Shown here piece after piece: positions 1-64,000 of a stretch of DNA of 64,000 nt. Numbering within the stretch: position 1 is the first letter of the stretch; every line of letters starts with the position of its first letter. The translations under genes were made by a program, and so were the position numbers. The notes beneath the pieces were generated by a model that saw only the letters and a program-made list of their open reading frames with translations, did not search any database and was not told where the DNA came from. The stretch spans positions 32,001-96,000 of the forward strand of contig JABCTZ010000001.1 in NCBI GenBank assembly GCA_018238155.1, given 5' to 3'. Source of the DNA: Candidatus Heimdallarchaeota archaeon. Lineage in GTDB: Archaea; Asgardarchaeota; Heimdallarchaeia; JABLTI01.

Positions 1-54
1 TTTACATTTGACTTTAACTTCAGTTGTTATTGGTTGAGTGATTTTAGCTGTCAA
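1..54 (-). CDS. 5' end of a gene running off the window edge (MTAKITQPITTEVKVKCK...), probably co-transcribed with the small GTPase
   Basis: TTG at 54-52 just after the GTPase stop, GGAG upstream, open frame to the window edge. Confidence 0.45.
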   Translation of the reverse strand, partial: MTAKITQPITTEVKVKCK

Positions 55-57
55 GTA

Positions 58-642
58 TTATCTCTCCATGTATTTATTATTGCACTCATTGAAGAACTCA
101 CTGAACCATTTCTTTAGCTCATTCACTCCCTTACCATCAAAGCAAGATATTTCAAAATATCCTTTTAATCTTGGCTTTAAAATATCCAACAAAGAATCAT
201 CTATGTTGCTTTCCTGATCCATTTTATTCTTGATTACTATAAAAGGAGGAATTTTCAAGTTTGTTTCATTATAGTAATTATTTGCAATATTGACCCACTG
301 ATTAAGGTCGAGTAAACTTTGTGCATTATCTTTTGCAAATACAAAACAGATCAAATCAACAGCACTAAACGCAAGTTTTGGCGTGTCTCGAGTAGCATGA
401 ATTGGTAATTCCAATTGACCTGCTAAATCAACCACTTGAAAAGTACCATTTTTATCTTCAGTTTTGAATTGATCGATTTCAACAAATAATGTTCGATTAT
501 AATTACAATCACCATTCATATCTTTAAGCGGCAGTTTAGATTTAAGTACCTTAGTCAAGCTAGTCTTTCCAACTGCACCTGAACCAAGGATCAGAATTTT
601 CCTTATTTTCTTGAATGATTTCACATATTCAAGATAATCCAT
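58..642 (-). CDS. Ras-superfamily small GTPase (Rab/Roc-like)
   Basis: G1 GSGAVGKTS, G3 DLAGQ, G4 NKMD, G5 ISC; ATG at 642 has GGAG upstream (track starts at 660). Confidence 0.9.
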   Translation of the reverse strand: MDYLEYVKSFKKIRKILILGSGAVGKTSLTKVLKSKLPLKDMNGDCNYNRTLFVEIDQFKTEDKNGTFQVVDLAGQLELPIHATRDTPKLAFSAVDLICFVFAKDNAQSLLDLNQWVNIANNYYNETNLKIPPFIVIKNKMDQESNIDDSLLDILKPRLKGYFEISCFDGKGVNELKKWFSEFFNECNNKYMER

Positions 643-720
643 ATTTTTAATTCTCCACAAAGTGTATTATTAAGATATCTTTTCTGTGTTTATTTCGCTC
701 TTTAAATCATTACCTTTCTT

Positions 721-1755
721 TTACTTGATAGGTTTTTTTGCTTTAAAGGTATTAACCATTGTTGCTGATTTAATTTCTGTGAACCCAGCTTCTATGAACC
801 ATTTATTAAATTGTTTTTTTGAAAAATAACCAGTTATCCCTTCTACTACCCTAGCAGTGATATCAAGATATGGGTTAGTTACTTCTGTTGTACCTTGGCT
901 CCCGAAAATGAACCCGCCTGGTTTTAAAACTCTGAACATTTCTTTTACGCCTTTAATGGGTTTATCCAACCAGTGAAGGAAATTTGAGAAGTAGATCATA
1001 TCAAACTTATTATCTTCAAGCATTGTCATGTTATCAGCTGATCCATGAATAAAGACAGGAGGATTGTCTAGTTGGTCCCAAGTGGTTTCTTTGTATCCAA
1101 ATCTAGAGATATTTTGACAAAACTCTTCTTTAGCGATTGTTAAGAGATTTTCATCATAATCAAGTGCAGTAATTTTAGTGTTTCTTCCTTGGAACCGGAC
1201 CCAAAAATCTGCTGTTTCATATCCGGGACCACAGCCGATATCAAGTAAATGGACATTATTTATCTTTTTCGTGTCAATGAAATTCCAAGCAGAGTCCCTA
1301 AGAGCTTGATATATTTGTCCAGCTAATACAGAGTCCCAATTAAATAATGCTAATCGACCTGTATAATCAAAGAATTTACCTTTCAATCTATTAGGTATTC
1401 CCGTTGAATAAACTTCAAAAACGTCATTAAAATCTTCAATAAATTTAACATTTGGTTTTTCGATTACAACACCTTTATTTAACGAATATCTGCCATATTT
1501 TAGATTGAGAACTTTATCATTTACGAGTAATTTTAGAAAATCATCTACGTACTTTGATGGATATTCCCAATTAAATTGATTAATAAGATCATAAAGAGCT
1601 CTAGGTTTGGTTAAATAATCAATAATATTTGCTTTCTTTAAATTATTTAGCACAAGAAAACGGCTATATTCTTCAAGTTCATTTTTTCTAGAAACAGTAT
1701 TGCCAAGCTTTAATAACGGCATCCAAGCTTTAATATTCTTAATTATATTTGCCAT
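721..1755 (-). CDS. Class I SAM-dependent methyltransferase with N-terminal helical/wHTH-like domain
   Basis: LLDIGCGPG motif I, ALDYD, GSAD, FLHW, VLKPGG; likely start MANIIK at 1755 (track 1884). Confidence 0.85.
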   Translation of the reverse strand: MANIIKNIKAWMPLLKLGNTVSRKNELEEYSRFLVLNNLKKANIIDYLTKPRALYDLINQFNWEYPSKYVDDFLKLLVNDKVLNLKYGRYSLNKGVVIEKPNVKFIEDFNDVFEVYSTGIPNRLKGKFFDYTGRLALFNWDSVLAGQIYQALRDSAWNFIDTKKINNVHLLDIGCGPGYETADFWVRFQGRNTKITALDYDENLLTIAKEEFCQNISRFGYKETTWDQLDNPPVFIHGSADNMTMLEDNKFDMIYFSNFLHWLDKPIKGVKEMFRVLKPGGFIFGSQGTTEVTNPYLDITARVVEGITGYFSKKQFNKWFIEAGFTEIKSATMVNTFKAKKPIK

Positions 1756-2074
1756 TGTATGAAATCCCCATTTTTTGCAGTGGATAAAACATTTATGTTT
1801 GAAAGTTATATTTCTTTCGTTTTTATTAACTTTCCTCATAATAGTAGCAAAAACTGGCGGCAAAAAATTTAAACACAGACCCAATTTATAAAAGACAGAA
1901 TCTTCTGATGGGCATCTTTTTCAGTAATTGTATTCCATTTACAGCATTGTTCGTGTTGCTTTTTTACATCAAAAAAAAATACCTAGTTTTTTCTTATTTA
2001 GAAACAAATACAAAAAAAATCCTTATCTCAAATTATTACTGAGTATACTAAAGCATTTTTTATTTCTACAGATA

Positions 2075-3175
2075 TCATTTACTTGCAAGAACACTCCAAG
2101 AAATTAGCTTGTTCTCTGATATCCCAATAAGCCGAATTTCAGAAGGGATCGTAAAGAAGCAACCAATCTTTAGCCAGTTATGATACTTGAAGATCAATGT
2201 GTTTTGTTCTTTCCACACACCAGCAATTTTTTTGAGAAATTTAACTGATATCTCATTATAAGAAATCCTAAATGCTACTAGAATCTCACACTCACTAAGA
2301 ACATAAAGCACTAAGTCCTTTACAGGCAAATCATATCGATTCAAAATTGTTGCCTTCTCATTAGATACTGAGCCTGCAGCATCAAAGTTCCAAACTACAA
2401 TATAACCTGCATCTCCAGTCCAATATTCATCTGCATCAGAACCAATTCCTGCAATTAGTACTGCACTTTTACTGTTAATGCTGTTCATTGAAAAAGATCG
2501 TAGATAATTCGATTCATAATCGGGGCTTGGAGGTAAGCTCAACTTTTGTGGTGAATTGCCATCCCAATTGCCTTTAGTATCAAAAGTCCAAAGTTTGAGG
2601 AAAGTTTCCATCCAACCGCCAGATACTGTAAGAATGACTTTGTCTTTGTTGAAGGAACATAGAGAAACAGGATAAGCCCAATATGTAAATTCCTTTAGTA
2701 CTAGTGGTTCTTTCTTGTCCCATTGATACTCTGGAGTTAGTTTGTAAACAGAAAGGTTATTGCCATATTCCCCTCCTCCTACAGCCAAAAGCACTCCCCC
2801 ATCTTCAAGAAACTCCATAGCTATTGATTTAATGGACCAAGTCTTTATTTTAAGCGACTCAGGTTTACTCCCATTCCAAATACCTTTGTTATCTATGAAC
2901 CAAAGTTTTACACAAGAACCTTCAAAAGCACTTCCTGAAGCTAGAAGAGCTCCTTTCTTCCCGAGATAGAAGCAGCTCATACAATTAATAGGAAACTTGT
3001 GCCCCTTGATTACTTGGGGTGGTTTTCCATCCCACTTGCCACGTTTAGTAAGTTTCCAGATTTTCATTTGATTACCTGAAGCAGTTATTAACAAATTTAG
3101 CTCAGGGCATGGAATAAGGGAATGAATAGTTTGTGTTTCTTCATTTCCTTCCAAGTTTTCAATCAAAATGGCCAT
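2075..3175 (-). CDS. WD40-like beta-propeller protein
   Basis: GH..PI, LLASGS, VKLW motifs; repeated KxW....GxWDGxxP units. Confidence 0.75.
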   Translation of the reverse strand: MAILIENLEGNEETQTIHSLIPCPELNLLITASGNQMKIWKLTKRGKWDGKPPQVIKGHKFPINCMSCFYLGKKGALLASGSAFEGSCVKLWFIDNKGIWNGSKPESLKIKTWSIKSIAMEFLEDGGVLLAVGGGEYGNNLSVYKLTPEYQWDKKEPLVLKEFTYWAYPVSLCSFNKDKVILTVSGGWMETFLKLWTFDTKGNWDGNSPQKLSLPPSPDYESNYLRSFSMNSINSKSAVLIAGIGSDADEYWTGDAGYIVVWNFDAAGSVSNEKATILNRYDLPVKDLVLYVLSECEILVAFRISYNEISVKFLKKIAGVWKEQNTLIFKYHNWLKIGCFFTIPSEIRLIGISENKLISWSVLASK

Positions 3176-3319
3176 ATAGAGAAATACTGCTCTTTAATTA
3201 TAAAACTTGGTCAAAAAAAGCACAGAAATTCAACAAATCTATTTCTAAATAATCAAGAAAAAATATTCTTCTTTTCTATTGAAGAACTTTTAATAAACGT
3301 TGAATGAATAGATACGATT

Positions 3320-5368
3320 ATGCCGGAACAAAATAATCCCCCCATTGCAAAGAAAGAACCAAAGGTCACTAAGATTTTTGGGCATGAGTTAGTTGATGAT
3401 TACTTTTGGTTGCGAGGAAAAGAAAAACAAGAAGTAATCGATTATTTAACAGCTGAAAATGATTATACTAAAACAAAAACTAACCATCTTGAACCTTTCA
3501 TTGATGAATTATTTTCAGAAATGAAAAATAGAATCAAGGAAGATGATGAGAGTGTTCCCTACAAATTCAAGGACTATTACTATTATAATAAAAATGAGAA
3601 GGGTAAAGAGTACAAGATTTACTTTAGAAAACACTTGAATTTAGAGAGCAAAGAAGAATTGATTATAGATGTAAATGAATTAGCTAAGGATTTTGAATAT
3701 TATAAAATTCAAACAATGAAGATTAGCCCAGATCAGAAATTATTGGCTTATTCAATTGACAACACTGGTTATGAGAAATTTAGCATCCAGATTAAGAATC
3801 TAGAAACAGGTGAAATGAGCTCTACTGGAGTTGAAAACATTGGCTGGAGCTTTGAATGGATAGATGATAAAACAATCTACTATATTCTAAGGGATGACGC
3901 TCAAAGACCTTACGCTCTAAAAAGACATATTCTTGGTACTTCACCAGAAACAGATGTTCTTATTTTTGAAGAAAAGGATATTACAAGAAGTTTAACAGTC
4001 TGGAAAAGTAAAGATGGAAAATACCTCTTTATGGATTCTGAAACAACAACTAGTTCGGAAACACGATTCCTTGATTTGTCAAATCCACTAGAAGAGTTTG
4101 TCGTTTTTCACTCGAGAGAAAAAGACCACGAGTACAATATTAGTCATAAAGATGGTTATTTTTACATTATAACTAATGATGATAAGGCTACGAATTTCAA
4201 ATTAATGAGAACTACGATTGACAATCTAACTAAAGATAATTGGGAAGAATTAATTGCTCACAATGCTGATGTGAAGCTCACATGGTCTTATGCCTATGAA
4301 CCTTATTTGGTAATCATTAAACGCCATGAGGGCATAACAAAAATAGGTATTTTCTATGGGAAAGATGATGCAAGAAATCATGATGTAGCATTTCCTGAAC
4401 CGATATATAGTGTTAGTCCGGGAGATAATTTTGAATATTCATCGGATGTTTTGCGCCTTCGGTATACATCATTAATAACTCCTGCAACCATTTTCGATTA
4501 TCAGCTTAAAGATAAGAAATTAGTCCTTTTGAAAGAGGATGAAGTAAAGAATTACAATAAAGAAGACTATGTGACAACTCGAGTTAATGTAAAAGTACGT
4601 GATGGTGTACAAGTACCTATTTCAATTGTTCACAAGAAAGATCTGGTAACACCAGCACCAACCATGCTCTATGCTTATGGTTCTTACGGCTATTCTATGG
4701 ATACCAATTTCTCTCCAACTTTAATAAGTCTAATCGAACGAGATATGGTGTATATCATTGCTCATATACGTGGTGGTGGAGAGCTCGGAAGAAAATGGTA
4801 TGACGATGGTAAAATGCTCAAGAAAAAGAATACCTTCTATGATTTCATTGATTGCGCAAAATATTTACTAGAACAAAAAATAACTACAAAAGAACAATTA
4901 GTAGTTGCAGGAGGAAGTGCCGGTGGATTATTAATGGGTGCTATCATGAACATGGCTCCTGAATTATTCCAGTTAATTATTGCTCGAGTGCCATTTGTTG
5001 ATGTAATCAATACTATGCTAGATGAAACCATCCCGCTAACTGCTCAAGAATGGGAGGAATGGGGAAATCCAAACAATAAAGAATATTTTGATTATATGCT
5101 GTCGTATTCCCCTTATGACAATGTAGAAGCAAAGGATTATCCTAATATTTTAGTAACAACAGGATTAAATGATCCTCGAGTTGCTTATTGGGAACCGGCA
5201 AAAATGGTAGCCAAACTGAGAGCATCGAAAACTGATAAAAATGAGCTGTTATTGAAAATAAATATGGGTGCAGGGCATGGTGGTGCTTCTGGACGGTATG
5301 AACACATGAAAGAAACAGCTTTTATCTATGGATATATGCTTGATAAGCTTGGTTTGACTAAGAAATAA
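3320..5368 (+). CDS. ptrB: Oligopeptidase B (S9A serine peptidase)
   Basis: PPIAKK/DDYFWLR N-terminus, GGSAGG nucleophile, DPRV, GHGGASGRY. Confidence 0.93.
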   Translation: MPEQNNPPIAKKEPKVTKIFGHELVDDYFWLRGKEKQEVIDYLTAENDYTKTKTNHLEPFIDELFSEMKNRIKEDDESVPYKFKDYYYYNKNEKGKEYKIYFRKHLNLESKEELIIDVNELAKDFEYYKIQTMKISPDQKLLAYSIDNTGYEKFSIQIKNLETGEMSSTGVENIGWSFEWIDDKTIYYILRDDAQRPYALKRHILGTSPETDVLIFEEKDITRSLTVWKSKDGKYLFMDSETTTSSETRFLDLSNPLEEFVVFHSREKDHEYNISHKDGYFYIITNDDKATNFKLMRTTIDNLTKDNWEELIAHNADVKLTWSYAYEPYLVIIKRHEGITKIGIFYGKDDARNHDVAFPEPIYSVSPGDNFEYSSDVLRLRYTSLITPATIFDYQLKDKKLVLLKEDEVKNYNKEDYVTTRVNVKVRDGVQVPISIVHKKDLVTPAPTMLYAYGSYGYSMDTNFSPTLISLIERDMVYIIAHIRGGGELGRKWYDDGKMLKKKNTFYDFIDCAKYLLEQKITTKEQLVVAGGSAGGLLMGAIMNMAPELFQLIIARVPFVDVINTMLDETIPLTAQEWEEWGNPNNKEYFDYMLSYSPYDNVEAKDYPNILVTTGLNDPRVAYWEPAKMVAKLRASKTDKNELLLKINMGAGHGGASGRYEHMKETAFIYGYMLDKLGLTKK

Positions 5369-5369
5369 T

Positions 5370-5398
5370 GAGAATAATTATTCTCTTTTTTTCTTTTT
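5370..5398 (+). terminator. Palindrome + T-tract terminator after ptrB
   Basis: GAGAATAATTATTCTC perfect 16-bp palindrome followed by TTTTTTTCTTTTT. Confidence 0.55.
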
Positions 5399-5493
5399 AA
5401 ATTGTTTCTACATTAAATTAAGATTTTGTTTTCTTATAAAAGAATAATGAAAGAATAAAAGGGAAATTAATCCTCTAAAGTCAAATTAAAGAA

Positions 5494-6450
5494 TTACCGT
5501 GTGCCAAATAGTGGTATATTACAAAATGGGCATTTGTTCGTGCTACTTATCATTGAAAACCTCTTACCACATGAGTAACATGTATGAAGTTCAGAATAAG
5601 GTTTTTCGTTACGAGAACTAGTAACATTTACTTTAGTATCCGGGATTTGATTAACAATCTCAGTCAATAGACTATCCAAATCTTGATTCTTGGTATCCTG
5701 TCGTGGTATATATCCTGGTGGTGGAGGAGGAGTCGGATACTGTTGTTGATTTTCTGGAGGAGGTGGAATCGCATATACTTGTTGACTTTCATGAGGAGAT
5801 GGAATCGCATATACTTGTTGACTTTCATGAGGAGGAGGGGGTGGCGGTAAAGTTTCATTTACTGTTTTTACTGGTGGAGGTGTTGATTGAACATATTGTT
5901 GTAATGGTTGAGTATATTGCTCTGATGAAATGGTAAAAGTTGGGGATGAATCTTGAAAAGGATTGCCTGGGACAATAGAAACTTTATTTTTACAATTGGG
6001 GCACTTTTTAGTTCCTGCTGGAAGAGCAACAACACAATTCAAACAAAGAGTAGTTTCTATATCACTAAATTCAGAATGAATTGCTTTTCTCAAGATTGCT
6101 TCATGTTTTTTATTTGAATTTCTACTTACTGTTATGAGTAGCAGCAATGTCACTAGAAAAATACCTAAACTTACAAATCCCAATATCCTACCTTGCTGAC
6201 CAATAATTCCAAATGAAGCGATAAATGTGAAAAATAGTATTGGTATTGTAATTCTTCCAATCCAATGATGTATATGATCTTGTACAAGTAAAGCATCTGC
6301 GTGTTCTTTGCTCATGATATTGATATGTGCAGGACATAAACCATTTGTACGATGTTTTCTGCACACGTATCTTCCACAGTAAGTACATGTTCTTGCTCTA
6401 CCAATTCTTGTACCTTTGCCGCAAATAGAACATAAAGCGTAACGTGCCAT
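5494..6450 (-). CDS. Membrane protein with Zn fingers/ribbons and proline-rich repeat region
   Basis: N-terminal CxxC/CxxC/CxxH/CxxH, two TM helices, CxxC..CxxC, polyproline tracts, C-terminal CxxC..CxxC. Confidence 0.8.
   Translation of the reverse strand: MARYALCSICGKGTRIGRARTCTYCGRYVCRKHRTNGLCPAHINIMSKEHADALLVQDHIHHWIGRITIPILFFTFIASFGIIGQQGRILGFVSLGIFLVTLLLLITVSRNSNKKHEAILRKAIHSEFSDIETTLCLNCVVALPAGTKKCPNCKNKVSIVPGNPFQDSSPTFTISSEQYTQPLQQYVQSTPPPVKTVNETLPPPPPPHESQQVYAIPSPHESQQVYAIPPPPENQQQYPTPPPPPGYIPRQDTKNQDLDSLLTEIVNQIPDTKVNVTSSRNEKPYSELHTCYSCGKRFSMISSTNKCPFCNIPLFGTR
5764..5834. repeat. 36-bp-period intragenic tandem repeat (2 copies)
   Basis: TGGAATCGCATATACTTGTTGACTTTCATGAGGAG at 5764 and 5800; encodes PHESQQVYAIP twice. 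Confidence 0.9.
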
Positions 6451-6693
6451 AACTTTAGCTACTCCTAATTAGATAATTACTAAATAATCCCGAATCCCCT
6501 TTTTTTTGAGAATCCACTTTAAGGAAATTAAATTTTATCGTATATAATCCTTTATGTTCAATTTTAATTTCGAGTAATCAAATAATCATTCAAATTTATA
6601 AAAACTCGGAAAAAATAGATCAAAAAAATACAAACTATAAATCATCTTGTTTAAAAAACAAAAAGTCATAAAGAACAAATCGTTTTCTTAATA

Positions 6694-7088
6694 ATGTCTG
6701 AACAAAAACAACCAAGTCAACAACCAGACTTGCTTGTTTCAACAACTACAATTATACTAGATATCGAATAGTTGCATATCGTGTAATTTTATTAGGGATA
6801 GCATTAACAACCTATATTTTATTTCGCATTATTTATCGAAGAACAAAACGGAACAGAGATGAGTGTGAAGGATGTCAAGAACTCGACCAACTTGGTGTCT
6901 GCTCTGGGTTTAATACCCGAATGGACGCAGAAAGAGAATATTCACGAATCGCTACAAAACTCTTAGAACCCGATCTAGAAAAATATGTGAAAGGAAAATT
7001 TTCTTCATTAGGCGTTGATGAAGGTGGAATTGTTTCTAGCGAAAATAATTCTGATTATAATGTTGAATCCAAATCAGAGAAATCTTGA
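6694..7088 (+). pseudogene. Frameshifted/internally deleted Cys-motif membrane protein gene
   Basis: ATG frame MSEQKQPSQQPDLL stops after 25 codons; another frame without a start reads TM helix then CEGC...CSGF to TGA at 7088. Confidence 0.6.
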
Positions 7089-7160
7089 ATTACTTCTTCT
7101 TAGAAAAATAGAGATAGAAACCACATTAATACTGGGTTTCTTTCTTAATTGTTGGAGATT

Positions 7161-8657
7161 CTATGTTCCGCCCATTAATGCTAAAGCTAAAAGACTAACA
7201 ATAGCAAGAATAGTAATGACCCCACCTTCTAAAATATCGAAGCTGTTATCATCCATTATCATCATTTTTTCAGCAGTAGACATAATATAAATGCAGCCCA
7301 GCACCATTGTAATATTAATAGTAATAGGGATACCAATACCAATTATACCACTAATCAAGAATGGCAAACCAAACAATAAAAAGAATGTTTGGTTAATTGC
7401 TGATACTTGGTTAATTAAACCTATTTTCTGTGTTTCTTCATCTGGATGTAATAATCCTCTGAAGGTAACAATTAATTCCGGAGAAGTTGAGATTAATCCT
7501 ACAACTACCGCATAAACCAATATTGGTACTTCTATAAGAAAATCATGCTCAAATACATGTAATCCATTTTCAATTCCTGATGCGAGAAATTCTCCGCCCC
7601 AAATGATTCCACCTGCACCTATGGCGAATAATGCAATAATGATAATCCACGGGAATCGTCTTAACGTTGCTAACTCATCATGTTTGCTGTGACTTGTACT
7701 CACTTTCCTTGGTGGTTCACATGGTATCTCTTCATCAAGTTTTGTTTCTATTTTAGTACCAAGTTTCAATTGCACTGTTTCTGATGCCTTTTCATTATGA
7801 TCTGTTTTATTATCATCTTCGTAAAATTCTGTTATTAATGTTTGAGGGGTAGACGTTTTTTTACCATATCGTTTTATTAGAACAAAGATAAATAATCCGT
7901 AAACGAGGAGTAATGCTGCTCCAAAAACGATTTCAACACCTCTGCTATATTGAGAAGGAATAGCTGATTCGAATCGAATGTCGTAGAATTCATAAAAAAG
8001 TCCATACAAAACCATCACAAAAGTGAAGACCTTTATTCCTAAAACCATGTTTGTTTCATACATTGTCAATTCTGGTGGAAGCTTGAATGGACCTTTTTTC
8101 GATACAAAAATCATTGATATTCCAAGAAAGAGTATGTTAATTATTACTGTAGTTAAAATTAGAATAATAGCTGTGGTTGCCAATTTACCACCTACTACTG
8201 GGTCAGGTTCTAAATGTGATCTAATTAAAAGCAATGTAACGATTACAAGCTCTGCAAGTGCAGCTCCGATAGCACTCATTATACCTGCAATATATGGGTT
8301 CATATTCAATTTATCTTTGACCCCTTTTACACCAAGAATAACCATTTCTGATGCTCCAAAAACAATCAATAATCCTGCTGCAAAACCAAGGAGAACTCGA
8401 GACCATCCTGGAAAAACTTCGGGAAATCCTTCTGCGATATAAAAGAATATTCCAACGATGATTCCAAGAATAAAAGTGATTATTGTTGACTTATGTATAT
8501 TCTTGATTATCGTTCCTAGTGCTTCTTCTGGCTCAATCATCTCAAGTATTTCAGGGCATTCTGCATCAGATAGAGGTAAATCAAAATCCTCTGACTCTTG
8601 CAGTGCAACCATTTCTTCATTTTTTTCTTTAGAAATTTTCGATTTTCTTGGCATCAT
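7161..8657 (-). CDS. Ca2+/cation antiporter (CaCA, Na+/Ca2+ exchanger-like)
   Basis: Two TM bundles separated by a hydrophilic loop; alpha-repeat-like AIGAALAEL and ISTSPEL. Confidence 0.75.
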   Translation of the reverse strand: MMPRKSKISKEKNEEMVALQESEDFDLPLSDAECPEILEMIEPEEALGTIIKNIHKSTIITFILGIIVGIFFYIAEGFPEVFPGWSRVLLGFAAGLLIVFGASEMVILGVKGVKDKLNMNPYIAGIMSAIGAALAELVIVTLLLIRSHLEPDPVVGGKLATTAIILILTTVIINILFLGISMIFVSKKGPFKLPPELTMYETNMVLGIKVFTFVMVLYGLFYEFYDIRFESAIPSQYSRGVEIVFGAALLLVYGLFIFVLIKRYGKKTSTPQTLITEFYEDDNKTDHNEKASETVQLKLGTKIETKLDEEIPCEPPRKVSTSHSKHDELATLRRFPWIIIIALFAIGAGGIIWGGEFLASGIENGLHVFEHDFLIEVPILVYAVVVGLISTSPELIVTFRGLLHPDEETQKIGLINQVSAINQTFFLLFGLPFLISGIIGIGIPITINITMVLGCIYIMSTAEKMMIMDDNSFDILEGGVITILAIVSLLALALMGGT

Positions 8658-8873
8658 TGTTAGCTCCTTACCAGGAATATTCTAGTTAGATTTTTCTATC
8701 TTCTATTTACATTAATCGTTCTCTTATATTACTTTCCAAACTGTTCAATTTGCAAATAGAATGAGTGTTTAAGAAAAACAAGGAATACTTAAAAAACATT
8801 ATTTTATACTTTGAGTGAGCAGTATCAATTTTTTCTTTAAAAATGGTTATTTAAAATCGAGGAGCAGATATAA

Positions 8874-10496
8874 ATGAAGACAATAAAGAATAAAAAGATA
8901 ATTTTAATCTCAATTTCATTAATTTCAGTTATTACAATATCAAGTTTTATTTTCATAGCTTTAAATTTTAGATGTAAAGATGAAATTTCACCTTTTGAAA
9001 CAGATTATATATTGCAAGGGAAAATTGTCTCGATGGAAAATGAAATGGGAATAATACCGTCAGGTAAAATATTGGTTAGAAATGGATTGATAGAAGCAAT
9101 ATGGGAAAGTAGCGCAAGCCCTCCAGCAAATATTGACATTACTGGTATTTCACTTATTGAGACAGATGGTATTATTTTTCCTGGTCTAATTGATACTCAT
9201 AACCACCCATACTATAATACAATTCCACTCTGGGATATTGATACATTATATTCTAATAGATATGAATGGCAAGCGGGAGATAATTACAGTCCAGATATTG
9301 ATAATCCCTGTGATATACTAATAAACTCGAAATATGCAGATTTAAGAACAGAAACTACCAAATATGCAGAAATTAAGGCATTAATTGGTGGAACTACTTC
9401 TATACAAGGGGCAGGCTATTGTGATGATGAATATAATTCTATACTGGTTCGAAATATTGATCATACAAATTTTGGCAAAGATAAAACAATGATGTTTAAT
9501 GCTCCTGTAGGTTCTTTGTCAGAAAGATCCATTCTTAATGCTCATAACAAAGGAAATCTCGATGCATTTTTCTTACATATTGGTGAAGGAACTGACGAAT
9601 TATCTCATAATGAATTTGATACCTTAAAGAATAAAGGACTTTTAATAGAACCATTAGTTGCTATCCATGCGTTAGCATTTAATAGAAGTAACTTTGAAGA
9701 AATGGCTTCCATTGGTGCCAAAATGGTTTGGTCCCCTACAAGTAATCTTATGTTGTATGGTAACACCACTGATGTGAAAGCAGCATGGGAAGAAGGTGTA
9801 ACGGTTGCTTTAGCACCTGATTGGTCTCCAAGCGGTGCAAAGAATATCTTAGGTGAATTAAAAATTGCTGATCAATGGAATATAAATAAACTTAGCAATT
9901 TCTTTAGCGATTACAATCTAACTCAAATGGTTACAACAAATGCAGCTGAGATTTGTGGGTGGGAGAATCTAGTTGGTAAAATTAAAGTAGGATTTCATGC
10001 AGATTTGTTAATTTTGGATGAATTTAATGATACACTTTCTCCTTACAGGACACTGATAGAAGCAATTGATTTCGATGTCAAACTAGTTATTGTTGAAGGA
10101 AATCCACTATACGGGTTAACAGAAATGTTTGATATTTTAAAACCTGACGATTATGAAACTATTGAATTTAATGGGTGGACTAGAGCTCTTGATATTACTA
10201 ATGAAGATGTTACAAATGGTTATCAGACATTTTCTTCAATAAATAATACATTAACTGATATTATGACTTTTGACCCAGAAATATTGTTTGGTTTTTTTGA
10301 TGGAGGAAAAAAAACACTTAGTGCATTTACTGATTGGTTAGCTGTTGAATTCTCAAGTAATCTTCACGCAATACCACTAGATCCGATTTATACTTACGGC
10401 GATTCAGTTTATTTTAATGCGATAAATTCTTCAGTCAACTTCAATAATAATTTTGATTGTAATTTAACGTCATATTATATACGTATACACACATAA
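8874..10496 (+). CDS. Membrane-anchored metal-dependent amidohydrolase
   Basis: N-terminal TM, PGLIDTHNH, HIGEG, AIHA, APDW, GKIKVGFHADL. Confidence 0.85.
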   Translation: MKTIKNKKIILISISLISVITISSFIFIALNFRCKDEISPFETDYILQGKIVSMENEMGIIPSGKILVRNGLIEAIWESSASPPANIDITGISLIETDGIIFPGLIDTHNHPYYNTIPLWDIDTLYSNRYEWQAGDNYSPDIDNPCDILINSKYADLRTETTKYAEIKALIGGTTSIQGAGYCDDEYNSILVRNIDHTNFGKDKTMMFNAPVGSLSERSILNAHNKGNLDAFFLHIGEGTDELSHNEFDTLKNKGLLIEPLVAIHALAFNRSNFEEMASIGAKMVWSPTSNLMLYGNTTDVKAAWEEGVTVALAPDWSPSGAKNILGELKIADQWNINKLSNFFSDYNLTQMVTTNAAEICGWENLVGKIKVGFHADLLILDEFNDTLSPYRTLIEAIDFDVKLVIVEGNPLYGLTEMFDILKPDDYETIEFNGWTRALDITNEDVTNGYQTFSSINNTLTDIMTFDPEILFGFFDGGKKTLSAFTDWLAVEFSSNLHAIPLDPIYTYGDSVYFNAINSSVNFNNNFDCNLTSYYIRIHT

Positions 10497-10539
10497 TTGT
10501 CAGTTATATTCTCAAGCATTACGCTTCTAATCGACAGAA

Positions 10540-10730
10540 AAAAATCTTCATTTATAGAGATGAAATCATTGGTCCTGTAATTTCGTCTCACTATTAATTC
10601 TTTAAACTCTAATCTACTAATAATTCTAGGGACAGTGGACTTGGATAAATCAGAAAGTCAATTAAAGATGTTTTGTAACTAGCCATTCAAATGATAATAA
10701 CAATCTACCAACATTGCTTTCTTACCATAA
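10540..10730 (-). pseudogene. Remnant of a winged-HTH domain gene (approximate bounds)
   Basis: Minus frame reads NG*LQNIFN*LSDLSKSTVPRIISRLEFKELIVRR, an HTH recognition-helix pattern with in-frame stops. Confidence 0.45.
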
Positions 10731-10783
10731 ATTGTTTTGTTCCAACAGAACAAACCTATACAATCTTTCAGAAGTAGTGATCA

Positions 10784-11329
10784 TTACATGCTCGAATATT
10801 CCAATTTTGGTAGAATTATCTCTTTTAATTTCGAGATTTTTGGTTGAATCAGAATACGACAATACACTTGATTCGGATTTTTTTTGTAGTAATTTTGATG
10901 ATATTCTTCCGCTTTATAAAAAAGGTCAAGCTTCACTACTTCTGATACAATTGGTTTGCTCCATTTCTTCTGAGCGTTATTTATTGCTTGTTGGATTACT
11001 ATTTTATCTTCTTCAGCTGTGTAGAGAATAATAGAACGATATTGGCTTCCTATGTCATTTCCTTGTCTATTGATTGTTGTAGGATCATGCATTTGAAAGA
11101 AAATGTCAAGTATTGTTAGTAATGATATAATTGCGGGATTAAATGTTACTTTCACTACTTCTGCATGACCTGTGACCTCAGCACAAACTTCTTGATAAGA
11201 AGGATTATTCATTGTTCCACCTGCATATCCAGATATGACTTCCAATCCTTCAATTTGATGATATACAGCTTCAAAGCACCAGAAACATCCGCCACCGAGA
11301 ACAATAGATTTGCTATTTTTTTCTTTAAT
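10784..11329 (-). CDS. msrA: Peptide-methionine (S)-S-oxide reductase MsrA
   Basis: GGGCFWC lies in frame upstream of the track's TTG; SGYAGG, GHAE, HDPT, QYRS, AEEYHQNY; probable ATT start at 11329 after AGGTGA. Confidence 0.92.
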   Translation of the reverse strand: MKEKNSKSIVLGGGCFWCFEAVYHQIEGLEVISGYAGGTMNNPSYQEVCAEVTGHAEVVKVTFNPAIISLLTILDIFFQMHDPTTINRQGNDIGSQYRSIILYTAEEDKIVIQQAINNAQKKWSKPIVSEVVKLDLFYKAEEYHQNYYKKNPNQVYCRILIQPKISKLKEIILPKLEYSSM

Positions 11330-11567
11330 ATTATTTCACCTAAGTAAAGAGTCTCTCTAATTTTCTTAAAGATACTTAATAACAAACTTTAGTCAAAACA
11401 GCTCTAGACTATTGAAAGCTATCTTTTTCATTATTTATATTTACTAATGTTATGAAATCATGCAAAAAAAGTCCCTAAAATAGCTCACTAGCTTAGATTT
11501 GACTGAACAAAAAATAGAAAGAAATTGAAAAACAAGAAAAGATAAAAACAATGAAAAAAGATTGCTT

Positions 11568-12083
11568 TTATCCATCATAATTCATTAGCAACATTTGGTC
11601 ATAATTTAGTAATGCAAAGTACCCACCGATTATCTTTGCCGCAGTATTATAGTCCTTTTTAGTGATTTTATTTATTTTGGGTATCTGGAGAACTTCCCCA
11701 AAAGAAAAGAGAGCACCAGCAAGATCTGCCTCAGCAAAAAGTCCTGGTTTCAACATTAAATGGAAAAACAATCTGTCGGTATGATTCTTCCTAAAATCCT
11801 CTGATTCTGGACCAGTAAAATTAGTAAGCAGAATTGAAATTGCTCGTAACAATCGTGCCATATCAACAAGATGAGTAATTTGGAAGTGTTTAATGAATTC
11901 CTCTGATAAACTCAAGTTACCATATTCTTTAGTGAAGAATTCCTTCGGTAATTTTTCTTTTTTAGTATTATTATAAGCAGAACCTGGCTTGAAAATCTTT
12001 TTCTTTCGTCTTTTAATAATAAACTCATTTGTTCCTGCTTTTTTGAGATATTCTTTTCCCTTATCATGATTAACAGTAAACAT
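11568..12083 (-). CDS. Hypothetical protein
   Basis: 171-aa ATG ORF; no recognised motif. Confidence 0.55.
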   Translation of the reverse strand: MFTVNHDKGKEYLKKAGTNEFIIKRRKKKIFKPGSAYNNTKKEKLPKEFFTKEYGNLSLSEEFIKHFQITHLVDMARLLRAISILLTNFTGPESEDFRKNHTDRLFFHLMLKPGLFAEADLAGALFSFGEVLQIPKINKITKKDYNTAAKIIGGYFALLNYDQMLLMNYDG

Positions 12084-12239
12084 AAATAGGATTTAGTTAT
12101 TCAAATTTTTAAAGGTTATTTATTTCAAAAAGTCAAAAAATCGATTCATTTTTTTCATCAATTGATTTATTTTTGCCTTTTTTACTATAAATTATATCCG
12201 AGATAGTTTAATTAAGAGATATTTCTATTTCATTCTACG

Positions 12240-12711
12240 TTAAAAAAGAAATTAATTTTAAAATCCCTATTTATTATTTTTCTCTTCTCGTTTTTCATGC
12301 CTAATTTCACACAAAATGTTCGAGCAACTTTGGTTTTGGAAGAACCCGTCTTACAAGATGTTACAAGAACTTGGTCCGACATTTCTTTACTTTACGATAA
12401 TCATTATCATAACACAAGTGCTCTTGGAGAGAGGTCTCTGCGTTCAATAATATTGCCCCTCAATTAATGGATGTAGATATTATCGGTGAAAGCTTTTACA
12501 ATAAAGACATAAAAGCAATTAGAATAACCAATGAATTAAGAACACAGCAAAAACATTGGCTGTATCCCACCATCATGGTAGAGAGCAAATTTCGGTTGAA
12601 ATCGCTCTTCGTTTTATCATTTTATTATTGAACAGTTATGGAGATGATAGTCAAATAACTGAATATATTGATACTCAAGAGATATGTAACAACAGAAAAC
12701 AATGGAATTAG
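12240..12711 (+). pseudogene. Secreted M14 zinc carboxypeptidase pseudogene (5' fragment)
   Basis: Signal-like LKKKLILKSLFIIFLF, YHN, IIGES..KDIKAIRIT, HHGREQIS (HxxE), YGDDSQITEYID; two frameshifts, then truncated. Confidence 0.8.
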
Positions 12712-12739
12712 TATCTTTGTAAGAAAATAGTGATACTAT

Positions 12740-13684
12740 TTATTTGCACTCAACTATTTCTGTTATTTTCTTTCTTTCTTCCGTAGGTAGAGGGTGCATT
12801 TGTTTGATAATGTTTGAACCCAGAGGAACACCTAGATTATCAGTAATCACTTGGCATTTTGTTCGAAGAATACAGAATGTTGGAGGGAAATCTAAATCAG
12901 GATATCTTACTAAATTGTTCAAAGTAGTCTCATAATTAGATTGTCCCTTAACAATCAATAAATCGGCATCTTTTAACAATTCTTTGAACCTATCTGATAC
13001 TTGATGGACGTTATAACCAAAAGATGAGCTTACAATAAAGGTTTCAGTCGCAGTAAAAGGAATCTTATCTCTTTTAAAATCATCTAGGGAACAATCATTT
13101 GCAACTGGTCCACCTTTTAATCCCAAATAGGTTTCTTTTTTCAAAGTTTTTACTAGTAATTCAACCATCATATTATCGATTACTACCTCACCACAATTAT
13201 CTGAAAGGTAAACAATTTTTTTTGCTTCTGTGATATAATCGTATAATTTCTGAAAATCGTTAATAGCCAAACCTTCATCTGGAAACTGGATAATTGTTCT
13301 TGCTATTTCATCTAAATCTACAGTATGTCCCCCTGTGCTGAAATCAACCATATTTGCAGCAATAGTGAAAAGGAATAATTCCCGGACAATGTTTTTCACC
13401 ATCTTTCCCTCAAAAGAATCAATAATTTTGGGAACAAGGTCTTGGAAGTATTTATTACTCTCTTTTTTTATTGCTAGAAATGGGTCACTGGTGCCTGTTT
13501 CTCGTGCAATTATAGAAAAAACCTCTGTAGAATAGTCAGGAAGTTTTATTTGATCAAATTCTTTTTCTGTTCTTTCAGTTATTTTTTTGAAAAGTTTTTC
13601 TCGTGATTCTATGTTCTCAGTTGAGAGGTCAATTGCACGTTGTGTGATTTCATTTAAACAAGCAAGGCATTTCTGATTTGGCAT
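12740..13684 (-). CDS. ARMT1-like (DUF89) damage-control phosphatase
   Basis: CxxC N-terminus, DPF..KK, ANMVDF, DNCGE, KGQSNYETT, TKC. Confidence 0.85.
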   Translation of the reverse strand: MPNQKCLACLNEITQRAIDLSTENIESREKLFKKITERTEKEFDQIKLPDYSTEVFSIIARETGTSDPFLAIKKESNKYFQDLVPKIIDSFEGKMVKNIVRELFLFTIAANMVDFSTGGHTVDLDEIARTIIQFPDEGLAINDFQKLYDYITEAKKIVYLSDNCGEVVIDNMMVELLVKTLKKETYLGLKGGPVANDCSLDDFKRDKIPFTATETFIVSSSFGYNVHQVSDRFKELLKDADLLIVKGQSNYETTLNNLVRYPDLDFPPTFCILRTKCQVITDNLGVPLGSNIIKQMHPLPTEERKKITEIVECK

Positions 13685-13933
13685 TTGTACTATTTCTCAT
13701 TAAACCTTTTAAAGTTGGTTTTGAGATTCTGAAATAAAATAAAATAGCGTTTCAAAAGCATTATTAGTTATTTTAACATAAAAAAATTATACTAGTATTG
13801 AATAAGTCAGTTCCAAAGTTCAAATAGAATCCTTTGGAGAAAGGCAGAAATGAGCTAACTAATCAATCATATTGTTTTTGTCTTCTCAGATGTTTCCAAT
13901 AGTTTGATAATATATTTATAACAGCTTTCTCTT

Positions 13934-14851
13934 TTGTATTTTATGATAAATGAAACCAACCTCAAGAAACCGATTCTTTTCATTCTATCTACTTTTCTTA
14001 TAACCTATACTTGTTGGTGGATTCTTGTTGCGATTAGTACAAAAGGCATTTCCGAAAATGGTGAACCGTTGTTTATGGTACTCTATCTTTTGGGAGGATT
14101 AGGACCAACTGTGGGACCTTTTATAGCCATAGCATTAACAGACAGAAATTTCAAAGAATATGGAAAACGCTTGCTCAAATGGAAAGTTAACATTGGTTGG
14201 TATTTTTTTGCAATGTTTTTTATTTTAGTTCTCGAACTTGTCTCAATAGGTTTGTCTGCAATTGCTACTAAAGAATTTACATTGAACCTTGAAGAAAGAT
14301 GGTATATGTGGTTTGGCTATTTGGGCTTAATGCTAATTGGTGGAGGGCTTGAAGAGTTCGGATGGAGAGGTGTTGGGAATCATGAAATTGGTAAAAAGTA
14401 TAATTCAATCATTACTTCACTAGTAATTGGCATTATTTGGTTTGCATGGCATTTGCCATTGTTTTTTATTCCTGGCGTTTATCAATATCAAACAAGCATT
14501 TTGCTATTTGCTTGTTCAACAGTAGTATTTGCCTTTTTTCTAACCTTTCTTTACAACAATACTGGAAGTATTTTACTTTGTATAATAATGCATGTGTTTT
14601 CTAATGCTACCCATGCATGGGGCTTTAGTGTTGGAAATACGATTATGCTCACAGATCGAATAAGCCTTGAAGGGGTTATCGAAATAGGTGTTTTCTTTGT
14701 CGCAGGTATAATTCTGATAGTAATATTTGGACATCAATTCATGAGTAAAAAAGAGATACCCCCTTTTTTGACGAAAATAGTTACTGAAATAAAAAAAATT
14801 ACCACACATGATGAACAAATTGCAGCTGAAGAGAAAAATATTGAAGATTAA
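13934..14851 (+). CDS. CPBP/Abi (CAAX-like) intramembrane metalloprotease
   Basis: GGLEEFGWRG, WFAWHLP, MH...N, multiple TMs. Confidence 0.9.
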   Translation: MYFMINETNLKKPILFILSTFLITYTCWWILVAISTKGISENGEPLFMVLYLLGGLGPTVGPFIAIALTDRNFKEYGKRLLKWKVNIGWYFFAMFFILVLELVSIGLSAIATKEFTLNLEERWYMWFGYLGLMLIGGGLEEFGWRGVGNHEIGKKYNSIITSLVIGIIWFAWHLPLFFIPGVYQYQTSILLFACSTVVFAFFLTFLYNNTGSILLCIIMHVFSNATHAWGFSVGNTIMLTDRISLEGVIEIGVFFVAGIILIVIFGHQFMSKKEIPPFLTKIVTEIKKITTHDEQIAAEEKNIED

Positions 14852-14854
14852 CTC

Positions 14855-16204
14855 TCAAGCTTTCACACAATCATAGATAATGAAGAAAGGAATTCTATCT
14901 GCATCAAAGGCTATCGCTCGTGGATGTTTTCTAATATCTTCTATTGATGGTTTTGGTTCGATTATTTCTCTTATTAGAAAACCTGCTTTATTTAATGCTT
15001 GAGTATATTCTTGGAGCGTTCGATGAAATTGCCAAATAGGTTTTATGTTACCCCATGACACTAATATCGCTCCGGAATCGAAGTATCTGTCTATCATTGA
15101 AAATAATCGTTCCTCATTTCTAGGTGTATCAAATGGCAATCGGTAAAAGTATTGATTAAAGCTTCCAAATATTGGGTGGAGATTTGACCAAACGAATCTT
15201 CCTTTAGATTTCAAAACTCTATTTATTTCATCAAATGCCCTTTGATAATCTTGCACATCAACCATAACTACATTTGAAACAACAATATCAAAAGTTTCGG
15301 ATTCTATAAACGACATATCCGTTAAAGATCCTTTGTAATAATTACATCCTAATGGTTTCTCTTTCTCTTTTTTCTTACAGAACCCAATGAAATGTCTAGA
15401 GAAATCAATACCAACAACATTAGCTCCTTTCTTCGCTAATAAGCGTGAAAGATAACCATTTCCACACCCTGCATCTAATATTGCTAGTCCCTTTATGTCA
15501 CCTAATTGTTTCCATAAAGCAGGGTCAATAATGAATTCCCTACTTGCATCTCCCTTATCTTCTTCAATATTATCTAGATTTTTCAGCCAGTTCTGACTTG
15601 TTTTTTCCCATCTTGTCTTTGTTTCAGATAGATCAACCTGATCATCTTGCAGAATTTCTGAATGTAAATTCACGTTTCCCATCTCTTTCCAAACTGAATG
15701 CACTAAATTTTCTATTTTCAGTGCTTCTTCAATTGTTATTTCAATTCCTTTTCTTTCCTTAGCTGGCTTCCAAATTGGATCCCAAGGAAAACGAGTGTTG
15801 ATAATCGAATTTAGTGAATTTTCCTCATTGAATAATTTCCCTTTGTTGACTTGCCAAGGATGATTGCCCATGTACTCGGTATACAGAAGATCGTAGTGTG
15901 TTTGGTTACAATCATCACATTCGAAAGCATAAGCGTAAGTTTTATTCCAAAATTTTACCGGGTAGAAAGTTGGTTTGTTGCATTTACCACATACGACTTT
16001 GTTTGTTGTTGGGCACCAATAAAGAAAACTGAAATGAAAGAAATTGTTACACTCAGAACATTGAAATTTAGCATGCCAAATACAACGATGGACTAATCCT
16101 TCTGCACTATATTTTCCTTTTCTTAGAGGATAATCTTTTTCTTCCTTTTGAAAATCTTGACAATAGAAACATATGCTTCTATTCTTTGAGGATGGGATAT
16201 ACAT
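14855..16204 (-). CDS. Class I SAM methyltransferase with Cys/His-rich N-terminal domain
   Basis: LDAGCGNG, GIDFS, VLKSKGRF, FHRTL; several CxxC in the first 110 aa. Confidence 0.85.
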   Translation of the reverse strand: MYIPSSKNRSICFYCQDFQKEEKDYPLRKGKYSAEGLVHRCIWHAKFQCSECNNFFHFSFLYWCPTTNKVVCGKCNKPTFYPVKFWNKTYAYAFECDDCNQTHYDLLYTEYMGNHPWQVNKGKLFNEENSLNSIINTRFPWDPIWKPAKERKGIEITIEEALKIENLVHSVWKEMGNVNLHSEILQDDQVDLSETKTRWEKTSQNWLKNLDNIEEDKGDASREFIIDPALWKQLGDIKGLAILDAGCGNGYLSRLLAKKGANVVGIDFSRHFIGFCKKKEKEKPLGCNYYKGSLTDMSFIESETFDIVVSNVVMVDVQDYQRAFDEINRVLKSKGRFVWSNLHPIFGSFNQYFYRLPFDTPRNEERLFSMIDRYFDSGAILVSWGNIKPIWQFHRTLQEYTQALNKAGFLIREIIEPKPSIEDIRKHPRAIAFDADRIPFFIIYDCVKA

Positions 16205-16280
16205 AAATGAACAGAATGCATTAAAGTATTAAATCTATTATTGATTCCGTTAGATATAGTTCCATTTACTAATTGCTCTG

Positions 16281-17330
16281 GTGAATATATTGATTGAAAT
16301 AACATTACTAGGCTTTCTTAAGGAGAGTATACCAGCTCAAAATAGAGATGCATTAGTTGGATTATTGCACGAATACGAGAAAGAGACTAATATTTATTCA
16401 ATTGAACGAACTTTTGTAGAGAACACATTCAATGCAACTATACCTTCTGAATTCAAAGAATATTGGGTACTAGTTTTTCATAATACTGAGATGATTGCTT
16501 TTGGGTATTGTTATTGGCAAATAAAATTTGAAAATTTGAATAAAGGATCAATAAGAATTTTTGTTAAAAAACAGTTTAGAAGAAAAAAAATCGGCTCTAA
16601 GGTACTAAATTTCCTTCTCAAAGAGATTGATGCTCAAGTAACTACTCAAACAATAATGGCTTTCGAAGGAACTGATGGAGAAGAATTTCTTAAGCAGCTT
16701 GATGGTAATTTAGTTTTTACTGAGCTAACTATTGCATCCAAACTCTCAGATTTTACTGATGAAGAAGTAAAGCAGAAAGTTAGGAAATCTGTTGAAGAAG
16801 CTCACAAAAAAGGATTCAGTTCTAAGTTTGTAGATACAGGAGAATTATTGATTCTTTCTGCCAATCAGGATTTTGTTAAAATGATCGAACGAAATTGGAA
16901 TGCTACTCCTATAGAAGATCAATCATCAGATGAAATAACAATGACATCAGAACGACTAATAGAGTCATTCAATTATAGAATTAAAAGAGGAGATCAATTT
17001 TTAACTGTTTTAGCAATTCATAATGAATCTGCTAAATTTGCAGGATATACAATGACTCGAGTAAATGAATATCAACCAAATGTTGGTTTTCAACATGATA
17101 CTGGAGTATTGGAAGAATATCGTGGAAATAACTTAGGCTTAACTATGAAGTACAAATTACTGCAACATTTGAAAAAAAATTCAAAAGTAGAATTTTGGGA
17201 AACAGGGAGTGCAGCAAGTAATATCTATATGCAAAGGATAAATGCTATTCTAAAACACAAACCTCTCAAAACGAAATTAGTTTTCGAATTTAAAAAGTCA
17301 AGTCTTCAAGAAAAAGTAGAGAATCATTAA
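16281..17330 (+). CDS. Tandem GNAT acetyltransferase
   Basis: FVKKQFRRKKIG and TGVLEEYRGNNLG motif A; N..M..IN. Confidence 0.85.
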   Translation: MNILIEITLLGFLKESIPAQNRDALVGLLHEYEKETNIYSIERTFVENTFNATIPSEFKEYWVLVFHNTEMIAFGYCYWQIKFENLNKGSIRIFVKKQFRRKKIGSKVLNFLLKEIDAQVTTQTIMAFEGTDGEEFLKQLDGNLVFTELTIASKLSDFTDEEVKQKVRKSVEEAHKKGFSSKFVDTGELLILSANQDFVKMIERNWNATPIEDQSSDEITMTSERLIESFNYRIKRGDQFLTVLAIHNESAKFAGYTMTRVNEYQPNVGFQHDTGVLEEYRGNNLGLTMKYKLLQHLKKNSKVEFWETGSAASNIYMQRINAILKHKPLKTKLVFEFKKSSLQEKVENH

Positions 17331-17376
17331 CACAATTTAGTATAAATTGAAGTTCTTCCAGTAAAAAAGAAATTCA

Positions 17377-17396
17377 TCATCGATTTAAATCGATGA
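17377..17396. terminator. Perfect 20-bp palindrome between convergent genes
   Basis: TCATCGATTTAAATCGATGA. Confidence 0.5.
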
Positions 17397-17435
17397 GTAG
17401 TCATTTGTTTGTTTTATTTCAACATTCAAGAAGAA

Positions 17436-18758
17436 CTACGATGTTGTGGGAAGTTTAAGGTCTTTTAATCGGAAATCGGCGAGTCTATATTGAACTCTGG
17501 TAGATTTTGGTTTCAATCTCTTGCTAACTAAAACACTGGCAAATATGATAGGTATAATTCCACCAATTGCAATTAAACTAGCAATATTCATACCACCTAT
17601 TACTGCTACTGTAGAAGACGCAAGTACATCTATTGATGTGTCTAAACCTAGATTCATTCCAAGTAGGCTAAGTATTTTCGGTACAAAGCTAGCAAGAATA
17701 CCAAAGAATGCCACAACTCGAGCATAATTAGGATCTACAACTTTTGCATCAAATTTCGTGGTGTGAAAGACCTTGCCTTCACTGATGAAGGAAATTTGTC
17801 CAATTATTTCTCCTTTTACAAATGGGGTTACATAGAACGTTACTTTGTCAGTTGTTTTGTTGAAATCAGTTTCAATTTCTTGAGGAACAACAATGCATCC
17901 CGGTAAAATAGGTCGAATTTTGACAATAGGGTTTTTTAATTTCACATCTAATTGTGATTGTGTTTGAATTTTCCGCTCACCAGTTAAAGGGTTAATAATA
18001 GGTGCTTTATCATCTTGCAATATATCTGAGATATCAAGTATGAGTGGATAGTAATTCTGAGGGTTCATTCGATCGAAATATTCCATAGAAATATGCTTCA
18101 AGTAATCCTTTTCATCAACAAAGGAAATTCTTTTTGATTCTTCCAGCATTTCTTTTGCTTGACTAGCTACTTTTTTCCTATAGCTTCGTTCTGGAATAGG
18201 TTGAGGTAATGCGCCACTCGTTTCTGGTATAGAAGGTTTAATTGGAATTTTATTTTCTGCTTTACTTCTGAGAAAGGCTGTTGTTGGAGTAGGAATCTTT
18301 TGCTTTTCTTTTGACTGATGTCTAAGTCCATCTTTGATGCCTGTAGATGTTTTTGAAATAACTTTTTCTTCTTCTTCAAATTCAAACTCATCATCTTCTG
18401 CTGTTTCCACTAATTGCTCTGACCCCTCCTCTATATAATTGAGAATAATGAAGAATAGTTTTTCCTCGGAAATCACTAATGATCCCGATTCGATATATTG
18501 TATTGGCAAATCAGTAATTCCAGCTTTCGATTGTAAAATACCAATTTCCTTTTTCCATGCTATTTCAGCTTCTGCAATAGATGAGTATTTCTTATTGATA
18601 TAAATCTTAATCATTACAGTCATTTGAGTTGGAATCTGAGTTCCTTCAAGCAACCAATATTTCTGAGTTTCTTCTAATAGAGATACAATGACATATTGTT
18701 GTTTTAAGGTAATTGTATCACCTTTATTGAATGGACAGCTAACCATTTTTATCACCAA
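17436..18758 (-). CDS. Membrane protein with isolated Ser/Thr-kinase N-lobe-like domain
   Basis: YVIVSLL..VMIK..E(alphaC)..IQYIES..FIILNYIEEG, then low-complexity linker, beta domain, 2 C-terminal TMs; likely ATG at 18746. Confidence 0.65.
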   Translation of the reverse strand: MVIKMVSCPFNKGDTITLKQQYVIVSLLEETQKYWLLEGTQIPTQMTVMIKIYINKKYSSIAEAEIAWKKEIGILQSKAGITDLPIQYIESGSLVISEEKLFFIILNYIEEGSEQLVETAEDDEFEFEEEEKVISKTSTGIKDGLRHQSKEKQKIPTPTTAFLRSKAENKIPIKPSIPETSGALPQPIPERSYRKKVASQAKEMLEESKRISFVDEKDYLKHISMEYFDRMNPQNYYPLILDISDILQDDKAPIINPLTGERKIQTQSQLDVKLKNPIVKIRPILPGCIVVPQEIETDFNKTTDKVTFYVTPFVKGEIIGQISFISEGKVFHTTKFDAKVVDPNYARVVAFFGILASFVPKILSLLGMNLGLDTSIDVLASSTVAVIGGMNIASLIAIGGIIPIIFASVLVSKRLKPKSTRVQYRLADFRLKDLKLPTTS

Positions 18759-18906
18759 AAAATTTAGTATCTAAGCTAAGTTTACTTTCTATTTATCAAA
18801 AGAATTTGTATAATCATAAAGTTATTGCCCGTCAACAGCTAAAAATACTATGAATCTTGCAAGAGTGCCTTTTAAGAAAGAAAAGTAGTTTCTTAAGATT
18901 AAAGAT

Positions 18907-19263
18907 CTACCAACTACTCACATCTACTCGCCATTCACCATCTTCATCAACTATAAGATGAATGGGTACTTGTCCTTGTTGTTTTCCTTCCCTGTTTATG
19001 CGATGGAAAAACAATTTGATGTGTTTCTCGGAACTTTGTCTCTCATCTTTATGTTTGAAAGTATAAGAGTAACCATATTGCTCTTTGTATCTTTGACCTG
19101 TTTTCCACCAATAAAATGGTCCATGACCACGTGAATTAACGGTTGATTGTTTCGCTTGTTTGATTGTTTTAATCCATTCTTCTTTTTTGCCTTCCAAAAG
19201 TAATTCATAATGGAGGGTAGCAATTTCCAGCGCACTCATTCCGAGTTTAACTTTTTTCGTCAT
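18907..19263 (-). CDS. Hypothetical protein, translationally coupled to the TPR gene
   Basis: ATGA overlap with the upstream TPR gene. Confidence 0.7.
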   Translation of the reverse strand: MTKKVKLGMSALEIATLHYELLLEGKKEEWIKTIKQAKQSTVNSRGHGPFYWWKTGQRYKEQYGYSYTFKHKDERQSSEKHIKLFFHRINREGKQQGQVPIHLIVDEDGEWRVDVSSW

Positions 19264-20096
19264 TTCTTATCGCCAACTGACTTTTCTTTCAATTCTTCTT
19301 GAGCATTATTTAGATTTATTTGAGCTAATCCAAATTCTGATTCAATCTGTAGGGCTTGTTCATAATATTCAATTGCTTTCTCCAAATTGCCTTTTTGATG
19401 ATATGCCCATCCCAGATTATTATAAGCAAAGAAATAAGTTGGATCTATGGAAATAGCTTTTTCATGTAGTTCAATAGCTTTATCAAAGTTGCCTTTTTCA
19501 TGATAAGCAAGACCCAAATTAGATAAAACTACTATATCCCGTGGTTTTAATTCTAATATCTCTTCAGATATTGTAATTGCTTTGTCGTATTCCTTTTTCA
19601 CCAAATGAATTAAAGCAATGGTGTTTTTTGGTTCAGTCATAGACGGTGAAAATTCGAGTGCTTTATTACAGTATTCAAGGGCTAAATCGAATTCTACCAT
19701 GCCATAATAAATTGTTGCTATATCATTATATACTCCCGGATCATCTGGAGTTATTTTCAACATGTTTTTCCATGCATCAATTGCTTTTTCATATTCACCT
19801 CTTCTTTCATAAACTATAGCTAAATTTCTTCGTACAACTATGAGTTTATCATTTAGCTCTATAGCCTTCAGGTAGCATTCGATTGCTTCTTCAGTTTTAT
19901 CCAAATAATTGTTGGCTAAACCGATGTTACTCCAAGCTTCTGCATAGTTGGGATCAATTTCTAATGATCGTTCAAAAATCTCTATTGCTTTATCAAATTG
20001 ACCTATTTCTCCATAGTTTATCCCCAATTCATTTAATTCCTTAACATCATCTATTTCAGCAAAATCTTTTGGTTTGTCTGTATTTTCATTCGTCAT
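19260..20096 (-). CDS. Tetratricopeptide repeat protein (~7 TPRs)
   Basis: Repeated 34-aa NLG..Y...G.F.KAI..Y.KA..I.P units. Confidence 0.92.
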   Translation of the reverse strand: MTNENTDKPKDFAEIDDVKELNELGINYGEIGQFDKAIEIFERSLEIDPNYAEAWSNIGLANNYLDKTEEAIECYLKAIELNDKLIVVRRNLAIVYERRGEYEKAIDAWKNMLKITPDDPGVYNDIATIYYGMVEFDLALEYCNKALEFSPSMTEPKNTIALIHLVKKEYDKAITISEEILELKPRDIVVLSNLGLAYHEKGNFDKAIELHEKAISIDPTYFFAYNNLGWAYHQKGNLEKAIEYYEQALQIESEFGLAQINLNNAQEELKEKSVGDKK

Positions 20097-20330
20097 TATA
20101 TTCTCTCCAAATTTACTCGAGAAGAAATTGATTTCCTTGATTTACAAGCAATAATTATTATTAATGTTCATAAATATTATTCAGCAACTAAAACACCATT
20201 AATTATGCAAGAAATTTTTCAAAGTAAAATAAATAATGTTTTCCTTCTATTTCATTGACATATAAATTGGCACCTTGTGATTTCATTATCTTAGAAATAG
20301 TTTTTATTTATCCTATTGTTTTTCTATAGT

Positions 20331-23126
20331 ATGGTATCTGGTTTTGATAAGACTGTAGAAGAAATCTATGATTTGTTAGATTCACAATTTGAAGGATTAT
20401 CTACAGAGGAAGCAAAAAAAAGAATTGAAAAACATGGTCAGAATATTGTTTCTTCCGAAAAAAAGACAAGTTCAATCAAACTTTTTCTAAGTCAATTCAA
20501 GGATCTCCTTGTAATTATTCTTTTAATTGCTGGTCTCATTACTGGAGTAATTGGTATTATTGAGTCGAATTTGGAAGCAATAATTGATGTCAGTGCAATA
20601 GCAATAGTTGTTCTATTAAATGCCTGTTTAGGTTTTTATCAAGAATATTCTGCCGAAAAAGCTATTAGCGCTTTGAGAAAGCTCTCTGAAAGTCAAGTTA
20701 TTGTTGTTAGAGACCACAAAAAAATATACATCGATTCTGAATATGTCGTTCCTGGAGATATTATTTTTCTGGAAGCAGGTAATTCAGTTGTTGCCGATAT
20801 TCGATTAATTCAATCCTATGAAATCAGAGTGAGCGAAGGCATTCTAACTGGCGAATCGACCACAATTGCCAAGCATACGGATTCTCTTCCAACAGATACA
20901 CAATTAGCTGATAGAAAAAATACTCTTTTCAAAGGAACTACGATTGTTAATGGTTCTGGTTTGGGTATTGTTGTAAGCACAGGGTTCCTTACAGAATTGG
21001 GCAAGATTGCTTCTTCATTGCTTTCAATTGAGCAAGAAGATACTCCTATCCAAAAGAAACTCGATCAACTTGCAAAACAAATAACAATTGGTATAGGCAT
21101 TCTTTCGGTAATTATCTTTCTTATTGGTATCCTTTCAATTGGTGTGAGTAGTTGGGCTGTTTTATTGATCTTTTCTATTGGATTAGCTGTTGCAGCAGTC
21201 CCAGAAGGGTTACCAGCTGTTCTAACGCTTTCACTGGCTTTAGGGATTAATCGTTTAGCAAAGAAAAATGCTCTTGTGAGAAAATTGCCTGCGGTTGAAG
21301 TTCTAGGCTCATCTACTATTATTTGTACAGATAAAACAGGTACACTTACTCGAAATGAACAAACGGTTAGATTAATTTGGACTTTGGATACAAAGTATAG
21401 TGTTACAGGTGATGGATATTTCAGCTCTGGAAATATCGTTGCTAAAGAAACTGGGAAAAAAGAAGAATCATTAACAAATTCTACTCTTCTTAAAAATATT
21501 GAAATCGGTGCTTTAGCTAATGAAGCTGCAATTGAAAAACAAGGTGAAAATGATCCCTACAAAATATTTGGTGATCCTACAGAAGTTGCACTACTAATTC
21601 TTGCTGAGAAAGGACAAACGATGGAAACAATTCAATCTGAATGGTCTTTAGAATATCTCTTTCCTTTTGATAGCGATAGAAAACGTATGAGTGTTATTGT
21701 TAAAAATCGCAAAACTGAAAAATATGCTATTATGGTTAAAGGTGCGCTTGATATTTTACTTGATTTCTGCACAAATCAATTTTCGAATAACGTTGTAAGT
21801 CCACTTGAGAAAGCAAGTAAGCAAATCATTATTCAAAATAGTGAAAATTATTCTGCGAGTTACGCTTACAGGATTCTTGGAATGGCTTTTAGAGAAATAA
21901 CTGATGAAGAAGCAGAAAAATTACTGCTTTCTAAAAAGTCAGAATTAGTTGAACGGAATCTCACATTTGCTGGGTTTGTAGGGATGATAGACCCACCACG
22001 AACTCAATCCCGTCCTGCTATTCTCAAAGCAAAAGCTGCTGGTATTAGAGTCATCATGATTACTGGCGATCACGTTGAAACTGCAAAAGCAATTGGACGT
22101 TCAATAAGTCTTACAACAAGCACAACCCCAATTACCGGAAAAGTGCTGGATAAAATGACCGATGATGAACTTGAGTTAATCGTTCAAACAACAGATATTT
22201 TCGCTCGAGTTAATCCTCATCATAAACTGCGTATTATCAATGCCCTAAAAAAACTGGGTGAAATTGTTACCATGACTGGTGATGGTGTTAATGATTCGCC
22301 TGCCCTAAAAAGAGCAGATATTGGTGTAGCAATGGGTATAACTGGAACAGATGTATCCAAAGAAGCAAGTGATATGATTTTAGTAGATGATAACTTCGCA
22401 AATATAATTGAAGCTGTTTCAGAAGGACGAACAATCTATTCGAATATTAAAAAATTCATTGGTTACCTTCTCTCAGCAAATGCAGGAGAACTAATCACTG
22501 TTCTTTTTGGAATTATTTTTGGTCTAATTTTCTTCAAAACAACAATTATCCCTATTTTGACCATCCAATTACTCTACATTAATTTGCTAACAGATACTTT
22601 TCCAGCACTTGCTTTAGGTGTGAGCCCCGCAGAGGAAGATATTATGCTTCGCAAACCTCGAAATCCAAAAGAACCTCTAATTGATAAGGAGATGCTAGTT
22701 TCAATAATCACATCGGGACTGATGTATGGCATCGGCACACTCTTTGGTTATTTCTGGGCGATGGGTTTTACATTATCAACTGATGTTGAGACGGTGAAAG
22801 CTGCTCAAACAATGGTTTTTGTTTCACTTGTTGTTTACCAACTTCTTCATTCATTGTCCTTGTGTCAAGATGATTTGATTTTTACTAAAAAATTTTTCAA
22901 AAATCATAAACTCTTTCTAGCAGTACTATTTAGCATTATTATGCTTGTTATCGCATTGTATGTACCATTTATGTCAAGATTTGCTCATACAACTCCTTTG
23001 AATGGGATGCAGTGGTTGATTGTATTACTAACTGCGCTTCCAATCATGATTGCTGATGAAGTAAGAAAATTCATTTTTAATAGGATAAGGAAGAACAAGA
23101 TAGCAGAATTAAATGATACTTACTGA
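20331..23126 (+). CDS. P-type IIA (SERCA-like) Ca2+-transporting ATPase
   Basis: TGES, PEGL, DKTGT, KGA, TGDGVND, NAGE, NLLTD. Confidence 0.93.
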   Translation: MVSGFDKTVEEIYDLLDSQFEGLSTEEAKKRIEKHGQNIVSSEKKTSSIKLFLSQFKDLLVIILLIAGLITGVIGIIESNLEAIIDVSAIAIVVLLNACLGFYQEYSAEKAISALRKLSESQVIVVRDHKKIYIDSEYVVPGDIIFLEAGNSVVADIRLIQSYEIRVSEGILTGESTTIAKHTDSLPTDTQLADRKNTLFKGTTIVNGSGLGIVVSTGFLTELGKIASSLLSIEQEDTPIQKKLDQLAKQITIGIGILSVIIFLIGILSIGVSSWAVLLIFSIGLAVAAVPEGLPAVLTLSLALGINRLAKKNALVRKLPAVEVLGSSTIICTDKTGTLTRNEQTVRLIWTLDTKYSVTGDGYFSSGNIVAKETGKKEESLTNSTLLKNIEIGALANEAAIEKQGENDPYKIFGDPTEVALLILAEKGQTMETIQSEWSLEYLFPFDSDRKRMSVIVKNRKTEKYAIMVKGALDILLDFCTNQFSNNVVSPLEKASKQIIIQNSENYSASYAYRILGMAFREITDEEAEKLLLSKKSELVERNLTFAGFVGMIDPPRTQSRPAILKAKAAGIRVIMITGDHVETAKAIGRSISLTTSTTPITGKVLDKMTDDELELIVQTTDIFARVNPHHKLRIINALKKLGEIVTMTGDGVNDSPALKRADIGVAMGITGTDVSKEASDMILVDDNFANIIEAVSEGRTIYSNIKKFIGYLLSANAGELITVLFGIIFGLIFFKTTIIPILTIQLLYINLLTDTFPALALGVSPAEEDIMLRKPRNPKEPLIDKEMLVSIITSGLMYGIGTLFGYFWAMGFTLSTDVETVKAAQTMVFVSLVVYQLLHSLSLCQDDLIFTKKFFKNHKLFLAVLFSIIMLVIALYVPFMSRFAHTTPLNGMQWLIVLLTALPIMIADEVRKFIFNRIRKNKIAELNDTY

Positions 23127-23371
23127 AGGATTTTGGGAAAGTTTACTCTAAATAACTTCCAAATAAAGTAAATTAGATAATTGAAATCTTACTAATAGTT
23201 GGTTGGAATTGCTTCATATTGAATCAATGAAACTCTTTGAGACTACAATTTGTTGATTTTATGCCCAATTTTATTTTTTGGGAAAACTATAATAATCTCA
23301 AATTTAACGTAAATGTTAGTTATTTATCTATTTGAAAAGTTTTTTTCAAATAAAAACAGGAGAGTAGTATT

Positions 23372-25774
23372 TTGTCTAAAAAAAGTGGAATGATTTGTTC
23401 TAATTGTGGCGTTAATGTAGCTGTTGGTAAATTCTGTCCAAAGTGTGGCGTGGCTTTATCAATATCACTTGAACAAGAATTTGATATCCAAAAAAATAGG
23501 TTGGATGAAATAAGCAAAAAACTTGTTAATTTTGAAAGTTCTGTTTTAAAAGCTCTAGCACTTGACTATCATCAAAAATTCGATGAAATTAAATTTAGTA
23601 TCGATACTTTGATCAATAAAATAGTTCATGATTCTGAAAGAATGAATCTTGAAGGTAAAGAGCTTGAGAGTTCTTTAATAATTTGTTTTAGTTGTGGACA
23701 AGAAGTTGCGCTTACAAAATTCTGTCAAAATTGTGGTAAATCCTTGGTTGAATTTGAAGGCGATTATAAGCAAGGATATGTGCAATATTTGGCTCAAACC
23801 CAGAGAAAGGTTAATCTTTTTAGAGACATGGTTGCAAAAATACTTGCAATTGAAGCTCTCACTGATTTAGAGATTATTATTAAAAACATAAGACAATTGA
23901 TTCTCTATTTTAATAGAGAAGAAGTAGAAAAAGTAACAATCGAAAAAGGTCGAGAGGACGTCGATAGCTCCACTGTTGTTTCGGAGAAAAAACAACCGAG
24001 GACTGCTATTCCAAAGAAACAATTTGAAAAAATGCCTGTTGTTACACCGAAAAAAGCATCCTCGCAAACACAACCAAGTGTTAAGAAAGCAGAAATTAAA
24101 CCTGAACGCAAGAAAAGTGCTGCATATAGCAAGCTCGAAAAAAATCTGCTCGATTATTGGTTCTTTTATCTTGCAACAATTATCTTTAGTGTTGGAATCT
24201 CCATTACTCTTTATTTCGTTTCTGTTGAATTGGAATCAGAGGTTTGGCAATTAGTAATTATTTATTCTATTGGTGCAATAATAATTGGTTTTGGTCAGGG
24301 TCTTAATTTATTAGCAAAACATAACAAGAAGAAAAAATTAGCGAAAGAAGAATCTAAACAAACTTCTGATAAAAAGAAGCAACCTTCGCAAGATGAAATT
24401 ATTAAATATACCCCACAAATGACTTCTGTTATTTCATTTATCGGATTTATTGTCCTCTTTATTGGTGGAATCATTGGTATATTATCTTATGAATCTCTGG
24501 GTGTTTCAAAAGGAGTTTTTATTGGTCTTAGTTTAGGTTTAAGTGCTGTTTGTATGGCAATAAGTATCTTGAATAAATCAGAACTCTTAGCTTTGACTAG
24601 TATTCTTCAAGCAATTATTTTTGTTGCAGTTGATCTTTTATGGGCTCAATATCCTCCTATTCTAAGTAACATCTCAAGTTTAATTGTGTATTCTTTGATA
24701 ATTATTGGTGCTACTTGCGTTTCTGTATTCTTCAAAAAATGGACTGTTTCAGCTGTGTCAATGGCTGTTATTCCTATTCTAATTTGTATACCAAGAGTAT
24801 ATTCGCAGATAGGTCTTGAATTTTTAATTCTGATATTTGTACCAATTATGATTATTTTGACTATTCAATTTGGTTCCGAAAAAATACCTATGCCTATCAA
24901 AAGAAGCTTAGTTGTTTTATCATTTATTCTTCCAACAATATCTGTATTTGTTATTTCACTCACAAGTTATTATAATCCAATTACTGAACCTGTTTGGGCT
25001 GCCTATCAATCATATCAATCGTTGCTTATCGGAGTAGTGATTATTGGTATATCTTATTATTATCAATTCATCCAAGAGAAGCATTTAGATATCAAATCTT
25101 CAAATGAGATCATTTGGTTTGCAGGACAAATTCTTACAGGGATAATAGCTTTTCTAACTGTTGGGCTTTACAAAGATATATTGATAACATCATTATTCTT
25201 TACAATCTTCTTTATCTTTGGAATTTTAAGCACGATTAAATTCTTTAGAGAAAAATTGGCTGTTCAAAATATTATCGCTTCTTTTGTTATAGCTGAAATA
25301 CTTGCTATTCTTATTATTGTCTTAGTGGATGTAAATACAACAGCACAAGCTATACTTGTTTTTATTCTCGGAATTTCGTTTGTGCTTATAACAATAGTTA
25401 GCCTATTTATTCCACATTTGCTTCACCAACAACCAGTACTCTTTTTTATTTGGTTTACTCTTTCAACAATCAATCTAATTTTGCTAGGTTTGATGGAAAT
25501 AATTAGTCCATGGTTAACTTTTGTGATCATTGTTCTTCATTTGAGTTGTTCAATAATAGCTGCTCTTCCAATAATCATACCAAAAGCAACTCGTTGGCGA
25601 GAGTTTTCGGTGACATCCTTAATCCTTAATGGTATAGCAGTTCTAGTATTCTTATTAAGTGGGAGATTTGCTTACTTTGATTATGTTCCACTTATTATTT
25701 TCATATTCTTCTTCTTAGCTTCAATATCGGGCTTTATTAATTGGAAGGAACAGGAGGCAATTATCAATGAATAA
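23372..25774 (+). CDS. Double zinc-ribbon + polytopic membrane protein (DUF2339-like N-half)
   Basis: CSNC..CPKC and CFSC..CQNC, coiled segments, LEKNLLDYWF entry into many TMs. Confidence 0.7.
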   Translation: MSKKSGMICSNCGVNVAVGKFCPKCGVALSISLEQEFDIQKNRLDEISKKLVNFESSVLKALALDYHQKFDEIKFSIDTLINKIVHDSERMNLEGKELESSLIICFSCGQEVALTKFCQNCGKSLVEFEGDYKQGYVQYLAQTQRKVNLFRDMVAKILAIEALTDLEIIIKNIRQLILYFNREEVEKVTIEKGREDVDSSTVVSEKKQPRTAIPKKQFEKMPVVTPKKASSQTQPSVKKAEIKPERKKSAAYSKLEKNLLDYWFFYLATIIFSVGISITLYFVSVELESEVWQLVIIYSIGAIIIGFGQGLNLLAKHNKKKKLAKEESKQTSDKKKQPSQDEIIKYTPQMTSVISFIGFIVLFIGGIIGILSYESLGVSKGVFIGLSLGLSAVCMAISILNKSELLALTSILQAIIFVAVDLLWAQYPPILSNISSLIVYSLIIIGATCVSVFFKKWTVSAVSMAVIPILICIPRVYSQIGLEFLILIFVPIMIILTIQFGSEKIPMPIKRSLVVLSFILPTISVFVISLTSYYNPITEPVWAAYQSYQSLLIGVVIIGISYYYQFIQEKHLDIKSSNEIIWFAGQILTGIIAFLTVGLYKDILITSLFFTIFFIFGILSTIKFFREKLAVQNIIASFVIAEILAILIIVLVDVNTTAQAILVFILGISFVLITIVSLFIPHLLHQQPVLFFIWFTLSTINLILLGLMEIISPWLTFVIIVLHLSCSIIAALPIIIPKATRWREFSVTSLILNGIAVLVFLLSGRFAYFDYVPLIIFIFFFLASISGFINWKEQEAIINE

Positions 25775-27419
25775 TAAACAAGCGCAATCAGTTTCGAAAA
25801 CAAAATCAAAGGAAAATAAAGGCGAATTAGAAGAAGCAACTGGCTCTTTGGTTCAAAAAACCTTTATCTCTAAGTACGTTCACCAAATATTTCTTCTGGT
25901 TTTTATCAATATACTCTTTATCGTTTTTGAGCTTGTGGAAGCTTTCAAAATCAATTGGATCTCTGCAATAGTTTATGGAGTAATATCTATTAGCTCAATT
26001 GGTTATATTTGGACTCAAAAGGAATCGGCTAAATTTCTTATTCCAATACCCTTTATTTCATTGTTAGTAGCAAGTCTATTGATTGACTTTCCATTGTTAA
26101 TAACAATCATTTATGGTATTAATTGTCTATTCTTTTTCATTATTGCAATTATTAAGAAAGATGCTCAAGATTCAATTATCACTACAATAACCACAGGATT
26201 AATGCTAGTAATTTTAACATCATTGTCATTAGTTAATCGAGGTTTTATAAAAGTCGACTATGAGCTAAATGCTATTAGTGGGATGTTATTTTTATGGATT
26301 GTTTGTGCAACAGTATCCACAATAATGTTGAGAGATAATCCTGGGCAGATATTTACCTATATACTTTCAGCTCAAATAATTACCGTAGTTATGCCTTTCA
26401 TTCGACCAGAAGGAGTCAATTCTAACGTTTATACCATAATTTGTGCTTTAGGATTCATAGTCACCGCAGTAACAACTTTGGTTCTGGTAACAAGACATAA
26501 AGAATTAGATGATTTTCATCTTCTTCTCTCAGTTATTGTCCTACAAATAGGCATTGTTATTCTCTCATATTCATTCAATATAGGATTTAATTGGACAAGT
26601 CCTAATAATAATGCTCTTATCATAGATTATGCTCTGCATATTCCATTAGCAATCTTTACAATAGCTAATTATCTTTTTAGTTATTTAAAAAGCAGGGAGA
26701 ATCTATTAGAAGATGAGATAGCTGCTAACGATAAAAGATATTCTCAATTCAAACCTTTCATTCTCTATTTGTCATTTGCAATATCATCATTAGCAATGTT
26801 AGGTTGGGTATTTGGCAATCTAAATCTAATCAATGTTTTAATAATTTCAATACTCTTTTTTGTTGTTGGAATTGTGATAAATAACAAGTATCTGACAATA
26901 ATTACAATGATTACATCCTATTTGTTTATAGGTTTAACAATGTCCTTTGTTGGAAGCGTTGTACTCGATATTATTCTCATTGTTTTGATAAGCATTTCAG
27001 GAGCATTGCTAATTTTCTCAATAATAAATGAAAAATGGATTAAAGGTGAGCCATTAACTACAATATTATCTCTAACTAGTTCAATGATGATAATGATCAG
27101 TTTACTTATTTTGCTGGACTTTAATAGTATCTGGATAGGCGTTAGTTGGGTGCTAATAGGTTTCTATCTCTTTGCTGGAGGAATATTTATGGAAAAAATC
27201 CTTTGGAGAAGAGTTGGGTTAGGCATTATCCTTGGAGATATCGTTTTTTCAATTGTTCTCATTGCTATTAGTGGTGGGTCGGGAATCTTCCTTGGAATAG
27301 GATTTATGGTCATTGCTGTAGTACTCTTTGGATGCATCTTCATGTTTAGATGGTCTGAGCAGAAGCAAGAGGCATACCTTCTTGCTGAAAGTGGTGATGA
27401 AAAAACACTTGAAGAATAA
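25767..27419 (+). CDS. Polytopic membrane protein (DUF2339-like C-half)
   Basis: Many TMs, overlaps the upstream gene by 8 nt, C-terminal W...G...WRRVGL..GFM..VL pattern. Confidence 0.7.
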   Translation: MNNKQAQSVSKTKSKENKGELEEATGSLVQKTFISKYVHQIFLLVFINILFIVFELVEAFKINWISAIVYGVISISSIGYIWTQKESAKFLIPIPFISLLVASLLIDFPLLITIIYGINCLFFFIIAIIKKDAQDSIITTITTGLMLVILTSLSLVNRGFIKVDYELNAISGMLFLWIVCATVSTIMLRDNPGQIFTYILSAQIITVVMPFIRPEGVNSNVYTIICALGFIVTAVTTLVLVTRHKELDDFHLLLSVIVLQIGIVILSYSFNIGFNWTSPNNNALIIDYALHIPLAIFTIANYLFSYLKSRENLLEDEIAANDKRYSQFKPFILYLSFAISSLAMLGWVFGNLNLINVLIISILFFVVGIVINNKYLTIITMITSYLFIGLTMSFVGSVVLDIILIVLISISGALLIFSIINEKWIKGEPLTTILSLTSSMMIMISLLILLDFNSIWIGVSWVLIGFYLFAGGIFMEKILWRRVGLGIILGDIVFSIVLIAISGGSGIFLGIGFMVIAVVLFGCIFMFRWSEQKQEAYLLAESGDEKTLEE

Positions 27420-27441
27420 AGGAATATTGAAAAGAAGAATA

Positions 27442-28845
27442 CTATCTTCTTTTCTTTCTAAAGAAAATTATTGGGATTGTTGTTAATAAACTGCTAATTA
27501 CAATGAAAGGATAATTGATTTTGGCTTCATTGGAAGTTGAAGGAGTTAATGTAATGATTGTTGTGCTCAATTCCACTCTAAAAAGCCAAATTCTACTAAC
27601 TGTTTCACCAACAAAATGGGTAGAACCTAAGACTGTAAATGTTTCACTACCATCATAGACAAATGACCCTGCACCGTTTCCAAAAACATCACCTATAGTA
27701 AAATTCCATAGATGTGTTCCATTTTCATCTGTTCTCACAATCCAAGCATCTCCTTGACCTGCTTGGTCAAAATTGTGTGTTGATCCGAGAAAAGTTAATT
27801 CGCCATTCGGCATTTCTATTATATGATTTCCAGTATCTTCTTCTATCCCACCGAATGTTTGATTCCAAATTTGGTTTCCAAATAGATCTGTGCGAATAAC
27901 CCAAAAATCACTGCCACCTTCACCAAAACTATGTGTATTTGCAATTATTGCGAATCCTCCACTAGAACATTTAACAAGTGCTTCTGGTCGTTGATATCCC
28001 GTTTCATCTCCATATGTCATGTTCCATAACGGAATTCCAAATGAGTCTGTCTTAATTAACCACACATCACTTGACTTTGTATCATTATACGTATAGCCAA
28101 GTACTGCAAATCCTCCATCGTCACATTGCACAATACTGTGAGGTGCAAAACATCTGTCAATAGCCCAGTTATCATATACTCTTTCCCATTTTTTGATTCC
28201 ATTTAGACCAATTCTGAATATCCATATATCGCACCCACCACTTGTTGTAATTGTTACTCCACTAAGAACAAAATCACCATTTGAGCATTGAACGACAGAA
28301 CGACCAACATCGCTAATATATGTTCCACCAGTTTGTTCAGATCCACTGAAGTATTTATTCCAGATAATTGTTCCATCATCAGCAATTCGTGTAACCATAA
28401 AATCAGAATTTGTTATTGCTGCGCTCACATTATAAAATGTTGAAGCAATTACATACCCTCCCGTATCACATGCTATTATTTGATACCCTTGATCTTCTCC
28501 GACATCACCAATTGTTTGATTCCACTCTTGGTTTCCATCTGAATCTAATCCAATCAATAAAACATCCAAATCCCCTGCACCTGAGCTGTTTGTCCAACCA
28601 GAAATGGCATATTTTCCTGTAGCACTTTTTACAAGAGACTTCCCAACATTTTCCATTTCTCCACCGAATGTTTTATTCCAAAGAATTACCATTTCAGTTT
28701 CTTCAATGGTTTCGCATCCTGTAATACTGCTTGCAATTTGATTCATTTTTTCTGATTTATTTACTGGAAAATATAACAAAGTAACAATCACTAAACTCAG
28801 AAGAAAAATAGGCAATAATTTGTGATACGAGGTTTGCGTTGTCAT
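27442..28845 (-). CDS. Cell-surface beta-propeller repeat protein
   Basis: N-terminal signal/TM, ~7 repeats of D.W....D..G...WN.T.G, many NxT/S sequons, C-terminal TM + RKKRR. Confidence 0.8.
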   Translation of the reverse strand: MTTQTSYHKLLPIFLLSLVIVTLLYFPVNKSEKMNQIASSITGCETIEETEMVILWNKTFGGEMENVGKSLVKSATGKYAISGWTNSSGAGDLDVLLIGLDSDGNQEWNQTIGDVGEDQGYQIIACDTGGYVIASTFYNVSAAITNSDFMVTRIADDGTIIWNKYFSGSEQTGGTYISDVGRSVVQCSNGDFVLSGVTITTSGGCDIWIFRIGLNGIKKWERVYDNWAIDRCFAPHSIVQCDDGGFAVLGYTYNDTKSSDVWLIKTDSFGIPLWNMTYGDETGYQRPEALVKCSSGGFAIIANTHSFGEGGSDFWVIRTDLFGNQIWNQTFGGIEEDTGNHIIEMPNGELTFLGSTHNFDQAGQGDAWIVRTDENGTHLWNFTIGDVFGNGAGSFVYDGSETFTVLGSTHFVGETVSRIWLFRVELSTTIITLTPSTSNEAKINYPFIVISSLLTTIPIIFFRKKRR

Positions 28846-28985
28846 AGTAGATAATATTTCATCATTATTTATTAATAAACTCCAACTTTACATCTGCACT
28901 TTCAAAATCAATTATCAATAATAAAAAACAAACATCTACCCAAAAGAAACCTAAAAAAGTTTCTCTTTCCACATCATCTTTGAGA

Positions 28986-30602
28986 TTAAAATTTAATATA
29001 TTCAATCCTTGGCAAAGAGTTCTGTGGGAATCTTGAAAGAAGCACTCCTTGAGAGGAAATGGAAGATATATCTCTTACTTTTGAGATTCTTGGATTCATG
29101 CTATCAACTATTGATACTAATTGATTCATATTTGCTATTTGTCCGCTGTGGAGGCAATATCGAATCATACTCGATGGAGTTAATGCTTCATAAATTGGTA
29201 TTGACAACTTTTTGGATATTTCGTTTCGGAAATTGCTGAAATTCCCTTCAGAGAGATTTCTATTATGTGTATCGTGATATATTTTTCTAATTATTGCTGG
29301 TGGAACACCCTTGAAAGCAAAGGCATACAATTCCAGAGAAGATGGATCGAAATACAATTCATGTACAACACCTACCAATGATCTATCTGGTGATAGTACT
29401 CTCCGTCCTAATAACCCTGCATTTTCTGCTAGAGTTAAAACTTGAGAGTTTTGATTTAAAATTGGTTGATTATTTATATAATTAATCGCACTAACAGGAA
29501 CTGAAGCGAAATAGGAATTAATTAATTTCAACAAATCAATTCCAAGTTTGTTCTGAATAGAATATTTTACTACATTTTCAGGATATAGTGCCTGTTCTTT
29601 ATCCACTCCAAATGAATCCACTATTAGTTGTTGTAATCTGTCTTCAATTACTTTTGGATTTGAGGATGATCGCAATCTTGAAGGTCCTACTACAGCTATA
29701 TCACGAATTACTGCTAGAGAAGGTCTATCTGTTGCAATTATCGCGAAACTACTCCCAATGATGTTTATATCACCGATTAATTTCCCAATAGTGATTCCTT
29801 TCCATTTGATCCAAATGTCCTCTCCTGGTGGTGGTCTAGTTGGCTCATGAGTTACCCTTTGAGCGTTAGTTTGTATTGGTTCTGCTTTTGGTTGAGGTGT
29901 AGCAATAGCTCTTTGTTTTGTTGATTTTCTTTGTTTCTCTGATTTGGTCCAATCTTCTTTTTTAAACTCTACATCTGCAATTTTTGATAATTTTTTAGCT
30001 ACAGAATGAGTGTTCTTTTGAATCTTTAATAAGCGCTTTCTCTCTAAATCCAATTCCTTCTTTTTTGCTGTATCCATTGCAGCATCGATTGCAAGCTCAT
30101 CTATGTTTTGATTAATAACAGTGCTCAGTTGTTCAATTAATTCTAATGATTTTGGTATTCCTTGGATTAGCGTTTCTCTTTTGGCTTTAATTGTTAACAA
30201 TAACGTTTCGTATTCTCTTTTTTTACTTTTTATTGCTGATTCTGTAACACTACCTTTTGCTGCCAGCTCATCTAGTTTTTTGATTCGAACTTGAACACTT
30301 TTCTTTTCTTCTTCAATATACTCCAATCTTCTAATAAAACTTTGAACATTTACATGGATAGTTTCAAGGTCAGGTATAATTGCTTCGTAAGTTGCAAAAC
30401 CATCTCGAATATATGATTTCTCTTCGGCTGATTCTAAAACGTGATAGTAATTTTTCTTTAACGTTTCATATAATTCATCACTGATATCTCGCTTCCTTTT
30501 TCTTATATCTAGTTCCTCAATTAAAGTTAAAATATAGTTTTTGCCGAAATTTTCCAATTGAATTTCATTTTTAGCCAAATGGTTTGAACCCCTTGCTGTC
30601 AT
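28986..30602 (-). CDS. CdvA-like coiled coil + tandem PRC-barrel-like protein
   Basis: RIKKLDELAAKGSVTESA..KKREYE coiled coil; LLGRRVLSPDRSLVGVVHELYFD PRC pattern; internal repeat. Confidence 0.6.
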   Translation of the reverse strand: MTARGSNHLAKNEIQLENFGKNYILTLIEELDIRKRKRDISDELYETLKKNYYHVLESAEEKSYIRDGFATYEAIIPDLETIHVNVQSFIRRLEYIEEEKKSVQVRIKKLDELAAKGSVTESAIKSKKREYETLLLTIKAKRETLIQGIPKSLELIEQLSTVINQNIDELAIDAAMDTAKKKELDLERKRLLKIQKNTHSVAKKLSKIADVEFKKEDWTKSEKQRKSTKQRAIATPQPKAEPIQTNAQRVTHEPTRPPPGEDIWIKWKGITIGKLIGDINIIGSSFAIIATDRPSLAVIRDIAVVGPSRLRSSSNPKVIEDRLQQLIVDSFGVDKEQALYPENVVKYSIQNKLGIDLLKLINSYFASVPVSAINYINNQPILNQNSQVLTLAENAGLLGRRVLSPDRSLVGVVHELYFDPSSLELYAFAFKGVPPAIIRKIYHDTHNRNLSEGNFSNFRNEISKKLSIPIYEALTPSSMIRYCLHSGQIANMNQLVSIVDSMNPRISKVRDISSISSQGVLLSRFPQNSLPRIEYIKF

Positions 30603-30765
30603 TGTTGATAGAGAAGATATCTACGTTATAGTACTATTAGCTACATAATACCATTTTAATATTTAGTAATGGATTTAGTCCTAAAAGATAATATCTTTTT
30701 CGCTCAGAAATATCAAAAGCATATTATATTCATTTAATAATTTTTGTTTAATCGTTGTGATAATT

Positions 30766-31401
30766 ATGAAAGAGATTATCTTAGCCTCTGCATCACCAAG
30801 GCGTCATGAATTGCTTACTCTAATTGGAATTCCTCATATTGTTATTCCTTGTAAAGAAGAAGAAGGTCAAGTAACAAATAATGCTTCAAAATCTTCTGCT
30901 TCAGAAAAAAAACAAGAAACAATAGAAGAAAGCATCTTACAAGTAGCATGTCAAAAAGCACTATGTGTTGCGAAAACATTATCTCCTGCAAAAAAGAAAT
31001 CTGCTTTAATTTTGGGTGCAGATACTATTGTAGTACTAAATGATGAGATTATTGGAAAACCTTCTTCCCTTGAAGATGCTTTTGAAATGCTCAAGAGATT
31101 AACTGGGAATGTTCATGAAGTTTATACTGGTTTATGTTTGTATGACCTTGAGGTTGATCGATTATATTCTGGAGTTGAGAAAACTTTAGTGAGTATGATT
31201 TCTTGTTCTGATAGTAGAATTCAAGCGTATATTGCATCTGAGCATATTTTGGACAAAGCAGGCGCATATGCTGTTCAAGGAATTGGTGCAGCGCTAATTG
31301 ATCATATAGATGGTTGTTTCTATAATGTAATGGGACTACCTCTTAGCAGATTAACCAATATTTTGGATGAGATTGGATATCCTTTTCTCAAAACTAAATA
31401 G
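30766..31401 (+). CDS. maf: Maf-family nucleoside triphosphate pyrophosphatase
   Basis: IILASASPRR, GADTIV, GKP, DKAGAYAVQG, NVMGLP. Confidence 0.92.
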   Translation: MKEIILASASPRRHELLTLIGIPHIVIPCKEEEGQVTNNASKSSASEKKQETIEESILQVACQKALCVAKTLSPAKKKSALILGADTIVVLNDEIIGKPSSLEDAFEMLKRLTGNVHEVYTGLCLYDLEVDRLYSGVEKTLVSMISCSDSRIQAYIASEHILDKAGAYAVQGIGAALIDHIDGCFYNVMGLPLSRLTNILDEIGYPFLKTK

Positions 31402-31544
31402 TGATATCTCAAACCATTGTTTCGAATAGAAGGATTTTTTATTTGAAAAATTGAGATTGGAGAGAAACAAAGCTAAAAGAAAACTTTTTAATATCAAAGT
31501 AAAACCAAAATAAAGCAGAATAAGAAAACACTTGAGGTCTACTA

Positions 31545-33068
31545 TTGAATTCAAAGAAACTCTCAGCAGTATTCATAATACTTGCAATGGTATTTGTAAC
31601 GTCAGTTCAATTTATCTCACCAACTGAGACAAAAGCATCAGTTATTGAAGATTCTATTATTTTAACCCCTCGAAGCTCTGATGTGGTAATAACCAAAAAG
31701 ATTGTTGCATCTAATGGAAGCTTGCTTGAATTCTATAATACTTATTCAGAGGAGACTTTCTCCGTCATTGTTGAAGTTACAAACACAGCAAGTGAAGTTC
31801 TTCATAATGCTAGCATGACTTCACCTGAAATTAACGTCACAGATATGAGAGAAATCATCAGTCAATCTGTCTATGAAGAAGAATGGTTTAAAATTTTAGG
31901 TAATGGTTCACAATTCTTTGGTGATATTAATCCCGGTCAATCCAAGAGTGTTTCTTATACAATTGGATTCGAAGAGGAATATTACGATACGGTTATTCAA
32001 AAAGAATTCTTTACTTTTAGTGCTACAAATATGACTTTCAACTGGGGCAATAGCACAGAAGATGTTAGTTACTCAAATGAAATCGATTTTAGAGTATTCG
32101 AAGTTGCTCCAACAGTTAGGGTTGAAAAATTCTTTGTTGTTAATGGTGCGAATACCTTAGACGGTAGACAAGCTTTTATCTTACAAGAAGAAGTAGTCAA
32201 TGTAACAGTAAGAATAGTAATCAAAAATTTCATTCCATACGATATTAACCTTACATGTAATGATACCGACCCCAGTCCCAATTTTACTTTTGATGATTCA
32301 TCAATTTTGGAATTTAATACTTCTTTATTACTTCCCAATCAAGAATTCTCATATTCCTATGAAATAACCCCAGTAGAGAATGGTACATTTACACTTGATC
32401 CTTGTGAAATATCAGTCACATATTTGAATAATGGAACTGTCAAAGAATTCACTTCCAATAGCCCAAAAATAGAGTTATATATGCCAATATATGACGGAGA
32501 TGATTGGACTCTGAAAATGCCTTTGATAAGTGTTGAAAAATACTTTGTGATTTTTGAAGAGAATTTAGATGGTGATCTTGTAGAAAAATACTACAAAAAG
32601 TTGGAAGTATTCAACACTACAGAAGAACCTATTAAAATAATGATTAACGTAACAAATACAGGTTCAGTTGTTGCTTATAATATCACAATAGAGGAGACAC
32701 AATTTAATGATTGGGTATTCGAAACTGATTTCTTAGAAATATGGACAATCAAAGAGTTAGCCCAAGGTCAAAATCTGACCCGGTTTTATACTGTTACTCC
32801 TATCATTCTAGGAAGCTTCAAATTTGAACCCACAAAAGTTACTTTCTCCTATAAAAATCAATTAACTCTTGTCCATGTAATGGATCAAACAATTTATTCA
32901 TGTATCATTGAACTTACAATTTCGTTTGATGTCCCTGAGGTTGATTTATCCACACAATGGTGGATTGCTATTGGTATTAGCATTGGAGTAGTAGTCTTTA
33001 CTGTTATTCCATTGGTAATTGCTTTTGTTACTTTCAAGGGACGAAGAAAAACACAGAAAGGAATGTAA
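31545..33068 (+). CDS. Type I membrane glycoprotein with three BatD/DUF11/TRAP-beta-like Ig domains
   Basis: Signal peptide, 3x (V.K...V.V.V.N.G...N....L..G....Y.V.P...G.F), C-terminal TM + basic tail. Confidence 0.7.
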   Translation: MNSKKLSAVFIILAMVFVTSVQFISPTETKASVIEDSIILTPRSSDVVITKKIVASNGSLLEFYNTYSEETFSVIVEVTNTASEVLHNASMTSPEINVTDMREIISQSVYEEEWFKILGNGSQFFGDINPGQSKSVSYTIGFEEEYYDTVIQKEFFTFSATNMTFNWGNSTEDVSYSNEIDFRVFEVAPTVRVEKFFVVNGANTLDGRQAFILQEEVVNVTVRIVIKNFIPYDINLTCNDTDPSPNFTFDDSSILEFNTSLLLPNQEFSYSYEITPVENGTFTLDPCEISVTYLNNGTVKEFTSNSPKIELYMPIYDGDDWTLKMPLISVEKYFVIFEENLDGDLVEKYYKKLEVFNTTEEPIKIMINVTNTGSVVAYNITIEETQFNDWVFETDFLEIWTIKELAQGQNLTRFYTVTPIILGSFKFEPTKVTFSYKNQLTLVHVMDQTIYSCIIELTISFDVPEVDLSTQWWIAIGISIGVVVFTVIPLVIAFVTFKGRRKTQKGM

Positions 33069-33208
33069 TCTTTTCCTTTTTCTTCTATTTCATTTTTCAG
33101 TCTCTTTTAGACTTTTTTTGGTCTGTTTTTTGCAAACATTAATTAAAGAATTTAGAGTTTAATAATTCAATAATATATAAAACAGTAAACTTGAAAGTGT
33201 TGGATAGA

Positions 33209-33466
33209 ATGGTAAAAGAAAGACGTTTAAGAATTTTACATGATGAAACTGCTAAAGAAGACGAGCTTGTAATTCATACCAAGCTGAAAGAAGATTTAGA
33301 TATTAAAACTAAAGTAGAAATTGTTGTTGCAAAAAGAAGATTTATTTTCAAAGTTCGGACTAAAACTACTGTAGAAGAAGATAAAATCTATGGTAACCCA
33401 GAGGACTTGCTCATTAAAGGAATTCAAGATAATTCTATAGCAACAATAAGAGCACCTATTGAATAA
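33209..33466 (+). CDS. Stand-alone double-psi beta-barrel protein (CDC48 N-domain-like)
   Basis: LRI...LVIH..L...LDI..KVEI...KRR...KIYGN..L...GI.DNSIATIR two-fold pattern. Confidence 0.6.
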   Translation: MVKERRLRILHDETAKEDELVIHTKLKEDLDIKTKVEIVVAKRRFIFKVRTKTTVEEDKIYGNPEDLLIKGIQDNSIATIRAPIE

Positions 33467-33530
33467 AATATCAAACAAAAAAAATTGTTCACTATGATTC
33501 ACGGATCATAGCTAACAGTTATTTTATCTT

Positions 33531-34571
33531 TTATTTAAATAAAACTTTACTAAGTAGTTTTAGTTGTTCAATACCACGGATTTCTTGTGGAACCATGGGA
33601 ATTTCAGTTTGAATAAATTCACCGAAATATTGTTTCATTGTTAACATTGTTTTTTCTTGAATTTCGAATCTCTTTGCACAGAATTGGCAATCTTTACTTG
33701 GTGGTATTAATTGATTTACAATGATGTGTTCTACAGGTATACCATATTCCTTTAATGAAGTGATTAATCTTTCAGTCTCATATAATGCCATCATAGTAGG
33801 TATTGTTACAGGAATGAATTCTGTTTTCGTTTCATCTGCAAGCTGTATTCTTGCTTTTGTAATTGTTTTCTTGAGCGTTTCCATTACTTCAAGAGAATTA
33901 TCCTCAACGTCTTCTCCACCTCCTCCACCTGAAAAGAGGTTTCGCATTCCTTTGAAAAGATTACCAAAACGCATTCTCATTTTGAGCATTCTGCCAATAA
34001 AGCTATCAAGATAATCTGGAAGAGAGAGGAATCTAAGAGTATGACCCGTTGGTGCGGTGTCAAAAACAACTAAATCATATTCATTTGATTCTATTAATTC
34101 AAGTAATTTGCTAAAAGCAAATGCTTCATCTGAACCGGGAGGGATAGAATCTTCACCTAACAAATCAGCACCTAGTCCCTCTAAACCTGGTGGCATTTGT
34201 GGTGCTCCTGTTGTTCCTTCTGTAGTATTTGATGTTGTCCCAAAACCCGGCATACCCATTCCTTGGGCACCTGGCATTCCCATTGAGCTCAACTGTTTAA
34301 AACTCTCCATGCCCTTCTCTGCATCTAGTTCCAATCCAAAGAGATTTCCATCAACATTTTCAATTTTGACAGATTCGCCCCCTGATAAATCCTGATCAAA
34401 ACAGTCAGAGAGTGAATGTGCTGGATCTGTACTTACAACAAGTACTTTATCAAAATGTTTTGCTAATTCTATACTAATAGCTGAAGCAGCTATTGTTTTA
34501 CCCACACCACCCTTTCCTCCAAGGAAGAGATACGTTAAATCCTTTTTTTCTAGCAATGATTGTAAAGTCAT
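33531..34571 (-). CDS. Get3/TRC40-like ArsA-family ATPase
   Basis: GKGGVGKT, STDPAHSL, PGSDE, DTAPTGHTLRFL, C-terminal CQFC, Met-rich insert; single domain. Confidence 0.88.
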   Translation of the reverse strand: MTLQSLLEKKDLTYLFLGGKGGVGKTIAASAISIELAKHFDKVLVVSTDPAHSLSDCFDQDLSGGESVKIENVDGNLFGLELDAEKGMESFKQLSSMGMPGAQGMGMPGFGTTSNTTEGTTGAPQMPPGLEGLGADLLGEDSIPPGSDEAFAFSKLLELIESNEYDLVVFDTAPTGHTLRFLSLPDYLDSFIGRMLKMRMRFGNLFKGMRNLFSGGGGGEDVEDNSLEVMETLKKTITKARIQLADETKTEFIPVTIPTMMALYETERLITSLKEYGIPVEHIIVNQLIPPSKDCQFCAKRFEIQEKTMLTMKQYFGEFIQTEIPMVPQEIRGIEQLKLLSKVLFK

Positions 34572-34870
34572 TTGAACCAACACATATTGTATTAATTATG
34601 TTTGATGTTTTTTTAAGCTCCTTTTAAAACTTCTAATAGCTTTTTTTTTAATAATCAACAATTTTCTAACAGCCATTTAATTTCAAATAACAACTTCTGA
34701 AATGAAATTTTGACTGACTTATATTTTTTTTTACATTTGATTTTAATGATTTTCAAAATGAAATTATTAGTTTTTAATATTACACTTTTGTTTCATATGA
34801 AAAATACTATGATACTCAATAGATTTGAATATAATAGAAGGTAAAGTATTTTTAAGGCATACTCAAAATA

Positions 34871-34990
34871 AATTCGACAAAAATTCAATTTCGAATAACT
34901 TTTATAAGTATAATAAATACTAGAAAGTTAGTAATCAGTTTTTCTGATTATTAGAAATTTATAGGAAAAATGAGGGAAAATGAGGAAAAA
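34871..34990 (+). promoter_or_regulatory. Conserved promoter + hairpin leader of secreted-protein/ABC cassette 1
   Basis: GAATAAC-TTTTATAAG BRE/TATA-like; TAGTAATCAG-TTTTT-CTGATTATTA inverted repeat; matches 58131-58250 without gaps. Confidence 0.8.
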
Positions 34991-35522
34991 TAAGAAAATA
35001 TTATTGTTAAGTACTTTAATTTTGACTATGTTAGCAGTAACATTAGTTGCTCAAACAAATAGTGCATATTCACCTGTTCGCCCATTACGCAAAGTGCGAG
35101 TTTTCATAACACAAGTAAATTGTATAGGTCTACCTCAAGGGGGATGGTTCTCTCTTACTTTGTATCCTACATATCTTCGGCCATTTGGAGGTTATGGTGA
35201 TGAATTTACATCAAATTCCAACTGTGGGGATATGTCAGGAGGTAGTTTTCTCTACCCTCCCGGAATTAGTTCTGGAACCCATGTCTATTACAATAACTTG
35301 TATTGTGATTGGTCTCTTTGTATGGACTTTACTCAAAATGCAATATATTGCAGTGGTGAAATTAAAATAAAATATAAATTAAGACAGCACAAATTATGGG
35401 GTCGTACTGAATATATTACAATATTATACAATACTTATTCTTATGATACAGAATATATAACCACTCTGCACTACGGAATGGGTGTTGTAAAAGTATATAT
35501 CACATTTCAGCTTCTAAGCTGA
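34980..35522 (+). CDS. Secreted beta-rich protein of unknown function (cassette 1)
   Basis: Sec-type signal peptide (MRKNKK-hydrophobic-NSA); homologous to 58240-58788. Confidence 0.8.
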   Translation: MRKNKKILLLSTLILTMLAVTLVAQTNSAYSPVRPLRKVRVFITQVNCIGLPQGGWFSLTLYPTYLRPFGGYGDEFTSNSNCGDMSGGSFLYPPGISSGTHVYYNNLYCDWSLCMDFTQNAIYCSGEIKIKYKLRQHKLWGRTEYITILYNTYSYDTEYITTLHYGMGVVKVYITFQLLS

Positions 35523-35536
35523 AAAGCTTTTTTTTT
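35505..35536 (+). terminator. Hairpin + T9 overlapping the stop codon of the secreted gene
   Basis: TTTCAGCTT-CT-AAGCTGAAA followed by AGC and TTTTTTTTT. Confidence 0.6.
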
Positions 35537-35548
35537 AAAAAATGTTGA

Positions 35549-38311
35549 GTGCAAATGAAAGTGAGAGATATGAAAACCATGTTATACCATCTATTTGCAA
35601 AACGAAAAGTACTATTGAAGACTATTATAATCATTGGATTACTATCTCTGATTATTCTGACTTTTCTGTTTCCTGCACAGATTGCCACACCACACATTAT
35701 CAGAAAGCATTTCAATTGGGGGGGTAATCCAATTATAATTGGTGAGGATCTACAAAATAGTGGTCTTAATAATCCGGATTTTATGTATCATTTTAAAGTC
35801 AACAATATCGCTTTTATAACTGAAATTAATCAAATTTGCAAAGAAGCATCGCTTAAGATATATGACTTATATCAACCTTCTTCCATTGGTTGTTTTAGTA
35901 TTGAGCATGTAATTATTACAAATCAAACACTTGAAGATTGGACTGTTTTTGGGATTAATACAGAATTATATACCGAGTTGGTGAGCACATTAAATTCAAG
36001 TTTTGATAATGTACCTATTTTAGTAACTAATCATAGTATAACAACTGGTTTGTATGAGTTCAATTCTAGTAAAATTGGTAATTTTAGTATAACAATTAAT
36101 CATAATATTCAAACTTTGGATCTACAAGAAAAATTACCATCATTTAATAGTTACATCAATGAATTGAATAAATATAGTGATAATCCAATAAACAAATCAC
36201 GAATGATTTTTATTCCACATGAAAGTTTTCAAACAATATTTAAAATTGATATTTTTCTCATCAAGGGTTACATTGAATTCACAACTTATCAAGAGGATAT
36301 TCTATATTGGTCTTTAGATGCACCCAGAAAGCTAAGGTTATTCAAAGAAAGCTTATGTCAAGAGTTTCACGCAAAAGAACAATCAATAAATTATTTATTA
36401 CTTTATCAATCTATAATCTATAAAGAGGGATTAGTAGAGAGTAATGTTCTCATTGTAAATATTATTTATTCATTTATTCATGCAATTCAATTAATTATCT
36501 GGGGATTATCTGGAGCATTGATTTTCTTGATTTTAATAAAAATGCAACAAAATAATAAAGACAAAGAATTTCAGATGCTATTAGCAGGAAAGAATTTTCT
36601 TACGAGAATATCTACAATTGTTTTAGAAAACATTCTTATTGTCACTGGTGTTTCGGTTATTGCTTATGGTTTACTATTGCCTTTTATTAAACTGCAAGCA
36701 CTTATCTTTAATTTTCCATTTGATTTCTATAATGAAAATATTAAATTTGCTCTCATTTTCTTTCCAATAGCATTATTCTTTAGTTTGTTGATTATTTATC
36801 TTGACTTTGAATTGCATTTACGAAAGTCACTTAAAAATGGACAAATCGATAGTGAAACCTATCAACCTTTTGCTAAGATTCCAAAGTATATTCGTTACCA
36901 GATTTTTTTGGTCTTTGTTTTCTTATTATGGTTATTAAATCGCTCATTGCAACCATTTCTATACCAAATAGGATTTTTATTCCTTTTAGGAATAATTAGT
37001 GTTCTTTTATTTTTAGTAATTAAGGGTTGCATGTGGGTTATCATAAGAGTAGTAAAGAAAATTAAACGCAAATATGACAAACCATTATCTAACTTTGTAC
37101 TTCTTCTTGAGATGTGGAAAAAACCAATTAATACAAGATTTGTTCTTAGTAGCTTTATTGGAACAATGATCATTGGTCTCTGCATATTTAGCATTGCTAA
37201 TGCTGAGGTACAGAAAACAACAATGTTTTTCAATAATGATTTTTGTGCTATAAAAACAACAGTTAGTCTTCCAAATAATGATACAACATCTATCGAAGTT
37301 TTTCTACAGAATAATTCATTATTAAATGAACACTATACAAAATTAGTTTTTGCTCAGCACAATCCATGGGATAATATTTCATTTGTACACAACAATCAAT
37401 CAATTGTTGAGTTACCCAAGAACTTTTGCTTATTATATGGTATTAATATTACTGATTATCAGGCATTCTATTCCTCTTGGCGAACAGATAATTGGTTGCA
37501 AAATAGCATACAACCAGAAAAATTGAACTGTTCAAATGCCTTTGTTAGTAAGAGTTTCGCACAGCTAGGTTATGAACTAGGTGATTCAATAACTTTAGTC
37601 AATAATCAAAATGTATCCATTGCTGGTTTCCTTGATCAGTGGATAGGTATTGTTAGTACTGGTAATTATGTTTTAGTTCTTGAAAGTCAAATAATGGAAA
37701 AATTACTATTAGATTCTAATACTTCATCTATAGAATATCAGTTTAGATTCAATAGTGAAGAAAAAAATATTGAACATTCGGTTGAATATCTTCTTAATCA
37801 TTTAAGTGACATTGATGTGCCTTTTGCTATTTCATATGTACCTCCTGATATGATAGAGGGAATAGAATTAGTATTTATCATGCCCATAATGATGACTCTT
37901 GAGTCTTTAGTTATCTTTTTTATAGCAGTTAGTATTTTTAACAATTTGACTGATATTCACTCCAGTGATGAAGCACGAACACTTGGTATTCTTTTTATGA
38001 ACACAGATTTTAAAAAAACCTTGTTTCGCGTGAAACTTTTCGAAATGTTACTTTCGATAACACTTATTGCAGTTATTGTGAGTAGTATACTTGTTGTTTT
38101 TTCAATAATACTTGATAGTAATTTTACTTCTAACAATGTACCGAATTTTATTGAGATAATAAAAGCAGGATTAGGATTTTCAAAAAATATTGTTTTTTAC
38201 TCGATAATTATTTTGCTATTTTATCTTTTAATAGTTGTCGTACAAAATGTTTTTGATTATTTGAAGTTTAATAAATTGAAAATCCATTTATTATTCCGTC
38301 ATATTGAATGA
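35549..38311 (+). CDS. Large FtsX/MacB-like ABC permease (cassette 1)
   Basis: TM, large extracellular domain, TM cluster, arranged twice; LGYELGDSI..IAGF motif; adjacent to LolD-like ATPases. Confidence 0.7.
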   Translation: MQMKVRDMKTMLYHLFAKRKVLLKTIIIIGLLSLIILTFLFPAQIATPHIIRKHFNWGGNPIIIGEDLQNSGLNNPDFMYHFKVNNIAFITEINQICKEASLKIYDLYQPSSIGCFSIEHVIITNQTLEDWTVFGINTELYTELVSTLNSSFDNVPILVTNHSITTGLYEFNSSKIGNFSITINHNIQTLDLQEKLPSFNSYINELNKYSDNPINKSRMIFIPHESFQTIFKIDIFLIKGYIEFTTYQEDILYWSLDAPRKLRLFKESLCQEFHAKEQSINYLLLYQSIIYKEGLVESNVLIVNIIYSFIHAIQLIIWGLSGALIFLILIKMQQNNKDKEFQMLLAGKNFLTRISTIVLENILIVTGVSVIAYGLLLPFIKLQALIFNFPFDFYNENIKFALIFFPIALFFSLLIIYLDFELHLRKSLKNGQIDSETYQPFAKIPKYIRYQIFLVFVFLLWLLNRSLQPFLYQIGFLFLLGIISVLLFLVIKGCMWVIIRVVKKIKRKYDKPLSNFVLLLEMWKKPINTRFVLSSFIGTMIIGLCIFSIANAEVQKTTMFFNNDFCAIKTTVSLPNNDTTSIEVFLQNNSLLNEHYTKLVFAQHNPWDNISFVHNNQSIVELPKNFCLLYGINITDYQAFYSSWRTDNWLQNSIQPEKLNCSNAFVSKSFAQLGYELGDSITLVNNQNVSIAGFLDQWIGIVSTGNYVLVLESQIMEKLLLDSNTSSIEYQFRFNSEEKNIEHSVEYLLNHLSDIDVPFAISYVPPDMIEGIELVFIMPIMMTLESLVIFFIAVSIFNNLTDIHSSDEARTLGILFMNTDFKKTLFRVKLFEMLLSITLIAVIVSSILVVFSIILDSNFTSNNVPNFIEIIKAGLGFSKNIVFYSIIILLFYLLIVVVQNVFDYLKFNKLKIHLLFRHIE

Positions 38312-38332
38312 ATTATGGAGAGAAAGTGAAAA

Positions 38333-39028
38333 ATGGTTTCAGAAACAAAATTACAAGCAAATGAACTTACAAAAATATTTGCTCATCCATCCAAGAAAAA
38401 AACAAATATACCTCTCTTTGCCGGAACGTCATTTGTGATGACAGCTGACAAAATTAATTTTGTTATCGGTCCATCTGGTTCAGGAAAAACCACTCTCATC
38501 AAAATTCTAATGAGTATTGAACCTATAAATGCTGGAGAGATTTTCTTGAATGAACAGACCATTCATTCTCTAACAATGAAAGAACGAAATAGCTATTTAC
38601 AAAAGATAGGATATATGAATCAATTTCCTGCTAAATATCTCTCTTTAGATTCTACCGTTTGGTTTAATCTCGCTCAAGCTTTTTTCCTTCATTCCAAATT
38701 ATCCAGAGAGGAATTAAAAAAACTCATTCAATCAACTGCTTCATTGTTCAGTATTGAACACTTGCTTGAACAAAGAACCAATTTCCTTTCAGGTGGAGAG
38801 CTTCGTCGACTCAGCATTGCTTGCAGTACTATTTTTCAACCTAAGATACTTTTTTGTGATGAACCAACAGCACAATTGGATGAAGAGAATAAGAAAGCTG
38901 TTATGCAAACAATCCTAGATTTGCAGAAAAAGACTAACTGTTTGATTCTTATCTCAACACATGATCAATCCATTATAGATGTTGGCAATGTTTTCGAAAT
39001 AAAAGATAGGAGGATAATAAAATGGTAA
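38333..39028 (+). CDS. ABC ATPase A (LolD/MacB-like)
   Basis: GPSGSGKT, LSGGE, CDEPTAQLD, STHD. Confidence 0.92.
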   Translation: MVSETKLQANELTKIFAHPSKKKTNIPLFAGTSFVMTADKINFVIGPSGSGKTTLIKILMSIEPINAGEIFLNEQTIHSLTMKERNSYLQKIGYMNQFPAKYLSLDSTVWFNLAQAFFLHSKLSREELKKLIQSTASLFSIEHLLEQRTNFLSGGELRRLSIACSTIFQPKILFCDEPTAQLDEENKKAVMQTILDLQKKTNCLILISTHDQSIIDVGNVFEIKDRRIIKW

Positions 39029-39708
39029 TTGAACTAAAAGAAATTCACTATAGCTTTACAAGAAAAATGAAGAATCAAGTAATTATCAAAGAAATTCTCC
39101 AAGGATTGAATCTTTCTGTCACTAAGGCTGAGTTCATTTTAATCACAGGTCCATCGGGTTCAGGGAAAACAACATTGTTACAAATCATTGCTACAATGCT
39201 ACATCAAAAAACTGGCGAACGAATACTTTTTGGAAAAAATCACTCTGATGAACAATCCACACAAGATTTGATTCCAACAAGAAGAAAAATTGGTTATCTT
39301 TTTCAACAACCCTACCTTCCTCCTAAAATGAAAATCAAGGATTTCATTGCTTTACAAGCTATGCTCTCTGGAATTGGCATTAAATCTGCTGAAGAAAGAG
39401 CAAAATCACTTTTAACAGAATTCGATATGATGAATTTTGCTAACAATTATCCTCAGAAATTAAGTGGAGGAGAAAAACAACGCATTGCTCTTGCAGGTGT
39501 TTTAGCTAAAGATATTCAACTTCTCTTATTAGATGAACCTACTGGTTCTCTTGATTCTACAAACAAATCAATTATCTGGGAAGCAATAACTGATTTAAAA
39601 GAAAAAGGTCTTACTATTATTGCTGTCACTCATGACGTCTCAATAACTTCTCTTTCAGATAAAACTTATGAATTGAATTATGGTATTTTAACTAGAAAAG
39701 GAAAATAA
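39022..39708 (+). CDS. ABC ATPase B (LolD/MacB-like)
   Basis: GPSGSGKT, GYLFQ, LSGGEKQR, LDEPTGSLD, VTHD. Confidence 0.92.
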   Translation: MVIELKEIHYSFTRKMKNQVIIKEILQGLNLSVTKAEFILITGPSGSGKTTLLQIIATMLHQKTGERILFGKNHSDEQSTQDLIPTRRKIGYLFQQPYLPPKMKIKDFIALQAMLSGIGIKSAEERAKSLLTEFDMMNFANNYPQKLSGGEKQRIALAGVLAKDIQLLLLDEPTGSLDSTNKSIIWEAITDLKEKGLTIIAVTHDVSITSLSDKTYELNYGILTRKGK

Positions 39709-39816
39709 TTCTTCAAATTTCAGAATGAAATGATTATCAATAGCCAATTTAGTATTTCATAGGAAAATACTTAATCTATCAAGTAAGCACCTACTAATCT
39801 CATTGGTGAATATGAA

Positions 39817-40773
39817 ATGACTGAAATTGACTCAATATCTGAGCCAAATAGGGTTCTTGTTAACGGCGACGATAAAGGTACTAAGAACGCCAAAGTATTT
39901 ACTTGGACAAAAGATCGCATTGTGCTTGCAATAATCTTTGTTATTATCATGCTTATCTCTGTAGGTTTGTTAGTTGTTATCATAGTTCAAGAAACATTCC
40001 TATTCACAGTTGTTCGTGATTGGTTTATTGCGCCCATTTTAAAAATACATATTGTATGGCGTATTGTTATGTTCTTAGCTGTTATGGTTCTCCAAAGTCT
40101 TTTTGCACCAATTCCATCTGAATTAATTCTTTTATCAGGTGGTATGCTGTTTGGGTACTATTGGGGTTCATTGATTGGTGTTGTTGGTTCCATGTTTAGT
40201 GCAGCAATCACTTTTTATCTTTCAAAACGTGGTGGGAGATCATTAGTTGATGCTGCTGGAAAGAAATCCGGTATAATCGATCGTACAATATATATTTTTG
40301 ATATTTGGATCAAAAGATGGGGAATTTGGGCCATTATCATTGGTAGAGCTGTGCCTGTAATTATGTTTGATCCTATAAGTTATGCAGCTGGTATAGCGAA
40401 TGTAGAAGATAAACAATATTTCTTAGCAACATTTATTGGATCAATTCCTCGCGCAATTTTCTATTCTATTCTTGGAGTTCAACTTCTGGGTGATAGAGAT
40501 ATTAACGAAATTTTAACATTAACTCAAACTGAAATAGAAACTGCTGCAAGTCAATTCAATGCTATATTCTTCATTATTTTCAGCGTTCTTGTTTTGATGT
40601 TTGTTTTGTCAAATGTTATTTACTATGTAAATCAACAAAAGAAGAAGAAAGAGAATCTAGAAGATGATGATCTCGTAGTTGGTTCCGACGAAAATGTTTC
40701 TTCAAAAGCAATTGAAATTGTTGAAGAAGAGCTTTCTGCACCAGATAGTTTATCTGAGGTTGGAGAGGAATAG
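39817..40773 (+). CDS. DedA/TVP38/TMEM64 (VTT domain) membrane protein
   Basis: APIPSE, GGMLFG, R.VP..FD.ISYAAG, FLATFIG.IPR. Confidence 0.88.
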   Translation: MTEIDSISEPNRVLVNGDDKGTKNAKVFTWTKDRIVLAIIFVIIMLISVGLLVVIIVQETFLFTVVRDWFIAPILKIHIVWRIVMFLAVMVLQSLFAPIPSELILLSGGMLFGYYWGSLIGVVGSMFSAAITFYLSKRGGRSLVDAAGKKSGIIDRTIYIFDIWIKRWGIWAIIIGRAVPVIMFDPISYAAGIANVEDKQYFLATFIGSIPRAIFYSILGVQLLGDRDINEILTLTQTEIETAASQFNAIFFIIFSVLVLMFVLSNVIYYVNQQKKKKENLEDDDLVVGSDENVSSKAIEIVEEELSAPDSLSEVGEE

Positions 40774-40885
40774 TCTCTCTTCTTACTATTTTTTCTTTCA
40801 ATGAATTATTGGTTGCTATATGGAATCGTTTTTATTTCCATTTTACATTTTTAGTATTATATTCTATTAGTATGATTGTGATATC

Positions 40886-41782
40886 ATGAGTGATGTTAGA
40901 AAAATAACTCAAAATTTGATTAAAGAAACAGATAGTGAATCAAGTTTCATTATACTTCTTTCAGCTTCTTTAATTCCTCATCTTGAAGAACCAATTAACC
41001 GTGCCCGTTTTTTCAATTACGACAAAAAACGTGAATTGTATTTTGGTCCCAAAGATATTAATAGATTTAGCCGAGTTAAAGAGCTAACTACGCTTATTTC
41101 AAAGCGCGTGAAAGCAAAAAAGCTCAAGGGATTCGAACGCTTACTCAAGACTTTCAGAGAAAATGGTTTAATGGTTCGCGAGAAAGAAGGACCTTCAGAT
41201 GGGATGGCTTGGACTGGTTTTGGTGGTGTACATTCCCATTATAATCTCACTCCACTCGGAAAAGCTTTGTTAGTATTACAAACTTCATTACGTTGTAGTG
41301 CAGTGAACTTCCAAAGTATTGTTGGCTTCGAAGATTGGGATGATGTAATTGAAAACGAATTGAATCTCATAATTGATAGTGTGGTTAACAAAAGATTAAC
41401 CATTCGTGATTATGATAATCATTTTTACGCAAAACGAAACGAGGCAAGTTTTGTTACGCAAAGAATTTTCGAATTTATTGCTGGCGCGCCCAAAAAAGTT
41501 TCAACAGAACAAATTAAAGATTATATCTTTGATAGAGTTGGCGAAATACATCTGGGTGAACTTCATGATGCAATACCAAGGCTTGCTCCTCTTTTGCAAA
41601 AGTCAGGTGATTCTTTTAGTCTGAATACTCGTGGAAAACTTGCAAGAATTGGTTATGCAACGGTGTTGGTTGAAGCAGCATTATCAATTGAGGAAACTGA
41701 ATTAGTTCATTATATGATCTCTGCTAAATCCTTTGAAGAAGGTTCTAGAACGATATTAGAGCATTTTGCTATTTGGTTTTAA
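40886..41782 (+). CDS. Hypothetical protein with two probable winged-helix domains
   Basis: YNLTPLGKA and FSLNTRGKL wing motifs. Confidence 0.65.
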   Translation: MSDVRKITQNLIKETDSESSFIILLSASLIPHLEEPINRARFFNYDKKRELYFGPKDINRFSRVKELTTLISKRVKAKKLKGFERLLKTFRENGLMVREKEGPSDGMAWTGFGGVHSHYNLTPLGKALLVLQTSLRCSAVNFQSIVGFEDWDDVIENELNLIIDSVVNKRLTIRDYDNHFYAKRNEASFVTQRIFEFIAGAPKKVSTEQIKDYIFDRVGEIHLGELHDAIPRLAPLLQKSGDSFSLNTRGKLARIGYATVLVEAALSIEETELVHYMISAKSFEEGSRTILEHFAIWF

Positions 41783-41801
41783 ATAACGAAGGGATTTTTT
41801 T

Positions 41802-42710
41802 CTACCCTTTCGCCGGATGCCCTATAGCAAAATATGAGGGGTTATTTGTTGCTTCAGTTTTTTCTCCAGTATACATTCTCAAAGAATATCCTGTTTTTGC
41901 AAAACCTAAAGCATCCATTGCTTTGATGCCCCATTTACTATTTTCAGCCATGCCAATAGATACACCTTCAATTTCATCTGTTTCCAATGCGGTGATTATT
42001 GCTGCATCAATTAAATTAATCGTTGTCTGGAGAGAGTCACTCAAACCGGCTCGTATTCTGAGTGTTTTATTTTCAACAACACCAAACGAGTACCCAGCTA
42101 AAAAATCATTTGTATCTCTAGTAATGAATGCATATTCAGAAAATTCTTCGAATAGCAATTTAAGTAAGCCTTCTCTACTGCAACCAAACATCTCTTCATC
42201 TGCTTCTAGAATTTCTGCTAAATCATCTTCTTTTACGTTATGTAATGGAAATTCTTTAGTAAACTTCATTCTCTTTTCTTTAAATAGAGCTTGTTTTTCC
42301 TCTGTTGATATGTCTAAGTAAAATCTCAACGAGTTTAACTCAAATTTGTAACCAACTCTCTCATATAATGTCCGAGCTTTTTGCACTGCATCAAGTTTAA
42401 TTGTTTTACAACCATTATATAGTAAATAATTCGTTGCCTCAATCATTATTTCTTGACCGATTCCCATTCCTTGCATTTCTGGTTCAACAATTACATGTCC
42501 GATGAATCCCACATCACCATATGTAACAGTAAGAGTAATTGCAATAATGACACCTTCTGGATTTACCAAAAGAATGTATTTATGATGAGGGTTTCTAAGA
42601 TATCTTTGGATATCATTTAATGTTTCATCCCAATCTGTAGTTTTCGCAATTCGAAAAATATCCTTGAAGTCATCCCGTTCACCGTAAACAAAATCTAATC
42701 GTTCGCTCAT
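41802..42710 (-). CDS. GNAT acetyltransferase (YitH-like)
   Basis: HVIVEPEMQGMGIG, LDA....LYERVGY, C-terminal AIG..KG. Confidence 0.85.
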   Translation of the reverse strand: MSERLDFVYGERDDFKDIFRIAKTTDWDETLNDIQRYLRNPHHKYILLVNPEGVIIAITLTVTYGDVGFIGHVIVEPEMQGMGIGQEIMIEATNYLLYNGCKTIKLDAVQKARTLYERVGYKFELNSLRFYLDISTEEKQALFKEKRMKFTKEFPLHNVKEDDLAEILEADEEMFGCSREGLLKLLFEEFSEYAFITRDTNDFLAGYSFGVVENKTLRIRAGLSDSLQTTINLIDAAIITALETDEIEGVSIGMAENSKWGIKAMDALGFAKTGYSLRMYTGEKTEATNNPSYFAIGHPAKG

Positions 42711-42783
42711 ATTTATCACTCTACTGTTTTAGCTAGCAAAAAACAAAATATGGTAATAACCTTTTCATGTATTTGGGAAAAAA

Positions 42784-44028
42784 TTATGTTAACAATCTTC
42801 GCATAAAGTTTCGATAATGATTTTCTGCACTAAACTTCTCTGTAATAGTAATGCGGGTCTGTAGTGCAAGATCTCCTCTCATATTTTTATTAGAAAATAG
42901 AGCTGAAATCCATCTAACTATTTCTGCTATATTATCTTTGGGAAAGATTATACCATTTTTCCCATGAGTGATTATTTCTTTTACTCCGGTTAAATCCGTT
43001 GCAAGACATGGTAAGGAACAACTCATAGCTTCTAGCAATGAAAGCCCTAATGCTTCTCTTCTTGTAGGTAACAGAAAACAATCAGCACTGGAATATAATG
43101 CTGCAAGATTCTCTTCGGTTTCTGCCACTGTAAAATGAAAGTGATTATCGATCTTTTCTTGTTTCAAAGTCTCAATAAGTTCTTCTTTATAACGTCCTTC
43201 CCCTGCAATTAGAAAATGGATTTTGACGTAAGAATCACCTTTTTTCAAAAGTTCTTTGTAAATTGTTGGAAATAGATCTAATCCTTTTTCTTTGATGATC
43301 CTACCTGTATAGAGGACTACAAAAGCGTGTTCAGAAATGCCAAATTTTTCTCTGATTTGTGTTCTTTTCTCATCACTTTTTACAAAGACTTCTGTATCCA
43401 CTCCTAGATATTTTACTTTTGAATTAATTCCTGCTTTAAGTAGATAATCTCTCACAGAGAGACTTACTGAAAAGATTCCCTTGAACAAATTTTGGAATGA
43501 ACCCAGGGCACTATAGATGCTGTCTTCTTTTCCATCAGGTAGAATAATATTCATAGGAGGGCTATGAGTCCAAAAATAGAATGAAGGTATAGTATATGTG
43601 TTCAATCTCTGTTTCAGAAAATAGAGTGCATATGGGCTAATAAAATATGAATTATGGAAGTGGATGACTTGTGGTTTATTTTTGTTTATGAATTCTGCTA
43701 ATTCTCCTGCAAGTTTCAAACCTGTAGTTTCGAGGTCATTATCATTGAACAAACTCTTTGCTAATTGTAAGCGATCTTCTGTTGGTGTATTAGAGAAATT
43801 TTCAATTCGATCTACTAAATCACCACAATCTAACCGTATAACTGGAATACCTTCTATTACCGTTTCCTTTTCTTGATCATTTCTAGTTAATTGTGTTAAA
43901 ATGATTACTTTACGTTCATTGTCAATAAGATATTTTGCGATTCTTCGGAGATATGACTTTACTCCACCAATATCATTTTTATTAAATCGCTCAATAAAAA
44001 ATACTATAATCGTCATTGTCTCCTTCAA
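42784..44028 (-). CDS. Glycosyltransferase family 4
   Basis: GG, GVD, GRI..EKG, EALGLSLLEAM. Confidence 0.9.
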   Translation of the reverse strand: MKETMTIIVFFIERFNKNDIGGVKSYLRRIAKYLIDNERKVIILTQLTRNDQEKETVIEGIPVIRLDCGDLVDRIENFSNTPTEDRLQLAKSLFNDNDLETTGLKLAGELAEFINKNKPQVIHFHNSYFISPYALYFLKQRLNTYTIPSFYFWTHSPPMNIILPDGKEDSIYSALGSFQNLFKGIFSVSLSVRDYLLKAGINSKVKYLGVDTEVFVKSDEKRTQIREKFGISEHAFVVLYTGRIIKEKGLDLFPTIYKELLKKGDSYVKIHFLIAGEGRYKEELIETLKQEKIDNHFHFTVAETEENLAALYSSADCFLLPTRREALGLSLLEAMSCSLPCLATDLTGVKEIITHGKNGIIFPKDNIAEIVRWISALFSNKNMRGDLALQTRITITEKFSAENHYRNFMRRLLT

Positions 44029-44067
44029 ATAAGCGTCTGTAATACATAGTAATAATCTATTGGTTTA

Positions 44068-45183
44068 TTACTTTTTTTTACACGCGGGGAGAAAAATAAC
44101 TATTGTAGTGATCAGTTTTCCATTTTCTTTTGAATCTTCTAAGAATACTTTTCCATTGAAGAGATCAACAATATTTTTTACTAAATAGAAACCAAGACCA
44201 TATTTCTGTGATTCGAATTCTGTTATAGGTTGGTTACTCATCTGTGGTACATTCTCTGATTTAACTGTTAGTTTTAGTTCTACCGTAGGAATTTCTTGCT
44301 CTTCTTCATTAGTTAATGAATTCGTTTTCTTAAGGTCCAAATCAATGATTATTTGATTCAGAAGTCCGGGCATAATCATTGAGAAAAACAATTCATAGAA
44401 TAATTCTTGGAGTTCTTTTTCTGTTCCTAAAACAAAAATTTCATTGCTTGGAAATTCATTTAATTGATCGATCTTACAATCAACATCAGTATTTCTTAAG
44501 TTTTCAAGAACTTGCTTCAATATTTCAACTATATCTAAACAAATGAACTCATCAGCATTCATTGTATGAATTTTCTTCATTTTTTTGTAAGAATGAAGTA
44601 GTCTGGCATTGTTATAATAAATGGTATTGATTATTGCGAGACTTCTTTTTTGTTTCTCAGTTAAATTCTCATCTTCTAAAAGCTCAATTGATTCTGCGAG
44701 TGCTTTTGTTAAAATTTTGAAATCACGCACAAGAATAGTATTGAAAAAATCAAGTTGATAATTTAAGTGAGTGATTTCATCTAAGTTCTCTTCAATTTGA
44801 ATATGACTTTCATGCCTTTTCATTACTTTCTCAATCGTATCTAGTAATAAATTCACATCAATTGGTTTTTCAAGGAGACCACATGCAACATATGAAGAAA
44901 GAACTTCCTTTGCTGATTCATAAGAAGAGTGACCTGTGATGATAATCGATTCTGTTGTAGGGGAGATACTTCTTATTTGTTTAATTACTTCAATGCCCGA
45001 AGTATCGGGTAGCATTAAATCTACTAATGCCAGATGCGGTTTTACCTTTTCTACTAATTCAATTGCTGAACTGCCATCAATAGCAATAAAAGTTTCATAC
45101 CCATTTCGAGTTAAAAGTTCCTGTAACAAAGTGCGAATTAGTTCGTTATCATCAATAACTAGTATTTTTGCCTTTAACCCCAT
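44068..45183 (-). CDS. Receiver domain fused to degenerate histidine-kinase core
   Basis: LVIDD, DLMLPD, ITG, EKP receiver; H-box reads RD instead of HD; only the G2 box YGLGFYLV is retained. Confidence 0.8.
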   Translation of the reverse strand: MGLKAKILVIDDNELIRTLLQELLTRNGYETFIAIDGSSAIELVEKVKPHLALVDLMLPDTSGIEVIKQIRSISPTTESIIITGHSSYESAKEVLSSYVACGLLEKPIDVNLLLDTIEKVMKRHESHIQIEENLDEITHLNYQLDFFNTILVRDFKILTKALAESIELLEDENLTEKQKRSLAIINTIYYNNARLLHSYKKMKKIHTMNADEFICLDIVEILKQVLENLRNTDVDCKIDQLNEFPSNEIFVLGTEKELQELFYELFFSMIMPGLLNQIIIDLDLKKTNSLTNEEEQEIPTVELKLTVKSENVPQMSNQPITEFESQKYGLGFYLVKNIVDLFNGKVFLEDSKENGKLITTIVIFLPACKKK

Positions 45184-45355
45184 AATGAACACATCTTAAA
45201 TGTTATTTTTTGCTCAAAGAATAATTTCTATTATTGAAGAGGAAAAATGTTTCATATATGTTTTATGGATGGGACAATTATTTCATCTTTTTAATCAAAA
45301 AACACAAAAGCATATTAATATCAAAAAACATGCTATCCATCGGAGTTTTAATTAA

Positions 45356-46342
45356 TTGACAACATTCAAAGTTTTACTTACAAGAAAAATACCTCAACCT
45401 GCCATTGATTACATGTTAGAAAATGGTATAGATTTGGAAATTAACGAAGAAGATAGAGTGCTATCCCATTCTGAAATTAAAGAAAGAGTGAAAGGAAAGG
45501 ATGGGTTAATCTGTTTGCTTACGGATTCAATAGATGGAGAAATCATGGAAGCTGCCGGTTCAAAGCTAAAAATAATTGCTAATTATGCTGTTGGATATAA
45601 CAACATAGATCTACAGGAAGCAACGAAAAGAAAAATACCCGTAACAAATACTCCTGGAGTGTTAACTGAAACAACAGCAGATTTAGCTATGGCATTACTT
45701 CTTTCGATTGGAAGAAGAATCGTTGAAAGTGATAATTTTACTCGAAAAGGCAGATTCACCGGATGGGGACCAATGCTTCATCTTGGAAATGATATATATG
45801 GTAAAACATTAGGTGTAATTGGTTGTGGAAGGATAGGTTCTGCTGTTGCGAGAAGAGCTGCAAAGGGATTCAATATGAAAGTGCTCTATAATAATACAAA
45901 GCAACTACCTGAATTAGAACAAGAACTCGGACTTGAATTCGCATCCGTAGAAGAAATACTAAAACAATCTGATTATGTTACTCTGCACGTTCCATTAACA
46001 GAGAAAACAAAACATATGATAGGTGAAAAAGAGCTAGCATTAATGAAATCATCTGCTTTTCTCATCAATACATCAAGAGGGTCTGTAATTGTGGAAAGTG
46101 CGCTCGTTAAAGCTCTTCAAGAGAGAAGAATCGCCGGTGCAGCACTTGATGTTTATGAATTTGAACCAAAACTAAGTCCCGGCTTACAAGAGCTAGACAA
46201 TGTAATTGTGACTGCTCATATAGGCACTGGAACAATAGATACCAGAACAAAAATGGGCATGATGGTCGGTGAAAATTTACTTGCAGGCTTGAAAAACAAG
46301 CATCCACCAAACTGCGTAAATCCTCAAATCTTTGAAAAATAA
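45356..46342 (+). CDS. gyaR: Glyoxylate reductase / D-glycerate dehydrogenase
   Basis: AVGYNNID, NTPGVLTETTAD, GCGRIG, INTSRG, LDVYEFEP, HIG. Confidence 0.85.
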   Translation: MTTFKVLLTRKIPQPAIDYMLENGIDLEINEEDRVLSHSEIKERVKGKDGLICLLTDSIDGEIMEAAGSKLKIIANYAVGYNNIDLQEATKRKIPVTNTPGVLTETTADLAMALLLSIGRRIVESDNFTRKGRFTGWGPMLHLGNDIYGKTLGVIGCGRIGSAVARRAAKGFNMKVLYNNTKQLPELEQELGLEFASVEEILKQSDYVTLHVPLTEKTKHMIGEKELALMKSSAFLINTSRGSVIVESALVKALQERRIAGAALDVYEFEPKLSPGLQELDNVIVTAHIGTGTIDTRTKMGMMVGENLLAGLKNKHPPNCVNPQIFEK

Positions 46343-46483
46343 CCATATTGAAAACTAAAATCAGTTTAATATCAAAAAGTAAGCTAATTTGTTGAGTGAA
46401 AAACCTAATATATCTTTATCACTAATTGTGAATTAACTAATAGTTCGATACTTAAAACTACTAGAGTATGGAGAATAAAAAAC

Positions 46484-46717
46484 ATGGCTAAAGCATACGT
46501 ACTAATTAATTCAGAAATTGGTGGAGAAGCTGAAGTAGTTAAACAGCTTAAAGATATGAAAGAAGTAGTAGAAGTAAGTGTTGTCTACGGTGTTTATGAT
46601 GTAATAGTTAAGCTAGAAGCTGAAACTATGGAAATTCTAAAAGAGTTAATTACATCTAAAGTTAGACACCTCAATAAAGTCCGATCAACAATGACAATGA
46701 TTGCGGGCGCAGATTAG
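46484..46717 (+). CDS. Stand-alone Lrp/AsnC ligand-binding (RAM) domain, copy 1
   Basis: AYVLIN..G, VYGVYD, VRSTMTMI; no HTH. Confidence 0.88.
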   Translation: MAKAYVLINSEIGGEAEVVKQLKDMKEVVEVSVVYGVYDVIVKLEAETMEILKELITSKVRHLNKVRSTMTMIAGAD

Positions 46718-46732
46718 ATTTACACTTAATTG

Positions 46733-46760
46733 AAAGGCTATTTCTTAGCCTTTTCCTTTC
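46733..46760 (+). terminator. Hairpin terminator after RAM copy 1
   Basis: AAAGGCTA-TTTCT-TAGCCTTT followed by a pyrimidine tract. Confidence 0.5.
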
Positions 46761-47004
46761 AACTTTCGCTGATAAAGAATATTGATCTAAAGAGATGTTT
46801 TTAGTTTTTTTCTTTTTTGAAGAAATGTTTTTTTATCTTATTTTTATAAAAAACCTCTACTTAGTAGAAAGAAATGTTGAGAAACTGTATGTAAAAAAGG
46901 CTCTAAACTGTGAATAAACGCTATAAAACTCAAAGAAGTTATATATTTTAACGATTCTATTAATAACAAAAAGAAAAACAATAATGAACAATTGGTGAAA
47001 AAAA

Positions 47005-47256
47005 ATGGCAAGCGCATATGTTTTAATCAATACAGAAATTGGTGGCGAAGAATCAGTTATTGGTCAGCTCAAAGCAATGGATGTTGTGGAAGAAGTGTCC
47101 GTTGTTTATGGTGTTTATGATATTGTTGCCAAAATTACTTCTGATACGATGGAAAGCTTAAAAGAAATCATTAGTACAAAAATAAGACACTTGAATAAAG
47201 TGCGGTCAACAATGACTATGATTGCAGCTGAGTCAAGAATTCTTAAGAAGAAGTAA
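47005..47256 (+). CDS. Stand-alone Lrp/AsnC ligand-binding (RAM) domain, copy 2
   Basis: Close paralogue of 46484-46717. Confidence 0.88.
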   Translation: MASAYVLINTEIGGEESVIGQLKAMDVVEEVSVVYGVYDIVAKITSDTMESLKEIISTKIRHLNKVRSTMTMIAAESRILKKK

Positions 47257-47472
47257 GCGTTTCTTCTGTCATAAGCTTTTCTTATTTTTATTCCTTTTCT
47301 CAGCAAGTACAATTAAATGTCAATATCTATCTACTGATCATAATTTCCTATCTTTTTCTCTTCTCGATTGTTTAATCATTTTTCTCGAATAGCACAAAAT
47401 TTATTATATACGTATATTATCAATGTTTCTTTGTCTACAGAAGTGTAGGCATCAATTGGAGGAAAAATAGCA

Positions 47473-48546
47473 TTGCGTAAAAGATTATTTATTCCAGGAC
47501 CAACTGAAGTTTTCCCTGATGTTTTAATGCAACAAGCGAAGCCCCTCATTGGTCACAGGCCTAAGGAATTTACAGAACTTTATACTGGCATAGTTGAAAA
47601 GTTACAAAAATTCCATGAAACTAAACAATGGGTTACTGTTCCAACCTCTTCTGGAACACTATTTATGGATATCACTGCACGTTGTCTTGTTAAGAAGAAA
47701 GCTTTAGCAGGCGTCAACGGTGCTTTCTCACAACGTTTTGCAGAGACAATTTCTGCTTGTGGCAAAGAAGTCGATACAATAGATGTTGAATGGGGTAAAG
47801 CAATAAAACCTGAAATGGTACGTGAACAACTATCTTCAGGAGATTATGATACTGTTCTTGTTTGTCACAATGAAACAAGTACTGGTGTTCGTAACCCAAT
47901 CTACAAAATTGGTGAAATGCTTCATAAAGAATTTCCTGATATAGTATATGTCATTGATTCTGTTTCTGCAATGGGTGGAGATTTAGTTGAACCCGAAAAA
48001 ATTCACAGCGATTTAATATTTGCTTCCACGCAAAAAGCCTATGCGCTTCCACCGGGATTAGCAATTGGTTTCGCTTCTGAGAAAGCATTGAAAAGATGCG
48101 AAGAAGTACCAAATAGAGGGCGGTATACTGATTTGCTTGGGTTATATAATTACTATCAGAAGAAACAACAAACACCAAGTACACCCAACGTTTCTCTCTT
48201 ATATGCTCTCTCTTATCAATTGGATAAAATGCTCAAAGAAACTGCTAAAGGTCGGTACGAGCGTCATGCTGAAATGGCTACTTGGACTCAAGGATGGGCA
48301 AATAAACACTTTGAAATGTTCCCAGAAAAAGGCTATGAATCTCTTACAGTGTCAACAATTAAGAATACTCTTGGAAAGAGTATTAGTGATTTAAACAAAG
48401 AATTAGCTAAAAGACACTTTATGATTTCAAACGGTTATGGGAAACCGCTTAAAGAGAAAACATTTAGAATCGGTCACATGGGTGATTGGACTCTTCCTGA
48501 TGTCAAAGAAGTTTGTAACCACATCGAAGAAATTTGGGAGCTGTAA
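47473..48546 (+). CDS. Class V PLP aminotransferase (alanine/serine-glyoxylate or archaeal phosphoserine aminotransferase type)
   Basis: LFIPGP, HR, HNETSTGV, DSVS, STQK, PPGL, FRIGHMG. Confidence 0.88.
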   Translation: MRKRLFIPGPTEVFPDVLMQQAKPLIGHRPKEFTELYTGIVEKLQKFHETKQWVTVPTSSGTLFMDITARCLVKKKALAGVNGAFSQRFAETISACGKEVDTIDVEWGKAIKPEMVREQLSSGDYDTVLVCHNETSTGVRNPIYKIGEMLHKEFPDIVYVIDSVSAMGGDLVEPEKIHSDLIFASTQKAYALPPGLAIGFASEKALKRCEEVPNRGRYTDLLGLYNYYQKKQQTPSTPNVSLLYALSYQLDKMLKETAKGRYERHAEMATWTQGWANKHFEMFPEKGYESLTVSTIKNTLGKSISDLNKELAKRHFMISNGYGKPLKEKTFRIGHMGDWTLPDVKEVCNHIEEIWEL

Positions 48547-48551
48547 ACTCA

Positions 48552-49463
48552 ATGAAAGTTATTGTTACTGACAAAATCGCTGATAAAGGTGTTGAACTTT
48601 TAGAAGCTGCTGGTTATGATGTGAACAAAGCTTGGGACATACCTAAAGCTGACCTCCCCAAAATCATAGGAGAGTATGATGCAATAGTTATTCGTTCTGC
48701 AACGAAAGTCAAAGGCGACCTTTTAGAAGCAGCCAAAAATCTAAAGGTTGTTGGACGGGCTGGTATTGGTTTAGATAATGTTGACCTTCCAAAATGTAAA
48801 GAGCGCAATATTGTTGTTCGCAATACTCCAAATGCTACAACAGATACTGTTGCTGAACTTGCATTAGCTTTTATGTTTGCTCTTGCAAGACCGATTGTAA
48901 AAGCAACAAATACTATGCGGAAAGGTGAATGGGCTAAAAAGCAACTTAAAGGCACAGAGCTCCTTGGTAAGACATTAGGTATTGTTGGGTGTGGACGTAT
49001 TGGATCTGCGCTCGCTCGCAAGGCTCACGCAATTGGTATGAAAATTGTTGGATGTGATGTTGTTGAAATTCATGAAGCTTGTGTTGATCAATGCGAAATG
49101 ACTGATGTTTTCGCTCAAGCAGATTATATTTCTCTTCATTTGCCATTGTTACCTGACACAAAACACCTTATTGGTAAAAAGACCATCGCACAAATGAAAG
49201 ATGGTGTTTGTATTATTAATTGTGCACGTGGTGGCACACTTGATGAAGGCGCAGTCTATGATGCTATAAAAAGTGGAAAGATTCGTGGTGTTGCTTTAGA
49301 TGTTTGGGAAAAGGAACCAATTGAATTAGAGGTCTCTAAGAAACTTCTCGAATTAGATGAAGTACTTGGCAGTCCACATATTGGTGCTCAAACAAAAGAA
49401 GGACAAGAACGAGCTGGCATTCAAGTTGCAGAGGCAGTAATCGAAGAGCTGAAAAAGCTTTAA
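48552..49463 (+). CDS. serA: D-3-phosphoglycerate dehydrogenase, short form without ACT domain
   Basis: IRSATKV, RAGIGLDNVD, GTELLGKTLG, NCARGG, SPHIGAQTKEGQ. Confidence 0.8.
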   Translation: MKVIVTDKIADKGVELLEAAGYDVNKAWDIPKADLPKIIGEYDAIVIRSATKVKGDLLEAAKNLKVVGRAGIGLDNVDLPKCKERNIVVRNTPNATTDTVAELALAFMFALARPIVKATNTMRKGEWAKKQLKGTELLGKTLGIVGCGRIGSALARKAHAIGMKIVGCDVVEIHEACVDQCEMTDVFAQADYISLHLPLLPDTKHLIGKKTIAQMKDGVCIINCARGGTLDEGAVYDAIKSGKIRGVALDVWEKEPIELEVSKKLLELDEVLGSPHIGAQTKEGQERAGIQVAEAVIEELKKL

Positions 49464-49573
49464 AAAAGTGATAATTGATTACTCACACTAAGTAAAACCA
49501 AAAATGAAGCTAAGCTTTTTTTTGCTCTAGCTTCCCAGTCATTTTTTTTATAATTAGGAAGTGAAAAAATAAG

Positions 49574-50854
49574 ATGGTAGAAATAAGACCCTTTAGAGGA
49601 ATACGATATACTAAGAAAGCAGGCGATTTAGCAGGTCTCGTAGTTCAACCCTATGACAAAATTACTGCTGAAATGCAAAAGAGCTATTATACAAAGTCCG
49701 AATATAATTTTTGCCGGTTAAGTTTACCAATAGAAGAAAATCGTTATGAAATTTCAGGAGAACGGTTAGAGAAATGGAAAACAGACGGTATCTTTGAACA
49801 AGATGATAAAATCGGTTTGTATGTTTATTTTCAAGATTTCGAATTGTTTGGTAAAAAAATGATCAGAAAAGGCTTTTTTGCTGCAGTCAAATTACATCAC
49901 TTTGAAAGTGAAATTGTTCTTCCACACGAATGGACTCACAAAGGACCAAAAATCGATCGATTAAATATGCTGAAAGCTACTCAAACATTCTTAGAACCTG
50001 GTTTTATGCTTTATAATGATCCTGACAAAGTTACCACCAAAATTTTCGATGAAGTATCCATATCAGAACCTGAAATGGATGTCATTGATAGTTTAGGCGT
50101 TCGTAATAGAATTTGGAAATTAGAAGATCCAGAAAAAATAAAGAAAATTCAACAAGTCTTTGAAATCCCACCTGGACAAATTGTTGTTGCAGATGGTCAT
50201 CATCGTTATGAAACTGCTTGTGGTTATAGTGATACAATTCGAAACACTCGTTCAAATTGGTCTGAAGATGATGCAGTTAATTTTAGAATGACATTATTAG
50301 TTGCAGTACAAGATGAAGGTCTAACTGTTTTACCAACTCACAGAATTTTGGATGGTTACAAAGTTTCTGACAATGCTTGGAAAGAAATAAAAGAATACTT
50401 TGAAGTTTCATCCTTAGAAAAAGATGAAATTCAAGCTTTTATGGATTCATATGAAAAGCATGCATTCACTATCTATACTGAAGGTAAAGCCTATGGTTTA
50501 GTTTTGAAAGACACAAATACTATTGACAAATTCTTAAAAGAAGAACATGCAGAATCCTATAAAGAATTGGATGTAGTAATCGTTCGAGAAATTATTTTCA
50601 ATGGCATCCTCAAAACAAAAGACCTAAAAATCAATAAAAGCATTTTCTACATTCGATGGTTAGACGATGCTTTGAAGAAAGTTGATGACGGTAAGGCAAC
50701 TATTGCACTAATTATGAATTCAACGAAAGCTGCTCAAGTACTTGATGCATCCAAAAATAACGAACGAATGCCTCAAAAATCAACTGATTTCTATCCAAAA
50801 ATGATTTCAGGTCTTGTTTTACAAGACATTAATTATGGTCAATTGCTGTTGTAA
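49574..50854 (+). CDS. DUF1015 family protein
   Basis: IRPFRGIRY, PYD, PHE.T, ADGHHRYE, PTHR, MPQKST.FYPK. Confidence 0.88.
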   Translation: MVEIRPFRGIRYTKKAGDLAGLVVQPYDKITAEMQKSYYTKSEYNFCRLSLPIEENRYEISGERLEKWKTDGIFEQDDKIGLYVYFQDFELFGKKMIRKGFFAAVKLHHFESEIVLPHEWTHKGPKIDRLNMLKATQTFLEPGFMLYNDPDKVTTKIFDEVSISEPEMDVIDSLGVRNRIWKLEDPEKIKKIQQVFEIPPGQIVVADGHHRYETACGYSDTIRNTRSNWSEDDAVNFRMTLLVAVQDEGLTVLPTHRILDGYKVSDNAWKEIKEYFEVSSLEKDEIQAFMDSYEKHAFTIYTEGKAYGLVLKDTNTIDKFLKEEHAESYKELDVVIVREIIFNGILKTKDLKINKSIFYIRWLDDALKKVDDGKATIALIMNSTKAAQVLDASKNNERMPQKSTDFYPKMISGLVLQDINYGQLLL

Positions 50855-50957
50855 TTAACAACAGCTTTAATTATTTCAAAAATTCTTTCTTAAACAAACT
50901 CTTAAATACTCATCCATTTTGTAGAATAATTAGAATAATTAAATGATGTGAAAACCA

Positions 50958-51152
50958 ATGCCCGAGGAAATCAAAGATATTTCAAAACTAGATGACATCA
51001 TTGCTCGTGCAACTGAATGTAGAGTAAAAAGAGTAGGCGATGAAGTTAAATTAAAATTCAGAACTAAACATAAACTCTACACAATTAAGGTTCCAGTAAA
51101 TGAGGCTGAAACCATTCGAGCAAGAATCAATATTCCAATTGTGGATTATTAA
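50958..51152 (+). CDS. rpl38e: Ribosomal protein L38e
   Basis: MP.EIKD...A..CRVKR...VKLKFRT...LYT. Confidence 0.82.
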   Translation: MPEEIKDISKLDDIIARATECRVKRVGDEVKLKFRTKHKLYTIKVPVNEAETIRARINIPIVDY

Positions 51153-51234
51153 AAAAAAATGTGGCTGGAATTCTTTCCAGTTTCACTGCCTAATTTTCAA
51201 TTTATTTTATACCGCTCTATGGTAAACATTTTTG

Positions 51235-51747
51235 CTACTTTGTCAAACCTTGAAATTTAAGTAACATTTTTACAATATCTTTCTTGTTCATGTTGGTGTT
51301 ACAATATTTACACCGAATCATCAATGGATCACTGTTTTTAACAAAATAGGTTTGTTTTGGTGGTTCTCTTGCATTGGTGATGCATTTTGGGTTGATACAT
51401 TTTGGAAATCCATGAACTTCTTTAGGCAACTCTACTTTGAATTTGTTCACAATCTTGAAATTTTTTATTTCGTTAATTGTAGCTCTTGGAGTAATAAGTG
51501 AAATTTGATTAATTTCTTTTTTATCTAGAATTCTATTTTCAACTTTCACAATATCTTTTTTGGTTTTTTTCTTGCTTTGTACATTTAACGAAAGTGTTAC
51601 CATTGTTCCTTCTCTACCTGTAATTCCTAGCATCTCAAGTACAAGTAGTGCTGTTCCGGCAGCTATGTGATCTATCACTGTTCCATTTTTAATCTTTGAA
51701 ACTTTGAGTTCACTTGTTTCGGTTGTCTTTTCGCTCATAGTCATCAA
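51235..51747 (-). CDS. pyrI: Aspartate carbamoyltransferase regulatory chain
   Basis: VSKIKNGTVIDHI, KDIVKVE, CINPKCIT, RCKYC. Confidence 0.95.
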   Translation of the reverse strand: MMTMSEKTTETSELKVSKIKNGTVIDHIAAGTALLVLEMLGITGREGTMVTLSLNVQSKKKTKKDIVKVENRILDKKEINQISLITPRATINEIKNFKIVNKFKVELPKEVHGFPKCINPKCITNAREPPKQTYFVKNSDPLMIRCKYCNTNMNKKDIVKMLLKFQGLTK

Positions 51748-51764
51748 ATCCTTTGATAATATTG

Positions 51765-52700
51765 CTATATTTTTCCTCCAAGTATTAGATTTAAAAGTGC
51801 CATTCTTGTTAACACTCCATTGAATGTTTGGCTGAAATATACTGCATGAACAGTTTCATCCAAATCATAATCGATTTCATTTACTCGAGGGAGTGGATGT
51901 AAAACAGGTATAGGTCCTTTCGCTTCTTTCATTATTTTTTTAGTTAGAACATAAGCATCTTTAACTTTGGCATATTCACTCTCTTGGGCAAATCGTTCTT
52001 TCTGAATTCTTGTCATATAAATTGCATCTACTCTTGAAATGACATTGATTAAACTTTCTTCTTCATGAAATTCTAATCCTGCTTCTTTAAGATCAGTTTT
52101 TATTTCGTCTCTAATCTTCAATGATTGTGGAGATACAAAGTCGATTATTACACCTTTATATTTTGCTAAAGAATATGCAAGGGAATGTACGGTTCTACCA
52201 TATTTCAAATCGCCTACTAATGCGATTCTTTTTCCTTCAATTTCTTTCAATTCACGTTTTAAAGTAAGAAGGTCAAGTAATGCTTGTGTTGGGTGTTCTT
52301 CCGCTCCACTACCACCACTAATTACTGGTACCGATGAAAACTCTGCTGCTAACCGTGCAGATCCTTCCATAGGGTGACGGATTACAATTACATCGCCATA
52401 ATTAGCTACTGTTCGAATTGTATCAGAAAGGCTTTCACCCTTTGCTGCAGAAGAAGATTTTGGATCAGATACGCTAATAACTGCACCACCTAAACGATGC
52501 ATTGCAGATTCAAAACTTAAACGAGTTCTTGTGCTTGGTTCCATGAATAGAGAGACCATTACTTTGCCAACAAGAGGTTTTTTCCCTGAATGAATGATTT
52601 TTTCCATCTTTTCGGCTTCATCTAATATTAGATTAATATGCTCTCTAGTGAGGTCCCGAATTGACACTAAACTCTTTCCGAGGAATGATGTTTCTGTCAT
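51765..52700 (-). CDS. pyrB: Aspartate carbamoyltransferase catalytic chain
   Basis: EPSTRTRLSF, HPTQALLD, GDLKYGRTVHS, TRIQKER, HPLPR. Confidence 0.96.
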   Translation of the reverse strand: MTETSFLGKSLVSIRDLTREHINLILDEAEKMEKIIHSGKKPLVGKVMVSLFMEPSTRTRLSFESAMHRLGGAVISVSDPKSSSAAKGESLSDTIRTVANYGDVIVIRHPMEGSARLAAEFSSVPVISGGSGAEEHPTQALLDLLTLKRELKEIEGKRIALVGDLKYGRTVHSLAYSLAKYKGVIIDFVSPQSLKIRDEIKTDLKEAGLEFHEEESLINVISRVDAIYMTRIQKERFAQESEYAKVKDAYVLTKKIMKEAKGPIPVLHPLPRVNEIDYDLDETVHAVYFSQTFNGVLTRMALLNLILGGKI

Positions 52701-52898
52701 AGTTCTTCAAGAATAATTGCAGAATGTTTCTTCTAAAAAGGATTTTCGTCATCAATGGAAAAAAAATGCTTGACTTTTAAATTAATTATCTAATAAAATA
52801 ATCTTTCATTAGATAATACTAGGGCAAAAAAAAGATTTTTGATTCAAAAAAATAAAAAAGATTATTTTTGCCCACTTCTTTCGTGGACAAACTTTGTT

Positions 52899-53471
52899 TT
52901 ATGTTGCAATAGCTCTTTGTGCACTTGGTGTTGCGCCCATGAATCGGCGAACAAAATTTCCTAAACCAATAGATGTTAGGAAATACCAACCCGTGAATCC
53001 CATCCAAGTTAAATTACCAAGATATCGAACATTTGGTATTATTAAAGGAATAGATGGGAAATTAAAAGGCATCCAAGCGATTGGAATATTAACAAATGCT
53101 GATCTCATCAAGAAGAAAATGATTGTTACAGGAACAAACCAAACCAACATTGGTTTCATATTTTGAATCATCATTTCACTTTGGATTTTCTTAATATATT
53201 CTTCTCTTCTTTGAACTTTTTGCCATAATTTCTTATCAGCAGAATCCATTGCTTTCTTTTTATTTTCATTATGAATTTTGATTTCTTTTTGGTTTCGACT
53301 GATTTTCTCTACATTCACAAGTGCTTTTGTGAGTAAACTCATTAACACTGCCATCAATATATTGAACAAGATTATAAAATATGTTGATCCTGGTGCATAT
53401 AATATTCCTATAGCTTCAAAGATGAAGCTAAACCATGCTCCTACGGGATCAAGGAAACTTAACCAACCCAA
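52899..53471 (-). CDS. Oxa1-superfamily insertase (DUF106 / EMC3 / TMCO1 / Get1-like)
   Basis: TM, coiled coil, MKPM..FVP TM, W..WYFL.S TM; GGAG before TTG. Confidence 0.85.
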   Translation of the reverse strand: MGWLSFLDPVGAWFSFIFEAIGILYAPGSTYFIILFNILMAVLMSLLTKALVNVEKISRNQKEIKIHNENKKKAMDSADKKLWQKVQRREEYIKKIQSEMMIQNMKPMLVWFVPVTIIFFLMRSAFVNIPIAWMPFNFPSIPLIIPNVRYLGNLTWMGFTGWYFLTSIGLGNFVRRFMGATPSAQRAIAT

Positions 53472-53770
53472 AGTGTTTTTCTCCTATTGAAGTTATTATT
53501 GTGTTTCTTATGATAAGACGACACATTTAATCTAATAAAAGATTTCTTATTATTCGATAAAATGGTCTTTTTTTTCTCTGAAAGAGAAATAGAAAAGAGT
53601 AATATTAATACTTACCTACTCAATTATTTAATAGAGTGCATATAAAACCGAACTTCTCATCAAGAAGGTAACACTTAAATCTTCATTGCAAACACAATAT
53701 TCAAGAATGATAAATAATTCTCGCGATATAGCGAATGATATAGTTTAATAATTAAGGAATAGTGAAGCTA

Positions 53771-54040
53771 ATGAAACCAAGTGAACGTTTTGCCAAGAAA
53801 GTTTGGCGAAAACCACCCAAAAAAGATTCTGTAGGACACAAAGTACCTGTAAAATCTGGTCTAGGAAAATGTGCGATTTGTAAAAAACAAATTAATAGCA
53901 CCAAGAAGCGATTAATGAAAGATAACACTAAACCAACAAAAAGTCATACCAGGACCAATAGACCTTATGGTGGTTATCTTTGTACCAAATGTTTTAGAAA
54001 ACAAATTATCGAGACAAACAGAGCTTCAACTGAAGCTTAA
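53771..54040 (+). CDS. rpl34e: Ribosomal protein L34e
   Basis: KCAIC ... RTNRPYGGYLCTKC. Confidence 0.85.
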   Translation: MKPSERFAKKVWRKPPKKDSVGHKVPVKSGLGKCAICKKQINSTKKRLMKDNTKPTKSHTRTNRPYGGYLCTKCFRKQIIETNRASTEA

Positions 54041-54144
54041 TTCTCTCTTATTATTTCAGCTCTTTTCTAGATATTCGTAATATTCTTTTTACTTCTTTAC
54101 TGGTTTTATTTAAAACAATAATTTAATTTAGATTGGTGAAAAAT

Positions 54145-54525
54145 ATGGAATTTGATTTGCCTATAGATACAACTCACATCAAGAAGTTTACTGTAGAAGA
54201 AAAACATATCGCTGATATGCTTGGTAGTGGAAAGGTTGCAGTTCTCTCAACTCCTTCAATGATTTTGATGATGGAACAAACAGCAATGATCCATGCACAG
54301 GAGTATTTACCTGATGGTTGGATAACTGTTGGAACTAAAGTATGTATTTCTCATTTGAGAGCATCAAAACAAGGAGTAATCGTTTCTGTAAATACAAAAT
54401 TAACATCCTTTGAGAATAAGCATCTAATTTTTAATGTGGAGGCTTTTGAAGGAGAACACAAAATTGGTGAAGGAACACACGAAAGGCACATTGTCAATAA
54501 AGAGAAATTTATGGCAAGATTGTGA
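54145..54525 (+). CDS. FlK-like hotdog thioesterase
   Basis: GSG.V.VLSTP.MI..ME, TVGT...HL, IGEGTHER. Confidence 0.88.
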   Translation: MEFDLPIDTTHIKKFTVEEKHIADMLGSGKVAVLSTPSMILMMEQTAMIHAQEYLPDGWITVGTKVCISHLRASKQGVIVSVNTKLTSFENKHLIFNVEAFEGEHKIGEGTHERHIVNKEKFMARL

Positions 54526-54601
54526 GTTTTGTAATAAATGGAAAAATAAAAAGAAGAGGATGGTAGTTTGTTGTAGCTACCTATTTAGTTTTTTTTAAGA
54601 C

Positions 54602-55468
54602 TTAGTCAGATGGTTGCATACCGTCTATTAATACAATGATAACTGACATTCCAATCGGAATTAAAACATAAGTAAGCAAAGCCATCAAAACTGTTCCTTG
54701 TGTTCCTGATTCTGTGCTCATAATTGCTAGAACTGCGAGCATAATTACAAAGAAGATGGGTGTTACAACACCAATTACTAAGAATAATTCTGCAACTACT
54801 CCTAAACTTTCAATAAATTCTTTTTCTTCTCTAACTTTTTCACGCATTAACATTTTCGTTTCATTAGTGAGATAGCTAGTTAAATCTCCACCGCTGATAA
54901 CGACTGAAACTAATCCTTCCAAAAAGGATGCGTATATTCTTGAAGGTGAATTTTCTGCTGCTAATTCCAGTGCGCTTAGTAAATCATACCCTAGGATTTC
55001 AATATTTCGAGTGATTTTTTCTGCTTCTTTTGATACTTCAAGTTTAATATTTTCATTGGCTAATGCTAAGAATGCTTTATCTGGTGCTACTCCTGCAGAT
55101 GCCATTGCTGCGATGAATGAAGATGCAGTTGGTAGAGATGATTCTAGAGCTCTTTTTCGATTGCTGGCGATATAGTTGGGATAAACGTAAAACCCTATCA
55201 GAGTTGTTAATGGGATTAAAAGTCCAATAAAAAATGCTAACCACCAAACAATTTTGCCTGCGAACAAATAGACAATACCAATAGCTATTGGGAAACCAAG
55301 CAAAAGTGCAATAAGAGTTATTGATACTGCAGATGCAAGATACATTCGTAAACTTACACCCATATCAGCTCTTCGTAGTAATTTTCCAAGGTTTTCAAAA
55401 CGAGGTAATAACGGTTCCATTAATCTTCCGACGCGGAGATAAGCTATTCTCTTAAATGTTTTGCTCAT
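54602..55468 (-). CDS. Type II/IV secretion F-domain (TadC-like) platform protein
   Basis: L.RA.M, YP, LP....MA.AG, G.DLL.AL, SPS, SGGDL. Confidence 0.88.
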   Translation of the reverse strand: MSKTFKRIAYLRVGRLMEPLLPRFENLGKLLRRADMGVSLRMYLASAVSITLIALLLGFPIAIGIVYLFAGKIVWWLAFFIGLLIPLTTLIGFYVYPNYIASNRKRALESSLPTASSFIAAMASAGVAPDKAFLALANENIKLEVSKEAEKITRNIEILGYDLLSALELAAENSPSRIYASFLEGLVSVVISGGDLTSYLTNETKMLMREKVREEKEFIESLGVVAELFLVIGVVTPIFFVIMLAVLAIMSTESGTQGTVLMALLTYVLIPIGMSVIIVLIDGMQPSD

Positions 55469-55577
55469 AGGTTTTTCCTTCCTCTTATATTATTTAATAT
55501 TCTCTATTTTAAATTTTGGTTTTTTGCAAAAGAACAAATTATGCTTCTGACTCTGCAAAATTGATCTTGAAAAGGAT

Positions 55578-57128
55578 TTATTGCAATCCTCTTCGTGCAC
55601 GCTCAAATGTTTTTTCGGGATTGCTATAGTACTCACGAACTATAGTGCTAACATCTTCCCAGTATCGGATTTTCTTTTTGACCATCCATCGAAGAACAGT
55701 CTTTCTTTGCTCGATTTCTGCCCAGCATTCTTTATCAGTACTACCAAGACTATCTCGAATTCGTTCAACAATATATGATCGACCATAGAATGTGAAGTTA
55801 TCTTCTCTAGGATTCCACTTAAACACTGGATTCGTTAGCAATTCACTGCTTACAGGATCTACACCGGCAATTTCAGTGACTTCAACAGTACGTCTCATAA
55901 ATTTACCTGCTAAGCGCACTTTTGATTGCACCGCAACGATGTCAAGTGATCGTAAGAGTGTTCTTGGAATATTCATTGGTTCTGATTCTAACCTATGAAT
56001 TACTGATTCTACAGAGTCTCCATGAATGGTTGATAGACCAAGATGACCTGTAGCCATCGATTGGAATAACATATATGCTTCTTCACCACGGATTTCACCG
56101 ACAAGAATATAGTCAGGTCTCTGCCTAAGAGCAGCTTTTAGCAAGTCAAACATGGATATTTCTCCACGTTTTCTACCATCTTTCTCAATCCCACCAAACC
56201 CTAATCTCGAGACAGCGGGAATCCAATTTTCATGGGGGAGGTTAATTTCTGCAGTATCCTCTATAGAAACTATTTTTGCATCTGGGAGAATAAACATTGA
56301 AATACAATTAAGCAATGTTGTCTTTCCTGAGGCAACTCCACCTGCAATCATAACTGAATGTCTGTTTTCAATAACAAACCAATAAAAGGCACCAATTAAT
56401 GGATCAAGAGTATTTAGAAGGATAAGATCCGTAATTGTCATTGGATCTGCTTTGAATTTACGGATAGTAAATGTTGACCCTCTTTGAGTTACTTCTTTTC
56501 CATAAGTAATATTAATACGACTTCCATCTGTAAGTGAAGCATCTACAATTGGATTGGCTACACTGATGTGTCTACCTGATCTTTGGGCTAGCTTAATAAC
56601 AAATGAATCCAGTTCTTCTGCATTATCAAAAATGATATTTGTAGGAATTGATTCGTGTTTTCTATGCCAGACATAGATTGGTACTCCAACACCATCACAA
56701 GAAATATCTTCGATCATATGATCTTTTAATATAGGCTCAATTTTGCCAAAACCCAAAAGATCTCTCTGAACATAATAGAGAATCCTATCGAACGATTCTT
56801 CCTTCAATTTTAACGAATAATCTTTAACGATATCGAAGACTTTTTTACGAAGATATTCAGCTGCTCGATCCTTCTCTTTTAAGAGGGAGAAATCAACGTC
56901 CAATTCTTCAATTAGGATCTGTTTGATGGTTTTAAATTTCTCTTCCTCTTTCTGTTCTAAAGGAACCTCAACGACAATGTATTGAGTTCTTTTAGAGATT
57001 GGATCGGTCTGAATCAAGCAATAACTAAAAGGAGGGATGAGTGGATACGTCTCCTCAAGTAATGGAGCTGATTCAATGGAGGAAACTGGTTTGAATTGTT
57101 TCTCATCTTTTGGGAATTTCTCTGTCAT
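55578..57128 (-). CDS. Type IV pilus-like secretion ATPase (VirB11/TadA/ArlI family)
   Basis: IEDISCDG, TIRKF, GGVASGKTT, IEDTAE, RQRPD..VGEIRG, TGH..STIH. Confidence 0.93.
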   Translation of the reverse strand: MTEKFPKDEKQFKPVSSIESAPLLEETYPLIPPFSYCLIQTDPISKRTQYIVVEVPLEQKEEEKFKTIKQILIEELDVDFSLLKEKDRAAEYLRKKVFDIVKDYSLKLKEESFDRILYYVQRDLLGFGKIEPILKDHMIEDISCDGVGVPIYVWHRKHESIPTNIIFDNAEELDSFVIKLAQRSGRHISVANPIVDASLTDGSRINITYGKEVTQRGSTFTIRKFKADPMTITDLILLNTLDPLIGAFYWFVIENRHSVMIAGGVASGKTTLLNCISMFILPDAKIVSIEDTAEINLPHENWIPAVSRLGFGGIEKDGRKRGEISMFDLLKAALRQRPDYILVGEIRGEEAYMLFQSMATGHLGLSTIHGDSVESVIHRLESEPMNIPRTLLRSLDIVAVQSKVRLAGKFMRRTVEVTEIAGVDPVSSELLTNPVFKWNPREDNFTFYGRSYIVERIRDSLGSTDKECWAEIEQRKTVLRWMVKKKIRYWEDVSTIVREYYSNPEKTFERARRGLQ

Positions 57129-57149
57129 TTTTATCTGCACCTGTTAATA

Positions 57150-57641
57150 TTACCAAATATATATTGTAAAAGTATTTGATCCTGCTGCTCGGATAAAATC
57201 AATATGCTGTTGGAAGCTTTCACTATGTAACAATGGCAATCCAGTTCCTGCTTTATTTACTAATGAAACATCTTGCCAAGGAATAGTAGTTTCAAAGGGA
57301 ATTTCACTTATGGATGCATCTGAACTATCAATAGCTACCATAAACCAATGGTTCGCTCCTGGGAGGACTTTGAAAGTGATTTCATAGTGATGACCTGAAA
57401 TGTCTATAGGAAGACTAAGAGTTCTGTTGATTGCTACTCTAGTCTGAGGATCGGTACTCATACCTAACTCTAGAACATTTTTTAGCTCTTCAGCTACAGT
57501 TGTCAATACATCATTAAGTCCTACTTCAACGGTACTTTCAATTGTGTTCATATTAATCGTGTTGAAAGTTACAGTAACACCCGCAATAGCAATAACTCCG
57601 ATTGCAATAACACTGATGTACATAACCCATTCTGAAGCCAT
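57150..57641 (-). CDS. Pilin-like protein
   Basis: N-terminal ASE + hydrophobic helix, LP..I.G..Y.I motif; first gene of the pilus ATPase/TadC operon. Confidence 0.6.
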   Translation of the reverse strand: MASEWVMYISVIAIGVIAIAGVTVTFNTINMNTIESTVEVGLNDVLTTVAEELKNVLELGMSTDPQTRVAINRTLSLPIDISGHHYEITFKVLPGANHWFMVAIDSSDASISEIPFETTIPWQDVSLVNKAGTGLPLLHSESFQQHIDFIRAAGSNTFTIYIW

Positions 57642-57904
57642 TATTGTGTCTCCTAGTTAGTTTCCGTAGTTAAATGTAATAACAACGTCAATTGATAAAT
57701 CTATTCTTCTTACTATTTACTTAATTGTATACAGCTGATTTATTTCATAAGCAAAAAAACTTTTGCTAGGTCAAATTCTATTCTTAAATTATCTAATTTA
57801 AATCATTTGGGTGTTTTAAGCTAAATTCAATGTAAAAAAAGCTTTTTGTTGAAATAAAGACTGAAAAAGAAAAAAAAGAGGAGAGTATAAACTCTGCGCT
57901 TCGA

Positions 57905-58111
57905 TTATTTTCGTCTTCTTTTTACTGCTGTTACTCCAACAACAGCTGCTAAAGCAGGGATAGCAATTAACCATTCAAAACCAGTTGCTTCATTGTAGAA
58001 TTCGCCAATGTTATAACCTTCAATTTCAACACATTGTTCCATAACAAATGATTGTGTAATGCCTAAAATAGTACCAGAGCAATCTATGGCTACTTTCCAT
58101 CCTTGGCTCAC
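57905..58111 (-). pseudogene. 3' remnant of a cell-surface protein gene with GF-TM-basic sorting signal
   Basis: ...VEIEGYNI...TGFEW-hydrophobic helix-KRRRK; no signal peptide or RBS; abuts the cassette 2 promoter. Confidence 0.65.
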
Positions 58112-58130
58112 AAGATTTTTTTCTTGAAGA

Positions 58131-58250
58131 AAACCGACAAAAAACCAATACTGAATAACATTTATTAATATAATTTGCGTTGGAGAACTAGTAATCAGTT
58201 TTTCTGATTATTAGAAATTTATTGGAAAAATGAGGAAAAATGAGGAAAAA
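58131..58250 (+). promoter_or_regulatory. Conserved promoter + hairpin leader of cassette 2
   Basis: 58189-58250 matches 34929-34990 at 60/62; 58131-58174 matches 34871-34914 at 34/44 with the same offset. Confidence 0.8.
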
Positions 58251-58788
58251 ACAATTACTTGTAATATTGTTAATATCAATCTTTTGTTGTTCCATTTTTT
58301 TAAGGATGAATTCAACAAATTCCACAACAATAGAGCTTGATAAAATACAAATTGTAATCAATAAGATAGCTGTAACAGATGAATTGGCGAAAGTATGGTT
58401 TTTTAGTACTTGGTACTTTATGGAAATTGAACCAATGTACAAAAGACACTTTGGAACTTGGGGCGATCGACTTCAAAATAGTGATTTTCAATATGAGGAT
58501 TGGATTGGTAGTTCAAATAGATATCCTGCTGGAATTGAAGCTAATAAAATCAAGGTTTATTCTAATATTCTAAATATTGAGTATTCTTATTGTTTACCTT
58601 TTGAAGACGATGACAAATCTGAACTATCTCTCAGCTTCACACTCCACAGAAGAAATCCACATGGCAAGCATGTCTTTACTAAAGAATTTAATAATTTGGA
58701 CTACGGAGTTATGTATTCGAGTGGAGATTTGAATTATAGAAATTATGGCGGGCATGTGACTGTATATTTCACAGTCAATTTATTGTAA
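58240..58788 (+). CDS. Secreted beta-rich protein of unknown function (cassette 2)
   Basis: Signal peptide; shares P.Y.R.FG..GD, YP.GI, VY.N, V.VY.T..LL with 34980-35522. Confidence 0.8.
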   Translation: MRKKQLLVILLISIFCCSIFLRMNSTNSTTIELDKIQIVINKIAVTDELAKVWFFSTWYFMEIEPMYKRHFGTWGDRLQNSDFQYEDWIGSSNRYPAGIEANKIKVYSNILNIEYSYCLPFEDDDKSELSLSFTLHRRNPHGKHVFTKEFNNLDYGVMYSSGDLNYRNYGGHVTVYFTVNLL

Positions 58789-58812
58789 TGGGAACACCAT
58801 TACATTTTTTTT
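58784..58812 (+). terminator. Hairpin + T8 overlapping the stop codon of the secreted gene
   Basis: TGTAATGG-GAACA-CCATTACA-TTTTTTTT. Confidence 0.65.
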
Positions 58813-58851
58813 AAGAATTAAATAGAATGAATAAGAGGAGATGGTTGTACT

Positions 58852-61536
58852 ATGATGAAAATATTTTATAACTTACTTTCGAAGAAAAATTCTCTAATTA
58901 AGCAGATTATGATATATAGTTTGATAATAATTGTTTCTGTAAGTGTTTTATATCTACCTCAAGTAGCTAACCCTCATAATCTTAGAAATTATTTCAGGAA
59001 TTTTAGCAATGGTGGATTATATTTCAAAGAAGGCACCATTGATTGGGATCGATATGGATATGACTTTGAAACAACAGCTGGGCAGTCTAGCTCTTTAGGC
59101 TTCTTTGATAATTTTTCTGATATTTTAGAAACAACATCCAAAGAAGTTTATGGTTTATTTGAACCTTCAGAGTATTATTGTATTTCAAAACTAAATATTT
59201 ACATCAATAATTTGACTATCGATAATCAATTTTCTTTGATTCCAATAAGCTCTAGATTCTATAATGAAATAGGAAAATTATTGAATACTACTTTCATCGG
59301 TGGGTCATTAATTATTACGAATACCTCAAGTTTCTCATCAGGTTCATACAATATAACTTATAATAATCAAAATACCTCTATTTCAATAAATTATCTTATT
59401 GAAAGCAATCTAATAGAAACATATTATCCTTCTCTGAAACATCAAATCTTTGGAAATCAACAAAATGATAATTTAACAAATATTATTTTAATGCCTGTGG
59501 TTGAATTCTCTCCAATATTTGATAATCTAGAAAAGTCTTTTAGTAATAAATATCATTTTGAAGTTTATATCAAGTTTTCTGATTTTCAAAAGGATGTTAT
59601 ATTTTGGTCTATTAATTCTCAATCATTATTACTAGATTTTGAAGAGACTTTAATTGCTAACCTCCAATCAGTTGAATCAACTTTAACAATTCAATTTTTT
59701 AGGAATCAAGATTTTTCGATAGCGAATAATTCCATCTTAATCAAGACTATTTTTTCATTTATTCGTGGTATCCAAATTACCATTTGGATAATATCAATAG
59801 CTATTGTAGGATTAACAATTTCACAAGTTAAAAAGAGTGGGCTAAAAAAAGAAATGCGTATTTTAATGGCTGGAGAAAAATGGTCTACTCGATTAATCAG
59901 CCATTTTTCTGAAATATCTATTATTGAATTCTGTAGTTGCTTGATAGCATTACCAATTTCATTTCTATTTATGAAAGCTCAGATTTTAATTGGATTAGAT
60001 TTTAGTTTTACAAAAGCAATGGCTTTGGGGTATGGACTGATTCCTATCTGTTTTCTATGCCTGTTATTTGGTTTTTATTTTGATTTTGAATTTTATCTTC
60101 GACGTATTTTAGAAACTGGTTTTTCATCTGAAAAATATCGTCCATTCACAAAAATACCAAATATCGTCAAAGTAATGCTTATTCCAGTTGCATTCCTTTT
60201 AGTTTGGTTATTGAACAAATCACTTACTTCACTTTTGTTTCAATTAGGTTATATTATTGTTGTAATTATAATTGCATCTTTGGTTGGTTTTTTGATAAAA
60301 TCTTTGCTTAAAGTAATATATCGGTTTAGTATTAAAAGAAAAAGGAAAGTGGATCAACCTCGTTCAGTTTTCAATATTATTTGTCAATTATTTAACAAAT
60401 CACTTGTAAATAGGGTTCGAGTCTTTTCTTTTCTATTAACAATTGTTTCTTTAATGTTCTTTTATACAGCTATTACTGCTGATGGTTTTAAAAATGGTTA
60501 TTTATTAATGCACGGCAGTGAGATAAGTGTTACTGTAAATGCCGATTCAAATTCAACGTTGATTAAAGATACACTCATTAATAATTCCAATATTCTTGAT
60601 TATACAATTATATCTATGATTAATCACAACCAAGTGTATAATATTACGGTATTGAAAGAATCTTTTGATAATGATTCATGTTCAATTTATGGTTTGAATA
60701 TAGATGATTATTTCAACTTTTATAAGACTTGGAATAAGCGAAATTGGCTTCAAAGTGGAACACTTGATGCTTTAGATAACCAATCAATATTTGTAAGCTT
60801 AAAATTCAAAGAGTATAATTATGACATCGGTGATAATTTAGTATTAAAAGATAATTTATCTTTAACCATAGCTGGTTTTTTGAATGAGTGGTCTGGTATT
60901 TCTGATATATATTGCACAAAAAGTCAATTAATAGTAGCTCTGACTCAACCTGATATGTTACATATTCAAGGTTTTGCTGGTAATGGTTCTGTTTCTTATA
61001 CCTATAAGATTCATGTCAAACCAAAGAATATTATTCCAACAGTTAATTACTTAAATGAGAAACTGTCTGCATTAGATTCATTTGAGGAAATAACTGCTAT
61101 CGATTTCATGATTTTTATAGGAGTCCGAATCGTTTTCTTATATCCTATTTGTTTACTTTTTGAGCTTTTCATATTAATCATGATTGCTCTAACTATATAT
61201 TCAAATATCGTACCAATGCAATCAAATGAAAATTTCAAGTTATTTGGTTTAATTTCAATGAATGCTGATTACAGGAAACCCTTTAGGAATTATAAGATCT
61301 TTGAAAATATTCTATTTAGCTTTTTGTTCGTTTTGATTCTTTCATTATTTTTATTACTGGGTAGTATTTCTTGGGTTCTATTATCCCCGGGTGATTTTTC
61401 TTTCTCCTCTCAAACAATACTATATACGGGAATATTTTTCGCTCTTTATATTGCTCTCTTATTCATACAGAGTTCAATAGAATACATTAGTTTCAAGAAA
61501 CTAAAATTAAATTTACTATATCGTCATTCAGAATGA
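58852..61536 (+). CDS. Large FtsX/MacB-like ABC permease (cassette 2)
   Basis: Paralogue of 35549-38311 (PQVANPH, DFE..LR, PF.KIP, NWLQ, IAGFL..W.GI, LL.RH.E end). Confidence 0.7.
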   Translation: MMKIFYNLLSKKNSLIKQIMIYSLIIIVSVSVLYLPQVANPHNLRNYFRNFSNGGLYFKEGTIDWDRYGYDFETTAGQSSSLGFFDNFSDILETTSKEVYGLFEPSEYYCISKLNIYINNLTIDNQFSLIPISSRFYNEIGKLLNTTFIGGSLIITNTSSFSSGSYNITYNNQNTSISINYLIESNLIETYYPSLKHQIFGNQQNDNLTNIILMPVVEFSPIFDNLEKSFSNKYHFEVYIKFSDFQKDVIFWSINSQSLLLDFEETLIANLQSVESTLTIQFFRNQDFSIANNSILIKTIFSFIRGIQITIWIISIAIVGLTISQVKKSGLKKEMRILMAGEKWSTRLISHFSEISIIEFCSCLIALPISFLFMKAQILIGLDFSFTKAMALGYGLIPICFLCLLFGFYFDFEFYLRRILETGFSSEKYRPFTKIPNIVKVMLIPVAFLLVWLLNKSLTSLLFQLGYIIVVIIIASLVGFLIKSLLKVIYRFSIKRKRKVDQPRSVFNIICQLFNKSLVNRVRVFSFLLTIVSLMFFYTAITADGFKNGYLLMHGSEISVTVNADSNSTLIKDTLINNSNILDYTIISMINHNQVYNITVLKESFDNDSCSIYGLNIDDYFNFYKTWNKRNWLQSGTLDALDNQSIFVSLKFKEYNYDIGDNLVLKDNLSLTIAGFLNEWSGISDIYCTKSQLIVALTQPDMLHIQGFAGNGSVSYTYKIHVKPKNIIPTVNYLNEKLSALDSFEEITAIDFMIFIGVRIVFLYPICLLFELFILIMIALTIYSNIVPMQSNENFKLFGLISMNADYRKPFRNYKIFENILFSFLFVLILSLFLLLGSISWVLLSPGDFSFSSQTILYTGIFFALYIALLFIQSSIEYISFKKLKLNLLYRHSE

Positions 61537-61553
61537 ATATCGGAGGTAATAAT

Positions 61554-62255
61554 ATGGCTAATACTATAAATAAAATATCTGCGCACGAGATTACAAAAAT
61601 CTATCCTCATCCTAATAAAAAAGATGTTAATTTCCCTGTTTTTGCTGGTGCATCTTTCATTATTACTAGTGAGTCTATTAATTACCTATTGGGTTCTTCG
61701 GGATCGGGCAAAACAACATTGCTAAGAATGCTTCATGGGATTGAAAAAATTAACGCTGGAGAATTAATATTCAATGATGTTGTGATTAATAGTTTAAGTG
61801 GAAAAGAAAGAATTACTTATTTAAAAGATGTTGGTTATATGGATCAATTTCCCTCTGATTACTTGTCAACAAACCTTACTGTTGCACAAAATTTGGATTA
61901 TTCTTTGTTGCTTCATCAAAGCTTACCGAGAGAGATACGAAAAAAGAAAATCGATGATATCGCAACTAAATTTCATTTATCAAACCTTCTTCAACAGAAA
62001 ACTCTTTCAATTTCAGGAGGGGAAATGAGGCGTTTAGGTTTAGCTTGCAGTATTATTTTTCAACCAAAAATTCTTCTCTGTGATGAACCAACAGCTCAAT
62101 TAGATAATGAAAATAAGAAAGATATTATGAAGATTTTTCATGAAATTGTATCAGAATTTAATCCAATTATCCTTATTGTGACCCATGATAATTCAATTAC
62201 AGATCCAAAATTTACACTTAAGATAGTTGACAGGAGGATCCAACAATGGAGTTAA
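61554..62255 (+). CDS. ABC ATPase A (cassette 2)
   Basis: GSSGSGKT, ISGGEMRR, CDEPTAQLD, VTHD; GGAGGT RBS before ATG at 61554. Confidence 0.92.
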   Translation: MANTINKISAHEITKIYPHPNKKDVNFPVFAGASFIITSESINYLLGSSGSGKTTLLRMLHGIEKINAGELIFNDVVINSLSGKERITYLKDVGYMDQFPSDYLSTNLTVAQNLDYSLLLHQSLPREIRKKKIDDIATKFHLSNLLQQKTLSISGGEMRRLGLACSIIFQPKILLCDEPTAQLDNENKKDIMKIFHEIVSEFNPIILIVTHDNSITDPKFTLKIVDRRIQQWS

Positions 62256-62920
62256 TAAGATTAGAACATATTCAATTTTCATTTGGTAATAATTCAAAAG
62301 AACAAAAAAAAATTTTGGCTGATATCAATTTAACTATCACTAAAGGGGACTTTCATCTCATAACAGGTCCTTCTGGATCGGGTAAAACAACCTTATTACA
62401 GATACTTGCTACTTTGTTATTTCCAACAAGTGGTAAATACTATTACGTAAACCAAGAGATCAATCGAAATTCTTCCATAGAGGAATTATCATCTCTCAGA
62501 TTAAAAATTGGTTATTTATTTCAAACTCCTTTTTTACCAAATAACCTTAAAGTCAAAGATTATATTGAAATTCAAGCCGAATTATCAGGAATGGGTATAG
62601 CTTCTGCAGAAAAGAAGTCATTGAGTTTATTAGAAGATTTTGGCATCGTAAATTTAGCTTCATTAAAACCTGGAACTCTAAGTGGTGGAGAAAAACAAAG
62701 AGTTGCATTAGCTGGTCTTTTTATTAAAAACAGCAAACTTTTGTTATTTGATGAACCTACAGGATCACTTGATTATGAAAATAAAAAAATATTTTGGGAA
62801 TTACTAGTACAAGCAAAAAAACAAGATACGACTGTAATAACAGTCTCACATGATGAATCATTATCAGCTTTTTGTGACCATTGTTTCAATTTGGATTATG
62901 GAGTTTTAACCCCTCTATAA
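62246..62920 (+). CDS. ABC ATPase B (cassette 2)
   Basis: GPSGSGKT, GYLFQ, LSGGEKQR, FDEPTGSLD, VSHD. Confidence 0.92.
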   Translation: MELIRLEHIQFSFGNNSKEQKKILADINLTITKGDFHLITGPSGSGKTTLLQILATLLFPTSGKYYYVNQEINRNSSIEELSSLRLKIGYLFQTPFLPNNLKVKDYIEIQAELSGMGIASAEKKSLSLLEDFGIVNLASLKPGTLSGGEKQRVALAGLFIKNSKLLLFDEPTGSLDYENKKIFWELLVQAKKQDTTVITVSHDESLSAFCDHCFNLDYGVLTPL

Positions 62921-63080
62921 ATAATGTTTAAATAAAAAAGGGAAATAACTCTTAACCATATTTTCTTCTTTTTATTGATTAGTCAGAATTTGTAAAAAGA
63001 GGTTTTATTCATCAGTGATAACTATTTTTTATAATAAAAAAAAAAATAGACTATTGGAAAAAATCCAATAATTCTTGTCT

Positions 63081-63950
63081 TTAGTTCAATTTTTCTAAGA
63101 TCATTTTTGGTACTTCGCTCAATAAGCGTGCAACACTTACTCCTGCTTCTTCAAGAACTTTGATCTTGGAGGCAGCAGTACCTTTGCCACCTGAGACTAT
63201 TGCACCTGCATGACCCATTTTCTTTCCCGGAGGGGCATTACGTCCACCAATAAAAGCAACAACTGGTTTCTTTACATGTTTCTTGATGTAAGCAGCAGCA
63301 TGTTCTTCTTCTGTTCCACCGATTTCACCAATGAGAACAATTGCTTCTGTGTTTGGATCTTTCTCGAACATTTCTAAGCCTTCTAGAAAACCGAGACCAT
63401 GAGATGGATCGCCACCTATACCAATACAAACAGTTTGACCGAGTCCTTCGAGAGTTATGTTTCTAATAACTTCATAGGATAGTGTGCCACTTCGTGCAAC
63501 AACACCAACATTACCTGGTTTAAAGATTGAATTGGGCATAATGCCGATTTTGCAGCCGTCTGTTGAGACAAGTCCTGGAGTATTAGGTCCGAGAATAACA
63601 ATTCCTTTTCCTTTTGCACGTTTGACCGCTCTAGCAGCATCCCAAACTGGAACTTCTTCTGTTATACAAACGATAAGTTGAATGTCATTATCAATCGCTT
63701 CATTGAGAGCCGAACCGGTATATTTTGCTGGAACAAAAATAACTGTTGCATCGATTTCATGTTCTACTTTAGCTTCCTTGATAGAATTATAAACTGGCAC
63801 TCCATGAACTTCTTGACCACCTCTTTTTGGTGTGACACCAGCAACAACTTTGGTTCCGTAATCTAGCATAGCTTTGGTATGGAATGTACCTTGGTTTCCA
63901 GTAATTCCTTGCACTAAAACTTTAGTATCTTTATTAACAAGAATCTTCAT
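63081..63950 (-). CDS. sucD: Succinyl-CoA synthetase alpha subunit
   Basis: QGITG, GPNTPG, RSGTL, GIGGD, GEIGG, MGHAGA. Confidence 0.96.
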   Translation of the reverse strand: MKILVNKDTKVLVQGITGNQGTFHTKAMLDYGTKVVAGVTPKRGGQEVHGVPVYNSIKEAKVEHEIDATVIFVPAKYTGSALNEAIDNDIQLIVCITEEVPVWDAARAVKRAKGKGIVILGPNTPGLVSTDGCKIGIMPNSIFKPGNVGVVARSGTLSYEVIRNITLEGLGQTVCIGIGGDPSHGLGFLEGLEMFEKDPNTEAIVLIGEIGGTEEEHAAAYIKKHVKKPVVAFIGGRNAPPGKKMGHAGAIVSGGKGTAASKIKVLEEAGVSVARLLSEVPKMILEKLN

Positions 63951-63965
63951 TAATTTTCACCAACC

Positions 63966-64000
63966 TTATTTTGCCTTAGCAATTTCAACTGCTTTTCTAA
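63966..64000 (-). CDS. sucC: 3' end of probable succinyl-CoA synthetase beta subunit (partial)
   Basis: ...RKAVEIAKAK* immediately upstream of sucD. Confidence 0.55.
   Translation of the reverse strand, partial: RKAVEIAKAK

What the first reader, a model, noticed from the sequence alone, without database searches (positions are those of the whole stretch)
34871..39708. Repeated 'secreted protein + FtsX-type permease + two ATPases' cassette: candidate archaeal effector/self-protection or dedicated-export system (copy 2 at 58131-62920)
Seen: two copies 23,260 bp apart with the same order. Each has a conserved promoter/leader, a ~180-aa signal-peptide protein, a hairpin + T-tract, a ~900-aa double FtsX-like permease, and overlapping ATPases A and B. 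The secreted proteins and permeases are highly diverged between copies; the ATPases are more similar. Known: in the lactococcin 972 family a Sec-exported bacteriocin is followed by a multi-TM immunity-associated protein and an ABC ATPase, and MacB/LolCDE-type ABCs act on extracytoplasmic substrates. Inference: a polymorphic module in which each secreted protein has co-diverged with its own permease, either as antimicrobial/signal plus immunity, or as substrate plus release machine. I know of no description of this in Asgard archaea.
Basis: partly seen in the sequence, partly recalled or inferred. Interest (0 to 1): 0.85.

Follow-up and report, generated by a model that had tools for sequence, protein, structure and literature searches.

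The report
Asgard ABC machine with C2-like partner
The window holds two of this genome's three copies of a four-gene operon found only in a few Asgard archaea, which couples a MacB/FtsX-type ABC membrane motor to a small exported protein predicted to fold like a C2 membrane-binding domain; the operon is real and conserved, but whether the small protein is the motor's surface partner or cargo, or an antimicrobial with its immunity pump, is still open.

Summary
Both cassettes have the order small signal-peptide protein, about 900-aa permease, ATPase A, ATPase B. They share a near-identical leader of about 110 bp and a hairpin plus T-tract after the small gene. A third cassette and one orphan small gene lie elsewhere in the genome.

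The permease has no Pfam, NCBIfam or PDB sequence match. It has the 10-TM double-FtsX topology and aligns end to end with this genome's 26 recognised double-FtsX permeases (hhalign 98.8%, E 5e-17; reversed control 15.6%). The small protein family is tiny: 26 representatives among 1.84 billion proteins, and 14 of 400 Asgard genomes. It models (pLDDT 83) as a C2-like beta-sandwich (Z up to 10.2; the 45 best entries, bar one, are titled as C2 domains or known C2-bearing proteins).

Of 23 cassettes inspected, 17 carry an intact small gene in the same order. Five lack it and in one it has decayed. Trees of all components agree, so cassettes are inherited as units. The outside domains do not diverge faster than the TM regions.

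My best reading (0.45) is a type VII ABC mechanotransmission machine with a dedicated outside partner or cargo, closest to YbbAP-TesA. The lactococcin-972-like "antimicrobial plus immunity" reading stays open (0.25), but family membership was tested and not met. This scan noted the same stretch before; other notes on this genome describe similar FtsX modules.

The parts
34871..34979 (+). Copy 1 promoter and leader: TATA-like box about 34901-34914 and a 5' leader hairpin at 34928-34954 (11-bp stem, T5 loop), followed by GAGG before the ATG.
   Evidence: The region is nearly identical to 58131-58239. RNA fold gives -10.9 kcal/mol, z -2.4. The 34-nt core is unique to the two cassettes in the genome.
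34980..35522 (+). Copy 1 small exported protein (180 aa): N-terminal signal peptide or anchor (about residues 3-25) plus a C2-like beta-sandwich (about 36-180).
   Evidence: Translation and one N-terminal hydrophobic segment. The AF2 model has pLDDT 83.3. Matches to C2 domains reach Z 10.2. There is no Pfam or NCBIfam family match.
35505..35536 (+). Copy 1 hairpin (8-bp stem) overlapping the small-gene stop codon, followed by T9: a likely partial terminator or attenuator.
35549..38311 (+). Copy 1 permease, 920 aa from the GTG (918 aa from the in-frame ATG at 35555). It has 10 predicted TM segments in the pattern 1 + outside domain (about 45-295) + 3, then 2, then 1 + outside domain (about 556-770) + 3. 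It is a divergent double-FtsX (type VII ABC) permease.
   Evidence: Topology. hhalign against own-genome PF02687 permeases gives Prob 98.8, E 5e-17 over 827 columns, against 15.6 for the reversed control. Atlas features score 0.98 to FtsX clusters. No direct Pfam, NCBIfam or PDB sequence hit.
38333..39028 (+). Copy 1 ABC ATPase A (231 aa), with signature LSGGELRR and Walker B ending DEPTAQLD.
   Evidence: PF00005 E 6e-23. The best NCBIfam matches are L_ocin_972_ABC, LolD and FtsE, all below cut-off. Motifs.
39022..39708 (+). Copy 1 ABC ATPase B (228 aa), with signature LSGGEKQR and Walker B ending DEPTGSLD. It overlaps ATPase A by 7 nt.
   Evidence: PF00005 E 1.5e-30, NCBIfam matches, motifs.
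58131..58239 (+). Copy 2 promoter and leader, with the hairpin at 58188-58214.
   Evidence: -13.1 kcal/mol, z -2.9.
58240..58788 (+). Copy 2 small exported protein (182 aa), 28% identical to copy 1.
58784..58812 (+). Copy 2 hairpin (8-bp stem, 5-nt loop) overlapping the stop codon, followed by T8.
   Evidence: read directly from the sequence.
58852..61536 (+). Copy 2 permease (894 aa), 28% identical to copy 1 over its full length.
61533..62255 (+). Copy 2 ABC ATPase A (240 aa).
62246..62920 (+). Copy 2 ABC ATPase B (224 aa).

Best explanation
**What it is.** Each cassette is a self-contained operon for a type VII (MacB/FtsX-superfamily) ABC "mechanotransmission" machine. One polypeptide carries two FtsX modules (10 TM helices) and two large outside domains. 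It is driven by a heterodimer of two different ATPases, A and B, both with complete catalytic motifs.

**The small protein.** The first gene encodes a Sec-exported, mostly acidic protein of about 150 aa (mature), predicted to be a C2-like beta-sandwich. Its conserved acidic and aromatic residues sit in the long loops at one end.

**How it likely works (inferred).**
- This protein is the machine's dedicated partner or cargo on the outer face of the membrane.
- It is made in excess, because a hairpin plus T-tract after its gene lets only part of the transcripts reach the transporter genes.
- ATP-driven movements of the outside domains act on it from outside. They either pass it a lipid or other hydrophobic molecule pulled from the membrane, or detach it from the membrane, as in YbbAP-TesA and LolCDE-LolA.

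**Shown versus inferred.** Shown here: gene content, order, conservation, the FtsX relationship, the ATPase motifs and the predicted fold. Inferred: export, physical contact with the permease, the nature of the substrate and the attenuator function.
For: - **Conserved order.** The order small, permease, A, B is conserved in 17 of 23 cassettes, from Heimdall-group MAGs to the cultured Loki-group Promethearchaeum syntrophicum MK-D1, CP042905. The component trees are congruent.
- **Permease.** It has the 10-TM double-FtsX topology with two outside domains. hhalign to 26 own-genome PF02687 permeases gives Prob 98.8, E 5e-17 against a reversed control of 15.6. Atlas features score 0.98 to FtsX clusters.
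- **ATPases.** They are closest to LolD, FtsE, DevA, DarD and L_ocin_972-type NBDs. Walker A, signature, Walker B Glu and H-loop are kept in both A and B in nearly all cassettes.
- **Small protein.** It has one N-terminal hydrophobic segment. The AF2 model has pLDDT 83 and matches C2 domains at Z up to 10.2 (rmsd 2.4 A over 104 residues); of the 45 best entries all but one (a ciliary-tip structure) are titled as C2 domains or are known C2-bearing proteins (one search agrees). Conserved residues cluster in the beta2-beta3, beta4-beta5 and beta6-beta7 loops.
- **Extra surface gene.** Loki-type and one Heimdall cassette add a 255-277-aa type-I membrane ectoprotein between the small gene and the permease. 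This fits a multi-part surface assembly.
- **Genome context.** The genome holds 27 further FtsX permeases (26 of them double, 790 aa or more), many with two or fused ATPases and neighbouring N-terminally anchored proteins.
- **Precedent.** In E. coli the single-chain 10-TM YbbP plus its ATPase works with a small Sec-exported partner encoded next to it (PMC12646458).
Against: - No direct evidence of contact between the small protein and the permease.
- Five cassettes lack the small gene, in at least two separate clades. One has a decayed copy, and one small gene is an orphan. The pairing is therefore dispensable or can work in trans.
- Variable small-gene dosage (tandem pairs in L031 and L035, a fused tandem in P0030) and the attenuator fit a cargo or a product better than a 1:1 structural partner.
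- The C2 assignment rests on a predicted model only. No member matches Pfam C2 at E up to 1.
- Signal-peptide cleavage was not tested.
Confidence: 0.45

Rival explanations
1. Antimicrobial (or signalling) protein plus self-protection, using the logic of lactococcin-972-type loci. The exported beta-sandwich binds a membrane-anchored target on neighbouring cells. The FtsX-type ABC system protects the producer, and cassettes without the small gene would be immunity-only loci.
For: - The gene order matches Lcn972-type operons: a Sec-exported beta-sandwich, then a membrane protein, then an ABC ATPase (PMC11796350, PMC4055356).
- Both ATPases have TIGR03608 (L_ocin_972_ABC) as their top NCBIfam match.
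- Several old, strongly diverged loci sit in one genome, and the distribution is patchy: 14 of 400 Asgard genomes.
- Cassettes lacking or losing the small gene parallel the 27.5% of pneumococci that keep only scbBC (PMC11796350).
- The attenuator implies more small-protein message than transporter message.
Against: - The small protein does not match PF09683. NCBIfam gave three family members only one weak, below-cut-off match to another family.
- The permease does not match TIGR01654.
- The TIGR03608 scores (121 and 161 bits) lie far below the cut-off of 254.85, and LolD and FtsE score nearly the same.
- The predicted fold is an 8-strand C2-like sandwich of about 145 aa, not the small Lcn972 sandwich.
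- Most members are acidic, with pI 4.1-5.8.
- An orphan small gene has no adjacent protection genes.
- Cassette trees separate Loki-type from Heimdall-type copies, as vertical descent would. GC content is only about 1.5-2 SD below the genome mean.
- Archaea lack lipid II (established knowledge).
Confidence: 0.25
2. The ABC system is a general resistance or detoxification module of the BceAB/MacB/HrtBA type. It removes an external peptide, drug or lipid-bound compound, and the small protein is only an accessory, such as a binding or sensing helper, or a co-transcribed passenger.
For: - The 10-TM single-chain FtsX permease is the BceB-like format.
- The transporter persists without the small gene in several genomes.
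- The ATPases resemble MacB, DarD and DevA-type NBDs.
Against: - The small gene is the first gene of the operon in 17 of 23 cassettes and is co-inherited across Loki- and Heimdall-group genomes.
- No two-component system or regulator is conserved next to the cassettes.
- There are two large outside domains rather than BceB's single one.
- The family is confined to a few Asgard lineages.
Confidence: 0.12
3. The small protein keeps its N-terminal helix as a membrane anchor and is a fixed subunit of the transporter, taking the role of an adaptor such as MacA or EnvC. It would be neither cargo nor a released product.
For: - Only about 10 residues separate the hydrophobic helix from the first strand.
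- The cleavage-site residues are not conserved across the family.
- By strand order, both termini and the conserved loops lie at the same end of the sandwich, which would face the membrane (inference).
Against: - Many members have small residues at positions -1 and -3 a few residues after the helix, as signal peptidase sites do (read by eye).
- The attenuator and the variable gene dosage argue against fixed stoichiometry.
- Some cassettes do without the small gene.
Confidence: 0.1

Closest known systems
[quoted passage not shown]
   Same: A single-chain permease with two FtsX modules (10 TM) and two outside domains. MacB/LolD-type ATPase. A small Sec-exported protein is encoded next to the transporter and works with it outside the membrane.
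   Different: - The partner here is a predicted C2-like beta-sandwich with no hydrolase motifs, not the SGNH hydrolase TesA.
- There are two distinct ATPase genes (A and B) instead of one YbbA.
- The permease is not detectable by Pfam FtsX.
- The system is archaeal (no periplasm or outer membrane), and the small gene is the first gene of the same operon, followed by an attenuator.
LolCDE-LolA and FtsEX-EnvC/PcsB (type VII ABC systems acting on an extracytoplasmic protein)
   Same: ATP hydrolysis inside is used to act on a protein or lipid-anchored cargo outside. The partner or cargo is specific to the system.
   Different: - LolC/LolE and FtsX are separate 4-TM proteins with identical ATPase copies.
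- Their partners (the LolA fold; coiled-coil plus LytM or CHAP domains) are unrelated to a C2-like sandwich.
- No cell-wall hydrolase or lipoprotein carrier is encoded here.
Lactococcin 972-type bacteriocin loci (lcn972-orf2-orf3; scbABC; PMC4055356, PMC11796350)
   Same: The operon logic matches: Sec-exported beta-sandwich protein first, then a multi-TM protein, then an ABC ATPase. Both show several divergent loci per genome and loci that keep only the membrane and ATPase genes. TIGR03608 is the top-scoring NCBIfam model for both ATPases.
   Different: - No sequence match to PF09683 or TIGR01654, and the ATPases score below the TIGR03608 cut-off.
- The small protein is more than twice as long and has a C2-like 8-strand fold.
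- There are two ATPases and a permease of about 900 aa.
- The known target, lipid II, is absent from archaea.
BceAB-type peptide-antibiotic resistance transporters
   Same: A single-chain 10-TM FtsX-type permease with a MacB-type ATPase.
   Different: BceB has one large outside domain and works with a BceRS two-component system. Here there are two outside domains, two ATPases, no neighbouring sensor kinase or regulator, and a dedicated exported protein.
Eukaryotic C2 domains (cPLA2, perforin, extended synaptotagmin, PLC)
   Same: The predicted 8-stranded beta-sandwich superposes on them at Z 8-10 over 104-115 residues. Conserved acidic and aromatic residues lie in loops at one end.
   Different: There is no sequence similarity (4-15% identity; no PF00168 match). 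The protein is exported rather than cytosolic. Calcium or lipid binding is untested. Beta-sandwiches can converge, so common descent is not shown.

Membership tests
Type VII ABC (MacB/FtsX superfamily) permease | FtsX module: 4 TM helices with a large outside domain between TM1 and TM2 (two modules here) | tested here: met
   Hydropathy gives the pattern 1 + about 250 aa + 3, then 2, then 1 + about 215 aa + 3 in all three paralogues. This is a prediction only.
Type VII ABC (MacB/FtsX superfamily) permease | Sequence relationship to FtsX (PF02687) | tested here: met
   Direct hmmscan finds nothing at E up to 0.1, and the PF02687 genome scan skips these three genes. The profile-profile alignment to 26 own-genome PF02687 permeases gives Prob 98.8, E 5e-17 over 827 columns, against 15.6 for the reversed control. 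Atlas features score 0.98 to clusters that are 85-97% PF02687.
Type VII ABC (MacB/FtsX superfamily) permease | MacB/LolD/FtsE-type nucleotide-binding domains | tested here: inconclusive
   The top NCBIfam matches are L_ocin_972_ABC, LolD, FtsE, DevA and DarD, all below their equivalog cut-offs. PF00005 is clearly met.
Type VII ABC (MacB/FtsX superfamily) permease | Mechanotransmission: no transmembrane passage, work done outside | not testable with these tools
   Needs structures in different nucleotide states or biochemistry.
YbbAP-TesA-type complex | Single-chain double-FtsX permease with a small exported partner encoded alongside | tested here: met
   The architecture comparison is with PMC12646458.
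YbbAP-TesA-type complex | The partner is an SGNH lipase/thioesterase, and one ATPase gene is used twice | tested here: not met
   The small protein has no Pfam hit and a C2-like fold. Two distinct ATPase orthologue groups, A and B, occur in every cassette whose ATPase genes were captured.
Lactococcin 972 bacteriocin system | Bacteriocin of family PF09683 | tested here: not met
   None of 25 family members matches at E up to 1. There is no match in the whole genome.
Lactococcin 972 bacteriocin system | Membrane protein of family TIGR01654 (bact_immun_7tm) | tested here: not met
   No match for the three permeases at E up to 0.1, nor in the genome at E up to 1. The control found it in Lactococcus lactis.
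Lactococcin 972 bacteriocin system | ATPase of family TIGR03608 above the cut-off | tested here: not met
   121.4 and 161.5 bits against a cut-off of 254.85. It is nonetheless the top-scoring model.
Lactococcin 972 bacteriocin system | Antimicrobial activity and immunity | not testable with these tools
   Needs killing and protection assays.
C2 domain | Sequence match to PF00168 | tested here: not met
   No member matches at E up to 1, and there is no match in the genome.
C2 domain | 8-stranded C2 beta-sandwich fold | tested here: met
The model has pLDDT 83.3. VIA-align against 48,161 chains gives Z 10.2, 10.1 and 9.8 for the top three; of the 45 best entries all but one are titled as C2 domains or are known C2-bearing proteins. 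This is a predicted model, not a solved structure.
C2 domain | Calcium-dependent or direct phospholipid binding through the loops at one end | not testable with these tools
BceAB-type resistance module | One outside domain (TM7-TM8) and an adjacent BceRS-like two-component system | tested here: not met
   There are two outside domains. The flanking genes are ArsA-like, VTT/DedA, GNAT, T2SSE ATPase and CoA ligase, with no kinase or regulator.

The most novel reading that the evidence does not exclude
The small protein is a true lipid-binding C2-type module used outside the cell. Together with its ABC motor it forms an Asgard-specific system that pulls lipids or lipid-anchored molecules out of the membrane and hands them to an exported C2-like carrier. 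That would be a prokaryotic, extracellular forerunner or parallel of eukaryotic C2-based membrane targeting, present in cultured Promethearchaeum syntrophicum MK-D1 and therefore testable.
Probability: 0.1. Interest if true: 0.85.

Novelty: new variant of a known kind. Interest (0 to 1): 0.55.

Why it matters
Type VII ABC machines are understood almost only from bacteria, and none has been characterised in archaea. This Heimdall-group genome carries about 30 of them.

The cassette described here is a clean, compact, conserved case. It has one permease chain, two distinct ATPases, and one dedicated exported protein from a family with only 26 representatives among 1.84 billion clustered proteins.

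The same operon is present in the cultured Asgard archaeon Promethearchaeum syntrophicum MK-D1, so its expression, localisation and partners can be tested directly.

If the exported protein really is a C2-like membrane binder, that would bear on how Asgard cells handle and remodel their surface membranes. If it is an antimicrobial, it would be, to my knowledge, the first antagonism system described in Asgard archaea. Either outcome is new biology, but at present the function is inferred only.

Tried and rejected
- **Complex prediction.** I used permease residues 8-430 and 500-920 plus the mature small protein. The result was no verdict (score 0.18, mark 0.32). It counts neither for nor against binding.
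- **Sequencing runs.** None was listed for the cassette, so there is no expression or transcript-end data. This is no evidence either way.
- **PDB sequence search with the permease profile.** It gave only a chance-level hit (E 3) to a phage tail spike.
- **Pfam and NCBIfam on the small proteins and permeases.** Nothing useful was found.
- **A 4249-aa bacterial repeat protein, P0032.** It matched the small-family profile in 9 short stretches. It is an RTX/adhesin-like repeat protein, and I regard the match as a repeat-summed artefact. I did not follow it further.
- **Other small proteins near FtsX permeases.** I asked whether N-terminally anchored proteins beside this genome's other FtsX permeases belong to the same family. 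The best hhalign probability was 26%, covering only the signal peptide and first strand, so no relationship is shown.
- **Faster divergence of the outside domains.** The idea that they diverge faster than the membrane parts is not supported.
- **Recent horizontal arrival.** Cassette GC is 28.8-29.9% against a genome value of 32.8 +/- 2.0%. The difference is driven by the permease genes, so it is weak evidence at best.
- **The pBL1 (Lcn972) record.** It is not in the plasmid collection, so I could not compare Lcn972 ORF2 with this permease directly.
- I fetched G015 and G016 at each other's coordinates. The two partial small-family hits with an in-frame TGA were therefore not examined.
- **Language-model search with the small protein.** The best score was 0.80, which is not informative.
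Full report
**Observation**

ORF listing and translation confirm two co-oriented four-gene cassettes 23,260 bp apart.
- Copy 1: small protein 34980-35522, permease 35549-38311 (in-frame ATG at 35555), ATPase A 38333-39028, ATPase B 39022-39708.
- Copy 2: 58240-58788, 58852-61536, 61533-62255 and 62246-62920.

The small proteins are 28% identical (E 7e-15), the permeases 28% (E 1e-98), ATPases A 53% and ATPases B 50%.

About 110 bp upstream of each small gene are almost identical. They hold a TATA-like box and an 11-bp-stem hairpin at 34928-34954 and 58188-58214. A 34-nt core of this leader occurs nowhere else in the 4.08-Mb genome.

Each small gene ends in an 8-bp-stem hairpin that overlaps the stop codon and is followed by T9 or T8, at 35505-35536 and 58784-58812.

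**More copies in the same genome**

A search of the whole assembly found a third cassette on contig C16 with the same four genes and order, but without the shared leader. An HMM of the small family also found a fourth small gene on contig C20. That gene has no permease or ATPase beside it; its neighbours are an Fe-alcohol dehydrogenase and a restriction-modification methylase.

**The permease**

Pfam, NCBIfam and a PDB sequence search give nothing. A genome scan with PF02687 (FtsX) finds 49 matches in 28 other permease genes, 26 of them double-FtsX proteins of 790 aa or more, but none in these three.

Hydropathy nevertheless gives the double-FtsX pattern. It runs TM1, an outside domain of about 250 aa, three TMs, two linker TMs, one TM, an outside domain of about 215 aa, and three TMs.

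A profile of six family members aligns end to end with a profile of the genome's 26 recognised double-FtsX permeases: Prob 98.8%, E 5e-17, 827 columns. With the template reversed, probability drops to 15.6% and the score from 151 to 39. Language-model features independently place it with FtsX clusters at 0.98, with all listed sets carrying PF02687.

I therefore accept it as a very divergent double-FtsX (type VII ABC) permease.

**The ATPases**

Both are PF00005 proteins. Their nearest curated families are L_ocin_972_ABC, LolD, FtsE, DevA and DarD, all below cut-off. A and B form two separate orthologue groups that keep their order in every cassette whose ATPase genes were captured. Walker A, signature, Walker B with the catalytic Glu, and the H-loop are present in both in nearly all cassettes. 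The motor is thus a heterodimer with two apparently competent sites.

**The small protein**

The family is very small.
- 8 proteins among 5.8 billion by word-seeded search.
- 26 representatives at E up to 0.001 among 1.84 billion by exhaustive HMMER.
- 14 of 400 Asgard genomes: own genus 6 of 10, plus a few other Heimdall-class and Loki-class genomes.

Members have a basic N-terminus, one hydrophobic helix, a linker of about 10 residues and then a beta-rich domain of about 145 aa. Most are acidic, with pI 4.1-5.8.

With 25 aligned sequences AlphaFold2 gives pLDDT 83.3 and pTM 0.71. An exhaustive structural comparison with 48,161 PDB representatives puts an entry titled "Structure of a C2 domain" (3w56) first at Z 10.2 (rmsd 2.4 A, 104 of 108 residues). 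It is followed by cPLA2 (10.1), perforin C2 (9.8) and extended synaptotagmin (9.5). Of the 45 best entries, all but one (a ciliary-tip structure) are titled as C2 domains or are known C2-bearing proteins. Foldseek on the earlier, weaker model also returned only C2-containing entries.

There is no sequence match to PF00168.

The most conserved residues lie in the long loops between strands 2-3, 4-5 and 6-7:
- R67 (100%)
- F69
- G73
- D79 (92%; always D, E or N)
- Y82 (96%)
- D84
- Y92-P93
- E127
- Y155-D156

By strand order these loops lie at the same end as both termini; that placement is my inference. The fold is C2-like. Common descent and calcium or lipid binding are not shown.

**Linkage and evolution**

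I inspected 23 permease-family cassettes in public contigs and Asgard genomes.
- 17 have an intact small-family gene directly upstream, always followed by permease, A and B.
- One of them is in the complete genome CP042905.2, which is Promethearchaeum syntrophicum MK-D1 (PMC11316595).
- Variants: two tandem small genes (L031, L035) and a fused tandem (P0030).
- In Loki-type cassettes and one Heimdall cassette, an extra 255-277-aa type-I membrane ectoprotein sits between the small gene and the permease.
- Five cassettes have no small gene and one has a decayed fragment. Two of the small-less cassettes fall in different clades.

The permease family occurs in 13 of 400 Asgard genomes, in the same lineages as the small family.

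Trees of the small protein, permease and ATPases give the same groups. The three paralogues of this genome each have closer relatives elsewhere, so they are old.

Median pairwise identities are 23% for the small protein, 25% for the permease, 48% for A and 46% for B. Within the permease the outside domains (22-23%) are about as diverged as the TM parts (25-28%). Hence the cassettes are inherited as units. There is no specific mark of an arms race or of partner-driven diversification.

**Context**

The flanking genes differ between cassettes.
- Around copy 1: ArsA/Get3-like ATPase, a TRAP-beta-like protein and a VTT/DedA protein.
- Around copy 2: a type-IV-pilus-like ATPase, DUF7266 and a CoA ligase.

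No regulator, kinase, peptidase or mobile-element gene is conserved next to them. GC content is 28.8-29.9% against 32.8 +/- 2.0% for the genome, largely because of the permease genes.

**Mechanism**

The best-supported reading is a type VII ABC mechanotransmission machine that works on the outer face of the membrane together with its own exported C2-like protein. The nearest solved analogue in architecture is E. coli YbbAP-TesA. That system combines a single-chain 10-TM double-FtsX permease, a MacB-type ATPase and a small Sec-exported partner encoded alongside. It is proposed to extract hydrophobic molecules from the membrane and present them to the partner (PMC12646458).

Here the partner is a C2-like sandwich rather than a hydrolase, and the motor is a heterodimer. 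The attenuator, the variable small-gene dosage and the small-less cassettes suggest the small protein is made in excess. They also suggest it may be cargo or product rather than a fixed subunit.

I give this partner/cargo model 0.45.

**Rivals**

The lactococcin-972-like reading has real parallels: the operon logic, several diverged loci per genome, loci that keep only the membrane and ATPase genes, and TIGR03608 as the top ATPase model. But membership was tested and not met for the bacteriocin, the membrane protein and the ATPase cut-off. In addition, the proteins are mostly acidic and of a different fold, and one small gene stands without protection genes. I give it 0.25.

A generic resistance pump with an accessory protein gets 0.12. 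A permanently anchored adaptor subunit gets 0.10.

**Earlier notes of this scan**

The same stretch and its leader were noted before (e1-5497597, e1-5497589). Other notes on this genome describe further FtsX-type modules with small exported or surface proteins, and one follow-up also named YbbAP-TesA as the closest known system.

I checked what I could.
- The genome-wide count and neighbourhoods of FtsX permeases agree.
- The two "C2-like" small proteins on contig C21 show no significant sequence relationship to this family.

**Verdict**

The feature is real, conserved and restricted to Asgard archaea. It is a new variant of a known kind of system (a type VII ABC machine with a dedicated outside protein), with a new partner family of predicted C2-like fold. 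Its function is inferred, not shown.

Noticed in passing
window 34928-34954 and 58188-58214; L010:386-416; L007, L025, L027, L032, L033 and L036 upstream of their small genes: Most cassettes carry a perfect 8-13-bp hairpin roughly 0-35 nt upstream of the start codon, but with different sequences. Between copy 1 and its orthologue L010 two stem pairs have changed on both sides (T-A to C-G and C-G to T-A). This points to a selected 5' leader hairpin rather than a fixed protein-binding sequence. C16, L009 and L031 lack it.
   Followed up: partly
window 34871-34990 versus 58131-58250: The two cassettes belong to different old clades (28% protein identity), yet share a nearly identical promoter and leader up to codon 4. 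This suggests recent gene conversion of the control region, or strong shared regulation.
   Followed up: partly
G000:C20:103198-103884 (-), = L028:7199-7885: A fourth small-family gene (HMM E 1.6e-45) has no permease or ATPase beside it. Its neighbours are an Fe-alcohol dehydrogenase and an Eco57I-type methylase.
   Followed up: yes
L025:7700-8521, L031:7475-8242 (-), L032:5379-6212 (-): Loki-type and one Heimdall cassette hold an extra 255-277-aa gene between the small gene and the permease. It has an N-terminal signal, an outside domain rich in N-x-S/T sites and a C-terminal TM anchor, and no family match on record.
   Followed up: partly
whole genome G000: There are 28 further FtsX (PF02687) permease genes (26 of 790-1003 aa, one of 652 aa and one single-module gene of 410 aa). 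Many sit next to a fused double ATPase of about 553 aa or two separate ATPases. This is a large expansion of type VII ABC systems in one Heimdall-group genome.
   Followed up: partly
window 31545-33068 (+) and 33531-34583 (-): A 507-aa protein has a C-terminal match to translocon-associated protein beta (PF05753, E 1e-10). It lies next to an ArsA/Get3-type ATPase (PF02374, E 5e-83). Both are eukaryote-like membrane-protein biogenesis factors.
   Followed up: no
window 39817-40773 (+): A VTT/DedA-domain membrane protein (PF09335, E 1e-22) starts 109 bp after ATPase B of copy 1. Members of this family are linked to lipid scrambling. It is not found after the other cassettes.
   Followed up: no
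window 55578-57641 (-): A type II/IV secretion-type ATPase (PF00437, E 3e-36) and a DUF7266 protein lie just upstream of copy 2 on the other strand. This is probably part of a type-IV-pilus-like locus.
   Followed up: no
L041:207-401 (-) (G083:C152): Upstream of one permease only the C-terminal 65 aa of a small-family gene survive (E 3.7e-9). This is a cassette caught while losing its small gene.
   Followed up: yes
G015:C1:1565477-1565734 and G016:C1:1680428-1680694: Two complete Heimdall-class genomes have partial small-family matches (profile positions 4-88) with one in-frame TGA each. I did not examine them because I fetched the wrong coordinates.
   Followed up: no

Follow-up and report, generated by a model that had tools for sequence, protein, structure and literature searches.

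Two paralogous export operons in the genome of a Candidatus Heimdallarchaeota archaeon were found to begin with nearly the same leader of 62 nucleotides, and this near-identity conflicts with the trees of the proteins that the operons encode. Several other cassettes of the same operon family carry a hairpin at the equivalent position, in each case with an unrelated stem sequence. On balance, we think it probable that the element is a leader typical of the family, that its hairpin forms a 5'-terminal RNA stem-loop and that recent gene conversion between the two paralogs has homogenised it. The window referred to below is the whole stretch of 64,000 nucleotides that was analysed, which is C24:32001-96000 in the searched genome of 4.08 Mb (32.8% G+C, 46 contigs). 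The features annotated in cassette 1 (c1) and cassette 2 (c2) are as follows.

34875-34883, plus strand: CGACAAAAA box of cassette 1, upstream of the core promoter; candidate site of a family-specific transcription factor
34893-34908, plus strand: BRE-like purine stretch (34893-34899) and TATA-like octamer (34901-34908) of cassette 1; predicted by motif scan
34915-34928, plus strand: non-conserved spacer from the TATA region to the leader; 4 of 14 positions identical between the copies
34929-34953, plus strand: leader hairpin of cassette 1, 10-bp stem with T5 loop; base at about the predicted start (34929-34932)
34954-34979, plus strand: A/U-rich linker and purine-rich tandem 10-mer, with ATG at 34970, AGGA at 34963-34966 and GAGG at 34972-34975
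34980-35522, plus strand: first gene of cassette 1, signal-peptide protein of 180 amino acids (ORF list)
35549-39708, plus strand: remainder of cassette 1 after the small-protein gene (ORFs and family searches)
35549-38311, plus strand: membrane protein of cassette 1, about 920 amino acids (ORF list)
38333-39028 and 39022-39708, plus strand: ABC ATPases of cassette 1 (ORF list)
58135-58143, plus strand: CGACAAAAA box of cassette 2 (motif scan)
58161-58168, plus strand: TATA-like octamer of cassette 2 (motif scan)
58189-58250, plus strand: second leader copy, with hairpin (58189-58213), linker, tandem 10-mer and ATG at 58240
58240-62920, plus strand: genes of cassette 2 taken together (ORFs and family searches)
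58240-58788, plus strand: small secreted protein of cassette 2 (ORF list)
58852-61536, plus strand: membrane protein of cassette 2 (ORF list)
61533-62255 and 62246-62920, plus strand: ABC ATPases of cassette 2 (ORF list)

A direct comparison of the two copies (34929-34990 and 58189-58250) gave 60 identical positions out of 62, as the initial annotation had stated, the differences being A at 34963 versus T at 58223 and G at 34976 versus A at 58236. The first part of the block is an exact 34-mer (34929-34962 and 58189-58222), for which none of 100 shuffles of the window gave a match. The 62-mer occurs twice in the genome, both times in the window and in direct orientation, and a DNA search of 60 related genomes with the 129 nt of promoter and leader returned matches at noise level only. 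Exact scans of genome_contigs and metagenome_contigs did not find the hairpin core. An assembly chimera at one of the copies would be a trivial explanation of the repeat, and nothing was found for it; both copies lie within unique sequence on a single 115.7-kb contig, each runs in frame into its own signal-peptide gene, and they differ at two positions. Contig ends overlap by exactly 127 nt, which indicates an assembly k-mer longer than the 62-nt repeat, and the probability of a chimera is therefore practically negligible.

The identity was reported to stop after codon 3 or 4, and its end indeed falls inside codon 4 of the true ORF, so that the first 11 coding nucleotides are included. The true start is the second ATG of the leader, at 34980 in copy 1 and at 58240 in copy 2. 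The first ATG (34970) is out of frame and opens a reading frame of seven codons in copy 1 and 36 in copy 2; an upstream ORF was rejected on these lengths, which leave no conserved peptide. After the hairpin and the linker come two and a half units of a tandem 10-mer (34964-34973, 34974-34983 and 34984-34993), of which the second matches at nine of ten positions in copy 1 and at all ten in copy 2 and the third is degenerate. Weaker similarity reaches upstream to 34867 and 58127 (81% over 124 nt) and is interrupted by the 14-nt spacer at 34915-34928, where the copies agree only at the level expected of random sequence. The 62-mer is predicted to comprise the complete 5' untranslated leader and the first 11 coding bases of the two export operons.

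The host genome is archaeal, with 1391 bits against the archaeal SSU model, and public records list homologs of the small protein under the name Heimdallarchaeota. Each of the two leaders precedes an operon of four genes, the products of which are a small secreted protein, a roughly 900-residue membrane protein and two ABC ATPases. The small protein matched no Pfam or NCBIfam family, and the membrane protein belongs to no known family and gave no match when its profile was compared with PDB sequences. The best models for the ATPases are of the LolD, FtsE and bacteriocin-export types, all of them below the curated cut-offs. Structure prediction from an alignment of seven sequences gave the small secreted protein a beta-sandwich fold, preceded by an N-terminal signal helix (mean pLDDT 76), and the solved structures most similar to it are eukaryotic C2 domains (cPLA2, perforin and synaptotagmin-like), a weak similarity with E of about 2e-4 and TM of about 0.5 by target length. 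Between the small-protein and membrane-protein genes of both cassettes lies a hairpin containing G+C, with a T-run behind it (35505-35524 and approximately 58784-58812), and it may lower read-through into the transporter genes.

A third cassette was found in the same genome (L027, C16:20677-26403); it has a TATA-like box and carries neither the leader hairpin nor the CGACAAAA box nor the 62-mer. The operon family occurs in eight of the ten other genomes of the genus and, beyond the genus, in one further genome among 83 of the class that were searched; the profile search of these 83 genomes gave no new cassettes, and the profile of the small protein recovered only cassettes already known. Exact look-ups found neither of the two small proteins on record. 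For an ATPase of cassette 2, the same kind of look-up led to a 4.65-kb contig of GCA_018238125.1 that is 100% identical over 4,478 nt; this contig starts inside the membrane-protein gene, so that the leader falls outside it. In the related genome GCA_035528035.1, where the cassette is the one also known as G010 C53, a gene of the IS605 OrfB/TnpB type and another resembling MazE directly precede the cassette (L050:2357-3820).

The comparison with an ortholog shows that the flanking genes do not share the history of the leader. The metagenome contig RCNB010001494.1 (L030) carries an ortholog of cassette 1, and the small protein, the membrane protein and the two ATPases of c1 and L030 are 56, 66, 78 and 78% identical. 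The corresponding values between c1 and c2 are 32, 30, 53 and 50% by global alignment; taking BLASTP and global alignment together, they amount to 28-32% for the small protein, 28-30% for the membrane protein and about 50% for the ATPases, and the L030 proteins are 30-52% identical to those of cassette 2. In the maximum-likelihood tree of the membrane protein, c1 and L030 pair as sisters at the end of a long stem (support 100/100), their patristic distance being 0.54 against at least 2.8 from c1 and L030 to c2, and cassette 2 is placed elsewhere in the same 99/99 clade, together with G008_C152 and G007_C91. The leader shows the reverse pattern: c1 and c2 agree in 97% of its positions, whereas the leaders of c1 and L030 admit no alignment. 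That of G007_C91 likewise bears no relation to the 62-mer, and neither a small gene nor a comparable leader was seen upstream of G008_C152. The leader therefore groups the paralogs where the flanking proteins group the orthologs, an incongruence that is based on one ortholog, L030. The flanks of the L030 cassette (1-2400 and 7100-7624) gave no matches to the window neighbours in a translated comparison, which implies either relocation of the cassette or rearrangement of the DNA around it.

The tract is far more similar than its flanks and has sharp edges, with the random-level spacer on one side and unrelated coding sequence on the other. The 10-nt tandem duplication is a derived character that is common to both window copies and absent from L030, which points to a recent common ancestry of the two leaders. 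Retention of the leader since the duplication of the cassettes would require about three independent losses in addition to near-absolute constraint, whereas conversion would require one event. One leader would accordingly have been copied over the other in this lineage by non-reciprocal recombination, that is, by ectopic gene conversion, and the transfer would have taken place after the split from the L030 lineage. The initial annotation had read the near-identity as evidence of strong constraint. This does not hold, because the orthologous cassette of L030 and other members of the family lack the sequence, an observation that the annotation itself had named as telling against its view; the identity is better explained by recent gene conversion than by deep conservation. 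Repeated homogenisation was not observed, since the cassettes with readable leaders in G007 and G010 share none within their genome.

The tufA and tufB genes of Salmonella are a known case of concerted evolution by interlocus gene conversion between prokaryotic paralogs. The present case resembles it in that a short, near-identical tract lies in old paralogs and that the tree of the tract conflicts with that of the flanking genes. It differs in that the tract is 62 nt long, non-coding leader and archaeal, and in that its ends coincide with the predicted transcript start and with the start codon, so that selection may also act on it.

Two observations count against a simple conversion tract with chance boundaries. 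The flanks are too diverged to be obvious substrates of homologous recombination, and the identical block begins almost exactly at the predicted start. After the upstream box, the promoter block (34875-34914) is alike at 24 of 39 positions between the paralogs versus 16 of 39 between the orthologs, and it is more diverged between the two window copies than the leader is (11 of 50 versus 2 of 62 differences, Fisher p = 0.003). The block thus reflects either an older conversion or a level of constraint different from that of the leader, and the lower divergence of the leader could be due to selection on the transcribed region rather than to a chance boundary.

The boundaries and the low divergence of the block also bear on the reading in which the whole 62 nt is a fast-evolving, sequence-specific functional RNA or target site whose copies are kept identical by purifying selection, since the block matches the transcribed leader from the predicted start to just inside the coding region and is more similar than the core promoter, with the spacer between them at random level. 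We nevertheless consider this reading quite unlikely. It would be exceptional for all 62 positions, those of loop and linker among them, to be under constraint; the leaders of orthologous and paralogous cassettes have no sequence in common with it; the derived duplication absent from L030 points to recent common ancestry; the best Rfam matches have E-values of 3.6 and 5.1, far below the gathering scores; and no complementary partner longer than 19 nt for the leader exists anywhere in the genome. Selection exerted by a lineage-specific trans-acting factor, either protein or RNA, that reads the whole leader and makes the two operons a co-regulated pair is unlikely as well; were it true, the hairpin at the start would represent an undescribed class of Asgard mRNA 5'-end element that sets the stability or translation of secreted-protein operons.

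The 23 kb between the two copies contain pyrB, pyrI, genes for 2-hydroxyacid dehydrogenases, a glycosyltransferase and an EMC3-like protein, and genes for a pilus-type ATPase and its platform. A response regulator with a receiver domain and about 250 residues without Pfam match is also encoded between the cassettes (44068-45192, minus strand). The initial annotation had offered the repeat as a recombination handle for swapping downstream cassettes, which might thus be exchanged or inverted behind one promoter. In its favour, two direct repeats bound this segment exactly at the 5' ends of paralogous cassettes. We nevertheless found no support for this option and regard it as highly improbable, for there are two copies only, each with its own similar promoter, and a crossover between the direct repeats would remove cassette 1 as well as pyrB/pyrI and further housekeeping genes. 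In addition, Pfam scanning of ORFs between and beside the cassettes detected no gene for an integrase, invertase or transposase, the scan of the 23 kb having revealed no recombinase and no obvious DNA-binding regulator, and no common handle is seen in other genomes that have two or three cassettes.

With recent gene conversion as the preferred explanation of the identity, the structure of the leader can be considered separately. The BRE/TATA-like stretch is conserved between both cassettes and, judged by its motifs, is presumably the promoter. The TATA-like octamer starts at 34901 and 58161, 28 nt before the hairpin in both copies as previously described, and the start predicted from it (34929-34932) coincides with the base of the stem, in agreement with the earlier statement that the hairpin begins near the expected transcription start. 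Folding also reproduced the stem of 10 bp with one G-U (G-T in DNA) pair and a T5 loop, the arms being 34929-34938 and 34944-34953. The core is a perfect 7-bp inverted repeat (34932-34938 and 34944-34950) that has a 5-bp spacer and arms extendable to 10 bp, and the base pair just outside the block is formed too, as C58188-G58214 in copy 2 and as U-G in copy 1. The fold energy of the 82-nt leader as a whole is ordinary in comparison with shuffles (z = -1.3); the local hairpin lies within the best 5% of 600 upstream regions of the genome. The purine-rich region of the start and of ribosome binding is unpaired in the predicted fold.

Upstream of the promoter, the CGACAAAA box (an 8-9-mer on the sense strand) was found in five of the 18 family cassettes against an expectation of 0.05, at -105 in c1 and c2, -93 in L030, -132 in L013 and -142 in L024. 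In L013, a partner at a distance of 22 nt completes a 10-bp inverted repeat with the box. From its occurrence, this box is a good candidate for the real transcription-factor site of the family.

All cassettes that begin with a small-protein gene were surveyed for leader hairpins, giving ten independent leaders with the two window copies counted once. The measure was the best energy in 36-nt windows over the last 90 nt before the start codon, and the 600 upstream regions of the genome served as controls (median -5.0 kcal/mol, 5th percentile -9.7). Six of the ten leaders fall within the best 5% of the controls (c1/c2, L030, L013, L025 and L031 by the tabulated values), with a best hairpin energy of -10.0 in both c1 and L030, and two more are found near the 14th percentile. 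No convincing hairpin was seen in three to five leaders, namely c3, L016 and L026 and, by energy, also L022 and L019x. An automated test asked for a TATA-like octamer matching at 7 or more of 8 positions and, 22-34 nt beyond it, one hairpin with an energy of -7.5 kcal/mol or lower. Five of the ten leaders showed this arrangement, as against eight of 300 controls (2.7%); the binomial probability of about 4e-6 overstates the independence of the leaders, which are kin. A comparable spacing of 22-34 nt was noted by eye in L030, L019x and L016.

With the 5' end of the TATA-like box placed at about -30, the distance from the hairpin base to the predicted start is at most about 4 nt in c1/c2, L030, L013, L022, L025, L031 and L019x. 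The stem sequences of these leaders are unrelated; L030, for example, has a perfect 11-bp hairpin of different sequence at the equivalent place. Across the operon family it is hence the structure and position of the hairpin, not its sequence, that are conserved. A hairpin at the predicted start is supported as a recurrent and enriched feature of the family in a sample of about ten related leaders, and because of this recurrence some function of the structure is likely. Among the three options put forward by the initial annotation, a structured 5'-UTR RNA fits best, a functional structured leader being supported at the level of the family. Two other roles were considered and rejected: the T5 loop is not taken as part of an archaeal terminator or attenuator, because other hairpins of the family lack T-rich loops, nor is the hairpin a terminator of the upstream gene, which is divergent in both copies.

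Whether such a palindrome acts as DNA or as RNA was assessed from its strand asymmetry and its variation. Owing to G-U pairs, which would be mismatches in DNA, the sense strand has a lower folding energy than the antisense strand in c1 (-9.6 versus -5.4 kcal/mol), c2 (-11.2 versus -6.8) and L031 (-9.0 versus -3.3). The reading as RNA is also backed by stems that vary in sequence while keeping structure and position, by cassettes that come with no regulator gene among the scanned ORFs, by the U and the C just outside the block, both of which pair with the same G, and by the open purine-rich start region of the predicted fold. Against it, most stems are equally good on both strands, those of L030, L013, L025 and L019x folding equally well as palindromes in DNA, and a DNA palindrome may be the alternative. 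A second TATA-like motif is present in cassette 1 (34909-34917) and in L030, 8-17 nt further downstream in both; if it were used, the start would fall inside the palindrome, centring the palindrome on the start and leaving the intact hairpin outside the RNA.

The alternative that follows is a DNA operator, in which a dimeric factor bound at or just after the start blocks RNA polymerase and one regulator serves both operons, conversion or selection keeping the two sites matched. Archaeal repressor operators of this kind include palindromic sites of winged-helix regulators, and the likeness consists in an inverted repeat right downstream of the TATA box. A site over the start that blocks recruitment of RNA polymerase is the usual mode of archaeal repressors (PMC12993045), and the perfect 7-bp inverted repeat with its 5-bp spacer does lie at the predicted start. 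A half-site hexamer of the window palindrome also recurs in the palindrome of L030, although in the opposite arrangement and within an otherwise different sequence. The resemblance to known repressor operators ends there, as the G-U pairs are out of place in such a site, no cognate regulator gene was identified and the site is not conserved among orthologs or paralogs. No transcription-factor gene was found among the Pfam-scanned ORFs in or adjoining either cassette, and a genome search that tolerated up to three mismatches gave no third site. The palindrome sequence differs between cassettes, even between L022 and L026 of G007, as well as between orthologs, so that each cassette would need a regulator of its own. 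An operator would also not account for a loop, a linker and a 10-mer repeat that are alike in both copies. The earlier suggestion of a dimeric-regulator operator thus keeps its palindrome at the start and loses its nearby regulator and its regulon sites, and we judge it fairly unlikely, although it is a serious competitor of the RNA reading.

The hairpin would most likely act in RNA, where, as a stem-loop at the 5' terminus, it would protect the mRNA or tune it. The proposed layout would run from the CGACAAAA box through the BRE/TATA-like promoter to the hairpin at the predicted start, then to an unstructured purine stretch and the start codon. According to works that PMC3997798 cites, bacterial mRNAs are stabilised by stem-loops at their 5' ends, and in the aprE leader a 5' stem-loop together with ribosome binding gives a long-lived mRNA for a secreted protein. 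The stabilisers of ompA and papA in E. coli and of aprE in Bacillus subtilis have a stable hairpin at or near the 5' end, here the predicted 5' end, and as in these bacterial leaders an open, purine-rich ribosome-binding stretch follows the hairpin, here before a gene for a secreted protein; provided that the start is predicted correctly, the present leader would work as they do. The bacterial 5' stabilisers, and above all the aprE leader, are thus the closest working analogy, one of function and not of a homologous family. Unlike ompA and aprE, the leader belongs to an archaeal host with a different set of RNases, for which beta-CASP nucleases are candidates. Three beta-CASP nuclease genes were found in the genome, two of them of aCPSF2/RNase J size, and aCPSF2 is a 5'-to-3' exonuclease that acts on archaeal mRNA (PMC3792030).

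The tandem 10-mer had been described as supplying a GAGG ribosome-binding site. The repeat itself is present; the role in ribosome binding is doubtful. The genome makes heavy use of Shine-Dalgarno sequences, the 3' end of its 16S rRNA carrying the usual CCUCC anti-Shine-Dalgarno, and GAGG starts 15-11 nt before its start codons and practically never at -10 to -8. With respect to the true start, GAGG is at -8 in both leader copies and so falls outside this range, and AGGA at -17 occurs in copy 1 only, since one of the two substitutions removes it from copy 2. The tandem repeat hence supplies no normal ribosome-binding site. It may be a slippage duplication of the start region; by analogy with the 5' stabilisers of Bacillus, one might speculate that it is a 'parking' site for ribosomes.

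Other repeated elements were noted in the genome of the window. A second leader-like repeat of 55-69 nt, about 95% identical, is found at three loci (C10:3038-3104, C4:109371-109439 and C20:144954-145009), where it includes a tandem 16-nt unit and ends in a start codon. CGACAAAAAA occurs 15-30 nt before the start codons of four paralogous genes (C20 at about 209453 and 211544, minus strand; C29 at about 1365 and 7716, minus strand), the products of which have a similar N-terminal helical sequence, and these genes may be another small family with a common leader. CRISPR-like arrays with two related repeat types of about 37 nt are located at C12 (about 7800-8560), C15 (about 363600-364620) and C27 (about 25000-26350).

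The finding combines two known things, a gene-conversion tract and a 5' hairpin leader, in a little-studied archaeal lineage. For the reading of genomes it carries a caution, as near-identical non-coding DNA in old paralogs can be the result of copying and not of constraint. The leader is a candidate for 5'-end mapping in metatranscriptomes and, should genetic tools arrive, for use as an expression leader. The operons themselves provide a secreted protein, a predicted beta-sandwich, with a dedicated ABC machine, and one common leader suggests that both export operons are expressed together. Almost nothing is known of post-transcriptional control in Asgard archaea, and the present case offers a plan of box, TATA-like element, hairpin and open ribosome-binding stretch.
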